Part shown: in pieces, positions 1-64,000 of the stretch
Layout: every line of letters starts with the position of its first letter
How positions within the stretch are numbered: position 1 is the first letter of the stretch
Virus record (IMG/VR): IMGVR_UViG_3300020048_006428
Span: 183,178-247,177 of that record
DNA from: a virus
Taxonomy: Duplodnaviria > Heunggongvirae > Uroviricota > Caudoviricetes
DNA length: 64,000 nt
Strand: one strand, 5' to 3'
The notes under the pieces: model-generated
What the model was told of the DNA's origin: nothing
What the model saw: the letters and a program-made list of their open reading frames with translations, nothing else
Database searches by the model: none
Program-made: the position numbers and the translations under genes

Positions 1-416
1 GTTTTATTAGATAATATCTTTATCCTTGTATTTAATTTTGTTTCAATACATTTTTTATTATTAACATGAAAATCAATTCTTAGAAAATCAGGTAAATATT
101 CCATCATACCTTTAATTCTACTTAAAGCTTCTTTAGATTTTTTTAGACTTACATCAATTAAAACTATTGATTTATCAAAACTAAATATTAATTCGTGTAA
201 GATATATAATTGATTCATTGTATTTACACCACTTTCTAAAGAATGTAGACAAATATTAAATTTCATATTATTTATACTTAAAAAATAATTTTCTTGATAT
301 TTATGTAATTTTATATTATGTTTTTTATTAAAATATGGAATAAAACAATAATTATTTATAAAATAAACAATATCATTCTTACATTTAACATATTCTATTA
401 TTTCCTTATCTGTCAT
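1..416 (-). CDS. hypothetical protein, N-terminal part only (runs off window start)
   Basis: reverse-strand ATG at 414-416 (MTDKEIIEYVKCKNDIVYF...) open to position 1; absent from track because truncated. Confidence 0.3.
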   Translation of the reverse strand, partial: MTDKEIIEYVKCKNDIVYFINNYCFIPYFNKKHNIKLHKYQENYFLSINNMKFNICLHSLESGVNTMNQLYILHELIFSFDKSIVLIDVSLKKSKEALSRIKGMMEYLPDFLRIDFHVNNKKCIETKLNTRIKILSNK

Positions 417-453
417 ATTTTTTTTTAGATTATATATAAAAAAATTTGGTCAG

Positions 454-1128
454 TTGAAAAATTATACTTATATTTGTGTAAATATTAAAACTATGATCAA
501 CTATAACAACTTCTATTACATATTTCCACCAAGACCAAAGAATGCAATTCCACCATCAGAATTGAATGAATGGGATGATAATTCAATGATAGGTCAATTA
601 AAATTCAATGGGTCAAATGCTGTCATTTTTATGAATGGCAAAGATGTTTTTGTTTTTAATAGACATGGTGATAGATTAACAAATATTGATTTGGATAAAG
701 ACGAAATATCAAAACTTTATTCTGGAAGTGGTTGGATGGTAATTAATGGTGAATATCTAAATAAATCTAAAAAAGATGAAAACTCTTTAACATTTAATCA
801 TAAATTGATTATATTTGATATATTGGTGTATAATTCTGAATATTTGTTGGGAAATACATTTATCCAAAGAATTGAATTATTGGATAAATTATTTAATAAA
901 AACGAATCAGAAAAGGAATATCTTTTTAAAGTATCAGAAAATATTTATAGAGTCAAATCATTTTTGACTGGCTTTAAAGATATGTTTGATGGTTATACAA
1001 AAATTGATATGATTGAAGGTATTGTCTTAAAAAGAAAAAATTCAAAACTTGAATTGGGCAATACAACTGATAACAATTTCAAAGGGCAAATTAAAAGCCG
1101 CAAAAAAACAAAAAATTACAAATTTTAA
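454..1128 (+). CDS. ATP-dependent RNA ligase-like nucleotidyltransferase (Rnl2-type)
   Basis: motif I LKFNGSN (KxNGxN), motif III INGEYL, motif IV EGIVLKRK. Confidence 0.5.
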   Translation: MKNYTYICVNIKTMINYNNFYYIFPPRPKNAIPPSELNEWDDNSMIGQLKFNGSNAVIFMNGKDVFVFNRHGDRLTNIDLDKDEISKLYSGSGWMVINGEYLNKSKKDENSLTFNHKLIIFDILVYNSEYLLGNTFIQRIELLDKLFNKNESEKEYLFKVSENIYRVKSFLTGFKDMFDGYTKIDMIEGIVLKRKNSKLELGNTTDNNFKGQIKSRKKTKNYKF

Positions 1129-1129
1129 T

Positions 1130-1436
1130 ATGAAAATTAAAGACAGTGTTGATATAACAAGTTTTATTTTAAATAAAACTTTTTTGGATATGGATCAAAA
1201 AAAAAAATACAGATGATGCAATTCTACCAAGTGAATATATCTTTTATGTAAAAGATACTTCTTATGATGGTGATTTAAATAATAAACTATCATTGATAAT
1301 TATTGATAAAAAAAGCGGATATTGTGTAAATAATAACCTTAAATTTAATTCATTTGAAATTATTGATGATGTTGTAACCATAAACATCAATGTAAATAGT
1401 AAACTTATAAAATCTAATTATTGGATTAAAGATTAA
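1130..1436 (+). CDS. hypothetical protein interrupted by -1 frameshift at A11 homopolymer (1197-1207)
   Basis: frame A ATG1130 stops at 1214-1216 right after A11; frame -1 continues to TAA 1434-1436 (..NTDDAILPSEYIFYVKD..); slippery A AAA AAA. Confidence 0.3.
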
Positions 1437-1637
1437 TAAAATGAAAACATATACTTGCATTAAAGACAAAAACTTCACTTTTCAAGGTGAAGTTAATGGC
1501 AATTATGAATTTAAGGTTGGTGACACTATATCATGTAATTTTGATGGAAGATTTTATATTTTTCCAAATGGTGGTGGTATTTATAGCGAAATATTTTAAA
1601 AATATTTCATTTAATTGTTTATCAAATTAGTAAAAAT

Positions 1638-2393
1638 ATGAAAACTATAAATATAACAATAGGATTACCTGGATCTGGTAAAACAACTTTTTGTAAAAAT
1701 GCAGCTAATAATGCAGCGCATATTATTGAAACTGATAAATATATCAAAAAAGATTTTGCTGAAAAGTTAAAATATAATTTGAATAATAAAATAGATTCAT
1801 TATATTTTAATGATATTTATGTTGATGGATTATTTGCAGAAACGGATGATATCATAAAGATATTAAATTCAATAGATTCAAAAAAAGACTTTTCCGTAGT
1901 TATTCATTATTTTATACCAAACATTGAAGCTTGTTTATGGAACGATAAATACAGAAGAAATGTTAGTTCAAAAATAACTATTGAGAATATGATAATTTCT
2001 AAACCAAATTTAGAAATTTTAGAAAAAAAATTTACTAATATAAAATTCTCTATAAGAGAACATATAACTATGAAAACTGAACTTTGGAAAAAATTTGCAG
2101 AAAAAAATAATGTTTATCTATCAGGTAAATATTTAGAAAGCCAAACTTGGTGTATGGGTGGAACATATGGAAATTGTTGGGGTGATCAAAAGTACTCTGT
2201 ATCAAGTGATGAACCAAATGAGTTTACTGAACTTGATTTACTTTTGGAAAAAACAGCACCAAATCTAAAGTTTTTAAAAAAATTGAACGTGAATGTATTG
2301 ATACTGATAGCAATTACGAATCTGATTATTATGGTGGTCGTGTTGAATATGGCTATTGGAAATGTGATTTTGAAAAATTATTTTCAATATTAG
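1638..2393 (+). CDS. P-loop polynucleotide kinase-like protein (T4 Pnk kinase-domain-like), hydrophobic C-terminus
   Basis: N-terminus MKTINITIGLPGSGKTTF closely resembles T4 Pnkp kinase Walker A (ILTIGCPGSGKST); no phosphatase domain seen. Confidence 0.45.
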   Translation: MKTINITIGLPGSGKTTFCKNAANNAAHIIETDKYIKKDFAEKLKYNLNNKIDSLYFNDIYVDGLFAETDDIIKILNSIDSKKDFSVVIHYFIPNIEACLWNDKYRRNVSSKITIENMIISKPNLEILEKKFTNIKFSIREHITMKTELWKKFAEKNNVYLSGKYLESQTWCMGGTYGNCWGDQKYSVSSDEPNEFTELDLLLEKTAPNLKFLKKLNVNVLILIAITNLIIMVVVLNMAIGNVILKNYFQY

Positions 2394-2428
2394 TAGAATT
2401 TGGTTATATTGATGAATCAAAAATTTAA

Positions 2429-2448
2429 TTTTAATATATATTAAAAAA
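2429..2448 (+). promoter_or_regulatory. TTAATATATATTAAAAAAAC class-2 upstream motif
   Basis: 9 nt before ATG 2457. Confidence 0.4.
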
Positions 2449-2456
2449 ACATTAAA

Positions 2457-3083
2457 ATGAAAATAAGAAAATTCAACGAAAGCTTTTCAAGTCAATCAGA
2501 AAATATTAGATCTTTGTTATTAACTAATAATAAATCTGATATAAAATTGGCTTTATATCTTCTTAAGTCTAATCCGGAATATATTGAAGAAGTATCAAAG
2601 GCTATACTTGATGAGTTCACTATTGAAAGGAAATATCAAACACTTGAAGAACTAATTGAAAATTCTTATAGTTCAGATATGATTTCATCGAATTTTATAG
2701 AAATTGGTGAATATATTAAAAACATAAAATTATGTAATTTAGACAAGTATGTTAATTTTATTATGAGTTTACAAATTGATGTAACTTTTACAGAATATCA
2801 AAAAAGTATCAACCTTCTTGCATTTGTTTCATTCAATGAAGTAAAAAGTGTTAATATATATAAAAACTATAAATTAAATTTAGATTCCACAAAAGAAGAA
2901 ATATTAGAAGAAATATACAATTTAATTGATAAACATTGGAATCCTGTTATTAAAGGCAAAAAAACGCTTATTAAATTAATAAATGAAATAACTAATGATG
3001 TAAACGAATTACCAAATCTTGATGAAGATGTGTATGATGAAGATTACGATGAAGATTACGATGATGAAGATGAAGATTTTTAA
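2457..3083 (+). CDS. hypothetical protein, MKIRKFNE leader family, acidic DE-rich C-terminal tail
   Basis: ORF with conserved upstream TTAATATATA motif; N-terminus MKIRKFNESF shared with paralogues; ends DEDYDEDYDDEDEDF. Confidence 0.5.
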   Translation: MKIRKFNESFSSQSENIRSLLLTNNKSDIKLALYLLKSNPEYIEEVSKAILDEFTIERKYQTLEELIENSYSSDMISSNFIEIGEYIKNIKLCNLDKYVNFIMSLQIDVTFTEYQKSINLLAFVSFNEVKSVNIYKNYKLNLDSTKEEILEEIYNLIDKHWNPVIKGKKTLIKLINEITNDVNELPNLDEDVYDEDYDEDYDDEDEDF

Positions 3084-3099
3084 TTTTAAACTTATCCAT

Positions 3100-3117
3100 T
3101 TTAATATATACTAAAAA
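3100..3117 (+). promoter_or_regulatory. TTTAATATATACTAAAAAA class-2 upstream motif
   Basis: 13 nt before ATG 3130. Confidence 0.45.
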
Positions 3118-3129
3118 AGTATTATTAAA

Positions 3130-3699
3130 ATGGATAAGTTTTCTAAGTTAAAGCCAAATAGTGATAAACCCACTTCTAAAAAAGAAAATGTCTTATTTCA
3201 AAATAAATATGTAAAATTAATTGAATTTGATGATTGGTCAATTATAACTGGAAAAGACTGTGTAATTTGCATTCCTTATCTTATAGAACAAAATAAGTTT
3301 ATAATTAGACAAGAATACATACCAACATATAAATATGCAGAAGGGCAAGATTTTCATTTAGCTTGTGTTGGTGGTGAAATAGAAGAAAGCGAAACACCAG
3401 AAGAATCATTAATTAGAGAATTACAAGAAGAAGCAGGAATTGTCCTAAGAGAAAACTTTAGAATCGAATTGGAAAAGCCATTATTCTTTAATAAAGGTTG
3501 TTCTGTAAAATGTTATTATTGTATAATAACATTAAATGAAAATGATTATCATGAAATAGTTCCACCAACAGATGGTTCTAAAGTAGAAAAAATGAGTCAA
3601 ACAGCTAAAATTGATGTAAAATATATAAATTCATTAAATACATCTGACATAACAACAGAATTTATGTTAGATAAACTTAGAAAACACTTAAACTTATAA
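3130..3699 (+). CDS. Nudix hydrolase
   Basis: Nudix box GGEIEESETPEESLIRELQEEAGI (Gx5Ex7REUxEExGU). Confidence 0.65.
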   Translation: MDKFSKLKPNSDKPTSKKENVLFQNKYVKLIEFDDWSIITGKDCVICIPYLIEQNKFIIRQEYIPTYKYAEGQDFHLACVGGEIEESETPEESLIRELQEEAGIVLRENFRIELEKPLFFNKGCSVKCYYCIITLNENDYHEIVPPTDGSKVEKMSQTAKIDVKYINSLNTSDITTEFMLDKLRKHLNL

Positions 3700-3701
3700 A
3701 A

Positions 3702-4265
3702 ATGTCAAATATTAAAGGATATACTATACCAAAACATAATAGAAAATATGGATTAAAAATTCTTTTTGCTTCAAATTATGAAATGCCATATTGGATAAGT
3801 TATGCTACAAGATTCTATAATAACGAAAAAGATAGAGATAAAGCTAAAAAAGAATTTGAAAGTAAATCAAATATATTTAGATATTATCATTTTATAGATT
3901 TTATTTTTGATAAAGATAAAATTGAAGAGTATGATTTAATTTATAATACAACTATTCATTTTACCGAAGAAAATCCAAATCCAATCAACAAAAAAATAAA
4001 AGATGGGTTTACAAATGATGAATATAAATTAATAATAGAAAGGCTTTATAAAAGCTTAAAAAGTGCTGATTTTTTTATAGAACACAACCCAAAATCAGAT
4101 AAATTCAAACATTATTATATTAGGATATGTGATTATTATAAATTTTTACCAATTAGCTTAATGCGAGTTAAATTAAATAATTGCTTTGATTGGATAACTA
4201 CATCATATAAAAAATCAGTAAATGATTATTTAAAAAAATTAAAAGAATTTGAATGCAATTTATAA
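3702..4265 (+). CDS. hypothetical protein
   Basis: long ORF tightly packed after upstream gene. Confidence 0.4.
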   Translation: MSNIKGYTIPKHNRKYGLKILFASNYEMPYWISYATRFYNNEKDRDKAKKEFESKSNIFRYYHFIDFIFDKDKIEEYDLIYNTTIHFTEENPNPINKKIKDGFTNDEYKLIIERLYKSLKSADFFIEHNPKSDKFKHYYIRICDYYKFLPISLMRVKLNNCFDWITTSYKKSVNDYLKKLKEFECNL

Positions 4266-4963
4266 AAAAATTTGAATCATTTGATGAACAAAATACTGAA
4301 ATAGATAATATAGTAAGATTGCTAAAATCAACTGATCCAGAATCAAATAATCTTGGTATAGTTCTTTCTAACAGTGGTAACTATGATATTAATTTAATAT
4401 CTAAAAAATATATTGAAGAATTTAAGATAAAAAACTACACTAAATTCAGCGATATTTTAAATGACCCTTCTGTTAAAATAAAAAAGGATTTTTTTAAATC
4501 TTTATCAAAAGAAGAAAGGAAATTTAGGGATTCAATTGATCAAGATGAATTACATGATGGTTCTTTTAAAATCGTATTTATTAATCTTGATGTTTTAGAT
4601 AGTTTCCATATTAATTTTAGATTTGATATATTTGTAAATAGGTATATTGATATTGATGGTGATATAAATGATGATTGTTATGAAAATAGTAGTAGTTTGT
4701 CAATACATTCTAATATGCATTTTAGATCCAAATACTTAAAAAAAGATACAAACCGACCAGTTGATACGGATAGATTCATAATAAAATTGAATGAATTTAG
4801 TCCAAATTCAAATGAATTAAAAATTAATAATTTGATGCCATTTATTAATGAAAAAATTAATACTTGGAATAACAAAATTTTAAAAAATGAAGATATAATA
4901 GCTGGTATTAGGTTATGTATTGAAGATAAAAATAATTTATTAAATGAAGATAAGAAGATTTAA
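4253..4963 (+). CDS. hypothetical protein, leader family (MQFIKKFESFDEQ)
   Basis: ORF; N-terminal KKFESF..E motif related to 2457/4944/12326 paralog leaders. Confidence 0.45.
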   Translation: MQFIKKFESFDEQNTEIDNIVRLLKSTDPESNNLGIVLSNSGNYDINLISKKYIEEFKIKNYTKFSDILNDPSVKIKKDFFKSLSKEERKFRDSIDQDELHDGSFKIVFINLDVLDSFHINFRFDIFVNRYIDIDGDINDDCYENSSSLSIHSNMHFRSKYLKKDTNRPVDTDRFIIKLNEFSPNSNELKINNLMPFINEKINTWNNKILKNEDIIAGIRLCIEDKNNLLNEDKKI

Positions 4964-5453
4964 CGAAAATGAAGATCCTACCAATAAAATCTTTGATTTA
5001 TTAGACTCACCAGATATTTCTAATAGAGAATTAGGATTTAAACTAATATCCACACAAGAAATAAAATCCAAAAAATTAACAAAGTTAATTGGTAAAACTT
5101 TCAATTCAGTATATATGAATACTGGAAAAGATGAAATCTATTTTTGTTCAAATGAGAAAAATTATATATTTTATCACGAACAAGATTGTTGTGAATCTGT
5201 TTGTGTTGAAGATATAGATGGCGATCTTGAAGATTTAGCTAATACACCAATAATAAATGCAGAAGAAATAACAAAAATAGATATAAATAATGATGAATGT
5301 GGTTGTTGGACATTCTATAAATTAGCTACATCAAAAGGATATGTAACAATAAGATGGTATGGTAGTTCAAATGGATATTATTCAGTTGCAGTATCATTAG
5401 ATGAATTCGTATATAAAAATAATAAAATAGAAATTTTATATAATTATTATTAG
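4944..5453 (+). CDS. hypothetical protein, leader family (MKIRRFNENEDP), Cys-rich
   Basis: ORF; N-terminus near-identical in pattern to 2457 ORF; CCESVCV..CGC cysteines. Confidence 0.45.
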   Translation: MKIRRFNENEDPTNKIFDLLDSPDISNRELGFKLISTQEIKSKKLTKLIGKTFNSVYMNTGKDEIYFCSNEKNYIFYHEQDCCESVCVEDIDGDLEDLANTPIINAEEITKIDINNDECGCWTFYKLATSKGYVTIRWYGSSNGYYSVAVSLDEFVYKNNKIEILYNYY

Positions 5454-5481
5454 TTATTATATATCATGATCTTGCACCTTT

Positions 5482-5520
5482 TTGACAAATTTTAAAAATT
5501 TTAAAATTTGTCAATTTTTA
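5482..5520 (+). terminator. rho-independent terminator hairpin
   Basis: perfect 12-bp inverted repeat ttgacaaatttt/aaaatttgtcaa followed by T-run. Confidence 0.6.
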
Positions 5521-5544
5521 TTTTGTTTTATTAAATATAATACT

Positions 5545-5552
5545 TATCTTTG
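5545..5552 (+). promoter_or_regulatory. Bacteroidota sigmaA-type -7 element TATCTTTG (TTTG at 5522-5525, 19 nt upstream)
   Basis: matches TTTG-N19-21-TAnnTTTG; ATG 18 nt downstream. Confidence 0.45.
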
Positions 5553-5569
5553 TAATTAAATCAGTAATA

Positions 5570-6577
5570 ATGAATATAAAGAATACATTTTTGAAATTGA
5601 CGAGTAAGACCTACCCATACGGATATGAAGAAGATTTGGAACATTTTTTACCAAATAAATTCAAAAAAGATTTAGGTGGTAATTATTTCTACAAATTAGG
5701 TGATAGTAAAACAGCATTTACTTGCCACTTAGACACAGCTTGTTTAGAACAAGTTAAAGTAAATCATATTATAGATGGTAATATGATCAGAACTAATGGT
5801 AAATCGATATTAGGTGCAGATGATAAAGCTGGTATGACAATACTTCTTTATATGATAGAACACAATGTTCCAGGTTTATATTGTTTTTTCATTGGTGAAG
5901 AAGTTGGTTGTATTGGTTCGGGTTATGCTTCCTTAGATAATTCATATAAAGTATACGATCGTATAATATCTTTCGATAGAAGAGGAACTACATCGGTTAT
6001 AACACACCAATCATCTAAACGTTGTTGTTCAGATGAATTTGCAAAATCCTTAGTAAAAGAATTTAATAAATATGACTTATCAATGATTGCAGATGACACT
6101 GGAATCTATACAGACTCTGCTGAATTTATAACAGTGATTTCTGAATGCACAAATATATCGGTTGGATATTATAATGAACATACATATAATGAATGTCAAG
6201 ATATTGTATACTTAGAAAAATTAGCAAAAGCAGTTGTAAGAATTGATTGGGAATCATTACCAACTAAAAGAAAGACCAATGTCATTGAATATAAAAGCAA
6301 ACCAAAATATAATGATGGTGTTGTTTATGATGGTTTTAAAAAGAAAAAGAATCGCTATAATGATAGATACAATGAATATGATGATTTTGTATACAAAGAA
6401 ATAAAAGAAATAAAATCATACAAACAACAAAACAAGCACTATTATGAACCATTTAAGCAAAGCTTATATGATGATAATATAACTAAACAAGAATTTGAAG
6501 AAATAAAAGATATGTATTTAGATTTAAATGATCCAGCTGATATGGATTATTATTTAAAAATTAAAGATTCACTTTAA
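5570..6577 (+). CDS. M42/M20-clan (MH) metallopeptidase-like protein
   Basis: GADDKAGMTILL and FFIGEEVGCIGS motifs typical of M42 glutamyl aminopeptidase/M20 family. Confidence 0.45.
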   Translation: MNIKNTFLKLTSKTYPYGYEEDLEHFLPNKFKKDLGGNYFYKLGDSKTAFTCHLDTACLEQVKVNHIIDGNMIRTNGKSILGADDKAGMTILLYMIEHNVPGLYCFFIGEEVGCIGSGYASLDNSYKVYDRIISFDRRGTTSVITHQSSKRCCSDEFAKSLVKEFNKYDLSMIADDTGIYTDSAEFITVISECTNISVGYYNEHTYNECQDIVYLEKLAKAVVRIDWESLPTKRKTNVIEYKSKPKYNDGVVYDGFKKKKNRYNDRYNEYDDFVYKEIKEIKSYKQQNKHYYEPFKQSLYDDNITKQEFEEIKDMYLDLNDPADMDYYLKIKDSL

Positions 6578-6789
6578 TCTCTAAATTTAGAAATTATATC
6601 ATCTTTTTTTATTAATTGGTCTGGTGCATTTTTTATTTGTGATTGTTCAATATTATGAGAAATTAAATATTTATTTCCTTTTTTTTCTAATATCTTTACT
6701 GGGACAATCATTTTATTATACCAATATTTAATCAGCACAATATCTTCTTCCTTATAAAAGGATTTATATTCTAAAATAAATTTCATCAT
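6574..6789 (-). CDS. small hypothetical protein
   Basis: only ORF in 230-nt gap between + strand genes; K-rich. Confidence 0.3.
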   Translation of the reverse strand: MMKFILEYKSFYKEEDIVLIKYWYNKMIVPVKILEKKGNKYLISHNIEQSQIKNAPDQLIKKDDIISKFRD

Positions 6790-6806
6790 AAATTATATAT
6801 TAAAAA

Positions 6807-7757
6807 ATGAATTCAAATTTTATAAAATTAAACAATATTTATGTAGATTTAAATCTGTATAATTTCATATCATCAACAAATAACATTATTTGTACATTAT
6901 TGATGAATACTGTTACAGAAGATGGTATATATTATTTGGAACCAACTGAAAAGCCTGATATGATTGGTTATATCCAAAAATCAAAAATAAAAGACTTTGA
7001 TAATTTCAATCCAAATGATTATAAAAAAACTACAATAAAGGTAGGAAGAATAGTTAGAAAACTATTTAATGATTTTATAATAAATCTTTATATCAGTGAT
7101 TCCAGAATAGAAGACTTTGTAAATCTATATAAGTCACAATTTGATACATCAGATTATGAACTTACAGTTGTAGAGGGTGAAGAAATAAGAATGTGGTATA
7201 ATGAAAATAATTACCATTTGGAAGATGATGAAAAAACCGGATCTCTTTGGAAATCTTGTATGCGCCAAGTAGAACGTCAAAAATTTTTAGATTTATATTG
7301 TATGAATGATAATATTAAACTACTTATAATGACAGTTAAATATTATGGTGAAACTAAATTAGTTGGTCGTGCGTTATTATGGGACGATGTTACTGTTCTA
7401 AGTGGTATTGAATCTAAAAGTGTTAACATTATGGATAGAATCTATTCCATTAACGAATCAAATGTTAATACTTTCAAAAAGTGGGCAATTGAAAACAAAT
7501 ACATCTATAAACTGGAACAAAATTCAAAAACAAGAAATTGTTTTGTAATTGATGGGAAATATAGAAATTTAAATTTGAAGCTTAACTTACAAAGATACAT
7601 TTTTAATTATTATCCATACTTAGATACATTTCCATACTTTAATTTATCAAATGGTGTCTGTTATAACACTGATTATTATGATGGGTATGAATATATATTA
7701 ACACATAGTGATGGTTCTTTAGGTGATAAAATATACGAAGACGAAGATGACTATTAA
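6807..7757 (+). CDS. hypothetical protein, acidic C-terminus (EDEDDY)
   Basis: long ORF; stop overlaps start of next gene. Confidence 0.45.
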   Translation: MNSNFIKLNNIYVDLNLYNFISSTNNIICTLLMNTVTEDGIYYLEPTEKPDMIGYIQKSKIKDFDNFNPNDYKKTTIKVGRIVRKLFNDFIINLYISDSRIEDFVNLYKSQFDTSDYELTVVEGEEIRMWYNENNYHLEDDEKTGSLWKSCMRQVERQKFLDLYCMNDNIKLLIMTVKYYGETKLVGRALLWDDVTVLSGIESKSVNIMDRIYSINESNVNTFKKWAIENKYIYKLEQNSKTRNCFVIDGKYRNLNLKLNLQRYIFNYYPYLDTFPYFNLSNGVCYNTDYYDGYEYILTHSDGSLGDKIYEDEDDY

Positions 7758-8127
7758 AGAAATTTGTAGACAATATAAAATTATAAATTATACCATAAAT
7801 CCAGATGGATCTATTGATGTAGATGGTGATGTTTATTTAGCATATAATAAATTAACAAAATTACCACTTAAATTCAATATAGTAAGTGGTTATTTTGATT
7901 GTTCTTATAATCAATTAACCAGTTTAGATGGTTGTCCTAATCATGTTGGTGGTCATTTTTATTGTGATAATAATGAATTAACCTATTTAGATGGCTGTCC
8001 ATCTTATATAGTTGGAAAATTTTATTGCTATGGTAATCCTCTACCACAAGAAGTAATAGATAATCCTATGGCAGAAATAAAGAGATTGAATAGAGAAAAG
8101 AAAATAGATATTTTACTAAACCAATAA
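7747..8127 (+). CDS. LRR-like repeat protein (LTSLDGCP / GxFYC 22-aa repeats), paralogue of 24214 and 50302
   Basis: start MTIKEICRQY overlaps upstream stop; repeats YNQLTSLDGCPNHVGGHFYCDNNELTYLDGCP; ends NPLPQEVIDNPMAEIKRLNREKK like 24214 ORF. Confidence 0.5.
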   Translation: MTIKEICRQYKIINYTINPDGSIDVDGDVYLAYNKLTKLPLKFNIVSGYFDCSYNQLTSLDGCPNHVGGHFYCDNNELTYLDGCPSYIVGKFYCYGNPLPQEVIDNPMAEIKRLNREKKIDILLNQ

Positions 8128-8129
8128 TT

Positions 8130-8735
8130 ATGATAAAAATAGGTCTTACAGGTAATTATTTTTCTGGTATGGATGATGTTATCAAAATTTATAATAAATT
8201 GAATATACCAGTATACAATGCCGATTTAGTAACTAAGTTTATACTAAACTATTCTGAGTTATCAATTAGGAAAATCAGAAAAACATTTGGTGATGTTTAT
8301 GATTATGGTTTATTAAATCTAAATAAATTTGATACGAATAATAGATTTGAATTGCTATTAAATCTTATAAATTCAGATTTATTGGAATCATATTATAGAT
8401 TCTTAGATAAGAATAAAGATGCAAAATATGTTATTTTTAAATCATCTATTTTATTTGAAAATAAATACAATAAATTGATGGATTATAATATAAATATATT
8501 TAAACCTTGTTCTGAAAGATATGACTTAGTTGATAAAATAACTTCAATTGATTCAACAACCCTTGAATTCATAATATCAAATGAATTATCTGAAGATTAT
8601 AAATGTAATAATTCAGATTTTATTATAAACAATTATAGTGAATATACTTCAAAAGAAATATATTCACTAGAAAATCAAGTTCTTAAAATTGACCAATCCT
8701 TATTATTTAACTTTAATAAGGAAGTCTTCACCTAA
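8130..8735 (+). CDS. dephospho-CoA kinase-like protein with degenerate P-loop
   Basis: MIKIGLTGNYFSGMDDVIKIYNKLNIPVYNADLV resembles CoaE start (IGLTGGIGSGKS..vidaD) but lacks GKS. Confidence 0.3.
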   Translation: MIKIGLTGNYFSGMDDVIKIYNKLNIPVYNADLVTKFILNYSELSIRKIRKTFGDVYDYGLLNLNKFDTNNRFELLLNLINSDLLESYYRFLDKNKDAKYVIFKSSILFENKYNKLMDYNINIFKPCSERYDLVDKITSIDSTTLEFIISNELSEDYKCNNSDFIINNYSEYTSKEIYSLENQVLKIDQSLLFNFNKEVFT

Positions 8736-8954
8736 ATCCACATAACTTTTGAAACAAGATAAAGCTTTTGATATAAGCATTTTATCCAACTCATTAAAAG
8801 TTTCACTATCATAACATACAGTTACTGCATTTACAATAATGTTTAATGCAGTTGTTGGGTCAATTTTATCAGAGTTGACTAATTCATTAATCTGATTAAT
8901 CTTTTCTTGTTGTTCAGGAGTAAATTGCGATAAATCTATTTCTTGTGTATTCAT
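8703..8954 (-). CDS. small hypothetical protein
   Basis: minus ORF filling gap; probable start MNTQEIDLSQF. Confidence 0.35.
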   Translation of the reverse strand: MNTQEIDLSQFTPEQQEKINQINELVNSDKIDPTTALNIIVNAVTVCYDSETFNELDKMLISKALSCFKSYVDLGEDFLIKVK

Positions 8955-8982
8955 TTTATTTTTTATATAAACTAATACACAA

Positions 8983-9711
8983 ATGTTCAATATAAAAACA
9001 AAAAACTATATGAAAGTAATTGCATTAAAAAATACAAAAAATCTTGTCAAAGGTGCTACATATGATGTTTATAGGCTATTTGCAGCTGGAAATTATAAGA
9101 GAGTTGTAATAAAATTGAATAAAGACAACAAAGTTAATTATGCTATAACTAATTTTAAACTATCTGATGGCAATCCAATACCTCTAATAGATTGGAAATC
9201 TGATGAAATAGAAGATAGACCAATTTATATAGATGAAAGGAATATAAAAATTGGAGATTACATAAAATACACTAGAAATTCTCATGTAGGTCTTATAAAT
9301 GGTTCTATATATAAGATTGAAGATATAAAAATATCTAAAAGAAGCACATATTCAAATTATAGTGATATATCCATAAAAATATATGGATCCAAAACATATT
9401 ATAAATCATATTCATTTGTAAAATGTTCTGATCAAGAATCAAGAGAAATACAACTTAAAAGTTTATTTGAAGAAGAAAGCGGATTCATGGTTGCTGATAA
9501 AAATGTAAATAAACTTTCTTTTTATTCAGAAGATGAACAAAAAGTTATATTGATAAATAGTTTGATGACATCTGCATTGGATAAAAAAAGAAATAATATG
9601 TCTGTGGTTGATTGGGCATTGAAAAAAGTAAACAACTATAATATTAAAGAAGAAGATTACAAGAATATTTTAGACCAAAATTTTAACACAATATTAGAAA
9701 TTTTTAAATAA
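8983..9711 (+). CDS. hypothetical protein
   Basis: long ORF. Confidence 0.4.
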   Translation: MFNIKTKNYMKVIALKNTKNLVKGATYDVYRLFAAGNYKRVVIKLNKDNKVNYAITNFKLSDGNPIPLIDWKSDEIEDRPIYIDERNIKIGDYIKYTRNSHVGLINGSIYKIEDIKISKRSTYSNYSDISIKIYGSKTYYKSYSFVKCSDQESREIQLKSLFEEESGFMVADKNVNKLSFYSEDEQKVILINSLMTSALDKKRNNMSVVDWALKKVNNYNIKEEDYKNILDQNFNTILEIFK

Positions 9712-9740
9712 TTTGATATATACACTAAAAATAGAACAAT

Positions 9741-10031
9741 ATGAAGCATATAAAAACACAAAAGCAATTAAATGAAGATAAAAAATTGAATTTATCTGGT
9801 GTTATAAATAGTAAAATAAAAATCAACGAAAATGTTGATGAAAATATAAAAGTAATTGAAGATAGTTATAATGACTATATCTCTATTGAAGATAAATATA
9901 AAGAAGCTATGGCAAAACAAATTGCTATGACAGCGAAGGCATTTATTAAAAACAGAGGTGGGAATTTAGAAGATTGGTTAAGAATTTTTGCTGATGAAGA
10001 TATAGTCATTTCTAAATTGAAAGCACTTTAA
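9741..10031 (+). CDS. small protein, MKHIKTQKQLNE leader family
   Basis: N-terminus MKHIKTQKQLNEDKKLNLSGV paralogous to 10773 and 12326. Confidence 0.45.
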   Translation: MKHIKTQKQLNEDKKLNLSGVINSKIKINENVDENIKVIEDSYNDYISIEDKYKEAMAKQIAMTAKAFIKNRGGNLEDWLRIFADEDIVISKLKAL

Positions 10032-10047
10032 TTTTTATTTTATTGTT

Positions 10048-10071
10048 TATAACGGACACAGATATATGTAG
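10048..10071 (+). promoter_or_regulatory. TAACGG...ATATATGTAG conserved upstream motif (copy 1)
   Basis: ttataacggacacagatatatgtag, ~25 nt before ATG 10096; UTR tttaacacaaaacttaaataat shared with other copies. Confidence 0.5.
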
Positions 10072-10095
10072 TTTTTAACACAAAACTTAAATAAT

Positions 10096-10263
10096 ATGAA
10101 TAAAGATAATAAGAATACGGAACTTGATAACGGAGATAAAAAATTACATGTATCTGATGTTATGTGTTGTGTTTGTGAGACACCAATTTCAAGACCAGAG
10201 GTAATGGTATATAAGGATGGAAAACCTTGTCATTATATATGTTTTATTGAACATAACACATAA
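10096..10263 (+). CDS. Cys-rich small protein (55 aa), paralogue of 61348
   Basis: MNKDNKNTELDNGDKKLHVSDVMCCVCE... vs MEEVNKNTELDNTDKKLHISGVSCRFCG at 61348; below track size cutoff. Confidence 0.4.
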   Translation: MNKDNKNTELDNGDKKLHVSDVMCCVCETPISRPEVMVYKDGKPCHYICFIEHNT

Positions 10264-10282
10264 CGGTTACAAATAAATTTAG
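10256..10282 (+). promoter_or_regulatory. TAACGGTT...AAATTTAG motif (copy 2)
   Basis: cataacacataacggttacaaataaatttag before ATG 10309. Confidence 0.4.
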
Positions 10283-10308
10283 TAAATTTCTTTTTAAATA
10301 AAAATTTT

Positions 10309-10578
10309 ATGGAATACAAAACATACGATAATACAATTTTAGTAGAAGGTAAAAAATATAGATGGTCTGGATATTGTGAATCTGGATTATACACATCAAC
10401 AAAATGGACAAATCTAAAATGTAAGATTAGAAAAATTGACGATGATAAAATTTTTATTTATGACTATGATGATGATAAGGAATGGATTTTTACAAATATG
10501 GAACTTCGTGAAAATAAAGTAACATTCAAAAAAAGAAATTTATTTAATTTATTTGTTGTTATATTCAGTGAAACGTAG
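10309..10578 (+). CDS. small hypothetical protein
   Basis: ORF after motif copy 2. Confidence 0.35.
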   Translation: MEYKTYDNTILVEGKKYRWSGYCESGLYTSTKWTNLKCKIRKIDDDKIFIYDYDDDKEWIFTNMELRENKVTFKKRNLFNLFVVIFSET

Positions 10579-10602
10579 TTTGTGAGGAATGAACAAATTG
10601 AA

Positions 10603-10627
10603 TATAACGGTTGGGTATATATGAAGT
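10603..10627 (+). promoter_or_regulatory. TAACGGTTGGGTATATATGAAG motif variant (copy 3)
   Basis: tataacggttgggtatatatgaagt. Confidence 0.35.
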
Positions 10628-10706
10628 ACCTTACCACAAAACTTTAAATTTAGTATAAACTTTATAATGGTAAATCGTCAAGTGAGACACAAACAGTAGT
10701 AATTGT

Positions 10707-10732
10707 TTATAACGTTTCTCAGATATATTTAG
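10707..10732 (+). promoter_or_regulatory. TAACG..CAGATATATTTAG motif (copy 4)
   Basis: ttataacgtttctcagatatatttag, directly followed by TTTAATATATATACTAAAA motif 10741-10760. Confidence 0.5.
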
Positions 10733-10740
10733 GTTTTCTT

Positions 10741-10760
10741 TTTAATATATATACTAAAAT
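10741..10760 (+). promoter_or_regulatory. TTTAATATATATACTAAAAT conserved upstream motif (class 2)
   Basis: same motif before ATGs at 2457, 3130, 12326, 25586. Confidence 0.45.
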
Positions 10761-10772
10761 AAAAATACGAAG

Positions 10773-11003
10773 ATGAAACATTTAAAAACACAAAAACAAT
10801 TGAACGAAGGACAAGAAAACTTGAATATATCTGAAAAAGATATTTTAAAATTAGTAGAAGAAACATTCGGTGAAGAAATTTCAACTTCTTGTGCTGAAAC
10901 AGTATTAGGACTTGAAAGTTGGATTGATGGTAAAGAAGAATTTATGGAAAAGTTAGCTGAGAAGTTGAAATTGTTATTTGATGAGAGTGACTTATCTAAA
11001 TAA
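10773..11003 (+). CDS. small protein, MKHLKTQKQLNE leader family
   Basis: N-terminus MKHLKTQKQLNEGQENLNISEKD. Confidence 0.45.
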   Translation: MKHLKTQKQLNEGQENLNISEKDILKLVEETFGEEISTSCAETVLGLESWIDGKEEFMEKLAEKLKLLFDESDLSK

Positions 11004-11014
11004 TTTTATGTTTG

Positions 11015-11065
11015 CTAACGTCTAATGATAAACAATCGTTTTAATGTTGTTTATCATTTGTTATA
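11015..11065 (+). repeat. CTAACG + 10-bp-stem hairpin element (tgataaacaa..ttgtttatca), copy 1 of 4
   Basis: tgctaacgtctaatgataaacaatcgttttaatgttgtttatcatttgtta; identical core at 12574, 62048, 62338. Confidence 0.6.
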
Positions 11066-11379
11066 CACAGTAATTTGTGTAGTGGATTTAACTTTTTTTG
11101 ATTTTATAATATTTATAGAGCGGAAGTAATTCTTTGGTTTAATGAAAATGATATAGATTACTTTAATATGACTGACTTGGATATGTATATCTACTATGAT
11201 GAACTTAATTAGAAGTAGGAATGTTGAATATACCACCGAACCTCACATTACATATACACCTTGTTATACACAGTACGGGTTATTAAGATAGAATGTTTGT
11301 TTGGAATACTAATAAAAACTTTTTAAAAATGTGTGGTGGGAAATTTAATTTTGAATATTTATATATAAACTAAAATATT

Positions 11380-11523
11380 ATGAGTAAAGAAATGAGAGAA
11401 CAAATAGACAGAGTAAAGAACTGGAAACAGTTTTTGAATGAAAATATTAGTAATGGTTATACTATACACTGGTATATCATTAAAACAATGGGAAAATGTT
11501 TGGAAAAACAAAAACTTAACTGA
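11380..11523 (+). pseudogene. truncated paralogue of 62436 gene (MSKEMREQ...WKQFLNE)
   Basis: MSKEMREQIDRVKNWKQFLNENISNGY.. 47 aa vs 128-aa MSKEMREQINNWKQFLNEG at 62436; upstream flank also similar. Confidence 0.35.
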
Positions 11524-11679
11524 TAGAGAAACTAATGTGACTGATGATAAGTCGTTTGCGTTTGATTACTCATATGATTTTACAACAGGTGAATATGATG
11601 AGTAGCCGAACACCGAACTTGATTAGAAGTAGAAACTTAAATATTAACAACTGCAATAGTTTGAAACGCCTAACGGCTA

Positions 11680-11982
11680 TTGCTTATACACTTTGTTAGG
11701 CAATCGTTTATTATGAGAAGACTAATTTATAAAGAAGACCATCAAATGTATTATTTTATTCCAGTTGTTTTTGAAACTGACTCTAAAATCACAGTAGAAA
11801 AAATGGAAAAAATAAGTTATGAACCTGCTGGTGCTGGTAGAATGAGTACTGGTTTTAATGAGTTTAAAAAACTTATGGAGGATTACGGATATACTGTTAA
11901 TGAAATAGAAAGATTGGAACAAAATTCTACTCCAGAAAATAATACATTAGAAATAGTAATAGGCGCAACGGGTAACTATTAA
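11680..11982 (+). CDS. small hypothetical protein
   Basis: ORF; probable start MRRLIYKED at 11710. Confidence 0.3.
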   Translation: MLIHFVRQSFIMRRLIYKEDHQMYYFIPVVFETDSKITVEKMEKISYEPAGAGRMSTGFNEFKKLMEDYGYTVNEIERLEQNSTPENNTLEIVIGATGNY

Positions 11983-12055
11983 ATGTTGCCTAACGTTTTG
12001 CGTATATACGCAGTGCTGACGAAAACTTAAATTGAAACACAAAACTTGAAAATAT

Positions 12056-12253
12056 ATGAAAATATGGATTATTAAAAAACTTAAAGCATTGCGTATATAC
12101 GCTGTTATGTGTGGTTTTATTACACATAAGCAATATGTGGATAGTTATAAAAAATATGTAGAAAGCTCGACAGATGAAGAAGTAGGTACATTTGATTGGT
12201 TCGTTTACTATTGTAAGAAAAACAAAGAATTTAGAATTGAGCATCTTGCTTAA
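12056..12253 (+). CDS. small hypothetical protein
   Basis: ORF; contains gcgtatatacgc palindrome also present at 12003. Confidence 0.3.
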   Translation: MKIWIIKKLKALRIYAVMCGFITHKQYVDSYKKYVESSTDEEVGTFDWFVYYCKKNKEFRIEHLA

Positions 12254-12260
12254 AATCACA

Positions 12261-12285
12261 CATAACGGTTCTCAGATATATTTAG
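12261..12285 (+). promoter_or_regulatory. TAACGGTTCTCAGATATATTTAG motif (copy 5) followed by class-2 motif 12295-12312
   Basis: cataacggttctcagatatatttag ... taatttaatatatactaaaaaa before ATG 12326. Confidence 0.5.
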
Positions 12286-12325
12286 GTTTTCTAATTTAAT
12301 ATATACTAAAAAATAATTTAATAAT

Positions 12326-12547
12326 ATGAAAGATTTAAAACACATTAAAAGATTTAACGAGTCAGAAGAAAACTTGAATATATCTGATGTTAGTGATAGT
12401 AGAAAAAAACTACTTGAGTTAGTAAAATGTATGGATAGTAATATGGAAATGTTTAATAAAACAGGTGATGTTAATGATGTAGGGTATGTAGTTAGTGATA
12501 TTCGAGATATTATACATGAGATTGTTAAAATTATTGATGTGAAATAG
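12326..12547 (+). CDS. small protein, leader family (MKDLKHIKRFNESEENLNISDVSD)
   Basis: N-terminal motif shared with 9741/10773/2457 ORFs. Confidence 0.45.
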   Translation: MKDLKHIKRFNESEENLNISDVSDSRKKLLELVKCMDSNMEMFNKTGDVNDVGYVVSDIRDIIHEIVKIIDVK

Positions 12548-12560
12548 TTTTTTCTATTGT

Positions 12561-12612
12561 CACTAACGGAACATGATAAACAATCGTTTTAATGTTGTTT
12601 ATCATTTGTTAT
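12561..12612 (+). repeat. CTAACGG + hairpin element, copy 2 of 4
   Basis: cactaacggaacatgataaacaatcgttttaatgttgtttatcatttgttat. Confidence 0.6.
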
Positions 12613-12636
12613 AAGTTGTTTTTAATAAATTTGAAT

Positions 12637-13053
12637 ATGGAAAATTACATAAGGATTAAAGAAGGAGTTGATGATTTTTATTATGAAGAATTTAATATTT
12701 TAAAATCAGAAATTCAAAAAGATATAAAAGTTGAGATTATAAATAACTCTGAATTTGGAGATATTGGGGGTAGATTTAATTTTTTGAAACAGATAATATA
12801 TGTAAATTCAGAACAATCTAAAGAGAATATGTTTTTAACGCTTCTACATGAGTATGGACATTTTCTAACATTCAGAGATTATATCTATAAACATAATATA
12901 TGTCCTTATGAATATGGTAAAAATATATTAAAAAGAGAATTAGGTGCGTATTATCATGGGTGGAAATTCATAAAATCTAATTCAATTGGAGTTTCAAAAA
13001 AGAAGTGGAAAGAACATCATATTCAAATATTAAAAGATTATGGGGTATTGTGA
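12637..13053 (+). CDS. ImmA/IrrE-like HExxH metallopeptidase-like protein
   Basis: TLLHEYGHFL (HEYGH) motif; probable start MENYIRIKEG downstream of hairpin element. Confidence 0.4.
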   Translation: MENYIRIKEGVDDFYYEEFNILKSEIQKDIKVEIINNSEFGDIGGRFNFLKQIIYVNSEQSKENMFLTLLHEYGHFLTFRDYIYKHNICPYEYGKNILKRELGAYYHGWKFIKSNSIGVSKKKWKEHHIQILKDYGVL

Positions 13054-13061
13054 AAATAACT

Positions 13062-13086
13062 TATAACGGTTTGCAGCTATATTTAG
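13062..13086 (+). promoter_or_regulatory. TAACGGTTTGCAGCTATATTTAG motif (copy 6)
   Basis: identical 25-mer at 63581-63605. Confidence 0.5.
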
Positions 13087-13146
13087 TTGCGGACTTTGAA
13101 AACGAAAACTTTAAATAACCACAAAATTATGTTAGAAAACGAAAAT

Positions 13147-13362
13147 ATGAATGAAGCAGAAACTCCGCAATTGAATATAGGTGCTGTTATGTGTGCGTTG
13201 CCTTGTCCTTTTTGTGGCTCGGATATTGAAATTGAAACAACAACTTTTGGAGATAGCATGACTGATTTTTTTAGAGTAAACTGCAAACAAAAAGGACACT
13301 CACTTGATTGGTGGGAAGAAGATAAAAATAAAGCTATTGCTGTTTGGAACGAGAGGCAATGA
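13147..13362 (+). CDS. Lar-family-like zinc-ribbon protein (restriction alleviation-like), copy A
   Basis: ALPCPFCGSD...CKQKGH; near-identical to 63660 ORF; start chosen by paralogue (MNEAETPQLNIGAVMC). Confidence 0.45.
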   Translation: MNEAETPQLNIGAVMCALPCPFCGSDIEIETTTFGDSMTDFFRVNCKQKGHSLDWWEEDKNKAIAVWNERQ

Positions 13363-13422
13363 CACATAACTATAATATATCAACACCTATTACTAAAACC
13401 TCAACAAACAATCATTTAGACA

Positions 13423-14223
13423 ATGAAAAAAACAGATTACTACGAAATTTGTAATCAAAAATTGAAGTATTTAAATTATTCAGATAGGACAGTAAAGTCC
13501 TATCTGTTTTATATAAAACAATTTTTTGATGATATTAAAATATCACCAACAAGATTAACTTCTAAGGATTTCCAATCCTATTTAGATAACTATAACTTCA
13601 CTTCAGTTTCTCAACAGAATCAAGTAATTAACGCAATCCGATTTTTGTATAAATTCGGATTAAATAAAAAATATGATAAGGTTAGTTTTAAAAGACCTAA
13701 ATCAGAAAAGAAATTACCAAAGGTTATTGATGGAAATTTTATTAAGGAACAACTATCAAAAATTGAAAATATAAAACATAAGGCAATACTAACTTTAACC
13801 TATTCCGTTGGACTTAGAGTATCAGAAGTAATTAACCTTAAAATTGAAAATCTTGATTCTAAACGAATGATTATACATATCAAAAATGCCAAAGGTAGAA
13901 AAGATAGAATAGTTCCGCTGTCTAAAACTGTTTTGGAATTATTAAGGATATATTGGAAAGAATATAAACCAAAGGAATATCTTTTCAATGGTCAAAAAAC
14001 TTCAAAATATAGCTATACTAGTTGTAATAAAATCGTTAAAAAGTACTTAGGTGAAGAATATCATATACATCAATTAAGACATTCTTGTTTCACCAATTTA
14101 TTAGAAGTCGGTACTGATTTACGTATAATCCAAAAAATTGCAGGACATTCTAATGTTAAAACAACCGAAATTTATACACACGTTTCAAATCAATTATTAA
14201 GTAAAGTAAACTTACCTATTTAG
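13423..14223 (+). CDS. tyrosine site-specific recombinase (phage integrase family, XerC/D-size)
   Basis: R (LRVSE), K (KGRKDR), HQLRHS (HxxR), H (AGHSN) and catalytic Y (EIYTHV) all present. Confidence 0.8.
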   Translation: MKKTDYYEICNQKLKYLNYSDRTVKSYLFYIKQFFDDIKISPTRLTSKDFQSYLDNYNFTSVSQQNQVINAIRFLYKFGLNKKYDKVSFKRPKSEKKLPKVIDGNFIKEQLSKIENIKHKAILTLTYSVGLRVSEVINLKIENLDSKRMIIHIKNAKGRKDRIVPLSKTVLELLRIYWKEYKPKEYLFNGQKTSKYSYTSCNKIVKKYLGEEYHIHQLRHSCFTNLLEVGTDLRIIQKIAGHSNVKTTEIYTHVSNQLLSKVNLPI

Positions 14224-14226
14224 CAT

Positions 14227-14266
14227 AAAAAAAAGTCCAAATATTTAAAATATTTGGACTTTTTTA
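14227..14266. terminator. bidirectional rho-independent terminator hairpin
   Basis: aaaaaagtccaaatatttaaaatatttggactttttt between convergent genes. Confidence 0.6.
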
Positions 14267-14300
14267 GTATTTATTTTTCTAAGCGGATAAAATATAAAGT

Positions 14301-14338
14301 AAAAAAGTCCCAAACATATTAAATGTTTGGGACTTTTG
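14301..14338. terminator. second terminator hairpin (serves minus-strand operon)
   Basis: aaaaaagtcccaaacatattaaatgtttgggactttt; 12-bp stem. Confidence 0.6.
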
Positions 14339-14341
14339 TGT

Positions 14342-15427
14342 TTAGTTAGCTACTGTAAGGAATATCTTTCTATTCATTCTATCAACTGCAATTACTTTAA
14401 CTTTTATTTCACTGCCTTGTTCTAATTTCTTAGAAGATTTTTCCAATTCAGAAATATGTATTAGACCATTTGTTTCACCATCCAATCCAATCAATACACC
14501 AAATGATTTTGTATCTTTAACTATACCTTTAATTGTTTGACCAATTTTGATAGAGTCCCAAAGAGATTCACGAAGAACTTGTGTAAGAATTATCTTATCT
14601 TTGATAATCTCTTTAATGAAGAAATCAATTTCATAACCTGGTAGAATTTCATCAATTCTATCAACCAATTCCGGATTAAGGTTAGTTTTGTGTATCATAC
14701 CAGTCAAACATTCTTTGAATTCAACAAATACACCAAATTGAGTAGTTCCTGTTACGATACCAGTATAAACAACATTGTTTTTAAGTTCTTTAATCGCAAG
14801 TGGTATCAAAGTTTGAAGATATTTTCTTCTGCTTACAATATAAGTTCCTTCTTCTTGTGAAAAGGATTCAATCATAACATTGAAAGTCTGTCCAACAATT
14901 GCATTAGGTGATGAAAGTTTATTTATACCAGCTAATGTATTTGGCATAAATCCAGGTAAAGTAACACTTTCATATGAAATATCAACTGTATATCCAGCTG
15001 GAGTAAGTTCTTTAATGTATGCCATAACAGATACACCACCTTTTAGATTAGTCAAAGATTTTCTTGCTTTGCTTTCATAAAGTTCAGATAAACTACCATT
15101 TATTTCATAGCTTGTGTTGTTTACCTTTGTAATAAGAATGTCTACTTTATCACCAATGTTAGTATTAACTAAATACTTAGATTCACTTGGTTTATTTTCC
15201 ATTCTAACATAATCCTTAAATGATCCATCAAAAGCAAAATCAACACCTGATATACCAACATATGTTAGTGTAACAACTTTTCCTTCAACCGGAACTTGAA
15301 TATCAGATTCATCATAAAGTTTCAATAGGTCTTCTTGGGACATATATTTTTCATCAACTACCAATTCAGTAGCAAAAAAATCGGTATCCATAATTCTAGG
15401 ATCACCATAATAATTTTTCTTAGCCAT
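14342..15427 (-). CDS. rpsA: ribosomal protein S1 (bS1) homologue, four S1 domains
   Basis: IVSRRKYL (cf. E. coli VVSRRAV); S1 domains e.g. GQTIKGIVKDTKSFGVLIGLDGETNGLIHISEL and YTGIVTGTTQFGVFVEF; N-terminal arrangement like E. coli S1. Confidence 0.65.
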   Translation of the reverse strand: MAKKNYYGDPRIMDTDFFATELVVDEKYMSQEDLLKLYDESDIQVPVEGKVVTLTYVGISGVDFAFDGSFKDYVRMENKPSESKYLVNTNIGDKVDILITKVNNTSYEINGSLSELYESKARKSLTNLKGGVSVMAYIKELTPAGYTVDISYESVTLPGFMPNTLAGINKLSSPNAIVGQTFNVMIESFSQEEGTYIVSRRKYLQTLIPLAIKELKNNVVYTGIVTGTTQFGVFVEFKECLTGMIHKTNLNPELVDRIDEILPGYEIDFFIKEIIKDKIILTQVLRESLWDSIKIGQTIKGIVKDTKSFGVLIGLDGETNGLIHISELEKSSKKLEQGSEIKVKVIAVDRMNRKIFLTVAN

Positions 15428-15479
15428 ATTTTTTTATTTTTAAACGTTAGGTAATATATAAAAGAAAGTACTATAAGTT

Positions 15480-15848
15480 TTAGATTTTAGATTTTATTTC
15501 AATTTTATTTTTAATCATAAAATCTCTTAATTTAGCAGCTTCTTCATACTTTTCATATTTCAAATAATTATTTAGTTTATTATTTAATTCAATTGATAAA
15601 TCTTTTTTCTTTACTTTTTTTTCATTGTTATCAATTAATGAATTATAATAATCTTTCATTTGTGAAATATCAAAAAAATGAATTAGTTCTATATCATTTA
15701 GATCATTAAGTTTAGTATTATCTTTAATTTTATTTAAAAATTCTTTATCTAAAGCACCATTATCAATCAAAAACTTTGCTAAATTATTAGGTCTGTCTTT
15801 AAAATGTTTTAGAAAATAAAGTAGATTCTTATAAGTGTTATCATTCAT
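15480..15848 (-). CDS. hypothetical protein
   Basis: ORF in minus operon. Confidence 0.4.
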   Translation of the reverse strand: MNDNTYKNLLYFLKHFKDRPNNLAKFLIDNGALDKEFLNKIKDNTKLNDLNDIELIHFFDISQMKDYYNSLIDNNEKKVKKKDLSIELNNKLNNYLKYEKYEEAAKLRDFMIKNKIEIKSKI

Positions 15849-15856
15849 ATAGAATA

Positions 15857-16546
15857 TTATAATTTTTCAAAATATATATTATAGTAATATTTAAAGGAAT
15901 ATTGACTTGATGGTTTTTCTTGATAAAACTTAATCCTTATATCTAAATCATTAGCATCAGTTTCAGTTTGTATTTTAGTGAAAAGTGATGTTGAACCTTC
16001 AATACCAGCATCATATATATTTTTATATCTTAATCCTCCAACCGTCAATATATCAATATATTTTATAAACATTTCTACTTTGGTAAATTTATATCTACTT
16101 AATACATTCCTATCAATATATTCATATAATGCAGAATCAACATTATTACTAATTGTCATATTATTTCTAATGCCTTCAAAAGTTCTATATTTTTTCATAG
16201 TAGCAAATAAATAATTCCTTAATATCTTTTGGATTTCTATATCAGCAATCCATTTTGTGTTATTATTCATATCTGTTTCAGTTTGTGATTCATCAATAAA
16301 TAATACGTGATTAATTCCTTTGTCATTTACTGCATCATAAATTATCTGCGGTAAATTTCTTTCTGCATCAAAATCTAATTGTTCCTTTGTACCTAATTGA
16401 TAGAAGATAATATTTTCATTTTTAATATCAATCTTATCTTCTATATTAAGCATCTTTGAACCAAAAAATGAACTTTGTTCAAGCATATTCATTGTTCCAA
16501 ATATTGGCTTATAATCAAATTCAGGGCTTATATATGTTCTTCTCAT
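15857..16546 (-). CDS. hypothetical protein (start overlaps upstream stop, ATGA)
   Basis: ORF; translationally coupled to 16543..20901. Confidence 0.45.
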   Translation of the reverse strand: MRRTYISPEFDYKPIFGTMNMLEQSSFFGSKMLNIEDKIDIKNENIIFYQLGTKEQLDFDAERNLPQIIYDAVNDKGINHVLFIDESQTETDMNNNTKWIADIEIQKILRNYLFATMKKYRTFEGIRNNMTISNNVDSALYEYIDRNVLSRYKFTKVEMFIKYIDILTVGGLRYKNIYDAGIEGSTSLFTKIQTETDANDLDIRIKFYQEKPSSQYSFKYYYNIYFEKL

Positions 16547-19500
16547 AATTGTGATAAATTATTATTATTTGTGTTATTATTATCTATATTACCAACTAAT
16601 GATTCATTTGATAAAGATTCTTGTTTTTGTGGGATTTCCAAACATTCTATATGATAATTTAAATCCCAAGTTGATTTAAATATAAAGAAATCTTTAATAA
16701 AATAACCATATTCATCCAACATAGGATATATAGATTTTATATTTGGATTATTTCTTAGTTTTAAAATATTTTTACTTCTATTAACCTTTGAAAAAATACG
16801 TTCCTTAATTGTTCCAAAATAAGTTAAATCTGTATCAAATTTATAATTACCACCACTTTTTTCTAATGTTGGGGCTTTAAACAATTCAATTTTATTAAAT
16901 ATAGGTGAATAATAACCACTGTGTCTATAAAGATTATTATATATGTTGTTTTTCAAACCACTATAATTTTCTACCTTCAATGGATTATCCTTTCTTTTTT
17001 CTATTTTTGTTGCTAAATGTAAATCTGAGTAATAATTTAATTGATTTAAAGATACAACATTACCTAAATCTAATTTCTTATTAGGTTTTATTTCACTTAC
17101 TTCCAAAGTAATAGGATCAACATTATTTGATTGAATTCTTGTTAAGAATTCATCAGGTGTATCACATTTCAATAAAACAGGTAATTTTTCTAATGTTTTG
17201 AAATCATTAAAATCATAAATGTTTAAAGATAAATCTTCATTAATTATAATATATCTAATCTTATCACTAAAATCATAATTATTTTCCAAATCATTAATTG
17301 CTTGCATAAAATTATTAGCAGTTAATTTTTTATAAATATCGGAATATAAATCATCTCTATTTGTATTAGATATATTATCATTTTCAACTACCCAATTACT
17401 AAATCCCAAATCTATACAAGTAGAAAAGGTATTATCATTTATATAGATATTTACTAATACATTTTTCCATTTTTTATTAATGTAGATATTAATACCATTT
17501 TCCAAAGTTGATAATGGTGTATTATTAATAACTGTTGGTTGCCCCCTTTTACTTAATGTTGTTGATATAGATGTTGGATTGTCATTATCTACACAAAAAT
17601 ATAATCTATTATTCATTTCAATTATTGGATTTTTACCATCTGAAAATGAATTATGATATAAATAATTTGTATCAGGTTTTAAGCTATAAATCCTTTTCCA
17701 ATTGCTATCTAATGGTGGTTCTAATCCTCTAATAGGAAATCCTATTGTCACATAAACAACATCATTATAAACAACATAATGTCCATTTGAAAATAATAAT
17801 GAATTCCACATTGAATTTAATGGTTCATATGTTTTTTCTAATTGCCACAATTCTATTATGTCCCAAATTACATCAGAATTTGGAGATTCTGACCAATTGT
17901 TTATATAATTTCCATTATCCACATAAAAATTATTATTATTTGGTGCTGTATTAGTTTCTATATTTGCTTTCCATATTTTATTTTTATATAACACAACATC
18001 ATCAATAGAATATGTATTTCCGGGTATCCAAAAATTATTTCCATTTATACCACTTGAATAATAATAATCCCCACTATTATATACCAATGGTGGAATAATT
18101 ACACCTAATGAAAAAACAGTCTGACCAAAATAAAACATATTATTTTTAGTAGTTGAATTTGAACCATCAATATTAGTTGACCAAAATATATTATTATCAG
18201 TAAATAATCCCCAATCTGTTGAATTATATGGATATGAACTTGGATTAGTTATTTGTGACTGTGTTGATGAAATATATAAAATATCATTAAACTTAACAAT
18301 GCTGCTAACCTTATAAATCTTATCATGTTTCCATTCATCTATTAGTTTCCATCTAAGATAGTTAGAACCATAATTAACATTACCAATATTTATATCAGTT
18401 GAACTATTTACTACATAATTATTTTCACTTAATAGAATAGCGAATTTATAATCTGAATATCCATTATTAGACTTTATATTAATTGCATCTATTTTATCAT
18501 CAGTTATTTTAACACCATTAACATCATATAATTTAAATTTTAATCCTCTAAATAAAGTTGTATTGGGTATTGTATTGTCACCAATATTAAAATAAGACCA
18601 TTTTTCAACATTTCTTATTTCACTACCTGAATCAAATAGTGTCTTTTTACCAAAGAAATAAGAAAAATAATCTAAATCATAATCAACATTAAGATATCTA
18701 TTTAAAGCAAATGTAGTTTTTGTTAAATTTTTAACTACACCACTATTTGTTGCAGTAACTACAATAAAATTAATATCTGTTGTTAAACACCAATTATCTG
18801 TTGCATTATAAAAAATATCTGTTATATAAGCGGTAGTATTATATTGTGGGTGGGTATATCCACTATCCTGTGTTATTTGAATATTATCACCTATACTAAA
18901 TGCGCCAATATTAGATATATTTATAAAAACAACCTTATTATTAATATTCTTATTAGTTGTAAAATATATTGATTCATCATCTACAACATGTAGACTATGA
19001 AATAAGTAATCATTTGAATCTGGATTAATAGTTAGGAAATAATCTAAATTTCTTTCTTGTCTATTAGGTTTAGGATCAAATGTATTAGTTGTTCTATTAA
19101 AATCTTCTGATATAAAAGAATTATTTAATAAATATGGGTAGTCACTTGATGAAATTGAATTTTGATATCCCCATTTTAATCGCTGGGCATTCTTCTTCCA
19201 CAAAGATGATAGATTATTATCAATAATCCTAAATGTTTCTGAATTTGCTGTATATTCAGAAGATGTTGGTATGTTAACAACCACATCATTTATTTTAAAA
19301 TCATCATAATCTTTTGGATTTGACTTTGATTCTTGGTTAACGACATACATTTTTGTTTCATCTGTTTGTGTTAATTGTGTTTTTTTAATATACTCATATT
19401 TAGAAAAATCAGTTTCCACTATGTTTGTATCAAAATCCATTATATCAGTAAACTTACATCTATAAATTGCAAATTTCTTAGGTGGATTTTGGCTATCAAC

Positions 19501-20901
19501 ATTTAAATTTATAGTTTTTCTATATGTAGGATCTGGACTATTTATATAATATTCAAATTTTTCCAATGATTGTGAAAAAGCATAATCAGTTTTTATATAA
19601 TAAACCCCATCAGTTTTTATTATGTTATGATAAACAGAATCTATTTCAATTAACCAAACATCTGAATCATCATAATTTTCAATTTCAAATACATCATCAT
19701 TATAGAAACTTATTTTATTTAGAGAATCTATTTTTATTAAATTTTTATTAATTTCTGATTGTCTACCTTCTAAGTTAATATTACTTATTATTTTATATTT
19801 AGTTAGATATTCTATATTTGGTTTATCTTCATATGAATTTTTACCAACTTTAACTTTAGTTAGTTTAGTTGCTTGTTCTTCTAAATATTTTTCTATTTTA
19901 TAAAAATCACCACTAATTTCAATATATGGATAATCATTTTTTTTAAAAGATTGTTCAAATGGATCAATATTAGATAGACTATATAAAATATTATTTTTAT
20001 CAATGACTACATCATCAACTACATTTGGTAATAAATAAGGACTAACATATTTTGTCAATTCTAAAGCATCCATATAAAAACCAACATACCTATTTAGCGA
20101 CCATTTTCTAAGTGAACTTGGTGTAGCCGGTGTATCATCAAATAAGAAGCTTAAATTTAATATATTTGGAAAAACAACTTTATTATTTTTATAACCATCA
20201 AATATGAATTTTTCAAATTCATAATATAATTGTTCATACTCTAAAAATGTATCCATCATAAATGATTTTTCACTATATCCACCATCTTCATAATCTATAC
20301 CAATCCATGTTGAAAATTCCAATTTTCTAAAATCCATATAGAATGGTGCATTTGGAAAAGACTTATTTTTTAAGATATTTTTTTCCAACCATTCACCAAG
20401 TTTAGTTTTTCTTGTTAAATCAAATAATTTAACACATTTTAATTTATTTATTATTTCACTATTGAAATTAGACTTATCAATATTCAATAATCCAGGTCCA
20501 TCAATTCTAAATATTATAAAATTGCTTGGTAATCCAGTTTTTGAAATATATAATGGTGCGAAATATTCAAATTCTTCACTATAATCTTTATTTTCAATTA
20601 TATTTCTTGCACCATATTGATATATATCATCATATTGCTTAGAAAAATCAGATGACATATTATCATTATCATTATCATCTTTAATACCGAATGCAATATC
20701 AACTGGTGTATTCTTAAAGAAATGTGGTAATACTTCATCCCAATAATTATCTTTATTAAATTCCATTTTTTTATATTTTGTAGATGATAATTCTGAATTT
20801 GATATTATAGAATCTACATATAAACTGTATGAACCACTAATCAAAATTTTTGCATTAGTGGTTAATCCTACATTAGTTCTTAGTATTGAATGACTTTTCA
20901 T
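16543..20901 (-). CDS. giant N/Y/S/T-rich protein (1452 aa), probable virion/tail fibre-like structural protein
   Basis: intact 4.36-kb ORF; low-complexity N/Y-rich composition; function inferred only. Confidence 0.5.
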   Translation of the reverse strand: MKSHSILRTNVGLTTNAKILISGSYSLYVDSIISNSELSSTKYKKMEFNKDNYWDEVLPHFFKNTPVDIAFGIKDDNDNDNMSSDFSKQYDDIYQYGARNIIENKDYSEEFEYFAPLYISKTGLPSNFIIFRIDGPGLLNIDKSNFNSEIINKLKCVKLFDLTRKTKLGEWLEKNILKNKSFPNAPFYMDFRKLEFSTWIGIDYEDGGYSEKSFMMDTFLEYEQLYYEFEKFIFDGYKNNKVVFPNILNLSFLFDDTPATPSSLRKWSLNRYVGFYMDALELTKYVSPYLLPNVVDDVVIDKNNILYSLSNIDPFEQSFKKNDYPYIEISGDFYKIEKYLEEQATKLTKVKVGKNSYEDKPNIEYLTKYKIISNINLEGRQSEINKNLIKIDSLNKISFYNDDVFEIENYDDSDVWLIEIDSVYHNIIKTDGVYYIKTDYAFSQSLEKFEYYINSPDPTYRKTINLNVDSQNPPKKFAIYRCKFTDIMDFDTNIVETDFSKYEYIKKTQLTQTDETKMYVVNQESKSNPKDYDDFKINDVVVNIPTSSEYTANSETFRIIDNNLSSLWKKNAQRLKWGYQNSISSSDYPYLLNNSFISEDFNRTTNTFDPKPNRQERNLDYFLTINPDSNDYLFHSLHVVDDESIYFTTNKNINNKVVFINISNIGAFSIGDNIQITQDSGYTHPQYNTTAYITDIFYNATDNWCLTTDINFIVVTATNSGVVKNLTKTTFALNRYLNVDYDLDYFSYFFGKKTLFDSGSEIRNVEKWSYFNIGDNTIPNTTLFRGLKFKLYDVNGVKITDDKIDAINIKSNNGYSDYKFAILLSENNYVVNSSTDINIGNVNYGSNYLRWKLIDEWKHDKIYKVSSIVKFNDILYISSTQSQITNPSSYPYNSTDWGLFTDNNIFWSTNIDGSNSTTKNNMFYFGQTVFSLGVIIPPLVYNSGDYYYSSGINGNNFWIPGNTYSIDDVVLYKNKIWKANIETNTAPNNNNFYVDNGNYINNWSESPNSDVIWDIIELWQLEKTYEPLNSMWNSLLFSNGHYVVYNDVVYVTIGFPIRGLEPPLDSNWKRIYSLKPDTNYLYHNSFSDGKNPIIEMNNRLYFCVDNDNPTSISTTLSKRGQPTVINNTPLSTLENGINIYINKKWKNVLVNIYINDNTFSTCIDLGFSNWVVENDNISNTNRDDLYSDIYKKLTANNFMQAINDLENNYDFSDKIRYIIINEDLSLNIYDFNDFKTLEKLPVLLKCDTPDEFLTRIQSNNVDPITLEVSEIKPNKKLDLGNVVSLNQLNYYSDLHLATKIEKRKDNPLKVENYSGLKNNIYNNLYRHSGYYSPIFNKIELFKAPTLEKSGGNYKFDTDLTYFGTIKERIFSKVNRSKNILKLRNNPNIKSIYPMLDEYGYFIKDFFIFKSTWDLNYHIECLEIPQKQESLSNESLVGNIDNNNTNNNNLSQL

Positions 20902-23900
20902 TATCTATTTGATATTAATTGTGTTGGGGTTGAAGCCAATGTTTTCTTAGATATTACTTTTGATCTATTTATTACAAATTTTATAGTAAATATAAATGGT
21001 CTATTATCTGCTTCATTTTCCAAAAGAAATCTAAGCTTTTTAATATGTGTTACTGTTGATTTGGAACTATTTAAATTTATATATTGATAATTCAATCCTG
21101 GCAATGAAGAATCAACCGAATTCATTTTAAAATATATATTTATTGGTATATTTATATCATTTTTATCCCCACCATCTAAATTTTTAATTTTATCAGCATT
21201 TGTTTCTTGAATTTTATCCAATCCTTGAACTTGTGGATGTATTGACGTTAATAATTTAGTTGTTGATGAAACACTTACATTTGTATCTATCCATTTTGTA
21301 GTATCTAATAAAGAATTATTATTACCAACAAATGTTAATATAGATCTACCAGAATAACCAACATTATATTCACTTGATGAAAGAATATTTGTTATTGAAT
21401 TACTCCCTAAATTAACAAATCCATTACCTATATTTTCAGATAATTTTGTAACAGTTGTTTGCTTAACACTGTCATAATTAACTGACCAAAGATATTGATA
21501 ATTATTTTGTGTTTTAGTAGTTCCTGTTGAATTATCTACCACTAATTCATTTTGTTGATTAACCCAAAATACTTGAGGTGTTGCATTATTATATAAATCA
21601 CTATTTGAATCTGAATATGTTCTATTAGATAATAATCCAAGTGGACTTTCAGTTGATTTATTCTTTAATTTCATAAGGAAATCCTTAATAACATAAATAT
21701 TATTTTGATAAACCCTTCCTGTTGGAACACCCGCTGCTGTATAATTATCCAAATAATCTTCACATTCTATATTAAATACGATTTCACTTCCGTTTTTAAC
21801 AATGAATAATTCACTATTTCTAAATATAGACACTTCAAGTTCACCTTTAGCTCTTTTGATTTTTTCTTCAAGTGAAACAATTTTATTTTCAAGTTTTTTC
21901 AAATATTCAAATAAATCTAAAGCTATACCATTTTCATCTTTAAATCCTGATAATATTTTATCTGATTGGTGATGATATGTAACATTATTAACAGTTACCT
22001 GTTCTGACAAATGTTCATCTAATCCTTTTGCAGATAAATCATTCTGAACACTTACTCTTAAATCTTCTTTAGTAGCTTCTTTTAAAATAAAGTCATTTTC
22101 ATTTAAAACATTATTTAAATCATCAGGGAATTCTAAGGTCAATTCATTACTCCAATCTGATTCAACTGGTGATTCTGGCCAACCAACTTCTGATATAGAT
22201 TTTATTCTTATTAAAACCTTTTCACCATATCTTATTGGTATATCCAATTGATTTATATTTGGTGTATCTGCATCTGCAACATCTTCAATTTCCCATGTAT
22301 AAACACCTGTTGTAGCATCAAATGTTCTTTTTCTTGTATCGGTTTTAAATTCATTCCAATTTGATATTGCACCAGTTTTTTGATTAGTATTAGAATCACT
22401 TAAAACAGTTGTTTCAACAGGTGATTCTCTACCATCTTTACTAAGATATTTGTATTGAATTCTAAATTGTACAATTTCTTGTGGTTTAGTTCCTCTAGTA
22501 ATAACTGCTTCAGGAATTGACCAAAATCCACGTATTCTAAATATAGGATTAACTTTTATATTAGGTGACTTAGACATATCCAATATTTCAGAAGTAACTG
22601 ATGATAATAATTTAGATTTACTTTCTTTATTTTTGTTTAATAAATCTAATTCATTTGAAAATTGCTTCTTTTCAGATTCAGATGTAAATCTTTGAACCTT
22701 TAATTGTTTAGTTTTTTCTGATAAAGCATCATATATTTGCTTTATTTCAGATTTAATATTTTTTTGTTGATTATGTTTATTTTTTATTAAATTTGAATCT
22801 GGCGTATCAGTTAAATGTTTGTTAATCTGAACAACCTTAAAGTTATCTATATTTAAAGTAACAAGATTGGGTGTTCCTGCTAAAGTATTTGGTGTTTTTT
22901 TAGCAACTAAATCAGTTAATACTTGACCATAATCATATACAATATCTGTATAAAACTGTTCCATTGATGTTCCAGTATCGGATTCCCTCAAATCATTTGT
23001 CCAAAAACCTAAACCCGAACTCCAATTTTTAGATAATATATAATTTTCCATATTCAAACCCTTTATAAAAAGAATGTTTCTTTCATTGTAGCCAACACTT
23101 ATTAAAACATTCTTATTATATAAAACAGGGGAATATATCTTTAATGTACCTACACCAACTGGTATTGGTTCATTTCCTTCAACTCTTTCAAATCTTAATT
23201 TTGGATTTGAAGATGTATTTGAAATTTCTATTATTTTATATCTTGTAGTAGAAATTGGTGTATTTATAATCAATTCATCGTTTACTTTTAGTTCTATAGC
23301 TTCTTGTGTAATTACACCATTCACAGTAATATTTCTAACATAACTTAAAGTATCTACATAATAAAATAATTTTCTATTTATTGTATCTTCTTCAACTTTT
23401 AAAACTGTAAATGTTCCATCATATTCCAATATATTTGGTTCTAAATCAAATAATTGTTCATCATAATTTGGATTAATTGATTCAATTAATCCTGGTGTAT
23501 TTAGGTGCCATTCTAAATATTCATCTAATGTAAAACCATTTTTATTTTTAAATAAATTATTAAAGCTATTCAATGCAGACTGTCCTAATGGTGTAAAATT
23601 TCCACTTGAATCTTTAGCAAATTCTGGAATATATCTTCTACATAATATTTTTCTAACATTATTTTCAATTTGTGAATTTAAGTCCAATTCAACAAATATC
23701 TGTGGATTTAATAATCCATCAAAAAACCAATTCTTTTTAGTTTTAAATGTTGTTAATTGATTTAAACTACCAATATCATTTGGTTCTCTATTCAAATCAA
23801 CAGTAACTACCTTTTTAAATTTAGATCCATTTGATGGTTGTATTAAAGCACCTGCTTCATTTATACCATAGATTGAATTTATATTGTTATTTAATCTATC

Positions 23901-24095
23901 AATTTCAGATTTTAAATATCCGAAAGATGGTAATGTAAATTGTTTTATTACCCCACTTTGATCAGCAATATTAACTGTAACAGATGGATCTGATGTTGTT
24001 ACTAAATTATTTATTTTTGATAATAAATCAACAATATTATTATTAAAATTAATAACTTGTTCTGCTACTGTTACAAATGAATTTTGACCTGCCAT
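20901..24095 (-). CDS. giant protein (1064 aa) with central coiled-coil, probable structural protein
   Basis: intact 3.2-kb ORF; stop overlaps start of 1452-aa gene. Confidence 0.5.
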   Translation of the reverse strand: MAGQNSFVTVAEQVINFNNNIVDLLSKINNLVTTSDPSVTVNIADQSGVIKQFTLPSFGYLKSEIDRLNNNINSIYGINEAGALIQPSNGSKFKKVVTVDLNREPNDIGSLNQLTTFKTKKNWFFDGLLNPQIFVELDLNSQIENNVRKILCRRYIPEFAKDSSGNFTPLGQSALNSFNNLFKNKNGFTLDEYLEWHLNTPGLIESINPNYDEQLFDLEPNILEYDGTFTVLKVEEDTINRKLFYYVDTLSYVRNITVNGVITQEAIELKVNDELIINTPISTTRYKIIEISNTSSNPKLRFERVEGNEPIPVGVGTLKIYSPVLYNKNVLISVGYNERNILFIKGLNMENYILSKNWSSGLGFWTNDLRESDTGTSMEQFYTDIVYDYGQVLTDLVAKKTPNTLAGTPNLVTLNIDNFKVVQINKHLTDTPDSNLIKNKHNQQKNIKSEIKQIYDALSEKTKQLKVQRFTSESEKKQFSNELDLLNKNKESKSKLLSSVTSEILDMSKSPNIKVNPIFRIRGFWSIPEAVITRGTKPQEIVQFRIQYKYLSKDGRESPVETTVLSDSNTNQKTGAISNWNEFKTDTRKRTFDATTGVYTWEIEDVADADTPNINQLDIPIRYGEKVLIRIKSISEVGWPESPVESDWSNELTLEFPDDLNNVLNENDFILKEATKEDLRVSVQNDLSAKGLDEHLSEQVTVNNVTYHHQSDKILSGFKDENGIALDLFEYLKKLENKIVSLEEKIKRAKGELEVSIFRNSELFIVKNGSEIVFNIECEDYLDNYTAAGVPTGRVYQNNIYVIKDFLMKLKNKSTESPLGLLSNRTYSDSNSDLYNNATPQVFWVNQQNELVVDNSTGTTKTQNNYQYLWSVNYDSVKQTTVTKLSENIGNGFVNLGSNSITNILSSSEYNVGYSGRSILTFVGNNNSLLDTTKWIDTNVSVSSTTKLLTSIHPQVQGLDKIQETNADKIKNLDGGDKNDINIPINIYFKMNSVDSSLPGLNYQYINLNSSKSTVTHIKKLRFLLENEADNRPFIFTIKFVINRSKVISKKTLASTPTQLISNR

Positions 24096-24213
24096 TATAT
24101 ATAAACTTGTTTTTCTTATATATTAAATTTTTAACTTTTCTAAAAATATATTTTTTTATTTAAAATGTTTTACTTATATTTGTGTAAGTTTTTGTGTAAA
24201 ATTTAAAAAAAAA

Positions 24214-24651
24214 ATGACAATTGAAGAAATTTGTACATATTATGGTATAGAAAATTATACAATTAATCCTGATTATTCTATTAATGTAGATGGTAATGTT
24301 GATTTCAGATATAAATATCTAACTAAACTTCCCTTAAAATTTAATAAAGTAATTGGTTCATTCTTTTGTTATGAAAATTTACTAACCACTTTAGAAGGCG
24401 CGCCTAATTATGTCGGTGGATATTTTTCTTGTACTAATAATAAATTAACATCATTAGAAGGATGTCCCAAAGAAATTCATGGAGATTTTTATTGTAATGA
24501 TAATAATCTAATCAGTTTAGAGGGTACTAATTATATAGGTAAGGATTTTTATTGTATTGATAATCCTTTACCACAAGAAATACTTGATAATCCAAAAGCA
24601 GAAATATCTCGTTTAAATCGTGAAAAAAAATTAAAATATTTATTAGAATAA
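24214..24651 (+). CDS. LRR-like repeat protein, paralogue of 7747
   Basis: MTIEEICTYY..; repeats NKLTSLEGCPKEIHGDFYCNDNNLISLEG; ends NPLPQEILDNPKAEISRLNREKK. Confidence 0.5.
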   Translation: MTIEEICTYYGIENYTINPDYSINVDGNVDFRYKYLTKLPLKFNKVIGSFFCYENLLTTLEGAPNYVGGYFSCTNNKLTSLEGCPKEIHGDFYCNDNNLISLEGTNYIGKDFYCIDNPLPQEILDNPKAEISRLNREKKLKYLLE

Positions 24652-24748
24652 AAATAAACTTTTAGAATATATAATATATAATATTGGTATAATAGTAATA
24701 TTGTACATTTAGGCAATTTGTAAAAATATAAAAAATTAACAGAAATTT

Positions 24749-25552
24749 ATGGTAGACGTACAAGCAATTAAATCTTTTAGTGAGCAAGATTCTTATTTTA
24801 AAGAACGAACAGGTAATGATTTTACTTTCTTTTATAATAAGTATTACCCAAAACTTATTTATTTCACAACCAAAATGTGTAATAATGATATTCAAAAAGC
24901 AGAAGATATAACAACTGATTCTTTTATGACTGCATTTGATAAAATATATATGTATGAAAAAGATAAATCACAATTTTCAACATGGTTATTTACAATTGCA
25001 AGAAATTTTGTCTTACAAGATATTAAGAAGAAAAAGAAAACAATTTCACTTGATGTTGAATTTGATGAAGAAGGCACAACCTTAAAAGACTTTATTCAAG
25101 AAGATGAAGATTTAAGTTATATTTCCGATGTAGCAAGTAAAAAGGCTGTTATTTTAAATAAATATATTAATGAATTAAAAGAACCCTATAAAAAGGTTAT
25201 AGAAATGCGTGAAATCAAAAAGATGACTTATAGAAATATTGCTTCTGATTTAGGTGATGATATAACTATAACTTTGGATATAACTTCAGAAGAAGAATTT
25301 GAACTTCCTAAAGAAATATCATTGATTTATAATTTCGTTGATTCTAACGGTAATGAAAGTGGATATGAAGCAATAGTAAAACCAAAATCTCCTTTCTTTA
25401 CTTATATTAAAGCTTTACCAGGTAAATATACACTACATGGTAGATGTCCTAAAAATCTAAATACAGTTAAAAGTTCCATTAAAAATGGAAGGGCAATACT
25501 TATAAATAAATCTAAAAAAGAATTTCAGATACTTGATGAAATGTTTTTGTAA
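24749..25552 (+). CDS. sigma-70 family (ECF-like) RNA polymerase sigma factor with C-terminal extension
   Basis: region 2 AEDITTDSFMTAFDK..FSTWLFTIARNFVLQDIKK; region 4 LKEPYKKVIEMREIKKMTYRNIASDLG. Confidence 0.55.
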   Translation: MVDVQAIKSFSEQDSYFKERTGNDFTFFYNKYYPKLIYFTTKMCNNDIQKAEDITTDSFMTAFDKIYMYEKDKSQFSTWLFTIARNFVLQDIKKKKKTISLDVEFDEEGTTLKDFIQEDEDLSYISDVASKKAVILNKYINELKEPYKKVIEMREIKKMTYRNIASDLGDDITITLDITSEEEFELPKEISLIYNFVDSNGNESGYEAIVKPKSPFFTYIKALPGKYTLHGRCPKNLNTVKSSIKNGRAILINKSKKEFQILDEMFL

Positions 25553-25555
25553 ATT

Positions 25556-25573
25556 TTAATATATACTAAAAAC
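25556..25573 (+). promoter_or_regulatory. TTAATATATACTAAAAAC class-2 upstream motif
   Basis: 13 nt before ATG 25586. Confidence 0.45.
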
Positions 25574-25585
25574 ATATTATTAAAA

Positions 25586-26182
25586 ATGAAAAAATTAAAA
25601 TTTCTAGTTACAATAAATCAATATTTAAAAGAATCTAAAAACATTTTTTCATTTACTGAAAATCAATATTCAAACGCACAAAAATTATTTCAAGAAGTTT
25701 TTGATATCTATTTACGTAGAGTTTCAAGTGAAACATATCCAATGATATATCATTGTACAAGAATAGAAAATTATAATTACATAAAAAATAATGGATTAAT
25801 AAGCGAAAGAAATTATTTTTTAGAATATGATAATGATTTAAATAATTATGAAGATGGTGAACCTGGGATAGCATGTGGTGTAAATTATAAAGATGTCATT
25901 GATAGATTATACCCTGATCCAGAATGGGCGTCCTTTAATATAATTCAAAAAACCGGAAACCCCGATAAATTTTATGAAAAAAATATTGATGAAAGGGTTA
26001 TTTATTGTTTATGGATAACAGATATTCTAAAATTAGATATAACCAAAGAATTATCTATAAATGATATAACTGATGAAAAAATGGATTTTATGGTTGAAGA
26101 AAATATGTTTTGTTGGTTATATGTTAAAGGAAAAGTTTCACCTGATTTAATAACAATAGAAATAAATCCAGATTTACAATAA
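25586..26182 (+). CDS. hypothetical protein
   Basis: ORF. Confidence 0.4.
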   Translation: MKKLKFLVTINQYLKESKNIFSFTENQYSNAQKLFQEVFDIYLRRVSSETYPMIYHCTRIENYNYIKNNGLISERNYFLEYDNDLNNYEDGEPGIACGVNYKDVIDRLYPDPEWASFNIIQKTGNPDKFYEKNIDERVIYCLWITDILKLDITKELSINDITDEKMDFMVEENMFCWLYVKGKVSPDLITIEINPDLQ

Positions 26183-26184
26183 CA

Positions 26185-26216
26185 AAAAACCCATAATAGA
26201 AATATTATGGGTTTTT
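26185..26216 (+). terminator. rho-independent terminator
   Basis: aaaaacccataatagaaatattatgggttttt. Confidence 0.6.
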
Positions 26217-26238
26217 ATATAATTTTATATATATATGT

Positions 26239-26628
26239 ATGGAAAATACCTTAAAAGAAGCATTGGATATATTATTCAATGATAATGAATATAAATACAC
26301 ATTTGATAAATGTTTTTATATTAAAAAATTAAATTTAAAAGCTAAGTTTCCTGATAAATATTTTGCGATATTTTCCATTAATAAAGATCCAAAACTTAGC
26401 GAAGAATATTCTATAAATGTTTATATAGATGGTTCACGAAAAACTTTCCCAATGCCAAATGATAATATATTTAATTTTCTTTATATTTTTAAAAATAAAT
26501 TAAATTTATATACTAATGCACTAAGTGAATGCAATTATCATTTTAGTGAGTTAATGCGTATTAAAGATAAAGACTTTCTCTTACAAGAAATAAGAGATTC
26601 TAAACTAAATGATTTAGATATGATTTAA
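26239..26628 (+). CDS. hypothetical protein
   Basis: ORF. Confidence 0.35.
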   Translation: MENTLKEALDILFNDNEYKYTFDKCFYIKKLNLKAKFPDKYFAIFSINKDPKLSEEYSINVYIDGSRKTFPMPNDNIFNFLYIFKNKLNLYTNALSECNYHFSELMRIKDKDFLLQEIRDSKLNDLDMI

Positions 26629-26641
26629 ATTTAATTTAAAT

Positions 26642-27340
26642 TTAATAGAATTTAAAATATCTACCCTTGATAGACTTCATCTTTTCATTACAAACTCTAC
26701 TTATATTACTATTATCTATTTTAGTTGATCTTGAACAGTCCATTATTGAATCCCATTTTTCTATTATATTACCAAATTCATCAATTTCAACAACACACTT
26801 TCTAACAGCGTTTGGATTATCTATTTTTTTAACTGCTACTTTTTTAAATCTAAATATAAAACCACCTGTATGTGAAAATATACCATTACACGATCTTGAT
26901 ATATTTGAATGTGATAATTCTAATACTTCTGCTGCAAATCTAACAGATTTAAATTTTTGTATAAAATCACCATTTAAATCATATTGATAAACAATTTTAC
27001 TTATTTTTTTAATTGCACGATCTATAATTTCTCTTTTTCTGTTAATATTACCTTGCCCAGTTTCATCAGAATTTGTTAATTTACTATCTTTATATAATCT
27101 TATAAATTCTGTTTCATATTTAACAAATTCTGTTAAAGGACATATCTTTAATATTTTCATTAAAGGTTTTAGATTTTTTTTAATAAGACTATTTATCCAA
27201 ATTGATCTGTAGTTGTGTTCTTTTTTACAATACAAATGTTGTCTAAGTCTATCTTTAGGATTTATCGTCTTCCCTATATATCTAACACTATTATCCCTTG
27301 GATCTAACAATGCATATATGTATGCTATATCTGTTTTCAT
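26642..27340 (-). CDS. GIY-YIG homing endonuclease-like protein
   Basis: IAYIYALLDPRDNSVRYIGKT...R..H GIY-YIG motif; lone minus-strand gene among + genes. Confidence 0.6.
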   Translation of the reverse strand: MKTDIAYIYALLDPRDNSVRYIGKTINPKDRLRQHLYCKKEHNYRSIWINSLIKKNLKPLMKILKICPLTEFVKYETEFIRLYKDSKLTNSDETGQGNINRKREIIDRAIKKISKIVYQYDLNGDFIQKFKSVRFAAEVLELSHSNISRSCNGIFSHTGGFIFRFKKVAVKKIDNPNAVRKCVVEIDEFGNIIEKWDSIMDCSRSTKIDNSNISRVCNEKMKSIKGRYFKFY

Positions 27341-27425
27341 AAAATTATATATTATAAGTGGTGTTACCCATGTAAGAAAATAAACTTATTTATTTTATTA
27401 CATATAACTAAAAAATAATATAATT

Positions 27426-27746
27426 ATGATTACATATGTAAAAGAATTAACAAGTGAAAACTACAACGAATCAATTTCAAGAGGGATTGTTCTTGTTGAT
27501 ATAAAAAGTACATGGTGCGGACCATGTGGTACTCTTTCACCAATTATTGATGAAGTCGGTGCTCACTTTGGTAGTAGTGTGTTAGTTGGTAAACTTGATG
27601 TTGATGCAAATATTGAAACTGCCCAAGAATTAGGTATTAGAAATATACCAACTGTCCTTATTTATAAGGATGGTGAAATTGTTGATAGATTTACTGGAAT
27701 TAAATCTAAAAATGAAATTATTAAGTTAGTTGAAGTGTGGATTTAA
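27426..27746 (+). CDS. thioredoxin
   Basis: WCGPC active site in 106-aa protein. Confidence 0.8.
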   Translation: MITYVKELTSENYNESISRGIVLVDIKSTWCGPCGTLSPIIDEVGAHFGSSVLVGKLDVDANIETAQELGIRNIPTVLIYKDGEIVDRFTGIKSKNEIIKLVEVWI

Positions 27747-27753
27747 ATAGAAA

Positions 27754-28140
27754 TTGGACTTAGTAATAGGTAAAAATGGTGGCTGGAAACAAGATATAAA
27801 TATTGGAAAACGTAATAATCAGAATTTCGTACAGATACCCCATTCTATGTTTATAAAAATGTTAGAATATAAATGTAAACTTAGAGGAATTAATGTCTTC
27901 TTAATAGAAGAAAGTTACACCAGTAGGTGTAGTTTTTTAGATGATGAAGATATCAAAAAACAAAAAGTTTATAAAGGAAGTAGAATAAAAAGAGGTTTAT
28001 TTAAGAGTGAAAAAGGTATTTTAATCAATGCTGATGTTAATGGATCTTTAAATATACTAAAAAAAGTAGTTGGAAAGTTTAATTATAATCCAATAGAGGT
28101 GTGTAGTATACCAATGGTAATAACCATAAAATTTAACTAA
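27754..28140 (+). pseudogene. TnpB (IS200/IS605 OrfB) C-terminal remnant
   Basis: EESYTSRCSF and ADVNGSLNILKK match TnpB RuvC-III/Zn-finger region, but only 128 aa and Zn-finger cysteines lost. Confidence 0.45.
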
Positions 28141-28262
28141 TGTCATTATTTGACACTAAATTAAGTAACTATATAGCAATATTTAGCTTGATAGAAAATC
28201 ATATATTTGGTTTTCAGGTAATACATTAAAACCGACAATCAATAACCAAATAATTTAAAACT

Positions 28263-28721
28263 ATGTTAATTTACATTTCAATAGCTATTTCAATAATTTC
28301 TGTAATAGTTTTTTCATTAAAAAGTAAAATATTTGAAGAAAATATTAAACTTAAAGATGAAATATCATCATTAAAAAATGATGTATTAAGAAAAGAATCA
28401 AGAATTAAAAATATTTTGGGTATAAATAAAGGACAAAATGCTTTATTAACACAAGAATTGGTTTTTAGACATGGATCAATTAATGAAATAAAATTTGTAG
28501 CATATTATGAAGTTGAAATATTAGAAGTTACCGATTATAAGGTTAAAGTAATTGCTAATAATGTAATAACTGATAAAAATTCTATAAATAATAATCAATC
28601 AGACATTTCTGGTTTAATCGGATTTGTTGAAAACAAATGGTTTCCTCGTTCTGATATTGAACCAATTTTAGATAAACAAACAATTAGAGAAGATAAACTA
28701 TCTAGATTAATAAAATTATGA
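28263..28721 (+). CDS. hypothetical membrane-anchored coiled-coil protein
   Basis: N-terminal TM MLIYISIAISIISVIVF. Confidence 0.35.
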   Translation: MLIYISIAISIISVIVFSLKSKIFEENIKLKDEISSLKNDVLRKESRIKNILGINKGQNALLTQELVFRHGSINEIKFVAYYEVEILEVTDYKVKVIANNVITDKNSINNNQSDISGLIGFVENKWFPRSDIEPILDKQTIREDKLSRLIKL

Positions 28722-29065
28722 AAGAGTTAACAAAAAAAGATGTATTAAATTATAATATTAAACTTACAGTTGGACAATTGAAAAAATTCATAGAAGAAAA
28801 TAACTTTTCTGATGATTCAATTGTCTTAATTCAAAGAATAGAAGATTATTATTATAAATCCGGTGGATGGGGTGTTTATTTAAAAAAAGGTGATTTTACA
28901 CACCAATTAGAAAAAACAAATGAAAAAATAAGAAGTGGTAAAATATCAGCAGAAATAATATCTGATGAACAGATTAAAGCAAGTATGGAAGAATATAGTC
29001 CAGCTACAATGTGTGTTAGATATCAGGATGATAAAGATATTTTATTTATAAATCTACATTATTAA
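28718..29065 (+). CDS. hypothetical protein
   Basis: ORF, start overlaps upstream stop. Confidence 0.35.
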   Translation: MKELTKKDVLNYNIKLTVGQLKKFIEENNFSDDSIVLIQRIEDYYYKSGGWGVYLKKGDFTHQLEKTNEKIRSGKISAEIISDEQIKASMEEYSPATMCVRYQDDKDILFINLHY

Positions 29066-29079
29066 AAATAACAAATAGA

Positions 29080-29277
29080 ATGATACAACCAATTACAGAA
29101 AGAGAATGGATGGGGCTAACACTTGAACAAGCCACAAATAAAGCAAACGGTATAAATTATATTATACGTATAGTTGAAACAAATGGGAAATCATTAATGC
29201 TTGACACAAGTGTTAAATCAAATAGAGTAAATATAAGATTAAGGGATGATATTATAATTGGTCTTTATACTGGATAA
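29080..29277 (+). CDS. small hypothetical protein
   Basis: ORF. Confidence 0.3.
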   Translation: MIQPITEREWMGLTLEQATNKANGINYIIRIVETNGKSLMLDTSVKSNRVNIRLRDDIIIGLYTG

Positions 29278-29340
29278 ATATGAAACTAAAACAAAAATAA
29301 CCTTTATATAGTAATCCAATAAGATATTTTATATCTAAAT

Positions 29341-29360
29341 ATTAATATATAAAAAAAAGA
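29341..29360 (+). promoter_or_regulatory. ATTAATATATAAAAAAAAGA class-2-like motif
   Basis: 10 nt before ATG 29370. Confidence 0.3.
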
Positions 29361-29369
29361 AGTAATGAA

Positions 29370-30479
29370 ATGATTATTAACCTCAAGAGTCAAACAGATT
29401 TATCCGGATTCTATATTATTTATGAAGGATCAACTAATTTAGAAAAACCTGGTTGGTATGGATTATCACATTTAATGGAGCATTTAATGTGCAAAAATTT
29501 TGAACATCTTAGAGAAGATTTTGAAAGAGAAGGAATAGATTGGAATGCATTTACAGATAGTAATAATGTAGTTTTCTATTTTACTGGTTTAGAAGAAAAC
29601 ATAAACGCACGTAAATATGAAATTTTTGACTTAATTTCACAATTCAACATTACTAAAGAAGACTTTGAAAAAGAAAGAAATATTGTACTTCAAGAATATA
29701 CAGATTATTTTGGAAAACAAACAGAATCACACACTTTAAATTTAGGTAGAAAACTATTTTTGGATTATGATCCAATTGGAAAAAGAAAAGATTTAGAAAG
29801 TCTTAAATTTATGGATTGCCTTAATTTCTTTGAATTACAATTTCAAAACCCAACAAAGATTATTAATGTATCAGCTAAAACCAAGTTTGATAGAAATGAT
29901 ATAGATTTTTTTGTTCCAAATATTAATAAGAAAGTTAAATTTGGACCCTATCAAGAAGCTACTATTGAAAAGATGAATGATTTTGGTGATAAATCTTCTT
30001 TGATTATGGTTTCACCTATATCAGAATCCGACTTTGATTATATCACTTTTATTAATAGTATGTTATCATCCGGATTGTCTTCACCCCTTTATAAAGAAGT
30101 AAGAGAAAAAAGAGGATTAGTATACTATATTAGATGTTCTCAAGTAAGACTTTTTAATCAAGGAATTACTAAAATTAGCACACAAACATTTCATAAAAAT
30201 GTTGAAGATGTTTATGATGCAGTACGAACTGTAATTAGTAATCCAAATAAATATATCACTAAAAAAAGATTAGAAACTATTAGAGAATATTATTTAATTA
30301 AGTTAAAAAAGGATAAGATTAATCAATTTAGTAATGTAAATCATTGGATGTTACCGAAAGGTTGGTCTGTTAAAGATATTGTTGAAAAAGTTAACATAAA
30401 CAAAATTAGAGAAGTTTATGATAAATATTTTGACTTTGATAATTTTTATTTATCAAATGATAAAACAGAATTTAAATAA
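29370..30479 (+). CDS. M16-family (insulinase-like) zinc peptidase, single-domain
   Basis: inverted zinc motif GLSHLMEHLMCK (HxxEH) followed by NAFTDSNNVVFY. Confidence 0.55.
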   Translation: MIINLKSQTDLSGFYIIYEGSTNLEKPGWYGLSHLMEHLMCKNFEHLREDFEREGIDWNAFTDSNNVVFYFTGLEENINARKYEIFDLISQFNITKEDFEKERNIVLQEYTDYFGKQTESHTLNLGRKLFLDYDPIGKRKDLESLKFMDCLNFFELQFQNPTKIINVSAKTKFDRNDIDFFVPNINKKVKFGPYQEATIEKMNDFGDKSSLIMVSPISESDFDYITFINSMLSSGLSSPLYKEVREKRGLVYYIRCSQVRLFNQGITKISTQTFHKNVEDVYDAVRTVISNPNKYITKKRLETIREYYLIKLKKDKINQFSNVNHWMLPKGWSVKDIVEKVNINKIREVYDKYFDFDNFYLSNDKTEFK

Positions 30480-30505
30480 AATTTTTTTTATCCAAAAAGT
30501 TTCCA

Positions 30506-30513
30506 TATCTTTG
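30506..30513 (+). promoter_or_regulatory. sigmaA-type -7-like element TATCTTTG
   Basis: 22 nt before ATG 30535. Confidence 0.35.
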
Positions 30514-30534
30514 TTCTAATAAAAAATTAAGAAA

Positions 30535-30768
30535 ATGGAAAATATATCTATCAATGGCATAACATATAAAACCACAAAAGAAGAAATTAAACCTTCTGAA
30601 AAATTTATTTCTTTTCTATATGATGAAAATGATGAACCAGTATATGGTGTTTATACTTGTATGCATAAACACATAGGTGAATTTGAAAGTCATTATACAA
30701 CAGAAGAAAAAATTAATAATAGACATTTAATTTTTGATGTTAACACATGTTATAAAATATTTAATTAA
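30535..30768 (+). CDS. small hypothetical protein
   Basis: ORF. Confidence 0.35.
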   Translation: MENISINGITYKTTKEEIKPSEKFISFLYDENDEPVYGVYTCMHKHIGEFESHYTTEEKINNRHLIFDVNTCYKIFN

Positions 30769-30769
30769 T

Positions 30770-31201
30770 ATGAATAAGATAGTAAATAGAAAAGCAAATT
30801 ATGAATACCACAATATTAAAGAATATATTGCAGGTATTCAATTGCTTGGATCAGAAGTAAAATCACTAAGAAAAGGTGAATGTAATATAACAGAAGCATA
30901 TTGTTATATTATAAACAATGAAGTATTTTTAAAAAATATGTATATTGCAAGACACGACCAATCTTTGATAAATCACGAAGAAAAACGTGATAGAAAATTA
31001 CTTCTTTCTAAAAAAGAAATTAGAGATATTTCTAAAATGGTTAGAGAAAATGGAATAACTTTAATTCCATTGGAACTTTTTACCAAGCAAGGACTGTTTA
31101 AGTTTAAAATATCAGTTGTAAAAGGCAAAAAGGATTTTGATAAAAGAAATTCTTTGCGGGAGAAAGACGCTAAGAGAGAAATGGAAAAATCTTTAAAATA
31201 A
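30770..31201 (+). CDS. smpB: SsrA-binding protein SmpB
   Basis: VNRKANYEYHNI..GIQLLGSEVKSLRKGECNITEAY..RKLLLSKKEI..VKGKKDFDKR aligns along full length with E. coli SmpB. Confidence 0.8.
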   Translation: MNKIVNRKANYEYHNIKEYIAGIQLLGSEVKSLRKGECNITEAYCYIINNEVFLKNMYIARHDQSLINHEEKRDRKLLLSKKEIRDISKMVRENGITLIPLELFTKQGLFKFKISVVKGKKDFDKRNSLREKDAKREMEKSLK

Positions 31202-31369
31202 ATAAATATATTAAGATTAAAATCTTTATATATAATATATGATGAAGTATACAAAAAAGACCAGATTTCTAATAAAGAAAGAAACAAAGAAGAAATAGAA
31301 TACTATATCTTTGCAGATTGGTATTTTCATAATGTAGTATGTGAATAATTAACTTTTTAAAAAAGCCTA

Positions 31370-31573
31370 ATGAATAAAATTAAACTTATTGCTAAAAACA
31401 TAATCCTTTGGGTTATGTTTATTTTAATCGGAAACTTATATGCCGAATATATTATAAGCAGAGAAATGTTTGCATTTATACAAATTGTTTCAAGCTTATT
31501 TATGATTGGATTTCTGTTTTTCAACATCTATTTTCTTATTAAATCACTTCAAAAATTTTCAACAAATGATTAG
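31370..31573 (+). CDS. small membrane protein
   Basis: two hydrophobic segments. Confidence 0.3.
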   Translation: MNKIKLIAKNIILWVMFILIGNLYAEYIISREMFAFIQIVSSLFMIGFLFFNIYFLIKSLQKFSTND

Positions 31574-32498
31574 TATTCTAATTGTATTAGTTACCATTAT
31601 CACAGCATCAACATATGCTTTCTTGTCAAAAGATAAAATGTTCATTCAAAATAAACATTCAAAATCGTTCAATATTTTTTGGACTTTTCCCATAATCGCA
31701 ATTGTTCTTATTGGTTCAGGAATTACAATGTTCCAACCATATAAACTTGAACGAGTTGATTCCGGTCATAAAGGACTAAAAGTAAATCTTACCGGAAATG
31801 ATAGGGGTGTTTCAAATTATCAATATAAAACTGGTTGGGTTCTATATAATTCCTGGATTTCACAGATGCTTGAATTTCCAACATACCAGCAACATATTGA
31901 ATATGAAGTTCAAGAAGTAATTACAAAAGGTGGATTTTCAGCATCCATAAAGCCAAGTTTTAACTATTCTCTTAGAGAAGATGCTATTGGTGATATGTTT
32001 ATAAATTTAAGATTATCTATTAAAGAAGTTGAACAGGGTTGGTTGAAAAATGCAATTGTATCATCAGTTAATGACGTTGCGAATAGATGGGAAGTTGATG
32101 AAATTTTTAATAAACGAGAAGAATTTGAATCAGCTATTATCAACGAATGTAATAAAAGGGTTTCTAAATGGTTTGTAGTATCTCAATTAAGAACAAATAT
32201 TGTTCCACCAAAGTCACTACAAGCAGCAATTGAATCTAAAACAACCGCTATTCAACAAGCACAAGCAGAAGATCAAAAAGCTAAAACCGCAGAAGCAGAA
32301 GCAAGAAAGAAAATTGCAATTGCTAAAGGTGATTCAGCAGATATTGTAATTAGAGCTAATGCAGATGCAATGGCAATTAAAATTAGACAAACTGAAATCA
32401 CCACACAATATATTGAATATATAAAAGCTGATAAGTGGAATGGTGTTCTACCAACAACTATAACAAATGGAACTGGAACATTTTTAAATATTAAATAA
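31566..32498 (+). CDS. SPFH/band-7 (prohibitin/stomatin-like) membrane protein
   Basis: N-terminal TM then SPFH-like core; C-terminal AIESKTTAIQQAQAEDQKAKTAEAEARKKIAIAKG.. typical of HflK/C-type tails. Confidence 0.5.
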   Translation: MISILIVLVTIITASTYAFLSKDKMFIQNKHSKSFNIFWTFPIIAIVLIGSGITMFQPYKLERVDSGHKGLKVNLTGNDRGVSNYQYKTGWVLYNSWISQMLEFPTYQQHIEYEVQEVITKGGFSASIKPSFNYSLREDAIGDMFINLRLSIKEVEQGWLKNAIVSSVNDVANRWEVDEIFNKREEFESAIINECNKRVSKWFVVSQLRTNIVPPKSLQAAIESKTTAIQQAQAEDQKAKTAEAEARKKIAIAKGDSADIVIRANADAMAIKIRQTEITTQYIEYIKADKWNGVLPTTITNGTGTFLNIK

Positions 32499-32774
32499 AT
32501 ATCTTGGAACTTTTCTAAACTTATATTGGTTATACATATATAACATTTAACAAACAGTAAAAATATTTTAAAAATAAATTAAAAAAGTCGAAAAGGGAAC
32601 TTTAAACTTTAATATATATTATATAATAAACAAACAAATAAAATTATGAAAGCAGTATTTTCACATAAAAACTTTAGTAAATCGTCAAAATGGTTTAGTC
32701 CATTTATCGGTTCTGATAATGTATTGCCTAATATATTTATAAGTTAATTATTAACTAATAATAAGGAATATAAA

Positions 32775-32811
32775 AATCTGAATCGACATATGTAGATTCA
32801 GATTTTTTTTT
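32775..32811 (+). terminator. terminator hairpin before tRNA cluster
   Basis: aatctgaatc gacatatgta gattcagatt + T9. Confidence 0.55.
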
Positions 32812-32822
32812 GATAAAAATAT

Positions 32823-32896
32823 GATCCTGTAGCGTAATTGGGTAACGCAAATTGCTTTTAACAATTTAGATGCAAGTTCAAATCTTGCCAGGATCA
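32823..32896 (+). tRNA. tRNA-Lys (anticodon TTT)
   Basis: acceptor gatcctg/caggatc, T-loop gcaagttcaaatcttgc, anticodon loop cttttaa. Confidence 0.6.
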
Positions 32897-32919
32897 CAAA
32901 AATATTAAATTTTAAAAAT

Positions 32920-32996
32920 GGTGATGTAGCTGAATTGGTCTAGCACCTGATTGAAGATTAGGGATTATGTGGGTTCAAATCCCATCGTCACCACCA
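32920..32996 (+). tRNA. tRNA-Phe (GAA), CCA encoded
   Basis: acceptor ggtgatg/cgtcacc, anticodon loop ttgaaga, gggttcaaatccc T-arm, 3' acca. Confidence 0.6.
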
Positions 32997-33004
32997 ATAA
33001 ATAA

Positions 33005-33086
33005 GGAAGAGTACACGCTGGAATGTGGGGCTGTTTTGAAAACAGTTAAGTCTTACGATTTGAGGGTTCGAGTCCCTCTTCTTCCT
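33005..33086 (+). tRNA. tRNA-Ser (TGA), long variable arm
   Basis: acceptor ggaagag/ttcttcc, anticodon loop tttgaaa, T-arm gagggttcgagtccctc. Confidence 0.5.
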
Positions 33087-33097
33087 CAAATTACATT

Positions 33098-33169
33098 TTG
33101 TATGAACCCAAATGGCGAGGGACAATATTGTGAATATTGGTTTAGCGAGTTCGATCCTCGTCATACAAG
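33098..33169 (+). tRNA. tRNA with anticodon GTG (His-like but no G-1)
   Basis: acceptor ttgtatg/catacaa, anticodon stem caata/tattg loop ttgtgaa, T-arm gcgagttcgatcctcgt. Confidence 0.4.
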
Positions 33170-33180
33170 CAAAATTATAT

Positions 33181-33268
33181 GGAAGCGTAGCATAATGGTA
33201 ATGCAGCAGTCTTGAAAACTGCCGTGTCGTGTAAAAGCGGCTTGTGAGTTCGAATCTCACCGCTTCTT
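33181..33268 (+). tRNA. tRNA-Ser (TGA), long variable arm
   Basis: anticodon stem gcagt/actgc loop cttgaaa; T-arm gtgagttcgaatctcac. Confidence 0.5.
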
Positions 33269-33275
33269 CTAAAAT

Positions 33276-33363
33276 GGAAGATTGACAGAATGGTATTGTG
33301 CTGTCCTGCTAAGACAAGGCTATCGGTAACACCGGTACATAGGTTCGAATCCTATATCTTCCG
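33276..33363 (+). tRNA. tRNA-Ser (GCT), long variable arm
   Basis: acceptor ggaagat/atcttcc perfect; anticodon loop ctgctaa; T-arm ataggttcgaatcctat. Confidence 0.5.
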
Positions 33364-33372
33364 CAAAATTTT

Positions 33373-33448
33373 GGTGATGTAGCTGAATGGTCTAGCACCT
33401 GATTGAAGATCAGGGATTATGTGGGTTCAAGTCCCACCATCACCACCA
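33373..33448 (+). tRNA. tRNA-Phe (GAA), CCA encoded, second copy
   Basis: acceptor ggtgatg/catcacc; anticodon stem cctga/tcagg loop ttgaaga; 3' acca. Confidence 0.6.
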
Positions 33449-33451
33449 AAT

Positions 33452-33524
33452 AGGGATATAGTTCAATGGTTTAGAATAATCGGTTCCAACCCGATTGATG
33501 TGGGTTCGAATCCTACTGTCCCTG
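33452..33524 (+). tRNA. tRNA-Trp (CCA)
   Basis: anticodon stem atcgg/ccgat loop ttccaac; T-arm gtgggttcgaatcctac; acceptor agggata/tgtccct. Confidence 0.6.
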
Positions 33525-33708
33525 CAAACTTTTTTAAAATTTAAAAACATTTAGAAAAATAAAGTAACAAATATATGGAATGTCCAAAATGTAAAAATGA
33601 TGAAAATCTACATTATAATTTAGATTATTCTAAAAAAGAATTACCCATAATTGATTCTTTGTAATGAATGTGGTGAATTATTTGAATGTAAAGAAGAAAA
33701 GTAAACAT

Positions 33709-33781
33709 GGTGTGTGTAGCTCAGAGGCAGAGCATTCGGTTGTGATTCGAAATGTCGGGATATCGTAATTCCTCATGCACC
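33709..33781 (+). tRNA. tRNA-His (GTG) with G-1:C73
   Basis: D-arm tagctcagaggcagagca; anticodon stem ttcgg/tcgaa loop ttgtgat; extra 5' G pairing with discriminator C; T-loop unusual. Confidence 0.45.
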
Positions 33782-33799
33782 CAAAAAAATTATACAATT

Positions 33800-33873
33800 G
33801 GCACTATACCCGTAAAGGCATCCGGAATTGATTCTTGCTCAAAATTATGTAGGTTCGACTCCTACTAGTGTCA
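33800..33873 (+). tRNA. tRNA-like, possibly Lys (CTT)
   Basis: acceptor ggcacta/tagtgtc; T-arm gtaggttcgactcctac; anticodon loop ttcttgc; D-stem imperfect. Confidence 0.3.
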
Positions 33874-34253
33874 CACAAACTAAAAAAATATATATGATAA
33901 TCCACAAGCACGAAAATTCTGATAGTATGTCAGAATATGAATATAAAGATTTAGAAGCACTTGATATAGATGAAATCTGGTATAAATATAATTGTGGTAG
34001 CTATGAAGGTAGTGGTCAACTAATTGCAAGAAAGGCGATTTGTTTTCACATCATGATATGGGGCATTGTTCTTGTTATGGTGGTGTTGAAAGATTTGAAT
34101 TTAATGGTAGACCTTTAGATGAATTAATATCTTATCTAAAGAAAAATCAAGAATATTATTATAATGAAATAATGGAAGTTTTGAGTTTTATGAAAGTTTA
34201 TATTAGAAATTTAAATAATTAGGAAGATAAACTGTTTTGGTGAACAGTCACGA

Positions 34254-34808
34254 TTGGAAATCGTTGAGTACGTAGTTATGTATCAGTTTCGATTACTGTA
34301 TCTTCCGCTATATATGATGTCATTTGATGAATTTTGGGAATGTTTTGATGAAGCATTTAATGATCCAATCCAAATAAAGTGGATTGATAAACCTTATGAA
34401 TACATAGGGTTATTTACTTTGAATAATAAAGTCTATAATATTTATACTATAAATAAAGGTGATAATATTTGGACTTTTAAATTTTATGTTTATTTAGATG
34501 GTAAATTATCACCTAATCTAACAAATGATTATAAAAATATGTTTAGGGTTTTACCAACAATTAAACAAGGATTTATTGATCTTATAAATGAAAAAAATCC
34601 AGATGGTATAATATTTGGTGCTTTAGATGAATCAGAAGTAAGAAAGAAACTATATAATAGTTTTTCTATTGATATATCAAAGCAATTTGATTATGAATAT
34701 ACATCAAAAGAAAAAGATAATAAGAAAATTTATATCTTATATAAACCAAATATAAATAAAGAAATACTTTTTAATAAAATAATTCAAATTACAACTGATG
34801 AAATATGA
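34254..34808 (+). CDS. hypothetical protein
   Basis: ORF after tRNA cluster. Confidence 0.4.
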   Translation: MEIVEYVVMYQFRLLYLPLYMMSFDEFWECFDEAFNDPIQIKWIDKPYEYIGLFTLNNKVYNIYTINKGDNIWTFKFYVYLDGKLSPNLTNDYKNMFRVLPTIKQGFIDLINEKNPDGIIFGALDESEVRKKLYNSFSIDISKQFDYEYTSKEKDNKKIYILYKPNINKEILFNKIIQITTDEI

Positions 34809-35026
34809 AAAAGAAAGACAATATAGAAATTCAAAAAGAATTTGATGACAAGGTTAAAAATATCAAAAAGCGAAAGCGTTCTTTAGATAAATTAACCGAT
34901 CCTTTTTTAAAGAAGAAAATTAAAAAAGATTTAAATAATGAATATCGTTCATCCAAACGTTCTGAAAAAAATGAAATAAAACAATGGATGAAAGATCAAA
35001 TAAACAAAGACGATGAAACAATATGA
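34805..35026 (+). CDS. small lysine-rich hypothetical protein
   Basis: ORF overlapping neighbours by ATGA. Confidence 0.35.
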   Translation: MKKKDNIEIQKEFDDKVKNIKKRKRSLDKLTDPFLKKKIKKDLNNEYRSSKRSEKNEIKQWMKDQINKDDETI

Positions 35027-35663
35027 TAAAATAGAGTATTATAATAAAATTCCATTTGGATTAGATTGTATTGCTTTTGATAAATTAGATGGTTCAAATT
35101 TAAGATTTGAATGGGGTGCTAAAAAAGGTTGGTATAAATTTGGAACTAGAAATGTAATGATTGATAGGACTAATGAGCAATTTGGAATTGGAATTGATAT
35201 TTTTTTAAATAAATATGGTGAAAAATTAGATAATATATTCAAAACTAAGTATAAAAAAGTACTTAGTTTTGTAGTTTTTTGTGAATTTTATGGTGATAAT
35301 TCTTTTGCAGGGCAACATCTTGAATCAGATTCAAAAGATGTTGTTCTTTTTGATGTTAATCAATATCAAAAGGGAATTATTGATCCATTTGAATTTGTTG
35401 ATAATTTTGGTGAATTAGGTATACCAAAAATTATTTATAAAGGTGATTTCAATGAAGAACTTGTATCTGATATAAAAAATAATAAATACAACTTATCCGA
35501 AGGTGTAATTATAAAAGGTATAAAAAAGACAAAGAAATCAAGTGAAGTTTTTATGGCTAAAATAAAAACAAAAGAATGGTTGAATAAAGTAAAAGATAAA
35601 TTTGGGGAGAATTATCTATTGGATGAATTAAATGGTGATCAAAATTTAATAAACGAATATTAA
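35013..35663 (+). CDS. RNA ligase (Rnl2-type nucleotidyltransferase)
   Basis: motif I DKLDGSN, motif III FCEFYG, motif IV EGVIIKG. Confidence 0.6.
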   Translation: MKQYDKIEYYNKIPFGLDCIAFDKLDGSNLRFEWGAKKGWYKFGTRNVMIDRTNEQFGIGIDIFLNKYGEKLDNIFKTKYKKVLSFVVFCEFYGDNSFAGQHLESDSKDVVLFDVNQYQKGIIDPFEFVDNFGELGIPKIIYKGDFNEELVSDIKNNKYNLSEGVIIKGIKKTKKSSEVFMAKIKTKEWLNKVKDKFGENYLLDELNGDQNLINEY

Positions 35664-35664
35664 A

Positions 35665-36378
35665 ATGAATACAAAGAAAAGATTTAAAAATCTAAGGTGT
35701 ATATCTCCGGAATATCAAAGAATACCACACTTTAACAAAGAAATATCTAATATGACTTTTGATGATATCGAATTGGATATACCAATTCAATTCCCATTTG
35801 AATGTTGGATTATGGAAAAAGTTGATGGTGCTAATATGGGTGTATCTTGGATTAATAGTGCTATATTAAGGAATAGAAACAATATTCTTAAAAAAGGATA
35901 TATTGAAAAAGACACACCAGCTAAATTGCAATTTAGACCAGCTTGGAATTGGATAAATGAACATAATAAAGATATTCAATTTATATCTAAAGAATGTCAT
36001 TCACCAGTAACAATATATGGGGAATGGCTTTATGCTAAACATTCAATAGAATATGATAAATTACCTGATTATTTTTTAGCTTATGATATATGGGTTGTTG
36101 AAGATATAAATTTCTTAGCACCTGATAAAGTTGAAGAGTTGTTAAAACAAACAAATATATCATATATCAAACCAATTAAAACTGTTTTAAATTCTATTGA
36201 TGATATAATTCAATTTTCTGAAATGCAATCTGATTTCAGAAATGGTATAGTTGAAGGGATAGTTGTTAAAACAGCAGATGGTAGATTCTTAAAAGATACT
36301 TGGAAAGTAGTAAATAAATATTTTAAAAGAACTGATGATTTCCATATTGAATTAATTAAAAACAAGTTGAAGAAATGA
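35665..36378 (+). CDS. RNA ligase-like nucleotidyltransferase, second tandem copy
   Basis: motif I EKVDGAN, III IYGEWL, IV EGIVVKTADG. Confidence 0.55.
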   Translation: MNTKKRFKNLRCISPEYQRIPHFNKEISNMTFDDIELDIPIQFPFECWIMEKVDGANMGVSWINSAILRNRNNILKKGYIEKDTPAKLQFRPAWNWINEHNKDIQFISKECHSPVTIYGEWLYAKHSIEYDKLPDYFLAYDIWVVEDINFLAPDKVEELLKQTNISYIKPIKTVLNSIDDIIQFSEMQSDFRNGIVEGIVVKTADGRFLKDTWKVVNKYFKRTDDFHIELIKNKLKK

Positions 36379-36971
36379 AAAACATAACCAAAAAAATAGC
36401 TAAAATAAGAATTATAAATTATATTGTAATGATAGCAGTTATAGCAATTACATTGATACCAACTACAATTTATAGTTTAGATTATACCTGGTGGTTATGG
36501 CCAATATTTGTTTTTGAAATGTTATTTATAACAATTGCCGTAGAAAGGGTAGATGGTAAAATTAAAACACTTGATGATTTGATATCAAATTCATATAAAC
36601 CAATTGGAATTACTATAAATAGACATAAAATATCAATAGCTGATCAAACAGAAGGTTATATCATAACAGTTGTGTTTCATATGAGGTTTTTTAATAAGAT
36701 AAGATATGTACAAAAGTATAATGATCCTTTTGGTAGATCATTTAAATATTTAGATGATTACACAGAACGCAACAGTATTAAAATTAAATCTGATGAGTTA
36801 GTATCTGTTTCCAATATTATACTAACCTCAAATGCATCAGAAGCACATACATTTGAATCAAAAAGTGAATGTGATGCAGTATCACGTCAGATAATAAATA
36901 TGTTTCCTATGGATGTATTATCTGAAAAACAATCAACTGTTCTGCCTTATTCAGAGGATTATTATTTTTGA
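36375..36971 (+). CDS. integral membrane protein
   Basis: two long hydrophobic helices near N-terminus. Confidence 0.4.
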   Translation: MKNITKKIAKIRIINYIVMIAVIAITLIPTTIYSLDYTWWLWPIFVFEMLFITIAVERVDGKIKTLDDLISNSYKPIGITINRHKISIADQTEGYIITVVFHMRFFNKIRYVQKYNDPFGRSFKYLDDYTERNSIKIKSDELVSVSNIILTSNASEAHTFESKSECDAVSRQIINMFPMDVLSEKQSTVLPYSEDYYF

Positions 36972-36993
36972 TAAATAATATATAAAAGAAAAA

Positions 36994-37446
36994 ATGATTA
37001 AAAAATTTACAAGTTTTGTAAAGGAAAATATAGATATCTATAAGTTTAAAATTAAAAAAGTCGAAGATACATTTTCTTTATTAGGTTATTTTGATGGTGA
37101 TTTAGCAGGCAGAATAGATATAACAATTTTATCAGATGCTTATACATACGAATTTGTAGATATAATGTCAGAAGATAAATATGATAGTATATTTGAAACT
37201 AGAAATGTTGCACATTTAGAAAATTTGGTAGTAGATGAATATTACCAAAATTCTGGATTGGGTAAAAAATTAATAGAATTAGCTTTTAAAGAACTTAAAA
37301 GAAGAAATATAAAAGAAATATATCTAAATGCTTATCCAAAAGGCAAAGGTTTAGATTTAACTGATTTAGTAGAATTTTATAAGAAAAGTGGTTTTAATAT
37401 TATCTTAAATCAAGGCGGTAATGTATTAATGTATTCTAAAATATAG
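36994..37446 (+). CDS. GNAT family N-acetyltransferase
   Basis: motif A VVDEYYQNSGLGKKLIELAFKELKRRNIKEIYL. Confidence 0.5.
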   Translation: MIKKFTSFVKENIDIYKFKIKKVEDTFSLLGYFDGDLAGRIDITILSDAYTYEFVDIMSEDKYDSIFETRNVAHLENLVVDEYYQNSGLGKKLIELAFKELKRRNIKEIYLNAYPKGKGLDLTDLVEFYKKSGFNIILNQGGNVLMYSKI

Positions 37447-37544
37447 CTAAAAAAAAATATAAAATAACATTATGAAATTGAATGAATTTGTAAATAATGA
37501 TAATTTAAAAGAAAAGTTTAAATCTTTGGATAGTAAATTGTACT

Positions 37545-37802
37545 ATGATACCGCCCATTTTTCAGCACCACATCAAATCGCAGAAACTGATAGAAGAAAT
37601 TAAAAAAGGTGAATATCCATGTAGATACACATTATGTATAATAGCATTAAATTTAATTGAAGAAAACTCTATTAATATTCCAGAAAGTGATTATGGTATG
37701 GTCTCTAAGATAGAAAAACATTTAATTGATTGGTGGGCAAAAAATAAATATAAATATAAATATGACAAAGGAATTAAAAATAAAAGTGCATTTAGATTCT
37801 AA
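37545..37802 (+). CDS. small hypothetical protein
   Basis: ORF. Confidence 0.25.
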   Translation: MIPPIFQHHIKSQKLIEEIKKGEYPCRYTLCIIALNLIEENSINIPESDYGMVSKIEKHLIDWWAKNKYKYKYDKGIKNKSAFRF

Positions 37803-37959
37803 ATTTGAAATTGAAGCAAACCCAAATTTAGAACATTGGAATGAAGCAACAAATGAATCAAAAGATTATTATGTAAAGCAAAGGGTTAAAGAATTTTTAA
37901 TGAATCAACTTGATGATATTATTGATGATTTAATAAAAGATAGTAAGATTGAATTTTAA
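37726..37959 (+). CDS. small hypothetical protein
   Basis: ORF overlapping previous. Confidence 0.25.
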   Translation: MIGGQKINININMTKELKIKVHLDSKFEIEANPNLEHWNEATNESKDYYVKQRVKEFLMNQLDDIIDDLIKDSKIEF

Positions 37960-38045
37960 AAAATTTTTAAGAATAAGTTTGGATTTTCTAAACTTATTCT
38001 TTATATTTACATACAATTATATTAAACCAAATATAAATCTTTCTA

Positions 38046-39554
38046 ATGATAGAATTAACAAATACACAAAATATTACTGGTTCAACCTATTCTTCTGAAC
38101 ATTATGCAGAATATAATAAGACAGGAAATAAAAATCTTTTTGAAGAAGTTATTGATAAACTTATTCTTGATAAATATTCAGAAGATGAAGATTTGAAAGA
38201 AGCTATTGCCGAAGCATCCCTAAAAGATAAACGATTAGCAATTTTATCTTTAATGGGTCATAATACATTATGGAGTAAATTAGTAGATATTATAAATGGT
38301 AATAAACTATCAAAAATAGAACATTTAAAGGAAGTAATATTAATGCTTCGTGAATATGTAAAGGTTGGTGAAGTAGAAAAGAAAAAATTTGGAGAGGTCA
38401 TGACTGACCTAAATCTGGTGAAGCACCTATTATCAAGGATTCCAGAAGATGATTTTAAAAATCCTAATAAAACATTTATTGATCTAGCAAATGGAACGGG
38501 TGTTTTTCCCCTTATAATTATTTATAGACTTATGATTGGATTGGAAAGTGTGTTTCCAGATTCAGAAGAAAGATATAAGCATATTGTTGAAAATCAAATA
38601 TTCATTTCTGAAATACAACCAAAAAATATGTTCTTATATCTATGTTTGATAGATCCATATGATGAATATAAATTAAATATTTATATAGGTTCGTCACTTG
38701 ATGATGGGCTTAGAAAACATATGAAAGATGTGTGGAAAAAAGAATCTTTTTCATATAGTGTTGGTAATCCCCCATTTAATCAGATGATTGATATGAAATT
38801 TGTTAAATTATCATATGAAATTGCTCATGTTACTTGTATAGTTCACCCATCAACTTGGCTTTTAGATGAAAAGGGTAAACAAAAAGCATTTTTAGACACC
38901 AAAAATTTAATTAAAGATCATTTAGAAAGCATTGAATTATTTAATGGAAATAAAATATTTGGTATAGCATTGTTTGTTCCTTGTGTAATAATTTATATTG
39001 ATAAAAACAAAAAAACTAAAGGAATCAAATGTGTTGATAAGATTAATAATATTGAAATAACATATGATAATATTTATCAAATAAATAAATATTCTAACAT
39101 AAATGAATACTTTTCAATAAAGAAAAAAATAAAAGATAAATCAAGTAATAATTTACTTTTATTTAAAAATAAAATAAATGGTGAATTTTTTATTAATATA
39201 TCACAAATACGAGGTAATGTTAATCTAAAATCAAATGATAATATGGTTCAAGATGACTTCTATACGATTGTAACAAAAGATACAGATATATCAGATATTA
39301 ACAAAAAACACATTTTTTATTCTTTTGATAATAATTTAAAAGCAAAAAACTTTTTAGATTATTTGAAAAGTGATTTTTCTAGATTTTGTCTATCAATATA
39401 TAAAAATAATTCACAACTTGATAGAGGTGAATTGGAAATAATTCCATGGTTGGATTTTACACAAGAATGGACTGATGAAAAACTATATAAAGAATTTGAT
39501 CTAACTGATGAAGAAATTAAATTTATCAATAAACATATACCAAAATATTATTAA
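38046..39554 (+). CDS. Eco57I-type N6-adenine DNA methyltransferase (no nuclease domain seen)
   Basis: motif I IDLANGTGVF, motif IV GNPPFNQ. Confidence 0.55.
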   Translation: MIELTNTQNITGSTYSSEHYAEYNKTGNKNLFEEVIDKLILDKYSEDEDLKEAIAEASLKDKRLAILSLMGHNTLWSKLVDIINGNKLSKIEHLKEVILMLREYVKVGEVEKKKFGEVMTDLNLVKHLLSRIPEDDFKNPNKTFIDLANGTGVFPLIIIYRLMIGLESVFPDSEERYKHIVENQIFISEIQPKNMFLYLCLIDPYDEYKLNIYIGSSLDDGLRKHMKDVWKKESFSYSVGNPPFNQMIDMKFVKLSYEIAHVTCIVHPSTWLLDEKGKQKAFLDTKNLIKDHLESIELFNGNKIFGIALFVPCVIIYIDKNKKTKGIKCVDKINNIEITYDNIYQINKYSNINEYFSIKKKIKDKSSNNLLLFKNKINGEFFINISQIRGNVNLKSNDNMVQDDFYTIVTKDTDISDINKKHIFYSFDNNLKAKNFLDYLKSDFSRFCLSIYKNNSQLDRGELEIIPWLDFTQEWTDEKLYKEFDLTDEEIKFINKHIPKYY

Positions 39555-39560
39555 TAAAAA

Positions 39561-39752
39561 ATGATAGACATATACTTCATAGAATTTTATATATTCAAAA
39601 AGCATAATAAACGACTTGAAGAATACTTTGATGTTACAAAGTCAGTAGCATCAGCTTGGCGGAATAAATCTTTCCCTGATAGAAGATTAAAAGAATTTGA
39701 ATATAGGGAAGGAACATTAGATGCTTTTGAATTATTTAAAAAAATATACTAA
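39561..39752 (+). CDS. small XRE/Cro-like HTH protein, paralogue of 43427 and 43621
   Basis: KSVASAWRNKSFPDRRLKEF resembles HTH_XRE recognition helix region; three paralogues. Confidence 0.35.
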   Translation: MIDIYFIEFYIFKKHNKRLEEYFDVTKSVASAWRNKSFPDRRLKEFEYREGTLDAFELFKKIY

Positions 39753-39764
39753 AACCCCAAAAGG

Positions 39765-39804
39765 AAAGCGAACTTTTTTATATATACAATAAAAAAGTTC
39801 GCTT
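39765..39804 (+). terminator. terminator hairpin (14-bp stem)
   Basis: aagcgaactttttt ... aaaaaagttcgctt. Confidence 0.55.
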
Positions 39805-40614
39805 ATGTATAATTTATATTATTTGAAATCTACGCTTGATGATAAAATTTATGTTGGTATAACCAATAATCCGGAACGTAGATATTATGAACACATCCAC
39901 TACACAGTTGAAAAAAATCACTACAATGGAAATTGGATAAGAAAGACACTTAAAAATGGTGGTGAAATAAAAATGGAAGTTGTTTTATCCAATTTAACAA
40001 AAAAAGCAGCAATTCAATTAGAAATTAGATTAATTGAAATGTTAAAAAAACTAACACCTAAATATATTACTAATACAGCACAAGGGGGTTATGGATTCAA
40101 TCACAAAGGAATACCACATTCAGAAGAACATAAAAAAGCTTTAGAAAAAGCCCAACCACATAAAGTTAGAATTCCAAAAGATATACTCTATGATTTATAT
40201 GTAAATAAAAAATTATCAAAGAAGAAAATAGGTAAAATTTATAATTGTGGACCTACAACTATTGATAGAAGATTAATTGAATATGGTATACAAGCTAGAA
40301 CAACAATTAATTATAAAGTTAGCTATAAATTAGATAAGGATGAAATATTAGATATGTTCATAAATAAACAAATTAGTATATCTGAAATAGCAAATATATT
40401 TAATATTGGTGATAATGGAATTCGGTCTTTATTAAAAAGGGAAGGTATAGACACTGGATTAAATAAAAACAAATTAAAATATGATAGAATAAAAATCAAA
40501 GAAAGATATTTAATTCTATTAAATGAAAACAAAAAGAAAAAAGAAATATATGATATTATAACAAAAGAATTCAATTTAAAAGATAGATATTCTATATCAA
40601 AATGTGTTAGATAA
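39805..40614 (+). CDS. GIY-YIG endonuclease-like protein
   Basis: YNLYYLKSTLDDKIYVGITNNPERRYYEH. Confidence 0.55.
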   Translation: MYNLYYLKSTLDDKIYVGITNNPERRYYEHIHYTVEKNHYNGNWIRKTLKNGGEIKMEVVLSNLTKKAAIQLEIRLIEMLKKLTPKYITNTAQGGYGFNHKGIPHSEEHKKALEKAQPHKVRIPKDILYDLYVNKKLSKKKIGKIYNCGPTTIDRRLIEYGIQARTTINYKVSYKLDKDEILDMFINKQISISEIANIFNIGDNGIRSLLKREGIDTGLNKNKLKYDRIKIKERYLILLNENKKKKEIYDIITKEFNLKDRYSISKCVR

Positions 40615-40677
40615 AAAAAATATAAAAAGTGAATTAGATTGAAAGAATGAAATAAAAAATAAAAAATAAGATATAAA

Positions 40678-41433
40678 ATGACATTTTTAGAAGCAGCAAC
40701 ATATACACTAATACAAAATGGTAATCAACCAATGTCATCAAATGAAATATGGGATTATATAAAACAAAATAATTTATACAAAACAAATGGTAAAACCCCC
40801 TGGGCAACACTCAGTACTATTTTATTAAAACATTCAGATAATAGTAAAGTAAATGGTAAATATAAAGAAATAATACTAACAATTGTATCAAAAAATCCTA
40901 TCAAATATATATTATTAAACTTTAACACACCAACCAATTTAATAGAAGATACAGAAGATACAGAAGATATAGAAGAAGAACTAACTGTTCTAACTGAAAA
41001 AGTTCTTTTATATCAAATAACATCAAAAGAATTGGGTTGGAAAAAATTATCAGTTTATAATAATAATGAAAATATAGAATATGAAATTTCTGATTGTGAA
41101 GAATATACATATATTATGGAAGATAAAGCACACGCTACCATAAAAATAGGTAAAACAAAGAACGATCCTGAATTAAGATTGAATCAGTTAAAAACTGGAA
41201 ACCCATCAATATCATTATTACATATTTTCCCATCATCACAATATTGCGAAAGTGAATTACACGAAAAATTTAATGATTTTCAAAAAGACTTAGAATGGTT
41301 CTTTTATACAAAAGGACTTAAAAACTTTATGAATGATGAATTGAAGAAATATAAATATATTATCAGTTCATATAATATGAAAATGGAACTGGATAAAATA
41401 GAAAAAGAAATGTTGGAAAATATTTCTTTTTAA
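40678..41433 (+). CDS. HARE-HTH + T5orf172 (MUG113/GIY-YIG-like) domain protein
   Basis: N-terminus MTFLEAATYTLIQNGNQPMSSNEIWDYI; C-terminus ATIKIGKTKNDPELRLNQLKTGNP..ESELHEKF. Confidence 0.5.
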   Translation: MTFLEAATYTLIQNGNQPMSSNEIWDYIKQNNLYKTNGKTPWATLSTILLKHSDNSKVNGKYKEIILTIVSKNPIKYILLNFNTPTNLIEDTEDTEDIEEELTVLTEKVLLYQITSKELGWKKLSVYNNNENIEYEISDCEEYTYIMEDKAHATIKIGKTKNDPELRLNQLKTGNPSISLLHIFPSSQYCESELHEKFNDFQKDLEWFFYTKGLKNFMNDELKKYKYIISSYNMKMELDKIEKEMLENISF

Positions 41434-41620
41434 TTTGCGCCAACTTAATTATTTAAACCAATATAAAAATCTAAAGATTTGAATTGTAAAAACCTACATG
41501 TATTCTGTGATAAACTATACAAAAAATGGAATGATAATTATTCAGAAGAATGTATAATAACTGATTTGACAGATTTAAGAGGTATTATACATTCAGAATC
41601 TCACTAAAATCTTAAAAATT

Positions 41621-41860
41621 ATGGAAAATAAATTTGAAGAAAAACTTAGACTTGGTTATGAAGAATATCTTAAACTACCAAAAGCAGAATGCACTGGTGT
41701 AAACAGCGAAGCCGAACTATATAAAAATAAATGGTATATTATTATGGGTAGGTCTATTGTTCACCCACATCCACATAGACACTATACATTTTTAGAGTTC
41801 GTATATTGGTGTGGAAAGAACGAAAAACTATACAACAGATTCTTAAAATCCGAAAAATAA
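41621..41860 (+). CDS. small hypothetical protein
   Basis: ORF. Confidence 0.3.
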   Translation: MENKFEEKLRLGYEEYLKLPKAECTGVNSEAELYKNKWYIIMGRSIVHPHPHRHYTFLEFVYWCGKNEKLYNRFLKSEK

Positions 41861-41871
41861 ATTAAAAAATT

Positions 41872-42173
41872 ATGAAAATAGAAAGAATTTTAATGAATAA
41901 TATAAACAAAGATATGTTAAAAGAGTATATCAACACTAAATATGCAGATAAATATAATGTGATTGATATTAAATCAATTGTTCCTTATAAGTTTCTTTAT
42001 AAGGAAGGATTTTTTGATACTATTCAGATAGAATGGAATGGTTATTGGGTTATAGAGATGGTAGTTGGGTTTATCATAACGATAGAACAATTCAATTTAA
42101 TTTATCTTCTTATCAAGAATGGTTGGCTGATATTAGAAATAAAAATTTAGAAGAATTACTAAGTAATATATGA
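41872..42173 (+). pseudogene. mosaic array gene 1, apparent -1 frameshift after IEWNGYW
   Basis: frame A gives IEWNGYW then junk to 42150; -1 frame gives YRDGSWVYHNDRTIQFNLSSYQEWLADIRNKNLEELL matching family C-terminus, stop 42171-42173. Confidence 0.4.
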
Positions 42174-42454
42174 TAAACAAGTATATGTTAAAAGAGTATA
42201 TCAATACTGAATTTGCAGATGTATATAATTTGATTGATATTAAATCAATTGCTATTTATACAAAAGTATTTGGTGGTAATATAATAGCTGATATTATTCA
42301 GATAGAGTGGGTTGGTTGGTGGAGTAATTATAATGGGACTTGGATTTATAGTGATAATAGAACAAATCAATTTAATTTAGATTTATATAAAGAATGGTTG
42401 GTTGATATTAGAGATAAAAAATTAGAAGAATTATTGGATTATACCTTAGATTAA
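42170..42454 (+). CDS. mosaic array gene 2 (IEW..W / NRTNQFNLDLYKEWLVDIRDKKLEELL family)
   Basis: ORF; C-terminal 215 nt identical to gene 3. Confidence 0.5.
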   Translation: MINKYMLKEYINTEFADVYNLIDIKSIAIYTKVFGGNIIADIIQIEWVGWWSNYNGTWIYSDNRTNQFNLDLYKEWLVDIRDKKLEELLDYTLD

Positions 42455-42555
42455 TTTTTATGATAATAGACAAGGATAAATTAAAAGAGTATATCCATAC
42501 AAAATATGGACATAAATATCGTGTGGTTGAAATTCATACAATATCCATTCGTAAG
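42341..42555 (+). repeat. 215-nt direct repeat (1 mismatch) with 42691-42905, period 350 nt
   Basis: tggatttatagtgataa(t/a)agaacaaatcaattt ... atatccattcgtaag in both. Confidence 0.8.
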
Positions 42556-42804
42556 GTTACATTTTATTGGGATGAAATAAATCAAGATTCAAGATACTAT
42601 TTAACTGCTAAGAAAAATAGATCTGTTCAAATTGATATGATTAAAATAGAATGGTCTGGTTGTATTAATGAATACTATAATCTAAATACTTGGATTTATA
42701 GTGATAAAAGAACAAATCAATTTAATTTAGATTTATATAAAGAATGGTTGGTTGATATTAGAGATAAAAAATTAGAAGAATTATTGGATTATACCTTAGA
42801 TTAA
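42460..42804 (+). CDS. mosaic array gene 3
   Basis: 5' ~100 nt identical to gene 4, 3' ~120 nt identical to gene 2. Confidence 0.5.
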   Translation: MIIDKDKLKEYIHTKYGHKYRVVEIHTISIRKVTFYWDEINQDSRYYLTAKKNRSVQIDMIKIEWSGCINEYYNLNTWIYSDKRTNQFNLDLYKEWLVDIRDKKLEELLDYTLD

Positions 42805-42809
42805 TTTTT

Positions 42810-43127
42810 ATGATAATAGACAAGGATAAATTAAAAGAGTATATCCATACAAAATATGGACATAAATATCGTGTGGTTGAAATTCATACAATATCCATTC
42901 GTAAGATTGAATATTATGAAGAATCTGTTGATTTTAATGGTATATATGATGTTATTAAGATAGAATGGGCTGGTTGGAAAGTTGTTAGTAAACATACACA
43001 TAATCCAAAATTTAAGGATAATTGGACTTATGTTGTTAATAGATTAAGCCGATTTAAGTTAGAAGATTATCAAGAATGGTTGACTGGTATTAGAGATAAA
43101 AAATTAGAAGAATTATTGGATTATTAA
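42810..43127 (+). CDS. mosaic array gene 4
   Basis: shares 5' module with gene 3, divergent middle. Confidence 0.5.
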   Translation: MIIDKDKLKEYIHTKYGHKYRVVEIHTISIRKIEYYEESVDFNGIYDVIKIEWAGWKVVSKHTHNPKFKDNWTYVVNRLSRFKLEDYQEWLTGIRDKKLEELLDY

Positions 43128-43160
43128 TTAATATATACATTATAAAATTTAACTAACTAT

Positions 43161-43340
43161 ATGGAAAAATTAAACGAATTATTAAATCCAAAAAAGGTTT
43201 TAACAGATGATGAAAAAATTCAATTGTTGAAAAATAAACATCCTGGTAAATATGATGATTTACAAAAACCAACACTTGGTAGCGCATTTAGAAATTGGTC
43301 AGATGAAGATATTCAAGAAGTCTTGGATCTACTTAAATAG
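43161..43340 (+). CDS. small hypothetical protein (59 aa)
   Basis: MEKLNELLNPKKVLTDDEKIQLLKNKHPGKYDDL..; below track cutoff. Confidence 0.3.
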   Translation: MEKLNELLNPKKVLTDDEKIQLLKNKHPGKYDDLQKPTLGSAFRNWSDEDIQEVLDLLK

Positions 43341-43357
43341 ATATTAAAAAAACAATA

Positions 43358-43391
43358 TAAACAATCGTCAATTATATGGCGATTGTTTTTT
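43358..43391 (+). terminator. terminator hairpin
   Basis: aaacaatcgtcaattatatggcgattgtttttt. Confidence 0.5.
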
Positions 43392-43426
43392 AATTAAACA
43401 AAACAAAATTATAGAATATAATATAT

Positions 43427-43618
43427 ATGGACTTTTTATTTTTACAATTTTATATAAAGAAAAAATACAACCAATCGGTTGATGAATATTTTTCAGTTGG
43501 TAAACAAAGTGTTTCTGATTGGAGAAGATCTTCTAAAATACCACCACAAAGACTTTTAGAATTTCTTGAAAAAGAAGGATCAATGGATCCAAAAGAATTA
43601 ATATTTAAAATTTATTAA
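43427..43618 (+). CDS. small XRE-like HTH protein, tandem copy 1
   Basis: MDFLFLQFYIKKKYNQSVDEYFSVGKQSVSDWRRSSKIPPQRLLEF. Confidence 0.4.
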   Translation: MDFLFLQFYIKKKYNQSVDEYFSVGKQSVSDWRRSSKIPPQRLLEFLEKEGSMDPKELIFKIY

Positions 43619-43620
43619 CT

Positions 43621-43818
43621 ATGGACTTTTTATTTTTACAGTTTTATATAAAGAAGAAATACAACCAATCAATTGATGAATATTTTAGTATAGGAAAACA
43701 AAGTACTTCTGATTGGAAGGTAGCTAATAAAATACCACCCCAAAGAATATTAGAATTCTATGACAAAGAAGGTTCTATTGATATCCTTATTTTATTCAAG
43801 AAATTATATAATTTATAA
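43621..43818 (+). CDS. small XRE-like HTH protein, tandem copy 2
   Basis: first 20 aa identical to 43427 ORF. Confidence 0.4.
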   Translation: MDFLFLQFYIKKKYNQSIDEYFSIGKQSTSDWKVANKIPPQRILEFYDKEGSIDILILFKKLYNL

Positions 43819-43829
43819 TCTTTAACCTA

Positions 43830-44170
43830 TATAATAGGGAAGAGGTTATATTTTTATATATACTTATGTATTATAACATAAGGTCTTAAAATTGTTTGCC
43901 CCTAAATTTCTAAGTCAAAAAGAGATTGAATCAAAGATTATAGTTTTGCTTGACTAAAGCCTATATTTGTAAAATTTGTATAGGAAAACATCAATTTATC
44001 CGCAACTCCTGCTCTGATTTACCGATTATCAACAGGGACCTTAAAGATATAAATTAAATAGGATAAAATTGCCCCAGGTAGAGGGGAAGCATTCAAGGCT
44101 GTGAAAAGTGATTTGACTTTATTCTCACTTGGACATATCTTAAAGATTTCTTTAAGGTAGAAGAATCGGT
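43830..44170 (+). other. ~340-nt noncoding region with elevated GC; candidate structured RNA
   Basis: no ORF; locally GC-richer segments ccgcaactcctgctctgatttaccg and gccccaggtagaggggaagcattcaaggctgtg. Confidence 0.2.
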
Positions 44171-44290
44171 ATATAATTTTTTATATATAAAAACAAGATA
44201 TAACTAATTTTATTTTGATTGGGGCTAAAGAGAATGGACTTCCACCAAATTATATAAAATATATAGAAAGCTTTGAAACTAAAAATATAA

Positions 44291-45187
44291 ATGGACAAAG
44301 ATAGGTTATTAAAATATGGACAATTCTTAAAAGAAGCTTTGGATCCATGGAAATTAAAACAAGGTATAAAGTCATTTAATAGACAACCTGAAGAAATGTT
44401 AACTATTGATGGTGATTTAAAAGATCTATCTAGTAAATTAACAACTGAACTATCCAATATAAAATTACCATATACAAAATTATTAAATTTTGGTGGAATT
44501 GAAGTTGATATTAAAATAATACAATCAAATAAAAATTATTCCAAAGTTGATTGGGCTAAGTTTTTAAAAGGTGATTATGAAATAATAATAGAAGTAGAAG
44601 AAAATTATGATTTAAACTATGCTATATCAACTATTATACATGAATTAAGACATATGTTAGATTTCTGTGATGAAAACCTAAATTCAGGTTTATCATCTTT
44701 TGATATAGATAAAAATCTAAGAAAATATAATATTGATATATTTAATCAATTTTATATACTTGTTTATATTTCATTAGAACACGAATTAGTAGCCAGGAAT
44801 AATCAAATATATCCATATATTAAATTTAAAAATCTAACCAAAGAAGAATCAATTGAAATATTAAAAAAATCTTTTATTTGGAAAGCATTAGAAATGCTTA
44901 AAGGATTTGATTATAATGGATTCATAAATAAATTTGATATATCAACACTAATAAATATAACTAATAATTTTATAAAAGATTGTTTATATGACAATGAATC
45001 ATATATTGAAAATATAGATGAATTAAGAAATTTCTATAAAATATGGGATGAATATTTTAATGAAATATCAGATAAATGGAAAAAATTATTATTAAGGGAA
45101 GTTGATTATGTATATGAAAGAAAAATAAATAATCAATTTATATCATATAAAGATGTAATTATTGACATTTGGAAACGGATTAAATAA
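44291..45187 (+). CDS. hypothetical protein with HExxH motif (IIHELRHMLD)
   Basis: ORF; possible zinc metallopeptidase-like motif. Confidence 0.4.
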   Translation: MDKDRLLKYGQFLKEALDPWKLKQGIKSFNRQPEEMLTIDGDLKDLSSKLTTELSNIKLPYTKLLNFGGIEVDIKIIQSNKNYSKVDWAKFLKGDYEIIIEVEENYDLNYAISTIIHELRHMLDFCDENLNSGLSSFDIDKNLRKYNIDIFNQFYILVYISLEHELVARNNQIYPYIKFKNLTKEESIEILKKSFIWKALEMLKGFDYNGFINKFDISTLINITNNFIKDCLYDNESYIENIDELRNFYKIWDEYFNEISDKWKKLLLREVDYVYERKINNQFISYKDVIIDIWKRIK

Positions 45188-45218
45188 ATTAAAATTTTGT
45201 TATATAAAATATATTACT

Positions 45219-45226
45219 TATCTTTG
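45219..45226 (+). promoter_or_regulatory. Bacteroidota sigmaA-type promoter: TTTG (45196-45199) - N19 - TATCTTTG
   Basis: 23 nt before ATG 45249. Confidence 0.45.
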
Positions 45227-45248
45227 TTTCAAAGTATATAAAACTAAA

Positions 45249-45917
45249 ATGGATAAGATTACACATAATGCATTCATAAACATTCTCCATAAAGATTATG
45301 GGGAATGTTTTATTAAGGTTCTATCCAAAAGAACCTTTAATGATTTAATAAAAGAAATAGATCATATTTCTGATAATTCAGGTTTTTATGGTTATTCTGA
45401 TAGTGATGATGACACATCAAATACTGGTAAGAATAAGTTTGTAGGTGACTTATTTGAAATATTCACAGAAGCTTTCTTTATACAGTTTAAATCTGATAAT
45501 AGAATAGGTATATTTGATTATAAACCGGTTCCATCAGAAGATGATAATGGTGTTGATGGTTTTGGTAAGAATATATCAGGACTTCCTTGTACAATACAAA
45601 TAAAATATAGAAGTAACCCAACTTATAAACTAACAGAAAGGGATATAAAGCAATTTGCTTATCAAAGTATTATTAATTATAATGTTGATTATAAAAGGAA
45701 TGATACTATGATAATATTTACCAATTGTGATGGTTTACATTGGTATACAGAATCTAAAGTATTTGATAATAAGTTAAGAGTTATAAATGGAAAGACAATA
45801 TCAAAATTAATAGATAATAATGAAGGATTTTGGAACTCTTTTAAAGAAATTATCATTAATAGTGTTAATGAAGTTGGTATTGATAAATTAACTGAAATAT
45901 TTAAAGAAAAATTATAA
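45249..45917 (+). CDS. Mrr-cat-like PD-(D/E)xK restriction endonuclease-like protein
   Basis: GDLFEIFTEAFF...DDNGVDGFG resembles Mrr catalytic domain. Confidence 0.45.
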   Translation: MDKITHNAFINILHKDYGECFIKVLSKRTFNDLIKEIDHISDNSGFYGYSDSDDDTSNTGKNKFVGDLFEIFTEAFFIQFKSDNRIGIFDYKPVPSEDDNGVDGFGKNISGLPCTIQIKYRSNPTYKLTERDIKQFAYQSIINYNVDYKRNDTMIIFTNCDGLHWYTESKVFDNKLRVINGKTISKLIDNNEGFWNSFKEIIINSVNEVGIDKLTEIFKEKL

Positions 45918-45918
45918 T

Positions 45919-46497
45919 ATGAATATACACCAACACCAACAAACAATAACAAAAGAAGATAGAATTAAACTAACAAATCAAACACCGTTTGTTATTTGGT
46001 TTACTGGGTTATCCGGTTCAGGTAAAAGCACAATTGCCAATGAACTATCAAAAAAGCTATATGAATTAGGAAAACTTAGTTATATATTAGATGGTGATAA
46101 TATCAGATTAGGTCTTAATAAAGATTTAGGATTTTCAGAAACTGATAGAAAGGAAAACATAAGAAGAATTTCCGAAGTTGCAAAACTAATGGTGGATTCT
46201 GGTATATTAGTAATAACTGCCTTTATATCACCTTTTGCTGCTGATCGAGAATCAGCTAAACAAATTATAGGAAATGAAAATTTTATTGAAGTGTTTATTG
46301 ATACACCACTTGAAGTTTGTGAACAAAGGGATCCAAAAGGTTTATATAAAAAAGCTAGAATAGGGGAAATTAAACAATTTACTGGAATTAGTTCACCTTA
46401 TGAGTTTCCGGTTAATCCAGATTTAACTATAACAACAAATGAAACCGAAGAAGAATCAAGTCAAAAGATTCTTGATTTTATTAAAAATAAAATTTAA
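45919..46497 (+). CDS. cysC: adenylylsulfate (APS) kinase
   Basis: VIWFTGLSGSGKSTIA..LDGDNIRLGLNKDLGFSETDRKENIRRISEVAKLM..ITAFISP..FIEVFIDTPLEVCEQRDPKGLYKKARIGEIKQFTGI about 55% identical to E. coli CysC by eye. Confidence 0.8.
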   Translation: MNIHQHQQTITKEDRIKLTNQTPFVIWFTGLSGSGKSTIANELSKKLYELGKLSYILDGDNIRLGLNKDLGFSETDRKENIRRISEVAKLMVDSGILVITAFISPFAADRESAKQIIGNENFIEVFIDTPLEVCEQRDPKGLYKKARIGEIKQFTGISSPYEFPVNPDLTITTNETEEESSQKILDFIKNKI

Positions 46498-46498
46498 T

Positions 46499-46945
46499 AT
46501 GTGGAATAAAAAAAATCATGGTGGGAATCCCACTAATAATCAAGATAAGAAATATGCTGTTTTTATTGGAAGATATCAACCTTATCATTACGGTCATATA
46601 AATTTAATTCAACAAAAAATTAATGATGGAATACCAATTCTAATAATGGTTAGAGATATTGAACCCGATGAAAAAAATCCCTTTACAACTGAACAAACAG
46701 TGGCAATGATTGAAAAATATCATAATTCAAAAGGTGATGATGTAAAAGTAATGATTATCCCAGATATAGAATCGGTTAATTATGGTAGAGGTGTTGGTTA
46801 TGAAATTAATGAATATGAACCTACTGAAGAAATTTCATTTATATCTGCTACCAAAATAAGAGATTCTATAAAAAATAATAATTCTGATTGGACTAAAATG
46901 GTAGATGAATCTATACAATCAGATGTAATAAAATATTTAAGTTAA
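46499..46945 (+). CDS. NMN/nucleotide adenylyltransferase-like (cytidylyltransferase superfamily)
   Basis: AVFIGRYQPYHYGH matches archaeal/bacterial NMNAT GRFQPFHxGH. Confidence 0.5.
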   Translation: MWNKKNHGGNPTNNQDKKYAVFIGRYQPYHYGHINLIQQKINDGIPILIMVRDIEPDEKNPFTTEQTVAMIEKYHNSKGDDVKVMIIPDIESVNYGRGVGYEINEYEPTEEISFISATKIRDSIKNNNSDWTKMVDESIQSDVIKYLS

Positions 46946-46946
46946 A

Positions 46947-47198
46947 ATGATTGATAATTCACATAAAAGACATATATTTAAGGCAATTACTTGGCGAATA
47001 ATAGGAACGATAGATACAATAGTATTAAGTTGGATTATAACTGGTGATTTAACAATTGGATTAGGAATAGGTGGGTTAGAACTTTTTTCTAAAATGTTTT
47101 TGTATTATATACATGAAAGAATTTGGTATAAAAGTAATTTTGGTCTTAAAAATAGAAAAAAATATGACAACAATAGAACAAATACTACAAACATTTAA
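46947..47198 (+). CDS. small two-TM membrane protein
   Basis: WRIIGTIDTIVLSWIITGDLTIGLGIGGLELFSKMFLYYI. Confidence 0.35.
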   Translation: MIDNSHKRHIFKAITWRIIGTIDTIVLSWIITGDLTIGLGIGGLELFSKMFLYYIHERIWYKSNFGLKNRKKYDNNRTNTTNI

Positions 47199-48822
47199 TA
47201 AACATCAAAAAGAAATGTTTGATATTCTTAATAAGAATTCTAAGTATCAATTTAGAGTTCCTACTGGTGTTGGTAAAGGTTATGTTATGATAGCGCATAT
47301 TTTAAATAATGTCATAAATACAGAACTAAGCAAATTTGTTATATCATCACATAGACTTAGTCTAAATAATCAACATCTTAGAGATTTAATAAACCTTTAT
47401 ATTGATCTTAATTTAATCAGTAAAGTTAAATTTCTATCGGTTGGATCACAAGCACTTAATATAAATAAACTATTAAGTGATGATTATGAATTGGCTAAAA
47501 AATTTAATAATCAAGTTTTTGAATATAACTTTGGTAAATCTTATAAAATGTCACAAAATGATATTTTTAAATCAACACTTACCAAAGCAGAAGTAAATAA
47601 AATAGTAAACAAAAACACAAAAGATGGGTTTAAAACAATTATAATTTCAACTTATAATTCATTAGATAAAATAAAAGACCAAAAAATTGATATCATCTAT
47701 TTAGATGAGGCGCATATTTTAGCAACAGAAAAAGAAGTTGCTGATTTTAAATCATCTTATGAATCAATTAATTCCACCAAAAGGTTCTTTTTTACTGCTA
47801 CACCAAAAGATGTAGAAGAACAGTTAATTAAAGATGGTGAAGCTTCTGATATATTCTTAATGAATAATACAGATATATTTGGTGATATTTATGAAATAAA
47901 ATTTATTGATTGTGTTCAAAATGGCTATATAACTAAACCAATTATTCATATAGCTTATCCAACCGATTTCAATGAATCTACAAATTATGATTCAGTTGAA
48001 AATAAAACAACATTCATAAAAGATACATTTAAAGCACACGAAAAATGGTTAAAATCAATTTCACATAATCCAACTGAGATTGAACCAAAAGTTCTTGTAA
48101 GATGCGAATCTGTTAAACAAATGTGGTGTCTTAGAAAAGAATTGGTTAAAATATTAGATAAAGATATTATTGTTTGTGCTGGTGCTTCATACAATGATGG
48201 TGATGAAGCTAATCATATTATTGGAAACAAATATATAAAGAACCGTGATGAATGGTTGAAAAAATTGCAAGATGTTGAAGACAATCAAAAGATGATTATT
48301 CTTAACTTTGATATTATGAGTGAAGGAATAAATATTTCCGGTATTACTGGTGTTCTTTTCTTACAAGGTAAAATGCCATCTATTGCTAAGGTAATTCAAA
48401 ATATTGGCAGAACTACCAGGCTTCATCCAATTGATAGAAATAAACTTAAAAATGGTGAAATAAAAGTTGGTGGTGAAAATTGGATAAAACCACACTCTGC
48501 TGTTATTATTCCTTATTGGGATGCTGCTTCTGAATTTACTAAGAAAATACTGGCAGATGTTGTAAGAAAACTTAGGGATTCTTGGGAATTTGATCCACAC
48601 TTCGTTTTAAGCGTAGGTGATGACTTTGCTGAATCAGATGGTAAGAATGATATTGAAGGTCTTAATAACCTAGATAAGAAGGCTAAAAAGGCTAAACTTA
48701 TTGATGAAATTAATCAAGAAATAGAAAAATTAGATTTGTCTAATATAAATGATAAAGAAGAACAAAGAATTGCATCTTTATCAAAAGCTCAACTTTTAAA
48801 AGAAAAACTTAATATTGGGTAA
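47164..48822 (+). CDS. SF2 DEAH-box helicase (ResIII-like)
   Basis: motif I VPTGVGKG, motif II IIYLDEAHIL, motif VI QNIGRTTRL. Confidence 0.55.
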   Translation: MTTIEQILQTFNKHQKEMFDILNKNSKYQFRVPTGVGKGYVMIAHILNNVINTELSKFVISSHRLSLNNQHLRDLINLYIDLNLISKVKFLSVGSQALNINKLLSDDYELAKKFNNQVFEYNFGKSYKMSQNDIFKSTLTKAEVNKIVNKNTKDGFKTIIISTYNSLDKIKDQKIDIIYLDEAHILATEKEVADFKSSYESINSTKRFFFTATPKDVEEQLIKDGEASDIFLMNNTDIFGDIYEIKFIDCVQNGYITKPIIHIAYPTDFNESTNYDSVENKTTFIKDTFKAHEKWLKSISHNPTEIEPKVLVRCESVKQMWCLRKELVKILDKDIIVCAGASYNDGDEANHIIGNKYIKNRDEWLKKLQDVEDNQKMIILNFDIMSEGINISGITGVLFLQGKMPSIAKVIQNIGRTTRLHPIDRNKLKNGEIKVGGENWIKPHSAVIIPYWDAASEFTKKILADVVRKLRDSWEFDPHFVLSVGDDFAESDGKNDIEGLNNLDKKAKKAKLIDEINQEIEKLDLSNINDKEEQRIASLSKAQLLKEKLNIG

Positions 48823-48852
48823 TTTTATTGAATAGAATTAAATAATTAAAAT

Positions 48853-49341
48853 ATGAATACTGATAAACAAAAGGCTATTGAATTAGCATTAGCTAAATTA
48901 ACAATCGAAGAACAAGAATTATTAGGTTTGATTAAGAAACCTAAGAAACCTAAGACAAACTATAAATTAAAAATTAATTATATGATTGGTGATGCAAATG
49001 GTCATACTGATGAAGAATCCACTATTAGTTTAGATAATCCATTTCTTAAAATAATTACTGGTGCTTTAGATAAGTTATGTGTTCTTGAAGGTCATTGGGG
49101 ATTATCATTGAATAGTGAAAGTTTCAAAGGAAATAAAAAAATTGGGAATATCAATGATTTAGAGTGTGATTTGTTATCCTTAATATCTTGTGGTGATGAA
49201 TATTCTACTGATAAATTTTTAGAAAAGTATAAATTTGAAAAATCAGAAAAAAACCAAGATTATATTTATGAATTTGAAGATTTGTTTATTTCCGAAACAG
49301 AATATTCATTTTTAGTTTATAAAGGTTATACATTAAAATAA
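48853..49341 (+). CDS. hypothetical protein
   Basis: ORF. Confidence 0.35.
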   Translation: MNTDKQKAIELALAKLTIEEQELLGLIKKPKKPKTNYKLKINYMIGDANGHTDEESTISLDNPFLKIITGALDKLCVLEGHWGLSLNSESFKGNKKIGNINDLECDLLSLISCGDEYSTDKFLEKYKFEKSEKNQDYIYEFEDLFISETEYSFLVYKGYTLK

Positions 49342-49423
49342 AAAACAAGATTTAGATAGCGAGATTGTTGATATGGTCAATAGAAATTTTGAAGAATTAT
49401 TACTTAAAATTAAATAAATAAAA

Positions 49424-49780
49424 ATGAAAGAAGATATTAAGAAATTATTTACAAAAGCAAAAACACTTGCAACTGCTATTTATAGTGGAAATGGCAACAA
49501 GGATTTTAATTCTGTTTACATAAATGAAGATGGGAGTGTTGAAGTAGAATTCTGTTATTACTCTTGTGGGGATTTAGAGCATGTATATATTTTATTAACT
49601 GAAGATGATATGTCCGGGTCTATTGAAGAAGTAGTAAATAGACAAAATAAAAAAAATGAAGAAGCACTTGTTCAAAAAGAAGCACAAGAATTAGCTATTG
49701 AAAAAGAAAGAGCTGCTATTGAAGAACTACGTGAAATTGCTATTTATCAAAAGTTGAAAGCTAAATATGATATTAAGTAA
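49424..49780 (+). CDS. hypothetical protein
   Basis: ORF. Confidence 0.35.
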   Translation: MKEDIKKLFTKAKTLATAIYSGNGNKDFNSVYINEDGSVEVEFCYYSCGDLEHVYILLTEDDMSGSIEEVVNRQNKKNEEALVQKEAQELAIEKERAAIEELREIAIYQKLKAKYDIK

Positions 49781-49808
49781 CTGAAATAACAAATGAAATT
49801 TATAAAAA

Positions 49809-50318
49809 ATGAAAAAAACATATATTCAAGTTGAAGATATAAAAATACCAATTGAAATCTGCACTTTTTATAGTGATTGTGTGGTTGTTTATTGGGCTGA
49901 TGGTAGTTGTAGCTATGATGAAATTTATAAATATTCGGATTTTACTTATGTTGAAGAAGAAGTAAATATATCTGATTATACATTAAAAGAATATAAGGCT
50001 AAACAAAAGGCTAAACAAGATTATAAGCAATCAGAGTATGAAAAATTCCTTAAATTATTTGAATATGAAAATGGAATAAGACCTATAACATCATTTCAAC
50101 CTACATTTAAATGTGGTTTCTTTTTGGAGTTATGTAGAATACAAGATGCTTGGGAATTATTAGAAGAACCTTCATTAGAAGATTTAGAAAAGATACCAAA
50201 TACAGTAGATTTAATAAAACATAAAGAAGAATATTTAGCTTTACGTGAATGGAGATCTAAATTAGATGATGCTCGGGATAACTGGGAAAAAGACTTTAAA
50301 GATGAAGATGAAGATTGA
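49809..50318 (+). CDS. hypothetical protein, acidic C-terminus (DEDED)
   Basis: ORF; 3' end and junction resemble 6807 ORF. Confidence 0.4.
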   Translation: MKKTYIQVEDIKIPIEICTFYSDCVVVYWADGSCSYDEIYKYSDFTYVEEEVNISDYTLKEYKAKQKAKQDYKQSEYEKFLKLFEYENGIRPITSFQPTFKCGFFLELCRIQDAWELLEEPSLEDLEKIPNTVDLIKHKEEYLALREWRSKLDDARDNWEKDFKDEDED

Positions 50319-50520
50319 AGAAATTTGTAGAAAATATGATGAAACAAAAAATAAATTAAAAAAATCTAATTTTGGTAAATATGGGATGGAACCAACTGAA
50401 AACATTACGAATATTTTAAATATTATAGAACACGAATTTGGTTCAGAAATTAATTATACTGAATATGAAGGATTCCCAATTTATATAGATTATTTTAAAG
50501 AAGTAGAATCTGAATATTAA
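50302..50520 (+). CDS. short paralogue of LRR-family N-terminal domain (MKMKIEEICRKY)
   Basis: start overlaps upstream stop exactly as at 7747; lacks repeats. Confidence 0.35.
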   Translation: MKMKIEEICRKYDETKNKLKKSNFGKYGMEPTENITNILNIIEHEFGSEINYTEYEGFPIYIDYFKEVESEY

Positions 50521-50547
50521 GCATCCATCATTTGAAGGAAGGTAATC

Positions 50548-50580
50548 AAAAAACGCAAGACAAGAATCTATGCGTTTTTT
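50548..50580 (+). terminator. terminator hairpin
   Basis: aaaaacgcaagacaagaatctatgcgtttttt. Confidence 0.5.
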
Positions 50581-50898
50581 GCTTTAAAAAATAAAATACT
50601 TGATAGTGGTGAAGATTATATATTACCTGATATATCATCTGAAAAATTTGATAAATTTATATAGGACTCAATGATGTTGAATATGATAAATATAAACATG
50701 ATAATGGTATGGTTGAGTTAACAGATTTTAACTCACAAACTACAAATGAAATAACATTAGTAGTGGAACAATCCTGGAGAGGCAGAGTTTTAAAATTTAA
50801 GTGTGTGTATGATTCGGATAATGATGAAAATTTTAATGAAGAAGATTATTTTAAAAAATAATTTTTAATATATATTTTGATTTTACAAAAATGTTCCT

Positions 50899-50906
50899 TA
50901 TCTTTG
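50899..50906 (+). promoter_or_regulatory. Bacteroidota sigmaA-type promoter TTTG (50876-50879) - N19 - TATCTTTG
   Basis: 29 nt before ATG 50936. Confidence 0.45.
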
Positions 50907-50935
50907 TTCTATCACTAAAAAAATATAAACTATAT

Positions 50936-51454
50936 ATGAAACAGATTTTATTTTTGTTGTTATTTGCAAGTGGATTGTTTGCACAATCTGATAGTGTTAT
51001 TGTTAATGATACTTTTTATAGACTTTCTTATCAAGGCTTAACTGGCACAGTTCTTGTACATGACTATTTTAATAATAATGGTGTCCATATTGCACATCAA
51101 ATTTTGATGTTGAATTCATATCTTTATACAGAAACGAAACCAGATATTGTTTATTATAATTATAATAAAACAGAAGAAAGACATGAATATGTCGAATCTA
51201 TTTGTGAAATAGGTAAATTGGATCAAGAATCAGAAATAGAACCAATATTAAGGATTTTTGATGATGTTTTTCTACAGATTGATATGAATACACTAGAAGA
51301 AAGTCAGAAGTATACAGAAAAAATAATAAATAATAAAAATGCATTTGTAATTGATGTCAAATTAATATATGATAAAGGAAATTATGAATTGTTATTTAAA
51401 AATCCAAACAATATATTCAAACCTGAAATTTCAGAAGATAATAAAACTAAATAA
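50936..51454 (+). CDS. secreted protein with Bacteroidota-type signal peptide
   Basis: MKQILFLLLFASGLFAQ|SDS signal peptide; start reassigned downstream of promoter. Confidence 0.45.
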   Translation: MKQILFLLLFASGLFAQSDSVIVNDTFYRLSYQGLTGTVLVHDYFNNNGVHIAHQILMLNSYLYTETKPDIVYYNYNKTEERHEYVESICEIGKLDQESEIEPILRIFDDVFLQIDMNTLEESQKYTEKIINNKNAFVIDVKLIYDKGNYELLFKNPNNIFKPEISEDNKTK

Positions 51455-51491
51455 AAAAAGTGATAAACATTTGTTTATCACTTTTTACTTT

Positions 51492-52898
51492 TTACTTACC
51501 TTCTCCAAATTCTTCGCCTTCTTCGCTTGTATTAGCACTTACTGTTTCAGTAGATGTTTGTTTAATATTTTCAGCATACATAGTAATGCTTTTTACGGAC
51601 TCAGCAACTGTTTTGGCCGGATTGCTATTATCCAAATACGTAGAAAGTTTTGTTATTGCTTCATTACTTGTTTTTTCATCTAAGAAATGTTTAGAAAATT
51701 TAGAAAAGTTTTCTTTGAAATCTTCTACTATTTTAGTATTTATTTGTTTTAAAGCTTCACTATCCAATTCCCCAGTTTTAGAAAATGTTGATATATAACC
51801 ATCTATTTCAGCATCGGTCATTATTTTAAATTCTAACATTTTTGATATTCCATCAAATATACCCGGAAATTGCTTCAAATCATCATTATACAACTGCTTA
51901 GGTATGAATTGTTGGTGTAACGCAATTATATTAGATTTAATTAGTTTTTTTGCTTCATCTGGTTTACCTATTATTTTTTCAAATTGGATATATGTTTCCT
52001 TACCTCTGTTTGCAGAAGCTAATGATTGCGAAACCAACAAATCAAATTGAACATCTTGTGACTTATACCCATTGGCTTCTAACCATGCTTTATATTTTGT
52101 CTTATTCTTAATATTAAACTTTTCTTTTGCTTTTTGATTAAACTTTTCTTTTGTTAATGATGCACATTCAAATAAAATATCTATTGTAGTAAGACTACTT
52201 GCAATTGAACCTGGTTTAAAATCAAAATCAAAGTATAAATTTTCTCGGTTTGCTTCAAAATCAACTATACCAGTGTCTATTTCATTGCCTTTAGAACCAG
52301 CTTGTGCTAATCTTTTTAAAGCTAATAAACCATTACCAGATGCAGTTATTTTTTGATTATCATCAGTTAAGCTAAAAACAAGTCTTCCATCATTTACTAT
52401 TTCTTTATCACCAACTTTAAGATAATCTGTAACATCATTTCCGCTTTTATCCACTTTAAGTTCAATGTTTGGTTTTTTAGTAGGTCTAAAACAATCTAAG
52501 ATTTTTGATTGGTCTTTTTTAAAAGCTGCTTTTAATTCACCTACTGTTGTTTCATAGAATCTTGAATCTGGTCCATATCCATTTCCATTAGTCCATTTTA
52601 ATCCAAAATCGTCTAATGCATCATTATAACAATCTGTTCCAGATGTGGATCCCATAATAATTTTTGCTTGTATAGGATCTACATTAGTTGGTTTAGTTCC
52701 ACTTGTCATCCATCTATAAATACCATATGCTCCTAATCCTACTAGACCAGCTACACCAACAGCAAGGGAAATTGGTGCAAATCCTATTCCGGATGCTACA
52801 CCAACAGCTTTAACAACAACTGGAACAGCATATGCAACACTAAATTCTTCATTTATCTTATCTTCTTTAAACTTATTATAATTTTTAATATATTTCAT
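51492..52898 (-). CDS. hypothetical protein with N-terminal glycine-zipper membrane segment; higher GC
   Basis: AVPVVVKAVGVASGIGFAPISLAVGVAGLVGLGAYGIY; codon usage differs from bulk. Confidence 0.45.
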   Translation of the reverse strand: MKYIKNYNKFKEDKINEEFSVAYAVPVVVKAVGVASGIGFAPISLAVGVAGLVGLGAYGIYRWMTSGTKPTNVDPIQAKIIMGSTSGTDCYNDALDDFGLKWTNGNGYGPDSRFYETTVGELKAAFKKDQSKILDCFRPTKKPNIELKVDKSGNDVTDYLKVGDKEIVNDGRLVFSLTDDNQKITASGNGLLALKRLAQAGSKGNEIDTGIVDFEANRENLYFDFDFKPGSIASSLTTIDILFECASLTKEKFNQKAKEKFNIKNKTKYKAWLEANGYKSQDVQFDLLVSQSLASANRGKETYIQFEKIIGKPDEAKKLIKSNIIALHQQFIPKQLYNDDLKQFPGIFDGISKMLEFKIMTDAEIDGYISTFSKTGELDSEALKQINTKIVEDFKENFSKFSKHFLDEKTSNEAITKLSTYLDNSNPAKTVAESVKSITMYAENIKQTSTETVSANTSEEGEEFGEGK

Positions 52899-53336
52899 TT
52901 AATTAATTATTTTTTATATTGTATATATTAAAAAAAAATTACTTTTTCTTCAAATCATATTTACTATTGTATATATTAAAAAAAAAATAAAATTTTTTAA
53001 ACTTTTTGATAGTTAGATTGGTTATACCTATATAACATTCAAAATATGACAAAAACTTTTAGTTTAAAATAATATCAAGAATCTTTGAACTTTCTACTAC
53101 CAAGATTGGTTATATCTATATAACATTCAAACATACAAATACTATGAAAACATATAATAAGAAGACTAAAACACAAATATTGATTGATGCTTGTGGAAAT
53201 GGTGCAAGAGAAGTTTATCTTGAGAAAAATCCACACGGATTCGCTTCTGTCAATAAAGTTCATAGAAGTTCAAAAACTTACAACAGAAAAGCAAAATTTA
53301 ATTAAGAAAACATTTGGATTTTCAATAATTACTCCT

Positions 53337-53344
53337 TATCTTTG
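53337..53344 (+). promoter_or_regulatory. Bacteroidota sigmaA-type promoter TTTG (53313-53316) - N20 - TATCTTTG
   Basis: 62 nt before ATG 53407. Confidence 0.45.
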
Positions 53345-53406
53345 TAGTATCAACTGTTAGTATCAACAAATCAAAATAACTCTAAAACAATAAAAAACAT
53401 ATAATC

Positions 53407-54027
53407 ATGGCTAATCTTTTTAATAAGGCTAAGAAAACTGCGGTAACTACAACTACTAAAGCAAAAGAAAAAAAAGTATCTATTCTTGTTGAAGATCCAG
53501 AATTTTTCACTAAAGTTCAAAAACTTGAAGCTCTTCAAGAACGTATGAAGTTAGATAAAGCTAAGGCTGATAACCTTTCTGATGAAATCAAAGATATTTC
53601 AAAAGAAGAATGGACTAAACTATACCAAAAAACCGGTGTAAACCCAGGTTCTATCTTGATTGAAGCTGAAAATGGTGATGATACAGCATCTGTTATGTTT
53701 ATTGCAGCAGACAATTATATTAAAATTTCACCTGCTCGTGCAGAAGAATTGACTGAAAAATTTGGTGAAGATATTGTTGAAGAAAAAACAACTTTCTCAT
53801 TTGATTTGGCTATGGTTGAAAAATATGGTGAAGTTCTTTCCAAATTAATTGAAGAATCTAATGAAATTGATGAAGATGACAAAGATGCTATCATCAAAGC
53901 AGTTACAACTTTTTCAATCGCTAAGGGAACTATTGACAAAATGAAACAATTTGGTAGAGTTGCTTCTATTATGGAAGAAGTTAAACCAATCGTTTCACTG
54001 AAAAATGTTGAAATTATCAAAGGATAG
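53407..54027 (+). CDS. acidic hypothetical protein, distinct (GC-richer) codon usage, possibly highly expressed
   Basis: ORF with strong upstream promoter and long leader. Confidence 0.45.
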   Translation: MANLFNKAKKTAVTTTTKAKEKKVSILVEDPEFFTKVQKLEALQERMKLDKAKADNLSDEIKDISKEEWTKLYQKTGVNPGSILIEAENGDDTASVMFIAADNYIKISPARAEELTEKFGEDIVEEKTTFSFDLAMVEKYGEVLSKLIEESNEIDEDDKDAIIKAVTTFSIAKGTIDKMKQFGRVASIMEEVKPIVSLKNVEIIKG

Positions 54028-54177
54028 TAAATTAAAGATGGTGAAATAGAGACACAGAAACTACCATGTGATTTGTGGAATAATAGTAAGACACGTAGTT
54101 GGTTTAATACCAATCGTCCTTCACCATTTTATTTTTTAAATATTATTTATAAACATAAAAAAACATAAAAAAATCAT

Positions 54178-54480
54178 ATGAAACCAACAATCGAAGAACG
54201 TTCAAAATTCTTTAAAAAGAATTCAAGTAAAATTGAAAAAATAGTAAATGATAAATTCATAGATACTGAAAAAGAGTTAAATAACCGATTACTTGGATTT
54301 GAAGAAAGTCAAATGAAGTCCAATTTTTTTGATGAGAAGGATTTTGATAAATTTTTAAATGATTTGATATCTTTCATTGGTGAAAATGGACATGATTTCT
54401 CGGAATCTATATCACATAGAGTAAAACATTTAACTAATATTTTAAATGATAGAATAAATAGTAATAGGAAATACAATTAA
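54178..54480 (+). CDS. small protein, paralogue pair member 1
   Basis: first 30 aa and 50 nt upstream identical to 54569 ORF. Confidence 0.4.
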   Translation: MKPTIEERSKFFKKNSSKIEKIVNDKFIDTEKELNNRLLGFEESQMKSNFFDEKDFDKFLNDLISFIGENGHDFSESISHRVKHLTNILNDRINSNRKYN

Positions 54481-54568
54481 AAAAGTTGTAGATGATTTTC
54501 ATAATAACAAAGGACATTTTATTTTTTAAATATTATTTATAAACATAAAAAAAACATAAAAAAATCAT

Positions 54569-54904
54569 ATGAAACCAACAATCGAAGAACGTTCAAAATT
54601 CTTTAAAAAGAATTCAAGTAAAATTGAAAAAATAGTAAATGATAAATTCATAGATACAATTAAAAAAGTTGTAGATGATTTTCATAATAACAAAGGACAT
54701 TTTTCAAAACCAAAAAAAGATAGAAAAATTTCACCTGATGTTAAAAATTTACTTGAAAAATCTTCTTTTGAAGATAAGGTAGCAATTATAATGGATATTT
54801 TGGATAGTGATTTATCAACACCAGTTCAACAAGATATCCTATTGAAGTATAAGGATATCCTTTTAGAAATTAAAAAAATAAATAAGAAAAAATTTATTAA
54901 ATAA
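54569..54904 (+). CDS. small protein, paralogue pair member 2
   Basis: as above; internal IKKVVDDFHNNKGHF segment also present non-coding after copy 1. Confidence 0.4.
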   Translation: MKPTIEERSKFFKKNSSKIEKIVNDKFIDTIKKVVDDFHNNKGHFSKPKKDRKISPDVKNLLEKSSFEDKVAIIMDILDSDLSTPVQQDILLKYKDILLEIKKINKKKFIK

Positions 54905-55174
54905 AAAAAATATTGGAACTTTAATAAGCCTATATTCGTTATATTTATATCTGACAAAAAATAATGAATATCAAAAAAAAGAAAAAGTAAAAATGTCGGA
55001 ACTTTTTGGTAATATATAATGTTATATAATAAATGGTTGATGACTCCATAAAAGTTAGGGAAAAGATAAAGACCTTTTCTAATAATCGAAAAATAGGGAA
55101 CGCCCTTATACGTAAATCGGTGATTATTGGTTCTCTTGCATAGCCTAGCAAGCGTAGTTCAAGCGATATATGGA

Positions 55175-55212
55175 AAAAAGAGATGGTATTAATACCATCT
55201 CTTTTTATTTTG
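55175..55212. terminator. bidirectional terminator hairpin
   Basis: aaaaaagagatggtattaataccatctcttttt between convergent genes. Confidence 0.55.
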
Positions 55213-55651
55213 TCCATTTTTTAAATTTTCCTAAAAAATTTATAAACTCTTCATCAAAATTTCTAACCAGTGCAAAATCTTGTAAAACATCTATATATTT
55301 AAATAAATAATTTTTATCTAAAATTTTTTTACTATTTATAGTTTCTATATAAAGAACACTATTTTTGGTTATTCTATCATATGGTATAGAATTTTTATAT
55401 TCATTCTTTTTAATAAAATCTTTTATCTTATCAAGGTTTTCATCAATAATACCTTTAGACTTATTGAAATCTTCATCATTAAGATTATCAACTAAGAAAC
55501 CATAGAATAATTTTTCTAATGTTTCAAATGTATATTCCCAATCATATATGTTCTTTGTTAATACATCCCCATTTAATACATCCCCACTATATTTATATGG
55601 CTTTAATTCCAGTTCTAAATCACCTATTTCATTTGGAAACAATTTTTCCAA
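55205..55651 (-). CDS. hypothetical protein
   Basis: ORF. Confidence 0.4.
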   Translation of the reverse strand: MEKLFPNEIGDLELELKPYKYSGDVLNGDVLTKNIYDWEYTFETLEKLFYGFLVDNLNDEDFNKSKGIIDENLDKIKDFIKKNEYKNSIPYDRITKNSVLYIETINSKKILDKNYLFKYIDVLQDFALVRNFDEEFINFLGKFKKWTK

Positions 55652-55920
55652 ATCACTAATTATTATTTTAAGAATATATTCAAACTCATTACGAACACTG
55701 TAATATGTTTTATTTTCAATAAATTCTAATTCATTATTTCTAACTCTAATTTTTTTAATAAAAGTTGATTTTATTTTATCCCTATTTATTTTATTATCAT
55801 CTATTTTATAAAATTCTAATATAGATTCAACAATTTCATCAGTTAACTTAATTAATGCTTTTGATGATGATATTTTATTAAAAAATAAATCGTCTATTAT
55901 TTCATAAGAAATCTTTTTTG

Positions 55921-56523
55921 TTATAAATTAACTGCATTATAGCTATCAATTGATTTTAATTCATTGATTCTATTTTCATTCATTTTTAATCTAGATGTAT
56001 TATATTTTTTACTATACATCCTTGCACCTTTTATCTGGGTAATCAATTTTATTTTATAATTATCTTTATTTATCCTATCTATTCCTAGAATTTCGCTATA
56101 ATTAGTTGTGTCATTTAATAATTCAACACATGGTCTATCTTTTCTACTCCAATCTAATTTATTAATATATTCAGCTAATTTACCACCTAAACTTACATGA
56201 AGAATATCCAGTCCTTCATCTAATGTTGGATTGACAATGATATCTTTTTTTGCATAATCTGGATCAGATTTTCTATATAACCTTTCTAACCAATGTTCAG
56301 TTGGTTCAATTGTTAATTTTATCTTTCCTAATTCGTAATAATCTTTATTAGGACTGTTGTATATAGATGTTATCTTATTACTAATATAATTTCTTGTTAC
56401 ATATGGAACAAAAACCTTAGCTTTAACTTCTTCCAATAATATTTCTTCAACAAGAAGATAATCTATCTCAAATAACTGAATATTATCTTCAGATATGAAT
56501 TCTGTAAATTTAAATATTTTCAT
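55921..56523 (-). CDS. hypothetical protein
   Basis: ORF. Confidence 0.4.
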   Translation of the reverse strand: MKIFKFTEFISEDNIQLFEIDYLLVEEILLEEVKAKVFVPYVTRNYISNKITSIYNSPNKDYYELGKIKLTIEPTEHWLERLYRKSDPDYAKKDIIVNPTLDEGLDILHVSLGGKLAEYINKLDWSRKDRPCVELLNDTTNYSEILGIDRINKDNYKIKLITQIKGARMYSKKYNTSRLKMNENRINELKSIDSYNAVNL

Positions 56524-56541
56524 ATAATATATATTAAATTT

Positions 56542-57192
56542 TTAACTCAATAAAATACTCCATTGTTCAGCTATTGCATCAGCAATTCCTTGGAAAGTTT
56601 TACTTCTTAAAGTTCTTAAATGACTTGGTGACTTAGATTCTTGTAAACACTTATATATCCAAGTAGCTTGTCTTTTTTCTTTACCTGTTTTTTTATCAAC
56701 CCAAGTTTTAAACTCGCCTTTATCTACTACGTTTGTGTGTTTTAGTTTTGGTAAGTTCTTCAACCATAAACAAGTGCTTTTACTTGCTTTCTCGCCAAAA
56801 TGATATGGATGAACAATTTGATCCGGTTTTCTAATTTTACTACTTATAACACTAATTGGGTTTTCAATAGCAATTCTTTCAATAGGTGCAGCCATAAGTC
56901 TACGAACAAAATCTAAAGCTTCATTTTGATTTTTCATTCTAACTTCATTTACACTTCCATCTTTATTATACATAGCCCAAGCCCCAGCAACACTTAAATA
57001 TGTGCATGGTGGGTGTGCTATCATTAAATCCCAACCTTTATCAATTACTTCAAATACATCTTGTTGATAATGCCATTCAGGATGTCCACCACTACAAGGT
57101 AATAAATCACAACTAAATGCTTCGTGTCCTAATTTTCTAAATGCTTTTGTTATTGCTTGGCTTTCTTCACAAGCTACTAATATTCTTGCCAT
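56542..57192 (-). CDS. protein with C5-cytosine methyltransferase-like catalytic motifs (PC..S.AG, ENx) but no motif I/TRD
   Basis: AHPPCTYLSVAG resembles motif IV GFPCQxFSxAG; IENPISV resembles ENV; higher GC. Confidence 0.3.
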   Translation of the reverse strand: MARILVACEESQAITKAFRKLGHEAFSCDLLPCSGGHPEWHYQQDVFEVIDKGWDLMIAHPPCTYLSVAGAWAMYNKDGSVNEVRMKNQNEALDFVRRLMAAPIERIAIENPISVISSKIRKPDQIVHPYHFGEKASKSTCLWLKNLPKLKHTNVVDKGEFKTWVDKKTGKEKRQATWIYKCLQESKSPSHLRTLRSKTFQGIADAIAEQWSILLS

Positions 57193-57333
57193 TGTCTTTT
57201 ATTTATTATACTTATAATTAAATTTTGGTTTATATTTTGGTTTTATATATTATTTTTTGAACTTAAATATTAATCATAAAGTAGAAAGAAATGGAAAGGA
57301 AGTTATATTTTAAGAAAAAATACTCAAAAAAAT

Positions 57334-58914
57334 TTAATATTTTTTTGAATATTTTTTGCTTCCACAATCATATACTTTCATAAAATCAAGCTCTGACATA
57401 ATAACACTTTCAGTCTTATCTTTATCAAATCCCTTTTCAACCAATAATTTTTTTCTGAAATTAAATCTATGTGTTTTATTTAAATATTTATCATAATACC
57501 AATAATTTACTTCTGTATTATGTATAAATTCAAATCCATTTTTTAAATAAACATTATCAATGAAACTCCAATCTCTATTAGCATATGTTACTAATTCAAT
57601 TGGTTTTATTTCATCTTCAAATCTTTTTAATAATCTAGAAAATGCACCAACTACATTAGTATTTATCTTTGATGCAAATCTATATAATTCATAAACGCCA
57701 TCTTTTCCTTTTGATCCCAATGCTGATCTCAATTTACCAAAAGTCATTAAACTAACCAACTCATCATTATAATATAATCCTATTTTATAACTGGAATTTA
57801 TATGTCCTTGTAAATGATTAGCATCTAAAAAGTCCTTGGCTTCCACATTTTCAACTTTTTTTATAATACACTTTCTTGCCATTATTTTTTCACTTGTTAT
57901 ACCAAGTGCATTCTTTATCCTGGACAATGTTATTTCTTTTTTATATAACCAATTATCTTCCCAAATATGAATAAGATTTATATTTAATTTTTCACAGTTT
58001 TCTTTTTTGTCTAAGTGATACTTCTTTTCTTTGTATAAATCAGAATGCCAATATATACCATTAAATTCAATCGCTATGTTTTTAGATTCAATATATAAAT
58101 CCAATTCTTTTCCATTTAATATTTTTCTGTTTCCCCTTTCAATTTCAAAGTAATCCTTTAGTTCATCATATATTTCATTTTGTGATGTGAATTTATATGA
58201 ACTCAACGGGTTACAATTTAAACAAGGAATAACATTATATCTTAAATGCCTTAACCTTAATAATGGTGTTTTTATATCATATTCATTATTACATCTATCA
58301 CATAGTATTCTAACTTCACCATCTTTTTCAATATTAACTATATTAAGACCAGTATATAGCTCTATTGTTTTATTTTTATATTGATTAAACCTTGTATCTA
58401 AACTTTTTTGTAATAATGTGGAACTTTCACCTGAGTATTCAACGTTGTATTTTTGTAACATTGTATTTTTCTGCTTTTCTAAAATTTCTAAATTCAATGT
58501 AGGCGAAACAAAGCCATACTTTTCAATATTAGTCTTTTTTTGCTTATCCTTAACAAAATCTAATTTTGATGTATGTTCAACACCATATTTTTCTAAAGTA
58601 TTCAATTTCCTATTTTCAATAGCTTTTGGTAATGAATTCTTACAAGCACATTTTTTTGAACAAAATTCATTATATCCGGAACTAAATCCTAAAAACCTTT
58701 GTTCATTAATTGAACATTCTTTACAAAGAGGAATATCTGAAATGTTATTAACATAGTTATAGATAACTTGCGAAAACTTTAAATCATTCTGATTATTAGC
58801 AATTTGAAAATCTTTTAACTTTTTATAAAAAAAAGATAAGTTTTTTTGAACCCATTGTTCTCTTAATTTGTTCTTATTTAAAGAACCCTTGTCGTAAAAA
58901 ATATTTATATCCAT
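57334..58914 (-). CDS. multi-domain protein with Cys-rich N-terminus and DUF559/Vsr-like PD-(D/E)xK endonuclease domain
   Basis: ELDLYIESKNIAIEFNGIYWHSD..NLIHIWEDNW resembles DUF559; several CxxC pairs upstream. Confidence 0.4.
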   Translation of the reverse strand: MDINIFYDKGSLNKNKLREQWVQKNLSFFYKKLKDFQIANNQNDLKFSQVIYNYVNNISDIPLCKECSINEQRFLGFSSGYNEFCSKKCACKNSLPKAIENRKLNTLEKYGVEHTSKLDFVKDKQKKTNIEKYGFVSPTLNLEILEKQKNTMLQKYNVEYSGESSTLLQKSLDTRFNQYKNKTIELYTGLNIVNIEKDGEVRILCDRCNNEYDIKTPLLRLRHLRYNVIPCLNCNPLSSYKFTSQNEIYDELKDYFEIERGNRKILNGKELDLYIESKNIAIEFNGIYWHSDLYKEKKYHLDKKENCEKLNINLIHIWEDNWLYKKEITLSRIKNALGITSEKIMARKCIIKKVENVEAKDFLDANHLQGHINSSYKIGLYYNDELVSLMTFGKLRSALGSKGKDGVYELYRFASKINTNVVGAFSRLLKRFEDEIKPIELVTYANRDWSFIDNVYLKNGFEFIHNTEVNYWYYDKYLNKTHRFNFRKKLLVEKGFDKDKTESVIMSELDFMKVYDCGSKKYSKKY

Positions 58915-59126
58915 TATAATTATATATATATATATTCAATATTCATTTGTTCTTCGTCTTAAATCTTATAATAAATTAAAATTTTTTGAACTTTTTGGTT
59001 ATGTTTTTGGTTTTAATATAAAGTGTCAATAAATTGTCAATCTCAACAAATTCTAGTCGGTAGATTTGATAGGTTTCAATGCCTATATTTGTTCCAATCG
59101 TTTTATTAAAAATTAAAAAAAACTAC

Positions 59127-60296
59127 ATGACAAATTTTATTGATCTTAAGAATGTAACAGATTTTTCCACAATGCCTAAGCAAATTCGTGAACGTTTGGA
59201 TTTACTTACTCCTCGTGAACGTAAATACTTTATGACAATGTGGCCGAAATCCGGTGTAATGTTTATATCTTCTAAACCAGGTATCGCAAAATCTGCAATA
59301 TCTCGTTCAATCGCAGAGAAAATGGGTTTCCGTTATATGGACATTCGTCTTTCTATGGTTGATGAAACAGATGTTGGACTTTACCCAAATGTATCCACAG
59401 TTATGTGTGATGGTGAAAGTGTTAAATGTTTGGACTTCGTTGTTCCACGTTGGGCAATCGAAGCAAACAAACAACCAACAATTATTCACTTTGAAGAGTT
59501 GAATAGAGCACAGTTGGCAGTTAGAAATGCTGCTCTGCAAATCCTACTTGAACGTTGCATTGGGGTTGATTTCAAATTCAACGACACTGTATTGATGATG
59601 GCATCGGGAAATCTTGGTGACGAAGATGGTGCGGATGTTGAAGAATTTGATAGTGCTTTGAACAACCGTTTGATTCACTTCAGCCACACATTGGGTGCGG
59701 ATGAATGGATTGAGAATTATGCTAAGGTAAATTGTCACCCATCAGTTGTTTCTTACATCAAAGCATATCCAGAAAAGTTGTATCAAGCACCGAATGAAAA
59801 TTCAAAGGCTTATGCTACACCACGTTCTTGGACATTCATTAGTGATTTCATCACTAAGAACTTTGGTAAGGAATCTTCACCGCGTGAATTTATCACTTCT
59901 TTACAAGAAGTAGCGCATGGTTATATTGGTAATGGCGCACAAAGATTTTTACAATACCTACAAGAAATGATTAACATCACAATTGATGACATCATCAATC
60001 GTTATGATAAAGTTGAAAATGAATTGGATAAATACAATCGTGACAAAAATTCTGAGCTTATTCAATCTTTGAAAGAATATGACATTAGAAAGTTTACTGA
60101 AAAGCAGCTTGATAATATCACTAAGTTCTTGAAGAGAGTTGGTGATGATGAATTGACAGCTTATTTGCTACACGTATTGGACAGTAATTCTGATATTAGT
60201 GATGTTAAAAGCAAGAAATTTTTGAGTAACTTCAAAGATGTATTGGTTAATATCAGACGTATCAATAAGCCTGTTAAGAAAGAAGAAACTAAGTAA
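59127..60296 (+). CDS. AAA+ ATPase (MoxR/AAA_5-like)
   Basis: Walker A SSKPGIAKSA, Walker B IIHFEELNRA, sensor NAALQILLER; higher GC. Confidence 0.5.
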   Translation: MTNFIDLKNVTDFSTMPKQIRERLDLLTPRERKYFMTMWPKSGVMFISSKPGIAKSAISRSIAEKMGFRYMDIRLSMVDETDVGLYPNVSTVMCDGESVKCLDFVVPRWAIEANKQPTIIHFEELNRAQLAVRNAALQILLERCIGVDFKFNDTVLMMASGNLGDEDGADVEEFDSALNNRLIHFSHTLGADEWIENYAKVNCHPSVVSYIKAYPEKLYQAPNENSKAYATPRSWTFISDFITKNFGKESSPREFITSLQEVAHGYIGNGAQRFLQYLQEMINITIDDIINRYDKVENELDKYNRDKNSELIQSLKEYDIRKFTEKQLDNITKFLKRVGDDELTAYLLHVLDSNSDISDVKSKKFLSNFKDVLVNIRRINKPVKKEETK

Positions 60297-60300
60297 AAAG

Positions 60301-60341
60301 TAGCCATCTTTTCTAAAAAGGGAAGATGGCTAAACTTTTTT
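60301..60341 (+). terminator. terminator hairpin
   Basis: tagccatcttttctaaaaagggaagatggcta + T-run. Confidence 0.6.
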
Positions 60342-60362
60342 GAAAAAGTTTATATAAAAGCT

Positions 60363-60569
60363 ATGAAAATAATATTTAAGTTAAAAAATGAATTAGGTGA
60401 GTTTGTTTCTGATGAAATGAATGTAAACGAAGAACAATATAGAACTATTTTAGAAATGTCTAAGACCTTCTATATGAGTGGCTATGAAATGCCGTTAGTT
60501 AATGGATTTTTAGTGGCACCACCTGAAATTCTAAAAAAATCAATATTAATAATTGAAATAATTGAATAG
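60363..60569 (+). CDS. small hypothetical protein
   Basis: ORF. Confidence 0.3.
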   Translation: MKIIFKLKNELGEFVSDEMNVNEEQYRTILEMSKTFYMSGYEMPLVNGFLVAPPEILKKSILIIEIIE

Positions 60570-60571
60570 GT

Positions 60572-61222
60572 ATGGAATTGAAAGAAAAGTTTAAGAAATT
60601 TGGGGGTGATTTTATACCAGATATAATTGAATATATAAAATCATTTATAGAAAAAAATCCAAGTGTTACAATTAGCGTTGGTTGTGATTCTATTCAGAAA
60701 AAGAAAAGAACTGTTTATGCAGTTGCAATTATGTTGTATAACACTGATATTAAAAGCGGTGCTCACGTTGTTTTCTTTAGAGAATCAATTACTAAAGTAA
60801 AAGACAATTTTGAAAGATTACAAAAAGAATCACAATATGTTTTGGAAATTGGGGAATTTTTAAACAAAGAATTAGAAGATTTTTATAATAGAAATGATTT
60901 GTCTATTCAAGAAAGAAAAAGATATAAATATCACTTAGCTAAGTGTAGGGGCGAATATTTAAATACAAATGACGAAACATCATCAATTAGATGTATGTTG
61001 CTAACAGAAAACGAAAAAGTATGTCAATATAAACTTGTTGATTTACACCTGGACTTCAATCCATTTGAAGGTAAAATGGATAATAGGGGTTATGCGAGAA
61101 ACAGATCTCACTTATCTTATAAAACTTATGTTCCTTGGTTAAGGGGAATGGGTTATAGAGTTTGGGTTAAGCCATTAAGTTTTTCCGCATCATGTGCCGC
61201 AGATTTATTGGTACAAGATTAA
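60572..61222 (+). CDS. hypothetical protein (possibly RNase H-like fold)
   Basis: ISVGCDS..YAVAIMLYN..GAHVVF; weak. Confidence 0.3.
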   Translation: MELKEKFKKFGGDFIPDIIEYIKSFIEKNPSVTISVGCDSIQKKKRTVYAVAIMLYNTDIKSGAHVVFFRESITKVKDNFERLQKESQYVLEIGEFLNKELEDFYNRNDLSIQERKRYKYHLAKCRGEYLNTNDETSSIRCMLLTENEKVCQYKLVDLHLDFNPFEGKMDNRGYARNRSHLSYKTYVPWLRGMGYRVWVKPLSFSASCAADLLVQD

Positions 61223-61287
61223 AAACTCGGATATGAAAGTATATTTAGATGGTAGATTGGGATGTCTTGGTAAAAAATTAAAATTGA

Positions 61288-61312
61288 ATATAACGGTTAC
61301 AGATATATGTAG
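61288..61312 (+). promoter_or_regulatory. TAACGGTTACAGATATATGTAG motif (copy 7)
   Basis: before ATG 61348 with shared UTR. Confidence 0.5.
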
Positions 61313-61347
61313 TTTTTTCTTAAATTGAAATAATAAACTTAAATAAT

Positions 61348-61569
61348 ATGGAAGAAGTAAATAAGAACACAGAACTTGATAACACAGATAAAAAATTACA
61401 TATATCTGGTGTTAGTTGTCGTTTTTGTGGAAGTTCTAATTTTGATGAATGTTATATTGACACATTTAAAATACATTCACCACGATTCGATTATGACGTA
61501 GAAAGGAGAATTGAAAAAACATTCAAAATTAGAATATGTGAGTGTGGTGTTATTGTTAAAAAAAAATGA
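61348..61569 (+). CDS. Cys-rich small protein, paralogue of 10096
   Basis: MEEVNKNTELDNTDKKLHISGVSCRFCGSSNFDEC. Confidence 0.45.
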   Translation: MEEVNKNTELDNTDKKLHISGVSCRFCGSSNFDECYIDTFKIHSPRFDYDVERRIEKTFKIRICECGVIVKKK

Positions 61570-61571
61570 CA

Positions 61572-61595
61572 ACTAACGGTTGGGAATATATTTAG
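61572..61595 (+). promoter_or_regulatory. TAACGGTTGGGAATATATTTAG motif (copy 8)
   Basis: followed by ttttttaacacaaaacttaaatagaatg. Confidence 0.5.
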
Positions 61596-61625
61596 TATTA
61601 TTTTTTAACACAAAACTTAAATAGA

Positions 61626-61781
61626 ATGAAAGAAGAAATTTTAGAAACAAAACGTAGATTGTATTTGTTATTAATGAAATTAGATGAAGATACAATAACT
61701 GATAATGAAGTAGAAATAATGTTCTTATTATCAAAAGACGAACAAATACAAACGTTATTTGAAAACGCAAAGAAAAAATAA
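61626..61781 (+). CDS. small hypothetical protein (51 aa)
   Basis: MKEEILETKRRLYLLLMKLDEDTITDNEVEIMFLL..; below track cutoff. Confidence 0.3.
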   Translation: MKEEILETKRRLYLLLMKLDEDTITDNEVEIMFLLSKDEQIQTLFENAKKK

Positions 61782-61821
61782 TATTGAATATATTCTTTGT
61801 TATGTTCTCGTTTTAATGGAA

Positions 61822-61846
61822 CATAACGATACTCAGATATATGTAG
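61822..61846 (+). promoter_or_regulatory. TAACGATACTCAGATATATGTAG motif (copy 9)
   Basis: followed by ttttaacacaaaatttaataaaatgg. Confidence 0.5.
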
Positions 61847-61868
61847 TTTTAACACAAAATTTAATAAA

Positions 61869-62030
61869 ATGGAAGAAGAAGATGAAAATTTAGAACAAAA
61901 CTTAGATAAGAGTAATGAAAAATTACATATATCTGATGTTAGTTGTAGTTATATTGATTTAATAGGTGATGTGGCTTTAATTAAACGAGAAAAGGATAGA
62001 AAATGGGCTGAACGTAATGAGTTAGAATAA
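61869..62030 (+). CDS. small protein (53 aa) of the ..KLHISDVSC family
   Basis: MEEEDENLEQNLDKSNEKLHISDVSCSY. Confidence 0.35.
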   Translation: MEEEDENLEQNLDKSNEKLHISDVSCSYIDLIGDVALIKREKDRKWAERNELE

Positions 62031-62033
62031 TTA

Positions 62034-62086
62034 CAACTAACGTCCGATGATAAACAATCGTTTTAATGTTGTTTATCATTTGTTAG
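62034..62086 (+). repeat. CTAACG + hairpin element, copy 3 of 4
   Basis: caactaacgtccgatgataaacaatcgttttaatgttgtttatcatttgtta. Confidence 0.6.
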
Positions 62087-62125
62087 GTTTAGTTAAATTA
62101 TTGTTTTACAAATAAAATATAGAAT

Positions 62126-62320
62126 ATGAAAATAGGAAAGAATTATCAAACAGGTTTATCAGAAAGTCATAGACCAGATTTACAACCAAATGGAAAGGTA
62201 GTAAGGTGTGTTGAAGATAAAGGTAATGGTTATTTAGTTGTTAAAACTGATGAAAATGTAGAACCTAACATTTGGTTGACTCATGAAAAACATTTAACAG
62301 AAATAAAAACAATAATTTAA
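62126..62320 (+). CDS. small hypothetical protein
   Basis: ORF. Confidence 0.35.
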   Translation: MKIGKNYQTGLSESHRPDLQPNGKVVRCVEDKGNGYLVVKTDENVEPNIWLTHEKHLTEIKTII

Positions 62321-62326
62321 TTGAAC

Positions 62327-62377
62327 CTAACGGTTGATGATAAACAATCGTTTTAATGTTGTTTATCATTTGTTATG
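62327..62377 (+). repeat. CTAACGG + hairpin element, copy 4 of 4
   Basis: ctaacggttgatgataaacaatcgttttaatgttgtttatcatttgttat. Confidence 0.6.
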
Positions 62378-62435
62378 TGTAGTAATTTTGTGGGTGGATT
62401 TATTAATCTAAACTATTTATATATAAAGAAATAAT

Positions 62436-62822
62436 ATGTCAAAGGAAATGAGAGAACAAATTAATAACTGGAAACAATTCTTGAATGAGGGTAAAAAAAT
62501 AGATTTATCAAAAAAGTATAATAATGTCATATTTTCTGATGATTTCTACAATCAAGAAGAAAATATGGTAAATTATAGAAAAAAACTTTATTTGAGTAAA
62601 ATAGATGAATTTATTAATTTCTATAAAAAATATCAACCAAAAGGTATAAGGGTTATTGGCGGTCAAGATGTTTATGAAGAAAGTAAATCTATTTTTGATA
62701 AAATTATAAATGGTGAAATCTATATTGATGATGTTTTCAACAATCCTGATAATCCATTAAGAAATGTTGTAATGTTATTACATATTGATGAGCCGAAATT
62801 AAATAAAAGAATGGGTGGGTAA
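62436..62822 (+). CDS. hypothetical protein (MSKEMREQINNWKQFLNEG), full-length paralogue of 11380 remnant
   Basis: ORF. Confidence 0.4.
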   Translation: MSKEMREQINNWKQFLNEGKKIDLSKKYNNVIFSDDFYNQEENMVNYRKKLYLSKIDEFINFYKKYQPKGIRVIGGQDVYEESKSIFDKIINGEIYIDDVFNNPDNPLRNVVMLLHIDEPKLNKRMGG

Positions 62823-62835
62823 AAAATTATTACAC

Positions 62836-62858
62836 ATAACGGTTGCAAATATGAGAAG
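62836..62858 (+). promoter_or_regulatory. TAACGGTTGCAAATATGAGAAG motif variant (copy 10)
   Basis: cataacggttgcaaatatgagaag. Confidence 0.35.
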
Positions 62859-62955
62859 TAAATCTTTTCATTAAAAAATAGACAAAGTAAGATTTATTTC
62901 TTATATTTGTTGTTATAAGTATGTATTATTTTTGTTTAACAATTAAAAAAAAATT

Positions 62956-63141
62956 ATGAAAGATTATTTAAAAGATATTGATGAATCAATATTAGATGCT
63001 AAAGGAATAGAAAAAATTCAATCATTTGTTCAGAACGAATTACCACCAAGAATTGTCGTTATTTATATAGATGACTCAGTTAAAACAATTGATGGTGAGG
63101 AAAGTATATTGAATTTTATTGAAGAACTCAAACAAAAATAA
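62956..63141 (+). CDS. small hypothetical protein
   Basis: ORF. Confidence 0.3.
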   Translation: MKDYLKDIDESILDAKGIEKIQSFVQNELPPRIVVIYIDDSVKTIDGEESILNFIEELKQK

Positions 63142-63148
63142 TATTACT

Positions 63149-63172
63149 TATAACGGTTGCAAATATATTTAG
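63149..63172 (+). promoter_or_regulatory. TAACGGTTGCAAATATATTTAG motif (copy 11)
   Basis: before ATG 63197. Confidence 0.5.
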
Positions 63173-63196
63173 TAATTTTTTTAAAACAAAATTAAT

Positions 63197-63349
63197 ATGA
63201 AAAAATGGTTAATTGAATTAATACTGGTGTTAGTTATCATATTTCTACTAACATTATCAGTAAAATGTTTTGGTTTTCAAAATACTGTAATATGCACTTT
63301 ATCGGTGCTAATTAGTAGAAATATGATTTTATGGAACAAAATAAAATAA
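63197..63349 (+). CDS. small hydrophobic protein (50 aa, one TM)
   Basis: MKKWLIELILVLVIIFLLTLSVKCF. Confidence 0.3.
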   Translation: MKKWLIELILVLVIIFLLTLSVKCFGFQNTVICTLSVLISRNMILWNKIK

Positions 63350-63413
63350 AATTATTAAATATATTTGTTGTTATATTTAGTTAAAAAATTATTACAAATA
63401 AAAAATAAAAAAC

Positions 63414-63575
63414 ATGGAAAACTTAGAAAAATTAAAAAGAGCTATATTAGATGTATCTCATTGGGAAGATTTTATAACAATAGAAGAAAGTAAATTAGCA
63501 ATACCTTATTCTGAACTTAATCGAATAGTTATAAATAGAATAATGTTTTTATATAAAATCGAAATAATTTTTTAA
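63414..63575 (+). CDS. small hypothetical protein (53 aa)
   Basis: MENLEKLKRAILDVSHWEDF.. Confidence 0.25.
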   Translation: MENLEKLKRAILDVSHWEDFITIEESKLAIPYSELNRIVINRIMFLYKIEIIF

Positions 63576-63580
63576 TTGAA

Positions 63581-63605
63581 TATAACGGTTTGCAGCTATA
63601 TTTAG
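63581..63605 (+). promoter_or_regulatory. TAACGGTTTGCAGCTATATTTAG motif (copy 12), identical to 13062-13086
   Basis: start of duplicated segment B. Confidence 0.5.
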
Positions 63606-63659
63606 TTGCGGACTTAGAAGCACAAAACTTGAATTATTCACAAAATTAAATTAAAAGAC

Positions 63660-63881
63660 ATGAACTCAAATGAACCACAGACCCCGCAATTGAATATAGG
63701 TGCTGTTATGTGTGCGTTGCCTTGTCCTTTTTGTGGCTCGGATACTGAAATTGAAACGACAACTTTTGGTGATAACATGACTGATTATTATAGAGTAAAC
63801 TGTAAACAAAAAGGACACTCACTTGATTGGTGGGAAGAAGATAAAAATGAAGCTATTGCTGTTTGGAACGAGAGGCAATGA
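63660..63881 (+). CDS. Lar-family-like zinc-ribbon protein, copy B
   Basis: MNSNEPQTPQLNIGAVMCALPCPFCGSDTEIETTTFGDNMTDYYRVNCKQKGHSLDWWEEDKNEAIAVWNERQ. Confidence 0.45.
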   Translation: MNSNEPQTPQLNIGAVMCALPCPFCGSDTEIETTTFGDNMTDYYRVNCKQKGHSLDWWEEDKNEAIAVWNERQ

Positions 63882-63947
63882 CACATAACTAGAATATATC
63901 AACACCTATTTTAAAACCTCAAATAATCAATGATTTAAGAGGTAAAA

Positions 63948-64000
63948 ATGGGAAACTATTACGAAATTCAAAACAAAAACTGAAATGATAAAAACAATCC
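63948..64000 (+). pseudogene. start of a second tyrosine-recombinase-like gene, disrupted (in-frame TGA after 11 codons) and cut by window end
   Basis: atgggaaactattacgaaattcaaaac.. parallels integrase start MKKTDYYEICNQ at 13423 in same position relative to Lar-like gene. Confidence 0.3.

What the first reader, a model, noticed from the sequence alone, without database searches (positions are those of the whole stretch)
30770..36378. Virus-encoded translation-rescue and tRNA-repair toolkit: SmpB, about ten tRNAs, and two tandem Rnl2-type RNA ligases in one 5.6-kb stretch
A full-length SmpB (aligns end to end with E. coli SmpB) sits 1.6 kb upstream of a cluster of about ten tRNA genes. The cluster holds Lys-TTT, two Phe-GAA with encoded CCA, up to three Ser, Trp-CCA and a His with G-1. 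Immediately downstream are two adjacent RNA ligases with KxDGxN, EGxVxK and related motifs. I could not locate a tmRNA (ssrA) gene in the window. SmpB without an adjacent ssrA implies either an ssrA elsewhere in the genome or hijacking of host tmRNA. tRNA genes with flanking RNA ligases suggest active repair of tRNAs cleaved by host anticodon nucleases (the PrrC/RloC paradigm), and tRNA-Lys(TTT), the classic PrrC target, is the first gene of the cluster.
Basis: partly seen in the sequence, partly recalled or inferred. Interest (0 to 1): 0.75.

Follow-up and report, generated by a model that had tools for sequence, protein, structure and literature searches.

The report
Megaphage SmpB, tRNA array, RNA ligases
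This stretch of a giant bacteriophage genome does carry a ribosome-rescue protein (SmpB), about ten tRNA genes and two small RNA-joining enzymes, but this gene set has already been described for this clade of huge phages, so the find is sound but largely expected.

Summary
ORF 30770-31201 is a full-length SmpB. It scores 164 bits on PF01668 and passes both NCBIfam equivalog cut-offs. Ten tRNA genes reach the default ARAGORN or Rfam thresholds, and there is one marginal extra. Two adjacent ORFs (35013-35663 and 35665-36378) are PF09414 RNA-ligase nucleotidyltransferases with intact catalytic motifs. No tmRNA gene lies in the window.

The DNA is a 24% GC piece of a Mahaphage/Lak-type huge phage. 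Its closest relatives are LR745206 and LR756502. The layout SmpB, tRNA array, 73-aa ORF and two ligases is conserved across that clade. Al-Shayeb 2020 and Iyer 2021 already reported SmpB, tmRNAs, tRNA arrays and tRNA-ligating enzymes in such phages.

Corrections and additions:
- The two ligases are distant paralogues and bare catalytic domains. One resembles the T4 Rnl2 N-domain. The other is the sealing domain of "Swiss Army Knife" heal-and-seal RNA-repair proteins.
- Two complete relatives carry SmpB but no detectable tmRNA, which favours use of host tmRNA.
- The array is one piece of a near-complete tRNA set, and Lys is first only here, so the PrrC/tRNA-Lys argument is weak.
- No end-healing enzyme is in the window. 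Stand-alone 2H and Pnk genes lie elsewhere in the relatives.

Verdict: new member of a known kind, modest interest.

The parts
30770..31201 (+). SmpB (SsrA-binding protein), 143 aa, with an intact C-terminal tail (DKR...KRE)
   Evidence: PF01668 164 bits. NCBIfam equivalogs above cut-off. Aligns end to end with solved SmpBs. Core and tail residues are conserved with phage and Bacteroidota SmpBs.
31506..32498 (+). SPFH/Band-7 membrane protein lying between SmpB and the tRNAs. It is not part of the toolkit and has no counterpart at this position in the relatives.
   Evidence: PF01145 78.8 bits and phrog_200. No tblastn match in LR745206 or LR756502.
32823..32897 (+). tRNA-Lys(UUU), class I, with the canonical anticodon loop CUUUUAA
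   Evidence: ARAGORN. Rfam 69.7 bits.
32920..32996 (+). tRNA-Phe(GAA), CCA encoded
   Evidence: ARAGORN. Rfam 58.5 bits.
33005..33087 (+). tRNA-Ser(UGA), 83 nt, short variable arm
   Evidence: ARAGORN. In Rfam only a sub-threshold tRNA-Sec-model match, 35.8 against 47 bits. The anticodon read from the alignment is UGA.
33098..33170 (+). Marginal, degenerate tRNA-His(GUG)-like element with a 3-bp D stem and no G-1:C73
   Evidence: Found only with ARAGORN at a relaxed threshold (-ps80). It has a good T arm. Rfam does not report it.
33181..33269 (+). tRNA-Ser(UGA), class II
   Evidence: ARAGORN. Rfam 60.6 bits.
33276..33364 (+). tRNA-Ser(GCU), class II
   Evidence: ARAGORN. Rfam 51.1 bits.
33373..33448 (+). 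tRNA-Phe(GAA), second copy, CCA encoded
   Evidence: ARAGORN. Rfam 65.4 bits.
33452..33525 (+). tRNA-Trp(CCA)
   Evidence: ARAGORN. Rfam 64.6 bits.
33709..33781 (+). tRNA-His(GUG) with G-1 (33709) opposite C73. Its T loop starts A-T-C, as in the relatives' tRNA-His.
   Evidence: Rfam 39.3 bits against a gathering score of 29. Compared with His tRNAs of L001 and L002. Missed by ARAGORN at default settings.
33800..33873 (+). tRNA with anticodon CUU (Lys) and two mismatched stem pairs
   Evidence: Rfam 41.3 bits against a gathering score of 29. Missed by ARAGORN at default settings.
34222..34308 (+). tRNA-Ser(GGA), class II, ending 6 nt before the first ORF of the ligase operon
   Evidence: ARAGORN. 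Not reported by Rfam. Ser(GGA) occupies the same position in L021, L025, L026 and L029.
34314..34808 (+). ORF of 164 aa, function unknown, first gene of the ligase operon
   Evidence: Gene call in the source contig. Matches only PHROGs of unknown function. No Pfam or NCBIfam hit.
34805..35026 (+). orf73: a small lysine-rich protein always found with the two ligases. It overlaps its neighbours by 4 and 14 nt.
   Evidence: tblastn hits next to the ligases in LR745206, LR756502 and all nine IMG/VR loci. No family hit.
35013..35663 (+). LigA: 216-aa ATP-dependent RNA-ligase-like nucleotidyltransferase, catalytic domain only, closest to the T4 Rnl2 N-domain
   Evidence: PF09414 36.9 bits. Invariant K24, D26, G27, E91, D114, E163, G164, K168, K183 and K185. 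Model pLDDT 94.5. Best PDB matches are 1S68 and 2HVQ (T4 Rnl2) at E 1e-8. A homologue exists in Xanthomonas phage XacN1.
35665..36378 (+). LigB: 237-aa RNA-ligase nucleotidyltransferase with a conserved N-terminal Y-x-R-I-P-H motif. It is a stand-alone form of the ligase domain of 'Swiss Army Knife' RNA-repair proteins.
   Evidence: PF09414 96.7 bits. Invariant K52, D54, G55, N57, E197, G198, K202 and K214. Model pLDDT 83. Best PDB match is NgrRnl/Rnl5, then Rnl3. Fused homologues carry 2H, PTP and Pnk domains.
36375..36971 (+). ORF of 198 aa with hydrophobic N-terminal segments. It overlaps the LigB stop by 4 nt and is the last gene of the operon. Function unknown.
   Evidence: ORF map. No family hit. 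Not conserved next to the ligases in relatives.
454..1128 (+). Third minimal ligase-like nucleotidyltransferase (KFNGSN), outside the reported interval. It lies directly after LigB in one relative.
   Evidence: PF01068 47.2 bits and PF09414 24.4 bits. phrog_114. Adjacent to LigB in L028.
1638..2393 (+). P-loop kinase-like ORF (GLPGSGKT). A weak candidate for a polynucleotide kinase; not established.
   Evidence: AAA_33 25.2 bits, below cut-off. phrog_505 'polynucleotide kinase' at E 3e-5 over the P-loop only. SAK-Pnk HMM 24.9 bits, about the same as the window's APS kinase at 24.1.

Best explanation
The stretch is one segment of the translation-maintenance gene set of a Mahaphage/Lak-type huge phage, which most likely infects Bacteroidota. 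It has three parts.

1. SmpB. The phage carries a full, apparently functional SmpB of Bacteroidota ancestry. No tmRNA gene was detected. The protein most likely loads host tmRNA onto ribosomes stalled on truncated mRNAs. That would keep ribosome rescue running through a long infection in which host gene expression and RNA integrity are disturbed.

2. tRNA array. The array is one block of a near-complete phage tRNA set. That set serves an extremely AT-rich codon usage and makes translation less dependent on host tRNAs.

3. Ligase operon. The array runs straight into an operon: orf164, orf73, LigA, LigB, orf198. It encodes two different minimal ATP-dependent RNA ligases. These most likely reseal broken RNAs, tRNAs included, that carry 3'-OH and 5'-phosphate ends. 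Those ends would be prepared by stand-alone 2H phosphoesterase and polynucleotide kinase enzymes encoded elsewhere in the genome.

Shown here: the gene identities, the intact catalytic and binding motifs, the conserved synteny, the absence of a detectable tmRNA in complete relatives, and the fusion of LigB-type domains to end-healing domains in other organisms.

Inferred: the host, the use of host tmRNA, the RNA (tRNA) substrates, and cooperation of the ligases with dispersed healing enzymes.
For: Identity of the parts.

Phage origin and clade: DNA and protein matches to LR745206, LR756502 and the Lak phages. The source contig is 353,919 bp.

Conserved layout: SmpB, tRNA array, orf73, LigA and LigB occur together in LR745206 and LR756502. 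The orf73-LigA-LigB trio is present in all 8 IMG/VR loci that contain a full-length LigB. tRNA arrays lie upstream in most of them.

SmpB looks functional and is of Bacteroidota origin. The invariant core and the tail residues are kept. The nearest cellular homologues are Balneola (50%), Prevotellaceae (48%) and Bacteroidia (48%).

No tmRNA: none in the window. None in complete LR745206 by ARAGORN and by Rfam across all 634,780 bp. None in complete LR756502 by ARAGORN. None in 10 further loci.

tRNA demand: AAA is the top codon at 87 per 1000. TTT, TCA and AGT are preferred over their GC-ending synonyms. LR745206 has 59 tRNAs covering all 20 amino acids.

Ligases intact: motif I, III, IIIa, IV and V residues are invariant across 32 homologues of each. 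Both models are confident and have the ligase fold.

Repair link: 44 of the 149 top LigB-profile representatives are multidomain proteins. Of the 10 scanned with Pfam, 7 combine the ligase domain with end-healing domains (2H-SAK, PTP-SAK and/or AAA_33 kinase). Stand-alone 2H ORFs (two HxT motifs) and Pnk ORFs (P-loop) exist in both complete relatives.

Literature: Al-Shayeb 2020 and Iyer 2021 describe the same categories of genes in huge and jumbo phages.
Against: - No biochemical or expression data exist for any of these genes.
- No end-healing enzyme was found in the 64-kb window. The only candidate, 1638-2393, scores about the same as an APS kinase.
- Both ligases lack the accessory domains that characterised ligases need to engage substrate: the Rnl2 C-domain, the Rnl5 N-domain, or an OB fold. 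Activity on their own is therefore uncertain.
- Closeness of tRNA genes and ligases could simply reflect shared placement in one transcription block.
- The remaining ~290 kb of this contig, and any unassembled part of the genome, could not be searched for tmRNA.
- The second relative could be checked for tmRNA only with ARAGORN.
- The host is inferred, not shown.
- Trp and His are the rarest amino acids in the window's ORFs. Codon demand alone does not explain which tRNAs sit in this particular block.
Confidence: 0.6

Rival explanations
1. T4-style countermeasure aimed at a PrrC/RloC-type anticodon nuclease. Host nuclease cuts tRNA-Lys, and the two ligases next to the tRNA genes rejoin it.
For: tRNA-Lys(UUU) is present and comes first in this array. 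RNA ligases are adjacent. LigB-type domains are fused to healing domains elsewhere. Phage tRNA repair enzymes counteract PrrC, as stated in the abstract of PMC2610378.
Against: The T4 pathway uses Pnkp plus Rnl1. Rnl1 is a lower-ranked structural match for both proteins. No Pnkp is in the window. Lys is not first in any relative's array. The anticodon loop of the phage tRNA-Lys is canonical, so it shows neither evasion nor special targeting. The arrays cover all amino acids.
Confidence: 0.1
2. Supply, not repair. The tRNAs exist only to match AT-rich codon usage or to replace depleted host tRNAs. The ligases act on other substrates, such as nicks in RNA:DNA or duplex RNA, replication or recombination intermediates, or phage RNAs. 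Their position beside the tRNAs is then a by-product of genome organisation.
For: Strong AT codon bias. A complete tRNA complement in the relative. The Rnl2-like and Rnl5-like enzymes that LigA and LigB most resemble are nick sealers, as the PDB titles say. A third ligase-like gene of DNA-ligase flavour belongs to the same family cluster. No healing enzymes lie nearby.
Against: The trio sits beside tRNA arrays in more than ten genomes despite rearrangements of gene order. The last tRNA ends 6 nt before the operon's first ORF. LigB's fused homologues are dedicated heal-and-seal RNA-repair proteins.
Confidence: 0.2
3. The phage has its own tmRNA elsewhere in the genome, and SmpB works with that rather than with host tmRNA.
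For: Al-Shayeb 2020 reports both tmRNAs and SmpB among huge phages. About 2% of isolated phages encode tmRNA. Only 64 kb of a genome of at least 354 kb was visible.
Against: Two complete genomes of the closest relatives have SmpB and no tmRNA. This rests on ARAGORN for both and on all Rfam tmRNA models for one.
Confidence: 0.1
4. The phage SmpB is an antagonist or re-director of host trans-translation. It could be a decoy that ties up host tmRNA, or a variant that changes tagging outcome, rather than a helper of ribosome rescue.
For: There is no partner RNA. The phage SmpBs are 6-14 residues shorter than Bacteroidota SmpBs at both ends.
Against: All invariant core positions and the basic C-terminal tail (DKR...K.KD.KRE) are kept, and the family is conserved at 55-67% identity across many phage contigs. 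This is the pattern expected for a working SmpB.
Confidence: 0.07

Closest known systems
Translation gene sets of huge phages (Mahaphage clade, Lak megaphages; Al-Shayeb et al. 2020, PMC7162821)
   Same: Same clade by sequence: 50-65% amino-acid identity to LR745206 and LR756502. Same categories of genes: SmpB, large tRNA arrays, and enzymes for ligating cleaved tRNAs. Same synteny.
   Different: This is a different genome, ENA ERZ27262918, with 24% GC against 29-31%. The paper lists tmRNA and SmpB together. In the two complete relatives checked here SmpB occurs without a detectable tmRNA.
Bacterial SmpB-tmRNA trans-translation system
   Same: Full-length SmpB that passes equivalog models and has a conserved C-terminal tail.
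   Different: The gene is in a virus. No ssrA gene was found in the window or in complete relatives. The protein is slightly shorter than its Bacteroidota homologues at both termini.
Phages that encode tmRNA but not SmpB (for example Methylophilales phage Melnitz, PMC9004378)
   Same: A virus carries one half of the two-part ribosome-rescue system and must rely on the host for the other half.
   Different: The division is the reverse: protein from the phage, RNA presumably from the host. SmpB is rarer in phages. tblastn finds it in 68 of 50,697 records, mostly megaphages. One search gives 402 of 18,146 phage genomes with tmRNA.
T4 Pnkp + Rnl1 tRNA repair against PrrC
   Same: A phage encodes ATP-dependent RNA ligases. 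The logic of restoring tRNAs cut by host nucleases may apply.
   Different: The ligases are not Rnl1-type, no bifunctional Pnkp is present, and no link to tRNA-Lys is conserved.
T4 RNA ligase 2 (Rnl2) and kinetoplastid REL1
   Same: LigA's best structural matches are the Rnl2 nucleotidyltransferase domain (1S68, 2HVQ, 2HVR) and TbREL1 (1XDN). Motifs I, III, IIIa, IV and V are present.
   Different: LigA is 216 aa and ends about 30 residues after motif V, so the Rnl2 C-terminal domain is absent. Sequence similarity to solved ligases is undetectable by phmmer.
'Swiss Army Knife' multidomain RNA-repair proteins (Pfam 2H-SAK PF22547 and PTP-SAK PF22784; Burroughs & Aravind 2016, cited as ref. 178 in PMC7824862)
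   Same: The LigB profile matches their C-terminal ligase domain at E 1e-26 to 1e-33, including the N-terminal R-I-P-H region.
   Different: LigB is the ligase domain alone. In the relatives the 2H and kinase functions are separate genes tens to hundreds of kb away, and no PTP homologue was found.
Naegleria gruberi RNA ligase (Rnl5) and archaeal Rnl3
   Same: These are the best PDB fold matches for LigB (E 4e-6, TM about 0.5) and good matches for LigA (TM 0.61-0.65).
   Different: Neither phage protein has the Rnl5 N-terminal domain or the Rnl3 dimerisation and C-terminal domains.
Multiple Rnl2-family paralogues in jumbo phage XacN1 (Iyer et al. 2021, PMC7824862)
   Same: XacN1 ORF354 (207 aa) is a LigA homologue at 38% identity. 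The paper proposes that paralogous ligases repair different RNA lesions.
   Different: In XacN1 the gene is not next to a LigB-type gene or a tRNA array in the 16-kb stretch examined.

Membership tests
SmpB (PF01668 / TIGR00086 / NF003843) | Whole-protein score above the curated cut-offs | tested here: met
   164 bits against 27, 157.6 against 119.1, and 165.1 against 130.
SmpB | Full length, including the basic C-terminal tail needed for A-site and mRNA-channel engagement | tested here: met
   Aligned to residue 143 of 143 with Aquifex SmpB and to residue 141 with M. tuberculosis SmpB. The tail motif G-K-K-x-x-D-K-R...K-R-E is conserved in phage and Bacteroidota sequences.
SmpB-tmRNA system | A tmRNA (ssrA) gene in the same genome | tested here: not met
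   None in the window. None in complete LR745206 or LR756502. The rest of this genome could not be read.
SmpB-tmRNA system | Binding of SmpB to the tRNA-like domain of tmRNA, and tagging activity | not testable with these tools
   Needs a binding or complementation assay.
tRNA (RF00005) | Cloverleaf with a score above the gathering threshold or the ARAGORN default | tested here: met
   Eight by ARAGORN. Eight by Rfam at 39-70 bits against 29. The union is ten. One more appears only at a relaxed threshold.
Bacterial tRNA-His | G-1 paired with C73 | tested here: met
   G at 33709 and C at 33781, flanking the acceptor stem GUGUGUG/CAUGCAC.
Covalent nucleotidyltransferase RNA ligases (PF09414) | Motif I lysine (KxDG) plus motifs III, IIIa, IV and V | tested here: met
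   LigA: K24, D26, G27, E91, D114, E163, G164, K168, K183, K185. LigB: K52, D54, G55, E120, D141, E197, G198, K202, K214. These residues are invariant or nearly so in 32 homologues of each. Pfam scores are above cut-off.
Rnl2 family (T4 Rnl2 type) | Nucleotidyltransferase domain most similar to Rnl2 | tested here: inconclusive
   LigA: T4 Rnl2 gives the best E-values (1e-8), but NgrRnl has equal or higher TM scores. LigB: Rnl2 ranks 32nd at E 1e-3.
Rnl2 family (T4 Rnl2 type) | All-helical C-terminal domain of about 90 aa following motif V | tested here: not met
   LigA ends 31 residues after K185 and LigB ends 23 residues after K214. All homologues are 208-246 aa.
Rnl1 family (T4 tRNA-repair ligase) | Rnl1-type fold with the C-terminal tRNA-specificity domain | tested here: not met
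   T4 Rnl1 structures rank low for both proteins (rank 17 or lower for LigA, 26 or lower for LigB), and the proteins are too short for the extra domain.
Rnl5 family (NgrRnl / DraRnl) | N-terminal OB-like domain preceding the nucleotidyltransferase domain | tested here: not met
   LigB has only a 45-residue N-terminal extension, modelled at low confidence. LigA's motif I lies at residue 24.
Swiss Army Knife RNA-repair ligase clade | Ligase domain homologous to the C-terminal domain of proteins with 2H, PTP, Pnk and ligase domains | tested here: met
   LigB profile against P0432, P0446, P0455 and others gives E 1e-30 to 1e-33. Pfam shows their architectures. The LigA HMM does not match them.
Swiss Army Knife RNA-repair ligase clade | End-healing domains (2H, PTP, Pnk) in the same protein or locus | tested here: not met
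   No such domain lies in or near the operon. Stand-alone 2H and Pnk genes are present elsewhere in LR745206 and LR756502, but there is no convincing hit in the window.
T4-type anticodon-nuclease countermeasure | Host anticodon nuclease (PrrC/RloC) and ligation of cleaved tRNA-Lys | not testable with these tools
   The host genome is unknown, and an in-vitro ligation assay is needed.

The most novel reading that the evidence does not exclude
There are two linked possibilities that go beyond the published descriptions.

(a) This megaphage clade carries SmpB but no tmRNA. It therefore takes over the host's tmRNA with a virus-made protein partner. That is the reverse of the known phages that supply tmRNA and borrow host SmpB.

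(b) The invariably linked trio of orf73 (a 73-aa lysine-rich protein), LigA and LigB forms a split, multi-subunit RNA ligase. Substrate binding, which accessory domains in cis provide in all characterised ligases, would here be supplied in trans. The complex would work together with dispersed 2H and Pnk enzymes as a disassembled 'Swiss Army Knife' repair system.
Probability: 0.2. Interest if true: 0.55.

Novelty: new member of a known kind. Interest (0 to 1): 0.3.

Why it matters
The region adds a new, more AT-rich genome to the huge-phage clade whose members carry the largest known viral translation toolkits. The conserved layout of that toolkit can now be read at gene level.

Two points are directly testable:
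- Whether a viral SmpB can drive ribosome rescue with host tmRNA. Two complete relatives have SmpB and no detectable tmRNA.
- Whether 210-240-aa ligases that consist of the catalytic domain alone are active, singly or together with the small basic protein always encoded beside them.

If both hold, they would show how giant phages keep host ribosomes and RNAs working during long infections. They would also provide unusually small RNA ligases. None of this changes the general picture already published.

Tried and rejected
- tmRNA in the window. Searched with ARAGORN, Rfam at gathering score and at E<=1, and a T-arm motif scan. Nothing was found outside the tRNA cluster.
- Suppressor or selenocysteine tRNA. 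The Sec-model hits at 33005-33085 and in LR745206 (L014 47031-47115) have Ser anticodons, UGA and GCU. Stop-codon use is standard: TAA 42, TGA 7, TAG 5, with long intact ORFs. Recoding is rejected.
- LigA and LigB as a recent tandem duplication. Rejected.
- A Rosetta-stone link between LigA and LigB. Three SAK proteins contain two ligase domains, but the second is not LigA-like. This gives no support.
- Pnkp in the window. ORF 1638-2393 matches only over the P-loop and scores no better than the APS kinase. Not accepted.
- Sigma-70 promoter scan. It found fewer sites than in shuffled sequence, so it is uninformative.
- phmmer of the ligases against PDB sequences gave no usable hits. Structure prediction was needed.
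- SmpB single-sequence scan of IMG/VR returned only one locus.
- Burroughs & Aravind 2016 could not be opened. It is cited only through the reference list of PMC7824862 and the Pfam family names.
- The supplement search of Al-Shayeb 2020 did not identify the annotation of these particular genomes.

Full report
WHAT IS THERE

The window is 22-32% GC throughout, and most genes lie on the + strand. In the reported interval, ORF 30770-31201 is SmpB. It scores 164 bits on PF01668. It passes the two NCBIfam equivalog models, 165.1 against 130 and 157.6 against 119.1. It aligns with solved SmpB chains over residues 5-143, including the C-terminal tail.

ARAGORN finds eight tRNA genes. Rfam finds eight above its gathering score, and two of those are genes ARAGORN misses: His-GUG at 33710-33781 with G-1 at 33709, and a CUU-anticodon tRNA at 33800-33873. 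The union is ten:
- Lys-UUU and Lys-CUU
- Phe-GAA twice, both with encoded CCA
- Ser-UGA twice, Ser-GCU and Ser-GGA
- Trp-CCA
- His-GUG

A degenerate eleventh, His-like at 33098-33170, appears only at a relaxed ARAGORN threshold.

The last tRNA, Ser-GGA, ends at 34308. The next ORF starts at 34314. From there five ORFs abut or overlap: 34314-34808, 34805-35026, 35013-35663, 35665-36378 and 36375-36971. This looks like one operon that follows directly on the tRNA. The third and fourth ORFs are the ligases. Both pass PF09414, at 36.9 and 96.7 bits.

No tmRNA is present by ARAGORN, by Rfam at gathering score or at E<=1, or by a scan for T-arm motifs. There are four Ser genes rather than three. 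There is a second Lys gene. Two ORFs lie between the tRNAs and the ligases.

WHERE IT COMES FROM

LigB is encoded identically on ENA contig ERZ27262918 k141_234028 (353,919 bp) with the same neighbours. The closest database relatives are the uncultured huge phages LR745206 (634,780 bp) and LR756502 (642,428 bp), followed by the Lak megaphages of Prevotella and the 735-kb phage. Al-Shayeb et al. 2020 place all of their genomes larger than 634 kb, and the Lak phages, in the 'Mahaphage' clade with predicted Bacteroidetes hosts.

Window proteins are 40-65% identical to LR745206 and LR756502. Their order is largely kept: two giant ORFs, a sigma factor, thioredoxin, SmpB, the tRNA array, orf73 and the two ligases.

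In nine IMG/VR loci found with the LigB alignment, orf73 is always next to LigB. LigA is present in all eight loci that contain a full-length LigB. Gene order varies, and tRNA arrays lie within 10 kb upstream in most loci.

SmpB

The nearest homologues (55-67% identity, about 143 aa) sit on metagenomic contigs, several of them 100-320 kb long. The nearest named cellular proteins are Bacteroidota SmpBs: Balneola at 50%, Prevotellaceae and Bacteroidia at 48%.

In an alignment of 13 phage-type and 6 cellular sequences, 27 columns are invariant. The basic tail (G-K-K-x-x-D-K-R...K-R-E) is kept. The phage proteins are only a few residues shorter at each end. This pattern fits a working SmpB captured from the host phylum.

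I stitched the complete LR745206 genome from 13 fetched pieces. It has SmpB and 59 tRNAs for all 20 amino acids. It has no tmRNA by ARAGORN and none by any Rfam model over the whole genome. LR756502 likewise has SmpB and 46 tRNAs, with no tmRNA by ARAGORN.

So SmpB without ssrA is a property of the clade's complete genomes, not an effect of the window's edges. The likeliest reading is that the phage SmpB works with host tmRNA. This is the reverse of phages such as Melnitz, which encode tmRNA only. SmpB is rare in phage records: tblastn finds it in 68 of 50,697, mostly megaphages.

tRNAs

The ORFs of the window use AAA at 87 per 1000 codons and strongly prefer A/T-ending codons. tRNA-Lys(UUU), Phe and Ser fit that demand. 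Trp and His, however, are the two rarest amino acids. The block is better seen as one of about five arrays that together form a full set, as in LR745206.

In relatives the homologous array begins with His, Phe or Met, and Lys sits in the middle. The anticodon loop of the window's tRNA-Lys is the ordinary CUUUUAA. The position of Lys at the head of the cluster therefore carries no signal for PrrC.

LIGASES

LigA and LigB share only the motif I region by BLASTP and reach 79% probability by profile-profile comparison. They are old paralogues, not a tandem duplication.

Each belongs to a populous family of uniformly short proteins: 1265 hits of 208-226 aa for LigA and 307 hits of 229-246 aa for LigB. 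The catalytic residues of both are invariant.

The AlphaFold models are confident, with pLDDT 94.5 for LigA and 83.1 for LigB.
- LigA's best solved matches are the T4 Rnl2 N-terminal domain (1S68, E 1e-8), full-length Rnl2 and trypanosome REL1. NgrRnl gives similar TM scores.
- LigB's best matches are NgrRnl (Rnl5), then archaeal Rnl3 and fungal Trl1. T4 Rnl2 reaches only E 1e-3.

Neither protein has room for the Rnl2 C-domain, the Rnl5 N-domain or an OB fold. From memory of Ho et al. 2004 (the 1S68 paper), the isolated Rnl2 N-domain adenylylates itself but cannot complete nick sealing. If that holds, bare catalytic domains may need partners.

A profile search with the LigB alignment found 1674 relatives. 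Of the top 149 representatives, 44 are proteins of 330-1184 aa with the LigB-type domain at the C-terminus. Pfam scans of ten of these show 2H-SAK phosphoesterase, PTP-SAK phosphatase, AAA_33 kinase and RNA_ligase in combination. This is the 'Swiss Army Knife' RNA-repair architecture. Its source is Burroughs & Aravind 2016, seen here only as ref. 178 of PMC7824862. It also explains the JGI label 'atypical dual specificity phosphatase' on some LigB homologues.

This domain-fusion evidence is the strongest argument that LigB seals RNA ends prepared by healing enzymes.

HMMs built from the 2H and kinase segments of those proteins detect stand-alone genes in both complete relatives:
- 2H genes with two HxT motifs, at E 1e-21
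- Pnk genes with a P-loop, at E 1e-11 to 1e-13

In LR745206 the Pnk gene lies about 1 kb upstream of another tRNA block and about 2 kb from a GOLLD RNA. In the window itself no healing enzyme is convincing. ORF 1638-2393 matches only through its P-loop.

LigA has a 38%-identical homologue in the cultured jumbo phage XacN1. Iyer et al. 2021 credit that phage with three Rnl2-family paralogues and argue that multiple ligases handle different RNA lesions.

MECHANISM AND VERDICT

The best-supported reading is a translation-maintenance island:
- SmpB keeps trans-translation going with host tmRNA.
- The tRNA block contributes to a self-sufficient, AT-adapted tRNA pool.
- The operon after it supplies two specialised RNA-sealing enzymes, which act after dispersed 2H and Pnk healing.

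The gene identities, the conservation, the absence of detectable tmRNA in relatives and the fusion evidence are shown here. The host, the substrates and the cooperation between enzymes are inferred.

The specific T4/PrrC analogy and the 'two Rnl2' label are not.

These gene categories have been published for this very clade and for jumbo phages in general. The finding is thus a new member of a known kind.

The less ordinary residue is twofold. One part is the SmpB-only arrangement. The other is the conserved trio of two minimal ligases with a 73-aa basic protein, which might form a split ligase. That idea could not be tested here.

Noticed in passing
L001 23294-23380, 23384-23467, 23473-23559; L002 18662-18931; L024 1093-1379: Relatives carry 82-91-nt tRNAs with a long, class-II-like variable arm but lysine anticodons (UUU or CUU), sitting next to a normal 74-nt tRNA-Lys. 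Class II bodies are normally Leu, Ser or Tyr. The window's own Lys tRNAs are class I.
   Followed up: partly
L016 24875-25280 (LR745206 about 420,875-421,280): A GOLLD RNA (RF02032, 287 bits) in the complete relative. It lies between tRNA genes, about 2 kb from a stand-alone polynucleotide-kinase-like ORF at 418253-418750. None is in the window.
   Followed up: no
window 454-1128, 1638-2393, 3130-3699: A third minimal ligase-like nucleotidyltransferase (motif KFNGSN, best Pfam match DNA_ligase_A_M), followed by a P-loop kinase-like ORF and a NUDIX hydrolase. In locus L028 the third ligase lies directly after LigB. In LR745206 it follows a tRNA-Cys.
   Followed up: partly
window 27754-28140; 26642-27340 (-); 39805-40614; 13423-14223: Mobile-element genes near the cluster: a 128-aa fragment with the TnpB/Cas12f TNB domain, two GIY-YIG homing endonucleases (the one at 26642-27340 also has NUMOD domains), and a tyrosine integrase.
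   Followed up: no
window 14342-15427 (-), 24749-25552, 27426-27746, 45919-46497: Other host-takeover-type genes in the window: an S1-domain protein (ribosomal protein S1-like), a sigma-70-like factor, thioredoxin and an APS kinase.
   Followed up: no
window 33575-33705: A mini-ORF between tRNA-Trp and tRNA-His reads as a CxxC...CxxC zinc ribbon interrupted by a frameshift after an A-run. It could be a pseudogene, a sequencing error or a programmed shift.
   Followed up: no
window 33709-33781; L001 22555-22790; L002 18259-18334: The tRNA-His genes of this clade have a T loop beginning A-T-C instead of the near-universal T-T-C.
   Followed up: no
window 35240-35271: A 13-bp hairpin stem, perfectly paired, inside the LigA coding sequence. 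It scores as a terminator-like site on both strands.
   Followed up: no
window 16543-20901 (-) and 20901-24095 (-): Two adjacent giant ORFs (1452 and 1064 aa) with no Pfam match, conserved at 55-63% identity in LR745206 and LR756502.
   Followed up: no
protein P0405 (608 aa, LigB homologue): A LigB-family ligase interrupted by a LAGLIDADG intein. Three 'Swiss Army Knife' proteins (P0443, P0451, P0499) contain two ligase domains each.
   Followed up: partly

What the first reader, a model, noticed from the sequence alone, without database searches (positions are those of the whole stretch)
41872..43127. Tandem array of four mosaic mini-genes with 215-nt near-perfect repeats and one frameshifted member
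The four ORFs are 92-115 aa each and share a W-rich core (IEW.G.W) and a C-terminal NRTNQFNLDLYKEWLVDIRDKKLEELL module. Genes 3 and 4 share an identical 5' module, and genes 2 and 3 share an identical 3' module; the repeat is 215 nt with one mismatch, at 42341-42555 and 42691-42905, period 350 nt. Gene 1 needs a -1 frameshift after IEWNGYW to reach its family C-terminus. Such module-shuffled, recently recombining arrays are typical of rapidly evolving specificity or immunity functions, such as superinfection exclusion, decoy or anti-defence families.
Basis: seen in the sequence. Interest (0 to 1): 0.6.

Follow-up and report, generated by a model that had tools for sequence, protein, structure and literature searches.

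The report
Recombining four-gene family in huge phage
A very large uncultured phage carries four side-by-side copies (one broken) of a rare small protein of unknown function. The copies are still swapping pieces with each other, which is a real but fairly ordinary way for big viruses to diversify accessory genes.

Summary
Four co-oriented paralogues occupy 41872-43127. A 218-nt repeat (42338-42555 / 42688-42905, one mismatch, period 350) spans the 3' end of one gene, a 5-nt spacer and the 5' end of the next. Gene 1 carries a 1-nt deletion.

The repeat is not an assembly artefact. A second assembly breaks exactly k=141 nt into each copy. A third assembly is identical over 6.3 kb except for a 10-nt indel patch inside the repeat. 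A sister phage has the g3 middle and 3' parts joined to a g1-type 5' part, and only two detectable copies. So inter-paralogue gene conversion or unequal crossover is ongoing.

Elsewhere the gene is usually single-copy and under purifying selection (dN/dS 0.05-0.28). Within this array dN/dS is about 0.65-1.5.

Function is unknown. This is a new member of a known kind of thing, of moderate interest.

The parts
41621..41860 (+). 79-aa ORF immediately upstream (11-nt spacer). It is probably the first gene of the same transcription unit. It is not a family member.
   Evidence: ORF list. No family HMM hit. No Pfam/PHROG/NCBIfam/PADLOC match. A consensus sigma-70-like match, TTGACA-16-TACATT, lies at 41566-41593. 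That match is weak evidence and may not apply to a Bacteroidota host.
41872..42173 (+). g1, a family member inactivated by a 1-nt deletion. Frame 0 (41872-42150) encodes helix 1, beta1 and beta2 up to IEWNGYW, followed by 33 out-of-frame residues. The family C-terminus is in the -1 frame (42033-42173). The homologous start is probably the ATG at 41893 (MNNINKD...).
   Evidence: The sequence is identical in L001 and L010. There is no X XXY YYZ slippery heptamer. P0055 in the sister phage starts MNNINKDMLKEY.
42049..42065 (+). Interval that contains the 1-nt deletion of g1. It holds 17 nt where g2 has 18 nt between the conserved W codons.
   Evidence: Sequence comparison.
42170..42454 (+). g2, the shortest intact member (94 aa). 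It has a minimal beta1-beta2 hairpin and a net charge of about -6.5.
   Evidence: The AlphaFold model has pLDDT 90.4. Variant B of this gene ends ...LLDY, without the TLD tail.
42460..42804 (+). g3, an intact member with the full-length family architecture (114 aa). Its unique middle (42556-42687) is flanked on both sides by the repeat.
   Evidence: The AlphaFold model has pLDDT 92.2. It gives the best HMM score of the four, 134 bits.
42810..43127 (+). g4, an intact member (105 aa) with a long beta2-beta3 loop. Its orthologue in the sister phage is P0004.
42338..42555 (+). Repeat copy 1: the g2 3' module, a 5-nt spacer and the g3 5' module. It is probably the recipient of the conversion.
   Evidence: The direction is inferred from the sister phage: its g3 orthologue keeps the same 3' module but has a different 5' module, and its g4 orthologue keeps the g4 5' module.
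42688..42905 (+). Repeat copy 2: the g3 3' module, a 5-nt spacer and the g4 5' module. It is probably the donor.
42442..42459 (+). Polymorphic patch at the g2|g3 junction. The window (variant A) reads TACCTTAGATTAATTTTT. The ENA 353.9-kb contig (variant B) has a 10-nt deletion plus substitutions (TTAAAAAT).
   Evidence: This is the only difference in 6.3 kb. No donor for the variant B patch exists in the window.
43161..43340 (+). 59-aa ORF downstream, probably the last gene of the unit. It is not a family member.
43359..43388 (+). Intrinsic-terminator-like hairpin (12 pairs followed by a T run) that would end the unit.
   Evidence: 6 terminator-like sites found versus 1.0 expected in this 5-kb stretch.

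Best explanation
The locus is a lineage-specific tandem expansion, to four copies, of a rare and undescribed small-protein family. The family is carried by AT-rich huge phages related to the Mahaphage clade, whose hosts are predicted to be Bacteroidota.

Shown by the evidence:
- The copies arose by old tandem duplications. They are about 70-80% identical at the nucleotide level.
- They are being partly re-homogenised by inter-paralogue gene conversion or unequal crossover.
- The 218-nt repeat is one such tract. It was most likely copied from the g3|g4 junction onto the g2|g3 junction.
- The tract covers exactly the conserved 3' module, the spacer and the conserved 5' module. It stops where the loop-coding middles, which differ in length, begin.
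- The process is ongoing in the population. Strain variants A and B differ only inside the tract, and the sister phage carries a different module combination and fewer copies.
- One copy (g1) has been lost to a 1-nt deletion.

Inferred, not shown:
- The protein is a soluble cytoplasmic alpha-beta3-alpha scaffold. Its helices, strand cores and an almost invariant C-terminal helix motif (Y-x-x-W-L-x3-R-D-K-K-L-E) are conserved.
- Two loops (beta1-beta2 and beta2-beta3) and the net charge vary between copies.
- The most likely role is an accessory protein that docks through the conserved helix and uses the variable loops to recognise different partners. That would make it a host-interaction or takeover factor whose repertoire is widened by duplication and recombination.
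- The near-perfect direct repeats that flank g3 predict frequent precise loss or duplication of g3.
For: Array and repeat.

The repeat is real:
- Contigs break exactly k=141 nt into each repeat copy, in L001 and L011.
- Variant A is also seen as the 94-aa protein P0057 on a separate 318-kb JGI contig.

Recombination is ongoing:
- L010 is identical over 6328 nt except for the junction patch.
- P0055 is g1-type 5' plus g3 middle and 3'. P0004 is g4-type with a different middle.
- Module identity matrices are incongruent.

Pseudogene: the frameshift is fixed in three assemblies and has no slippery site.

The family is real and functional:
- 24 clusters in the first homologue search and 33 representative clusters in the exhaustive search.
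- Single-copy orthologues have dN/dS of 0.05-0.28.
- AlphaFold pLDDT is 90.4 and 92.2, with the same core in both models.

Conserved scaffold with variable loops. The net charge of the copies ranges from -6.5 to +1.

Accelerated protein divergence inside the array: dN/dS of 0.65-1.5 per module.

Genome context:
- The nearest deposited phages are the 634-735-kb genomes and the Lak phages.
- The record lengths match the four largest genomes reported in PMC7162821.
- None of 42 long ORFs has a Shine-Dalgarno motif.
- The array lies in an accessory region next to two homing-endonuclease-like genes, a pair of RNA ligases and an acetyltransferase.

The same junction-spanning unit of evolution was described for the S. 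aureus lpl cluster (PMC2568036).
Against: - Nothing bears directly on function. There is no library match, no informative conserved neighbour and no solved structural relative.
- dN/dS of about 1 with one dead copy fits plain relaxed constraint as well as diversification. No test for positive selection was significant.
- The direction and number of conversion events rest on two proteins from a sister contig whose DNA could not be fetched.
- The tract may end at the variable middles simply because indel heterology blocks branch migration. That would not require selection to keep the middles different.
- Most family members are single-copy, so the expansion is not a property of the family.
Confidence: 0.6

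Rival explanations
1. Neutral birth-and-death. The array is an evolutionary by-product of slipped or unequal recombination in a huge, recombination-prone genome. The extra copies are redundant and decaying, and gene conversion is a mechanical result of homology. Nothing is being 'diversified' for a purpose.
For: - g1 is already dead.
- The paralogues' dN/dS of about 1 contrasts with 0.05-0.28 in single-copy orthologues.
- Most relatives manage with a single copy.
- g1, g2 and g4 have lost part of the ancestral beta1-beta2 insertion.
- The same region holds other tandem duplicates (family D4).
Against: - g2, g3 and g4 keep intact ORFs and every family-invariant residue.
- Two of them give AlphaFold models with pLDDT above 90.
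- The sister phage also keeps at least two intact copies.
- A distant phage independently keeps two copies with dN/dS of 0.39.
Confidence: 0.3
2. Hetero-oligomer reading. The beta-beta-beta-alpha core resembles the COMM domain, an obligate dimer whose paralogues build hetero-oligomeric rings. On this reading the paralogues would be subunits of one mixed complex rather than alternative binders.
For: - The order of secondary-structure elements, E-E-E-H, matches.
- COMM domains are three strands plus a helix and dimerise obligately (PMC13392464).
Against: - No member hits a COMM domain model in Pfam at E <= 1.
- The family has an extra N-terminal helix and lacks the HN domain.
- The monomer models are already confident and compact (pTM 0.78-0.80).
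- Most phages carry only one copy.
Confidence: 0.07
3. Assembly artefact. The repeat, or the fourth gene, was created by mis-threading or duplicating reads.
For: - Short-read metagenome assemblies can mis-resolve repeats longer than k.
- The number of g3 units cannot be read from a de Bruijn graph.
Against: - An independent assembly breaks exactly k nt into both copies.
- Its k-mers join copy-specific bases to the shared junction.
- Variant B, whose exact repeats are all shorter than 141 nt, assembles straight through with the same four genes in the same order.
- The unique middle of g3 must be flanked by both modules in any genome that contains it.
Confidence: 0.03
4. The g1 frameshift is programmed (-1 ribosomal frameshifting or transcriptional slippage), so that both a short and a full-length product are made.
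For: - The shift is conserved in three assemblies.
- The downstream frame stays open and family-like for 46 codons.
Against: - There is no X XXY YYZ heptamer anywhere in the overlap window.
- The site is T TGG GTT, with only a GGG run.
- The three assemblies are essentially the same strain, so conservation carries little information.
Confidence: 0.03

Closest known systems
Staphylococcus aureus lpl tandem paralogue cluster (Tsuru & Kobayashi 2008, PMC2568036)
   Same: - Co-oriented tandem paralogues.
- The unit that is conserved and moved spans the 3' region of one ORF, the intergenic spacer and the 5' region of the next ORF.
- The 5' and 3' parts of one ORF have incongruent histories.
- Strains differ by recombination between paralogues.
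   Different: - In lpl a central conserved segment is the crossover site and the flanks are variable. Here the middle is variable and the flanks are conserved.
- This is a phage, not a bacterial genomic island.
- The proteins are unrelated: cytoplasmic and about 100 aa, not lipoproteins.
- Only three genomes or variants are available here, against more than ten for lpl.
Lineage-specific multigene families and gene 'accordions' in large DNA viruses
   Same: - Tandem amplification of a small accessory gene in a very large viral genome.
- Copy number differs between close relatives.
- One copy is decaying.
   Different: - The copies here are old and diverged (70-80% nucleotide identity), not fresh identical amplicons.
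- No selective agent or target is known.
COMM domain (COMMD1-10 and prokaryotic COMMD-like proteins; PMC13392464)
   Same: - A three-stranded antiparallel sheet followed by a long C-terminal helix.
- Several paralogues exist.
   Different: - There is no sequence similarity.
- There is no HN domain, and there is an extra N-terminal helix.
- The oligomeric state is unknown.
Mahaphage-clade huge phages (Al-Shayeb et al. 2020, PMC7162821; LR756502.1, LR745206.1, LR756501.1; Lak phages)
   Same: - A 1063-aa window protein is 63.5% identical over 99% of its length to proteins encoded in the 642-kb and 634-kb genomes.
- Both of those genomes carry one family member.
- The window shares the very low GC content and a tRNA cluster. 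Absence of Shine-Dalgarno motifs fits the predicted Bacteroidota hosts.
   Different: - Those genomes have a single copy, at a non-syntenic position.
- There is no nucleotide-level similarity to any deposited phage.
- The window's contig is about 354 kb and may be incomplete.

Membership tests
Tandem paralogue cluster evolving by junction-spanning recombination units (lpl-type) | Co-oriented tandem paralogues with short spacers | tested here: met
   Four + strand genes. Spacers are -4, 5 and 5 nt.
Tandem paralogue cluster evolving by junction-spanning recombination units (lpl-type) | A conserved unit made of a 3' region, the intergenic spacer and the 5' region of the next ORF | tested here: met
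   The 218-nt tract 42338-42555 equals 42688-42905 with one mismatch.
Tandem paralogue cluster evolving by junction-spanning recombination units (lpl-type) | Incongruent relationships between the 5' and 3' parts of the same ORFs | tested here: met
   5' modules: g1-g2 87%, g3-g4 100%, between groups about 72%. 3' modules: g2-g3 99%, all other pairs 74-82%.
Tandem paralogue cluster evolving by junction-spanning recombination units (lpl-type) | Different arrangements among related genomes | tested here: met
   Variant B junction patch. The sister phage's P0055 has a g1-type 5' module, and the sister has only 2 detectable copies. Only proteins were available for the sister, not DNA.
COMM domain (Pfam COMM_domain) | Beta-beta-beta-alpha order of secondary-structure elements | tested here: met
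   Models show E19-34, E38-52, E58-69, H70-92 in g2 and E20-36, E55-69, E79-89, H90-112 in g3.
COMM domain (Pfam COMM_domain) | Significant structural superposition on solved COMM domains | tested here: not met
   [not shown]
COMM domain (Pfam COMM_domain) | Sequence match to the family model | tested here: not met
   No COMM hit at E <= 1 for the window proteins or for any of the 45 aligned members.
COMM domain (Pfam COMM_domain) | Obligate intertwined dimer or ring oligomer | not testable with these tools
   Only monomer prediction was available.
Cystatin-like fold | Significant structural match to cystatins | tested here: not met
   [not shown]
Programmed -1 ribosomal frameshift site | X XXY YYZ slippery heptamer at the frame junction | tested here: not met
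   No heptamer was found in frame 0 between 42018 and 42150.
Known anti-phage defence or anti-defence protein families | Match to a curated model (PADLOC, Pfam, PHROGs, NCBIfam) | tested here: not met
   No significant hit in any library. PADLOC covers defence systems and holds few anti-defence proteins.
Mahaphage clade (for the genome that carries the array) | Placement inside the clade in terminase or capsid phylogenies | not tested
   No terminase or capsid gene was identified in the window. The supporting evidence is one 1063-aa protein at 63.5% identity to the 642-kb and 634-kb genomes, with weaker matches to the 735-kb genome and to Lak phages.

The most novel reading that the evidence does not exclude
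The family would be a previously unrecognised compact binding scaffold (alpha-beta3-alpha) specific to huge phages that infect Bacteroidota. Its two hairpin loops would be diversified by duplication plus junction-anchored gene conversion, giving each phage lineage a small, rapidly reshuffled repertoire of binders against variable host targets such as defence proteins or surface and entry factors. The copies might assemble as COMM-like homo- or heterodimers through the invariant C-terminal helix.
Probability: 0.15. Interest if true: 0.65.

Novelty: new member of a known kind. Interest (0 to 1): 0.35.

Why it matters
Huge phages carry hundreds of genes with no known relatives, and how they gain and reshape such genes is poorly documented. 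This locus gives a clean, population-level snapshot of the process:
- old tandem duplicates
- a conversion tract caught at near 100% identity
- a strain variant that differs only inside that tract
- a sister genome with another module combination
- one copy already dead

It also defines a small protein family that is absent from all curated libraries and has a confidently predicted fold with no solved relative. The family is a tractable target (about 100 aa, soluble) for structure determination and for binding screens in Bacteroidota phage-host systems.

On present evidence, however, this is an ordinary evolutionary mechanism acting on a gene of unknown function. It is not a new kind of system.

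Tried and rejected
Searches that found nothing:
- Nucleotide search of 40-45 kb against deposited phages: no match.
- Pfam, PHROGs, NCBIfam and PADLOC on the four proteins, their neighbours and all 45 aligned family members. Only noise appeared: DUF4828 in 4 of 45 members (best E 0.027) and phrog_4652 in 7 of 45 (best E 0.006, function unknown).
- PDB sequence profile search: nothing.
- Foldseek against BFVD: best E 0.018.
- AFDB50 was not available.
- IMG/VR and GTDB genome scans with peptide and DNA patterns: no loci. The JGI metagenome scan gave only two distant loci.
- Rfam: only tRNAs in the window, none in the array.
- Search for a donor of the variant B junction patch in the window: none.

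Things that could not be obtained:
- The DNA of the sister 68.6-kb contig could not be fetched.
- Its 98-aa gene just upstream of P0055 could not be identified as a family member. Its status is unknown. One search also behaved erratically, returning few candidates.

Tests that led nowhere:
- Neighbours of the single-copy relatives are all uncharacterised. Relatives share no other gene with the window.
- Positive selection: the g2/g3 vs g4 3' module gives dN/dS of about 3, but on about 1 synonymous difference. My hand binomial gives p of about 0.15, so I do not claim it.

Rejected readings:
- Programmed frameshifting.
- Assembly artefact.
Full report
**1. Observation**

The window is about 24-25% GC throughout and carries a tRNA cluster at 32.8-34.3 kb. 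At 41872-43127 four + strand ORFs of 92, 94, 114 and 105 aa follow one another with spacers of -4, 5 and 5 nt.

The near-perfect repeat is real and slightly longer than reported. It is 218 nt, at 42338-42555 versus 42688-42905. There is one mismatch, at 42358 (T/A, Asn/Lys), and the period is 350 nt.

The repeat consists of three parts:
- the last 117 nt of one gene, stop codon included
- the 5-nt spacer
- the first 96 nt of the next gene

So 'g2 and g3 share a 3' module' and 'g3 and g4 share a 5' module' describe a single tract. Outside the tract the same gene pairs are 60-68% identical. On that background the runs have chance probabilities of about 1e-24 and 1e-16.

The C-terminus of g1 is in the -1 frame. 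Restoring one base within 42049-42065 gives a protein that aligns end to end with the others. A family HMM hits the two halves separately.

The family signature is W-x-G.

**2. Not an artefact, and polymorphic**

Three assemblies cover the locus.

- **L001 and L011** are two contigs from ENA assembly ERZ27262919. They are 100% identical to the window. L001 stops at 42499, exactly 141 nt past the copy-specific base 42358. L011 starts at 42765, exactly 141 nt before the end of the repeat at 42905. A k=141 de Bruijn assembler behaves this way at a true repeat. The terminal k-mers also join the g2-specific base to the junction sequence.
- **L010** comes from the 353.9-kb contig of ERZ27262918. It is identical to the window over 6328 nt except at the g2|g3 junction. 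There the window reads GGATTATACCTTAGATTAATTTTTATG and L010 reads GGATTA----------TTAAAAATATG. In L010, g2 therefore ends ...LLDY. This variant B interrupts the repeat into exact pieces shorter than 141 nt, which explains why it assembled straight through.
- **Variant A** also occurs as a 94-aa protein on a separate 318-kb JGI contig.

The g1 frameshift is the same in all three assemblies, so it is an allele and not a read error. All three are essentially one strain, however.

**3. Related genomes**

*The sister phage.* A syntenic 68.6-kb contig (JGI 3300059473) could be read only through its gene calls and proteins, not its DNA. It has the same neighbours: a pair of RNA ligases, an acetyltransferase, a GIY-YIG gene, and further on genes of 298 and 251 aa, an APS kinase and a helicase.

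It carries two detectable family members:
- **P0055** (115 aa) has the same middle and 3' module as g3. Its 5' module is g1-type: MNNINKDMLKEYINTEYADKY.
- **P0004** (99 aa) has the exact 32-residue N-terminus of g4 but a shorter, different beta1-beta2 region.

From this I infer the history. The g4 5' module is ancestral at g4. The g3 3' module is ancestral at g3. The window lineage most simply acquired its repeat by copying the g3|g4 junction onto the g2|g3 junction.

A 98-aa gene upstream of P0055 could not be shown to belong to the family.

*More distant relatives.*
- Those examined in full carry one copy. These are L002, L005-L009, L012, L013, and the complete 642-kb and 634-kb genomes LR756502.1 and LR745206.1.
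- One distant phage (L014-L016) carries two copies, 1 kb apart, among long runs of small genes.

Single stable copies are the rule in the family, but the close relatives do differ in copy number and in module combination.

**4. The protein family**

*Rarity and library searches.* The exhaustive profile search found only 33 representative clusters among 1.84 billion proteins. The first word-indexed search found 24 clusters. No member matches Pfam, PHROGs, NCBIfam, PADLOC or any PDB sequence.

*Typical sequence.* Members are usually 110-129 aa long and share four conserved segments:
- an N-terminal M-I-I-D-K-D-K-x-K-E-Y-I-N
- a W-x-G-W turn
- G-T-W-x-Y-x-x-N-R
- an almost invariant C-terminal Y-Q-x-W-L-x-D-x-R-D-K-K-L-E

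*Predicted fold.* AlphaFold models of g2 (pLDDT 90.4) and g3 (pLDDT 92.2) agree on the core: an N-terminal helix, three long antiparallel strands and a long C-terminal helix. The ancestral beta1-beta2 insertion adds a short helix in g3.

*Where the copies differ.* Variation within the array and across the family is concentrated in the length and sequence of the beta1-beta2 and beta2-beta3 loops. The four copies also differ in net charge, from -6.5 to +1.

*Selection.* Single-copy orthologues are under purifying selection, with dN/dS of 0.05-0.28, so this is a real gene. Inside the array dN/dS is 0.65-1.5 per module. That means either relaxed constraint or diversification. No test reached significance.

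**5. Genome context**

- The window encodes phage families such as an integrase and a peptidase.
- A 1063-aa window protein is 63.5% identical to proteins encoded in LR756502.1 (642 kb) and LR745206.1 (634 kb). It matches LR756501.1 (735 kb), the Lak phages of Prevotella and several phages of Flavobacteriia more weakly.
- Those record lengths equal the four largest genomes of Al-Shayeb et al. 2020. That paper places them in the Mahaphage clade with predicted Bacteroidetes hosts (PMC7162821).
- None of 42 long ORFs has a Shine-Dalgarno motif. From established knowledge, this fits a Bacteroidota host. It also shows that the array's tight packing without Shine-Dalgarno motifs is normal for this genome.
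- The array lies in an accessory block, downstream of a GIY-YIG/HTH gene and a HARE-HTH/T5orf172 gene.
- The array is probably co-transcribed with a 79-aa gene and a 59-aa gene, up to a terminator-like hairpin at 43359-43388. This is an inference.
- The adjacent homing-type endonucleases could supply the double-strand breaks that drive conversion. This is speculation.

**6. Mechanism and verdict**

*Shown:* a lineage-specific four-copy expansion, ongoing inter-paralogue gene conversion or unequal crossover with a junction-spanning tract, one pseudogene, and a novel but rare family with a confident fold.

*Inferred:* a cytoplasmic scaffold that docks through the conserved C-terminal helix and varies two loops, acting in host interaction.

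The main rival is neutral birth-and-death of redundant copies. I rejected assembly artefact and programmed frameshifting.

The 218-nt direct repeats that flank g3 predict precise g3 loss or gain in the population. Read mapping can test this.

Overall this is a well-documented example of a known evolutionary process acting on an undescribed gene family. It is of moderate interest, and the function remains open.

Noticed in passing
window 43427-43618 and 43621-43818: A second tandem pair lies 300 nt downstream of the array. Two ORFs of 63 and 65 aa both start MDFLFLQFYIKKKYNQS, and a 192-nt direct repeat between them is 79% identical. Hits to HTH and transcription-regulator families are only weak. 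The sister contig also has two 65-aa genes here.
   Followed up: partly
window 35013-35663 and 35665-36378: Two adjacent RNA-ligase (PF09414) paralogues of 216 and 237 aa, followed by an acetyltransferase at 36994-37446. The arrangement is conserved in the sister contig. The annotation comes from L001, which is 100% identical to the window.
   Followed up: no
window 39805-40614 and 40678-41433: Two homing-endonuclease-like genes sit directly upstream of the array: one GIY-YIG + HTH_7, the other HARE-HTH + T5orf172/MUG113. In the sister contig the second is replaced by an unrelated 219-aa gene. They are a possible source of breaks that stimulate local gene conversion.
   Followed up: partly
window 32823-34308: tRNA cluster. 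ARAGORN finds 8 tRNAs (Lys, Phe x2, Ser x4, Trp). Rfam finds 8 as well, but its set includes two extra ones at 33710-33781 and 33800-33873 and misses two of ARAGORN's Ser tRNAs. The region has the highest GC content in the window.
   Followed up: no
whole window: None of 42 long ORFs has a Shine-Dalgarno-like motif upstream, and the leaders are A/T-rich. GC content is 22-32%. This fits a Bacteroidota-type host, as predicted for Mahaphage-clade phages.
   Followed up: partly
window 16543-24095 (- strand): Two giant adjacent ORFs of 1452 and 1064 aa. The 1064-aa ORF matches phrog_29329 (function unknown) and is 63.5% identical to proteins of the 634-kb and 642-kb huge phages. It is about 28% identical to Lak megaphage proteins. 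The 1452-aa ORF has no match in Pfam or PHROGs.
   Followed up: partly
window 13423-14223: A 266-aa ORF with strong tyrosine-integrase PHROG matches (phrog_1, E 4e-42) in what otherwise looks like a huge lytic-type phage genome.
   Followed up: no
window 39766-39804: A long perfect hairpin (16 pairs, AAGCGAACTTTTTTAT...) between the 502-aa gene block and the GIY-YIG gene. The scan scored it as a terminator on the - strand.
   Followed up: no
L014 1-7450 (Logan ERR12387330): A distant AT-rich phage contig made of long uninterrupted runs of same-sized small genes (67-72 aa, then 86-97 aa, then 94-119 aa). This suggests several tandem multigene families. Two copies of the family studied here lie at 424-771 and 1741-2082, next to a Cas3-like helicase gene on the opposite strand.
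   Followed up: partly
window 7723-8124 and 24127-24648: Two dispersed window ORFs both match the same ORF of the 634-kb phage (L018 73-759, 38-41% identity). This suggests another paralogous family within the window.
   Followed up: no

What the first reader, a model, noticed from the sequence alone, without database searches (positions are those of the whole stretch)
44291..48822. Unusual cluster: APS kinase next to an NMNAT-like nucleotidyltransferase, an Mrr-cat-like nuclease, a small membrane protein and a DEAH helicase
ORF 45919-46497 is a textbook APS kinase (CysC), which makes PAPS from adenosine 5'-phosphosulfate by 3'-phosphorylation. I know of few phage examples. It overlaps a 148-aa protein with the H-x-G-H nucleotidyltransferase motif in NMNAT form (GRYQPYHYGH). 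Upstream are an HExxH protein and an Mrr-like PD-(D/E)xK nuclease; downstream are a 2-TM mini-protein and an SF2 DEAH helicase. All are tightly packed, with overlapping starts and stops. Possible roles are sulfur or PAPS supply for a sulfotransferase-dependent modification, synthesis of a non-canonical 3'-phosphorylated or adenylylated nucleotide (a signalling, anti-defence or DNA-modification precursor), or a nuclease-plus-helicase defence or anti-defence island. A kinase acting on a nucleotide 3'-OH paired with a nucleotidyltransferase fits the second possibility.
Basis: partly seen in the sequence, partly recalled or inferred. Interest (0 to 1): 0.7.

Follow-up and report, generated by a model that had tools for sequence, protein, structure and literature searches.

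The report
Phage PAPS-synthesis cassette with novel sulfurylase candidate
Three tightly packed genes in a huge marine phage (APS kinase, a tiny NMNAT-like adenylyltransferase and a DUF2061 protein) form a widespread conserved cassette that most likely makes the sulfate donor PAPS, with the small enzyme apparently replacing the usual ATP sulfurylase; the neighbouring nuclease-like and helicase genes are a separate unit.

The parts
45919..46497 (+). cysC: canonical adenylyl-sulfate (APS) kinase, 192 aa. It carries out step 2, APS + ATP -> PAPS.
   Evidence: PF01583 235.9 bits. TIGR00455 267.4 bits against cutoff 138.7, and NF003013 279.1 against 163. The P-loop GLSGSGKST, LDGDNIR, NKDLGFSxxDRKENIRR, FISP and KGLYKKAR motifs are all present. 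The start lies 1 nt after the upstream stop.
46499..46945 (+). 148-aa HIGH-motif adenylyltransferase, NadM/NMNAT-like in its ATP-binding half. It has family-specific VRD and [YF]GR[GD]VGY motifs. Proposed role (inferred): minimal sulfate adenylyltransferase for step 1, ATP + sulfate -> APS + PPi.
46947..47198 (+). DUF2061 protein, 83 aa, predicted two-helix membrane hairpin. It is a conserved accessory of PAPS-synthesis operons. Its role is unknown; a membrane tether or a link to sulfate supply is inferred.
   Evidence: PF09834 74.6 bits. It lies within 1.5 kb of the transferase in 35 of 52 groups. Fusions exist: DUF2061-CysC in L036 and transferase-DUF2061 in P0153. It sits immediately upstream of cysC-cysD-cysN in Formosa, Zhouia and Bizionia.

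Best explanation
The three genes at 45919-47198 are a self-contained PAPS-synthesis cassette carried by a huge AT-rich marine phage, probably one infecting Bacteroidota.

Step 1 (inferred): the 148-aa adenylyltransferase uses ATP and sulfate to make APS and PPi. It would be a minimal, GTP-independent sulfurylase that evolved from a NadM-type NMNAT scaffold and replaces CysDN or Sat.

Step 2 (shown by homology): canonical CysC phosphorylates the 3'-OH of APS to give PAPS. This pulls the unfavourable first step forward.

DUF2061 is a constant accessory of such operons. Inferred roles are tethering the enzymes at the membrane or coupling them to sulfate supply or glycan assembly.

Across the family, PAPS most often feeds phage- or cell-encoded sulfotransferases inside glycosylation islands. 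In this particular phage the consumer is unidentified. It could be a sulfotransferase elsewhere in the 354-kb genome, or host PAPS-dependent pathways.

My estimates: cassette = PAPS synthesis, about 0.85. Transferase = sulfate adenylyltransferase, about 0.65. Use = sulfation rather than assimilation, about 0.55.

The upstream HExxH and nuclease-like genes and the downstream helicase are not part of the cassette.
For: - CysC passes equivalog cutoffs.
- Among 52 dereplicated loci, 46 have an APS-kinase-type gene fused to or within 300 nt of the transferase, 35 have DUF2061, and 17 have one sulfotransferase family within about 0.5 kb. L004 (Sulfotransfer_2) and L012 (three sulfotransferases) add to this.
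- A 41%-identical member shows the order sulfotransferase-transferase-APS kinase.
- Rosetta-stone fusions exist: CysC-transferase and transferase-CysC in dozens of 50%-identity clusters, plus DUF2061-CysC, transferase-DUF2061 and CysC-HAD phosphatase.
- Cellular operons read CysQ-DUF2061-CysC-CysD-CysN inside polysaccharide loci.
- The Flavobacteriales locus L012 has CysC, the transferase, CysQ, a flippase and three sulfotransferases but no CysDN.
- CysD and CysN are absent from all ~100 loci and from the window.
- The trimmed kinases that partner near-identical transferases keep the DGDxxR and GRxxNI phosphosulfate-clamping residues.
- The family has invariant R52 and R97. NMNATs have Gly-Ser at the first position and the NxxW nicotinamide site at the second.
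Against: - There is no biochemical evidence.
- About 10 locus groups, in a DNA-metabolism context, lack both DUF2061 and a sulfotransferase.
- Two MAG loci show the transferase without a kinase.
- A NADAR protein lies next to the kinase in Sano, and two genes upstream of cysC in LR756500. This hints at a possible NAD/ADP-ribose link.
- No sulfotransferase, CysQ or CysH occurs in the ~84 kb of this phage that could be read.
- A small uncoupled sulfurylase faces a very unfavourable equilibrium.
Confidence: 0.62

Rival explanations
1. The cassette is an ordinary assimilatory-sulfur AMG. The phage boosts host sulfate assimilation (PAPS -> host CysH -> sulfite -> cysteine/methionine) rather than supplying sulfotransferases. 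The enzymology is the same and only the downstream use differs.
For: This is the published reading of viral cysC. No sulfotransferase lies in the ~84 kb read for this phage. In two Bacteroidetes SAGs the CysC-transferase pair sits next to metK and ahcY, and in L011 the transferase lies next to metH.
Against: Sulfotransferases are the commonest neighbour family-wide. The cellular DUF2061-cysC-cysDN operons lie in polysaccharide loci with CysQ, not with cysH/cysIJ. No cysH was seen near any cassette.
Confidence: 0.25
2. The small transferase is a genuine NMN adenylyltransferase for NAD+ salvage or reconstitution, for example to counter NAD-depleting defences. Its position beside cysC would then be incidental.
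For: The best sequence and fold matches are archaeal and NadM NMNATs. Many phages carry NadM-Nudix genes. NADAR proteins neighbour the kinase-transferase fusion in Sano and lie near cysC in LR756500.
Against: It scores far below the NMNAT cutoffs, 49 bits against 127 and 45 against 181. Only the ATP-binding half aligns. The Gly-Ser and NxxW positions of NMNATs are replaced by invariant Arg-Asp and GRG. The transferase is adjacent to or fused with APS-kinase domains in 46 of 52 groups and in dozens of clusters. No NAMPT or Nudix partner is present in the cassette.
Confidence: 0.07
3. The kinase and the transferase together make a non-canonical 3'-phosphorylated adenylylated nucleotide. This would be a signalling, anti-defence or DNA-modification precursor, and was the first reader's preferred idea.
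For: The two-step logic of adenylyl transfer followed by 3'-phosphorylation fits. One subgroup sits among DNA-metabolism genes (DUF3310, DNA MTase, DHH) with no sulfotransferase or DUF2061. The Sano and DLP_6 fusions lie in nucleotide and replication regions.
Against: The window kinase is a full equivalog of CysC, with every APS-binding motif. The context with sulfotransferases, CysQ and the displaced CysDN points to PAPS. There are no PADLOC hits.
Confidence: 0.06
4. The transferase belongs to the PAPS pathway but is not the sulfurylase. It could be a regulatory or scaffolding partner of APS kinase, or an enzyme that recycles AMP, PAP or APS. In that case the host CysDN or Sat supplies the APS.
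For: The linkage evidence only shows a shared pathway, not the reaction. The catalytic HxGH and ISxTxxR motifs are also compatible with other adenylyl transfers.
Against: The catalytic residues are strictly conserved, including H30, H33, R25 and R121. Loci such as L012 contain every other step but no sulfurylase. PAPS-synthase-like fusion architectures occur in both orders.
Confidence: 0.08
5. The whole 44291-48822 stretch is one nuclease-helicase defence or anti-defence island that includes the kinase.
For: All genes lie on the same strand and are tightly packed, with 1-nt spacers or overlaps.
Against: None of 52 related loci carries the flanking genes. The nuclease-like and helicase homologues pair on their own around a DNA methyltransferase in cyanomyophages. 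There are no PADLOC matches. Tight packing is the norm throughout this phage.
Confidence: 0.02

Closest known systems
Bifunctional PAPS synthases (ATP sulfurylase + APS kinase; e.g. human PAPSS1 1x6v, Aquifex Sat-CysC 2gks, Thiobacillus 3cr8)
   Different: The transferase here has about 150 aa, with only three core strands and no PUA-like N-domain. It does not match PF01747 and is closer in sequence to NMNAT. The cassette has a DUF2061 partner that PAPS synthases lack.
Flavobacteriaceae operon CysQ-DUF2061-CysC-CysD-CysN in polysaccharide loci (Formosa algae, Zhouia amylolytica, Bizionia arctica)
   Same: DUF2061 is directly coupled to cysC. The sulfate-activation genes form one operon, and they are associated with glycan biosynthesis. 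The window's DUF2061 is 54-65% identical to these proteins.
   Different: The heterodimeric GTP-dependent sulfurylase CysDN is absent, and the 148-aa transferase stands in its place. The gene order is rearranged, and no CysQ lies in the window.
Archaeal/NadM-type NMN adenylyltransferase (1f9a, 1ej2, 2qjt)
   Different: It scores below all curated NMNAT cutoffs. The second-substrate half does not align. The stretch between the DIE motif and ISATxIR is much shorter than in the 168-aa archaeal NMNAT. Invariant Arg-Asp and GRGVGY replace the Gly-Ser and NxxW elements of NMNATs. The genomic partner is always an APS kinase, never a NAMPT, Nudix or NR kinase.
Viral cysC auxiliary metabolic gene (Kieft et al. 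bioRxiv 10.1101/2021.01.05.425418; Chen and Banfield, PMC10914622)
   Same: It is the same gene class. It is abundant in marine and freshwater viruses, enriched in large genomes, and expressed in situ.
   Different: Those studies treat cysC as a stand-alone step of assimilatory sulfate reduction. In the passages retrieved, neither mentions the linked transferase, DUF2061 or the sulfotransferase islands.
Dedicated sulfate-activation genes of sulfation clusters (rhizobial NodP/NodQ with the NodH sulfotransferase; from general knowledge, not tested here)
   Same: A private sulfurylase plus APS kinase sits next to a sulfotransferase, supplying PAPS for glycan sulfation.
   Different: NodPQ are CysD/CysN-CysC homologues. 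Here the sulfurylase candidate belongs to a different family.
PPAT + dephospho-CoA kinase (CoaD/CoaE)
   Different: The kinase here is a canonical APS kinase, not CoaE. The context is sulfation, not CoA synthesis.

Membership tests
APS kinase (CysC; PF01583 / TIGR00455) | Score above the curated family cutoffs over the full length | tested here: met
   PF01583 235.9 bits against 21.1. TIGR00455 267.4 against 138.7, and NF003013 279.1 against 163.
APS kinase (CysC; PF01583 / TIGR00455) | P-loop, DGDxxR, NxxLxFSxxDRxENIRR, FISP and the KGLYKKAR lid motifs | tested here: met
   All are present in the window protein and aligned with bacterial and phage CysC.
APS kinase (CysC; PF01583 / TIGR00455) | Catalyses APS + ATP -> PAPS + ADP | not testable with these tools
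   Needs an enzyme assay.
NadM/archaeal NMN adenylyltransferase (TIGR01527, NF002243) | HxGH and ISxTxxR nucleotidyltransferase motifs | tested here: met
   GRYQPYHYGH and ISATKIR are present. H30, H33, S116, T118 and R121 are invariant or nearly so.
NadM/archaeal NMN adenylyltransferase (TIGR01527, NF002243) | Score above the curated equivalog/subfamily cutoffs | tested here: not met
   NF002243 49.4 bits against 127. TIGR01527 45.2 against 181.2.
NadM/archaeal NMN adenylyltransferase (TIGR01527, NF002243) | Conserved NMN-binding half: Gly-Ser after strand 2 and the DIExNxxW nicotinamide site. The role of these residues is recalled from the 1ej2/1f9a literature, not verified here. | tested here: not met
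   Alignments to 2qjt, 2qjo and 1f9a cover only residues 20-90. NMNAT 'IGS' aligns with the family-invariant 'VRD'. 'FNSIW' aligns with the 'YGRxxG' loop.
Homo-oligomeric ATP sulfurylase (Sat; PF01747 + PUA-like N-domain) | Match to PF01747 | tested here: not met
   The window protein has no PF01747 hit. Two distant family members score 26.0 and 23.8 bits against a cutoff of 24.3, which is a weak bridge only.
Homo-oligomeric ATP sulfurylase (Sat; PF01747 + PUA-like N-domain) | PUA-like N-terminal domain and a ~350-400-aa architecture | tested here: not met
   The protein is 148 aa with a single minimal Rossmann-like domain.
Homo-oligomeric ATP sulfurylase (Sat; PF01747 + PUA-like N-domain) | Shared catalytic fold | tested here: met
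Homo-oligomeric ATP sulfurylase (Sat; PF01747 + PUA-like N-domain) | Catalyses ATP + sulfate -> APS + PPi | not testable with these tools
   Inferred from operon displacement and fusions only.
Heterodimeric ATP sulfurylase CysDN | PAPS_reduct-type CysD plus GTPase CysN | tested here: not met
   No CysD or CysN homologue occurs in the window, its contig flanks or ~100 related loci. Precomputed Pfam annotation shows none.
DUF2061 (PF09834) | Match above the gathering cutoff | tested here: met
   74.6 bits against 23.1. It is 54-65% identical to named Flavobacteriaceae DUF2061 proteins.
Conserved kinase-transferase-DUF2061 cassette (defined here) | APS-kinase-type gene adjacent to or fused with the transferase, with DUF2061 within ~1.5 kb | tested here: met
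   The window has all three with 1-nt spacers. The family-wide frequencies are 46 of 52 for the kinase and 35 of 52 for DUF2061.
Conserved kinase-transferase-DUF2061 cassette (defined here) | Sulfotransferase nearby | tested here: not met
   No sulfotransferase lies in the ~84 kb around the window cassette, by Pfam annotation, HMMs and PAPS-motif scan. It is present in 19 of 52 other groups.
Known anti-phage defence systems (PADLOC) | Match to any defence-system protein model | tested here: not met
   Only P-loop noise appears for CysC (E >= 2e-4). The other six proteins have no hits.
Mrr-cat / PD-(D/E)xK nuclease (for ORF 45249-45917) | Match to a PD-(D/E)xK family model or structure | tested here: inconclusive
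   There is no Pfam, NCBIfam or PDB hit. The only match is phrog_7683, of unknown function, at 104 bits. The motif-level resemblance (D...QxK) remains unverified.

The most novel reading that the evidence does not exclude
The ~150-aa transferase family is a third, previously unrecognised class of ATP sulfurylase: minimal, GTP-independent, and derived from a NadM-type NMNAT scaffold. It has non-orthologously displaced CysDN or Sat in many marine phages and in some Flavobacteriales. Together with CysC and DUF2061, it lets phages make their own PAPS to sulfate glycans on virion or host-surface proteins. The glycosylation islands containing adhesin-like and Pro-Thr-repeat proteins point to this. 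Viral 'cysC AMGs' would then serve glycan sulfation rather than sulfur assimilation.
Probability: 0.5. Interest if true: 0.8.

Novelty: new variant of a known kind. Interest (0 to 1): 0.66.

Why it matters
If the small transferase is a sulfate adenylyltransferase, it adds a third enzyme family for the first step of sulfate activation. At about 150 aa it would be a compact, GTP-independent part of possible use for PAPS regeneration in biocatalysis.

It would also assign a pathway to DUF2061, a domain with no functional literature.

It would change how one of the commonest viral sulfur 'AMGs' is read. Viral cysC is currently counted as assimilatory sulfate reduction in ecosystem models. The linked sulfotransferase and glycosyltransferase islands suggest instead that phages direct sulfation of glycans, on virions or host envelopes. 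I found no paper describing phage-directed glycan sulfation.

The hypothesis is directly testable by a simple complementation experiment or enzyme assay.

Tried and rejected
- **PF01747 bridge.** Two distant family members hit the ATP-sulfurylase Pfam model near its cutoff. The same proteins match NMNATs best in PDB and carry unrelated HNH-like N-domains. I treated this as weak.
- **Cryptic sulfotransferases.** The recurrent unannotated neighbours unk293, unk305, unk259, unk282, unk371 and unk164 are not sulfotransferases. hhalign probability was below 1%.
- **DHH472 as an NrnA-type PAP phosphatase.** It has no PDB or PHROG match, so I dropped this lead.
- **Sulfotransferase, CysD, CysN or CysQ in the window and contig flanks.** None was found by Pfam annotation, family HMMs, phmmer or PAPS-motif regex.
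- **Promoter and terminator scan of 43.6-49.5 kb.** It was at background level (48 found against 50.5 expected) and so uninformative.
- **Defence-system models.** There were no meaningful hits.
- **PDB sequence searches for the HExxH and nuclease-like flanks.** Nothing was found.
- **Cultured phages with the close cassette.** None exists in the collection. Only Sano-like and DLP_6 fused distant versions were found, and the island-type sulfotransferase DNA has no match.
- **Literature.** I found nothing on DUF2061 function, on a transferase partner of viral cysC, or on phage glycan sulfation.
- **First structure model.** The shallow alignment gave pLDDT 77 with a disordered key loop. I replaced it with a deeper-alignment model at pLDDT 91.

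Full report
**1. What is in the window**

The window is very AT-rich (about 24% GC). It carries an eight-tRNA array. It also has typical huge-phage genes: a sigma factor, SmpB, GreA, a ligase, homing endonucleases, and strong PHROG matches of 156-386 bits. Its proteins occur on a 353,919-bp metagenomic contig, ena:ERZ27262918:k141_234028. The window corresponds roughly to positions 70-134 kb of that contig. The only DNA-level relative among deposited phages is a 462-kb uncultured phage, and only at cysC.

- a 298-aa protein with an HELRH motif (44291-45187)
- a 222-251-aa protein (45162/45249-45917)
- cysC (45919-46497)
- a HIGH-motif nucleotidyltransferase
- an 83-aa DUF2061 protein (46947-47198)
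- an SF2 DEAH helicase (47113/47164-48822)

CysC is canonical. It scores 235.9 bits on PF01583, 267 bits on TIGR00455 (cutoff 138.7) and 279 bits on NF003013 (cutoff 163), and it has every APS-kinase motif.

An alignment with 25 relatives fixes the transferase start at 46499 (MWxKxNHGG), not 46439. The three genes are therefore separated by single bases (TAA-N-ATG) and do not overlap.

The 'Mrr-like' and 'HExxH' proteins match no curated family or solved structure. The former matches only phrog_7683, which has unknown function.

**2. The real unit is three genes, not six**

The transferase belongs to a very large family. Thousands of proteins are 78-89% identical to it. At 50% clustering there are 413 representatives with E <= 1e-10.

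I fetched about 100 loci from metagenomes, IMG/VR viral contigs and GTDB genomes and dereplicated them into 52 groups besides the window. Among these groups:
- 46 have an APS-kinase-type gene fused to the transferase or within 300 nt of it. Of these, 17 are canonical CysC and 29 are a trimmed ~148-aa form.
- 35 have DUF2061 within 1.5 kb.
- None has a homologue of the window's HExxH protein, nuclease-like protein, helicase or downstream 162-aa protein.

Fusions tie the three together:
- CysC-transferase in L025 and L054
- short kinase-transferase in L021
- DUF2061-CysC in L036
- transferase-DUF2061 in P0153
- CysC-transferase and transferase-CysC, in both orders, in dozens of 50%-identity clusters

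The trimmed kinases keep the P-loop, DGDxxR, aromatic-xxx-GRxxNI and SxxP elements of CysC. They have lost only about 14 lid residues, so the acceptor site is conserved.

The flanks behave as their own unit. In cyanomyophages ACG-2014f and S-CAM7, homologues of the nuclease-like protein and of the helicase bracket a DNA methyltransferase or a 417-aa ORF. In the window, the sulfur cassette occupies that middle slot. No protein in the stretch matches a defence-system model.

**3. What pathway**

The most frequent neighbour family of the cassette is a sulfotransferase with canonical 5'-PSB and 3'-PB PAPS-binding motifs. It occurs in 17 of 52 groups, usually less than 0.5 kb away.

Many phage contigs share an island: adhesin-like protein - GT8 - two GT-like unknowns - sulfotransferase - kinase - transferase - DUF2061 - Pro-Thr-repeat protein - DUF285 protein - GlcNAc transferase. 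Another group has Sulfotransfer_2 plus several glycosyltransferases directly upstream. A 41%-identical member shows the order sulfotransferase-transferase-APS kinase.

The window's DUF2061 is 54-65% identical to named Flavobacteriaceae DUF2061 proteins. In Formosa algae, Zhouia amylolytica and Bizionia arctica the chromosomal operon is (CysQ)-DUF2061-CysC-CysD-CysN, inside capsule or EPS loci. DUF2061 is thus a regular, though uncharacterised, member of cellular PAPS-synthesis operons. I found no functional literature on it.

**4. What the small transferase most likely does**

In the phage cassette the transferase stands where CysDN stands in the cellular operon.

A Flavobacteriales MAG locus (L012) reads CysC - transferase - 233-aa unknown - CysQ - Wzx-type flippase - three sulfotransferases. 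Every step of a sulfation pathway has a gene there except sulfate activation. Only two genes in that run lack a Pfam-assigned role: the transferase, which is an adenylyltransferase-fold enzyme, and the 233-aa protein with no Pfam match.

CysD and CysN homologues are absent from all ~100 loci and from the ~84 kb of the window's contig that I could read.

The protein is not an NMNAT by the curated tests. It scores 49 bits against a cutoff of 127, and 45 against 181. Only residues 20-90, the ATP-binding half, align to NMNATs. NMNAT 'IGS' is replaced by invariant 'VRD', and the 'NxxW' region is replaced by an invariant Gly-rich loop, [YF]GR[GD]VGY. The sequence between the DIE motif and ISATxIR is much shorter than in the 168-aa archaeal NMNAT, and the model shows only a loop there.

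Two extra invariant arginines and a Gly-rich loop are what one would expect for a small dianion such as sulfate. This last point is inference.

I therefore propose this sequence of reactions:
- ATP + sulfate -> APS + PPi, catalysed by the transferase (inferred)
- APS + ATP -> PAPS, catalysed by CysC (by homology)

DUF2061 would act as a membrane-associated accessory (inferred). The architecture parallels bifunctional PAPS synthases. The CysC-HAD phosphatase fusions in L020 and L028 would fit PPi or PAP removal, but that is speculative.

**5. Caveats**

- There is no biochemistry.
- The transferase is closer to NMNAT and PPAT than to Sat. PF01747 does not hit it. Two distant members score near that model's cutoff, but I regard this as weak.
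- About ten groups, in the context DUF3310 - kinase - transferase - DNA MTase - DHH, have no DUF2061 or sulfotransferase nearby.
- Two MAG loci have the transferase without a kinase.
- NADAR proteins lie next to the kinase in Xylella phage Sano and near cysC in LR756500.
- In the window's own phage no sulfotransferase, CysQ or CysH lies within reach. The PAPS consumer here is unknown. The standard 'assimilatory AMG' reading cannot be excluded for this genome.

**6. Comparison with what is known, and novelty**

Viral cysC is a known and widespread AMG. It is enriched in large phage genomes and transcribed in situ, and it is interpreted as assimilatory sulfate reduction. The passages I retrieved from those papers, and my other searches, turned up no description of the linked transferase, of DUF2061, or of the sulfotransferase islands.

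The pathway itself, PAPS synthesis, is known. The candidate enzyme for its first step and the cassette architecture are new. I rate the finding a new variant of a known kind.

The preferred 'exotic nucleotide' reading and the 'nuclease-helicase island' reading are not supported. The 'PAPS supply' reading is.

**7. Verdict**

The cassette is real and far beyond chance. I put PAPS synthesis at about 0.85, the transferase as a sulfate adenylyltransferase at about 0.65, and sulfation as the use at about 0.55 family-wide, with the use unknown for this phage. Interest is 0.66. The idea can be settled by a cysD/cysN complementation experiment or a sulfate-dependent APS-formation assay.

Noticed in passing
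window 45162/45249-45917 and 47164-48822; L102 (ACG-2014f gp052-gp054); L103 (S-CAM7 054-056): The nuclease-like protein (phrog_7683) and the SF2 helicase that flank the cassette have homologues in cyanomyophages. There they bracket a DNA methyltransferase or a 417-aa ORF. This is a conserved trio of unknown role with a variable middle slot.
   Followed up: partly
window 41872-43127 and 43427-43818: There are tandem paralogue arrays. Four or five small ORFs (92-114 aa) share the C-terminus YKEWLVDIRDKKLEELLDY. Two adjacent 63/65-aa ORFs both begin MDFLFLQFYIKKKYNQS.
   Followed up: no
window 32823-34308: An array of eight tRNA genes (Lys, 2 Phe, 4 Ser, Trp) coincides with a local GC rise to 0.32.
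   Followed up: no
window 454-1128, 1638-2393, 3130-3699, 8130-8735: A cofactor and nucleotide gene set lies upstream: DNA ligase, an AAA_33-type kinase, a NUDIX hydrolase and a CoaE-like (dephospho-CoA kinase family) protein. The last is another adenosine-3'-OH kinase family in the same phage.
   Followed up: no
window 24749-25552, 30734-31201, ~27.75-28.15 kb, 13423-14223, ~13.1-13.4 kb: Host-like and mobile functions are present: a sigma-70 factor, SmpB, a 128-aa ORF hitting Cas12f1-like_TNB next to a thioredoxin, a tyrosine integrase, and a Lar-type restriction-alleviation protein.
   Followed up: no
window 26642-27340(-), 39805-40614, 40678-41433, 57334-58914(-): Several homing-endonuclease-type genes occur: GIY-YIG/NUMOD, GIY-YIG, HARE-HTH+T5orf172, and an HNH/homing endonuclease scoring 386 bits on phrog_3339.
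   Followed up: no
L033, L035, L037, L038, L048-L051 (e.g. L040:6912-7406): In the phage sulfation island, the gene right after DUF2061 encodes a ~164-aa protein with a long Pro-Thr repeat tail (PTPTPT...). It is flanked by adhesin-like (UspA repeat) and DUF285 proteins. These are plausible acceptors for O-glycosylation and sulfation.
   Followed up: partly
L020:5039-5995, L028:5025-5990: Here CysC is fused to a C-terminal HAD phosphatase domain (HAD_2; phrog_1238, GmhB-like). It could be a PAP or pyrophosphate phosphatase built into the cassette.
   Followed up: partly
L001 (Xylella phage Sano 9820-22125), L002 (Stenotrophomonas phage DLP_6), L003 (LR756500): Cultured phages Sano, Salvo, Bacata and DLP_6 carry a fused APS-kinase-like/transferase protein (phrog_10255). 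In Sano it is preceded by a NADAR protein, and the same early region encodes a 'cysteine dioxygenase' and MazG. A NADAR gene also lies two genes upstream of cysC in the 462-kb phage, which has no transferase downstream.
   Followed up: partly
P0254, P0194, P0181, P0127: Some transferase family members carry an N-terminal Cys-rich HNH-like domain of 80-240 aa. This suggests homing-endonuclease-type fusions or insertions at this gene.
   Followed up: no
L070-L093 (e.g. L073:5559-6381): In a distinct subgroup the short kinase and the transferase sit between DUF3310 and a DNA N6/N4 methyltransferase, with a DHH-domain protein and DUF192 nearby. There is no DUF2061 or sulfotransferase. The use of the product there is unexplained.
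   Followed up: partly
window vs ena:ERZ27262918:k141_234028: The coordinate offset between window and contig differs between look-ups. The window is therefore a near-identical but not base-identical copy of that contig.
   Followed up: no
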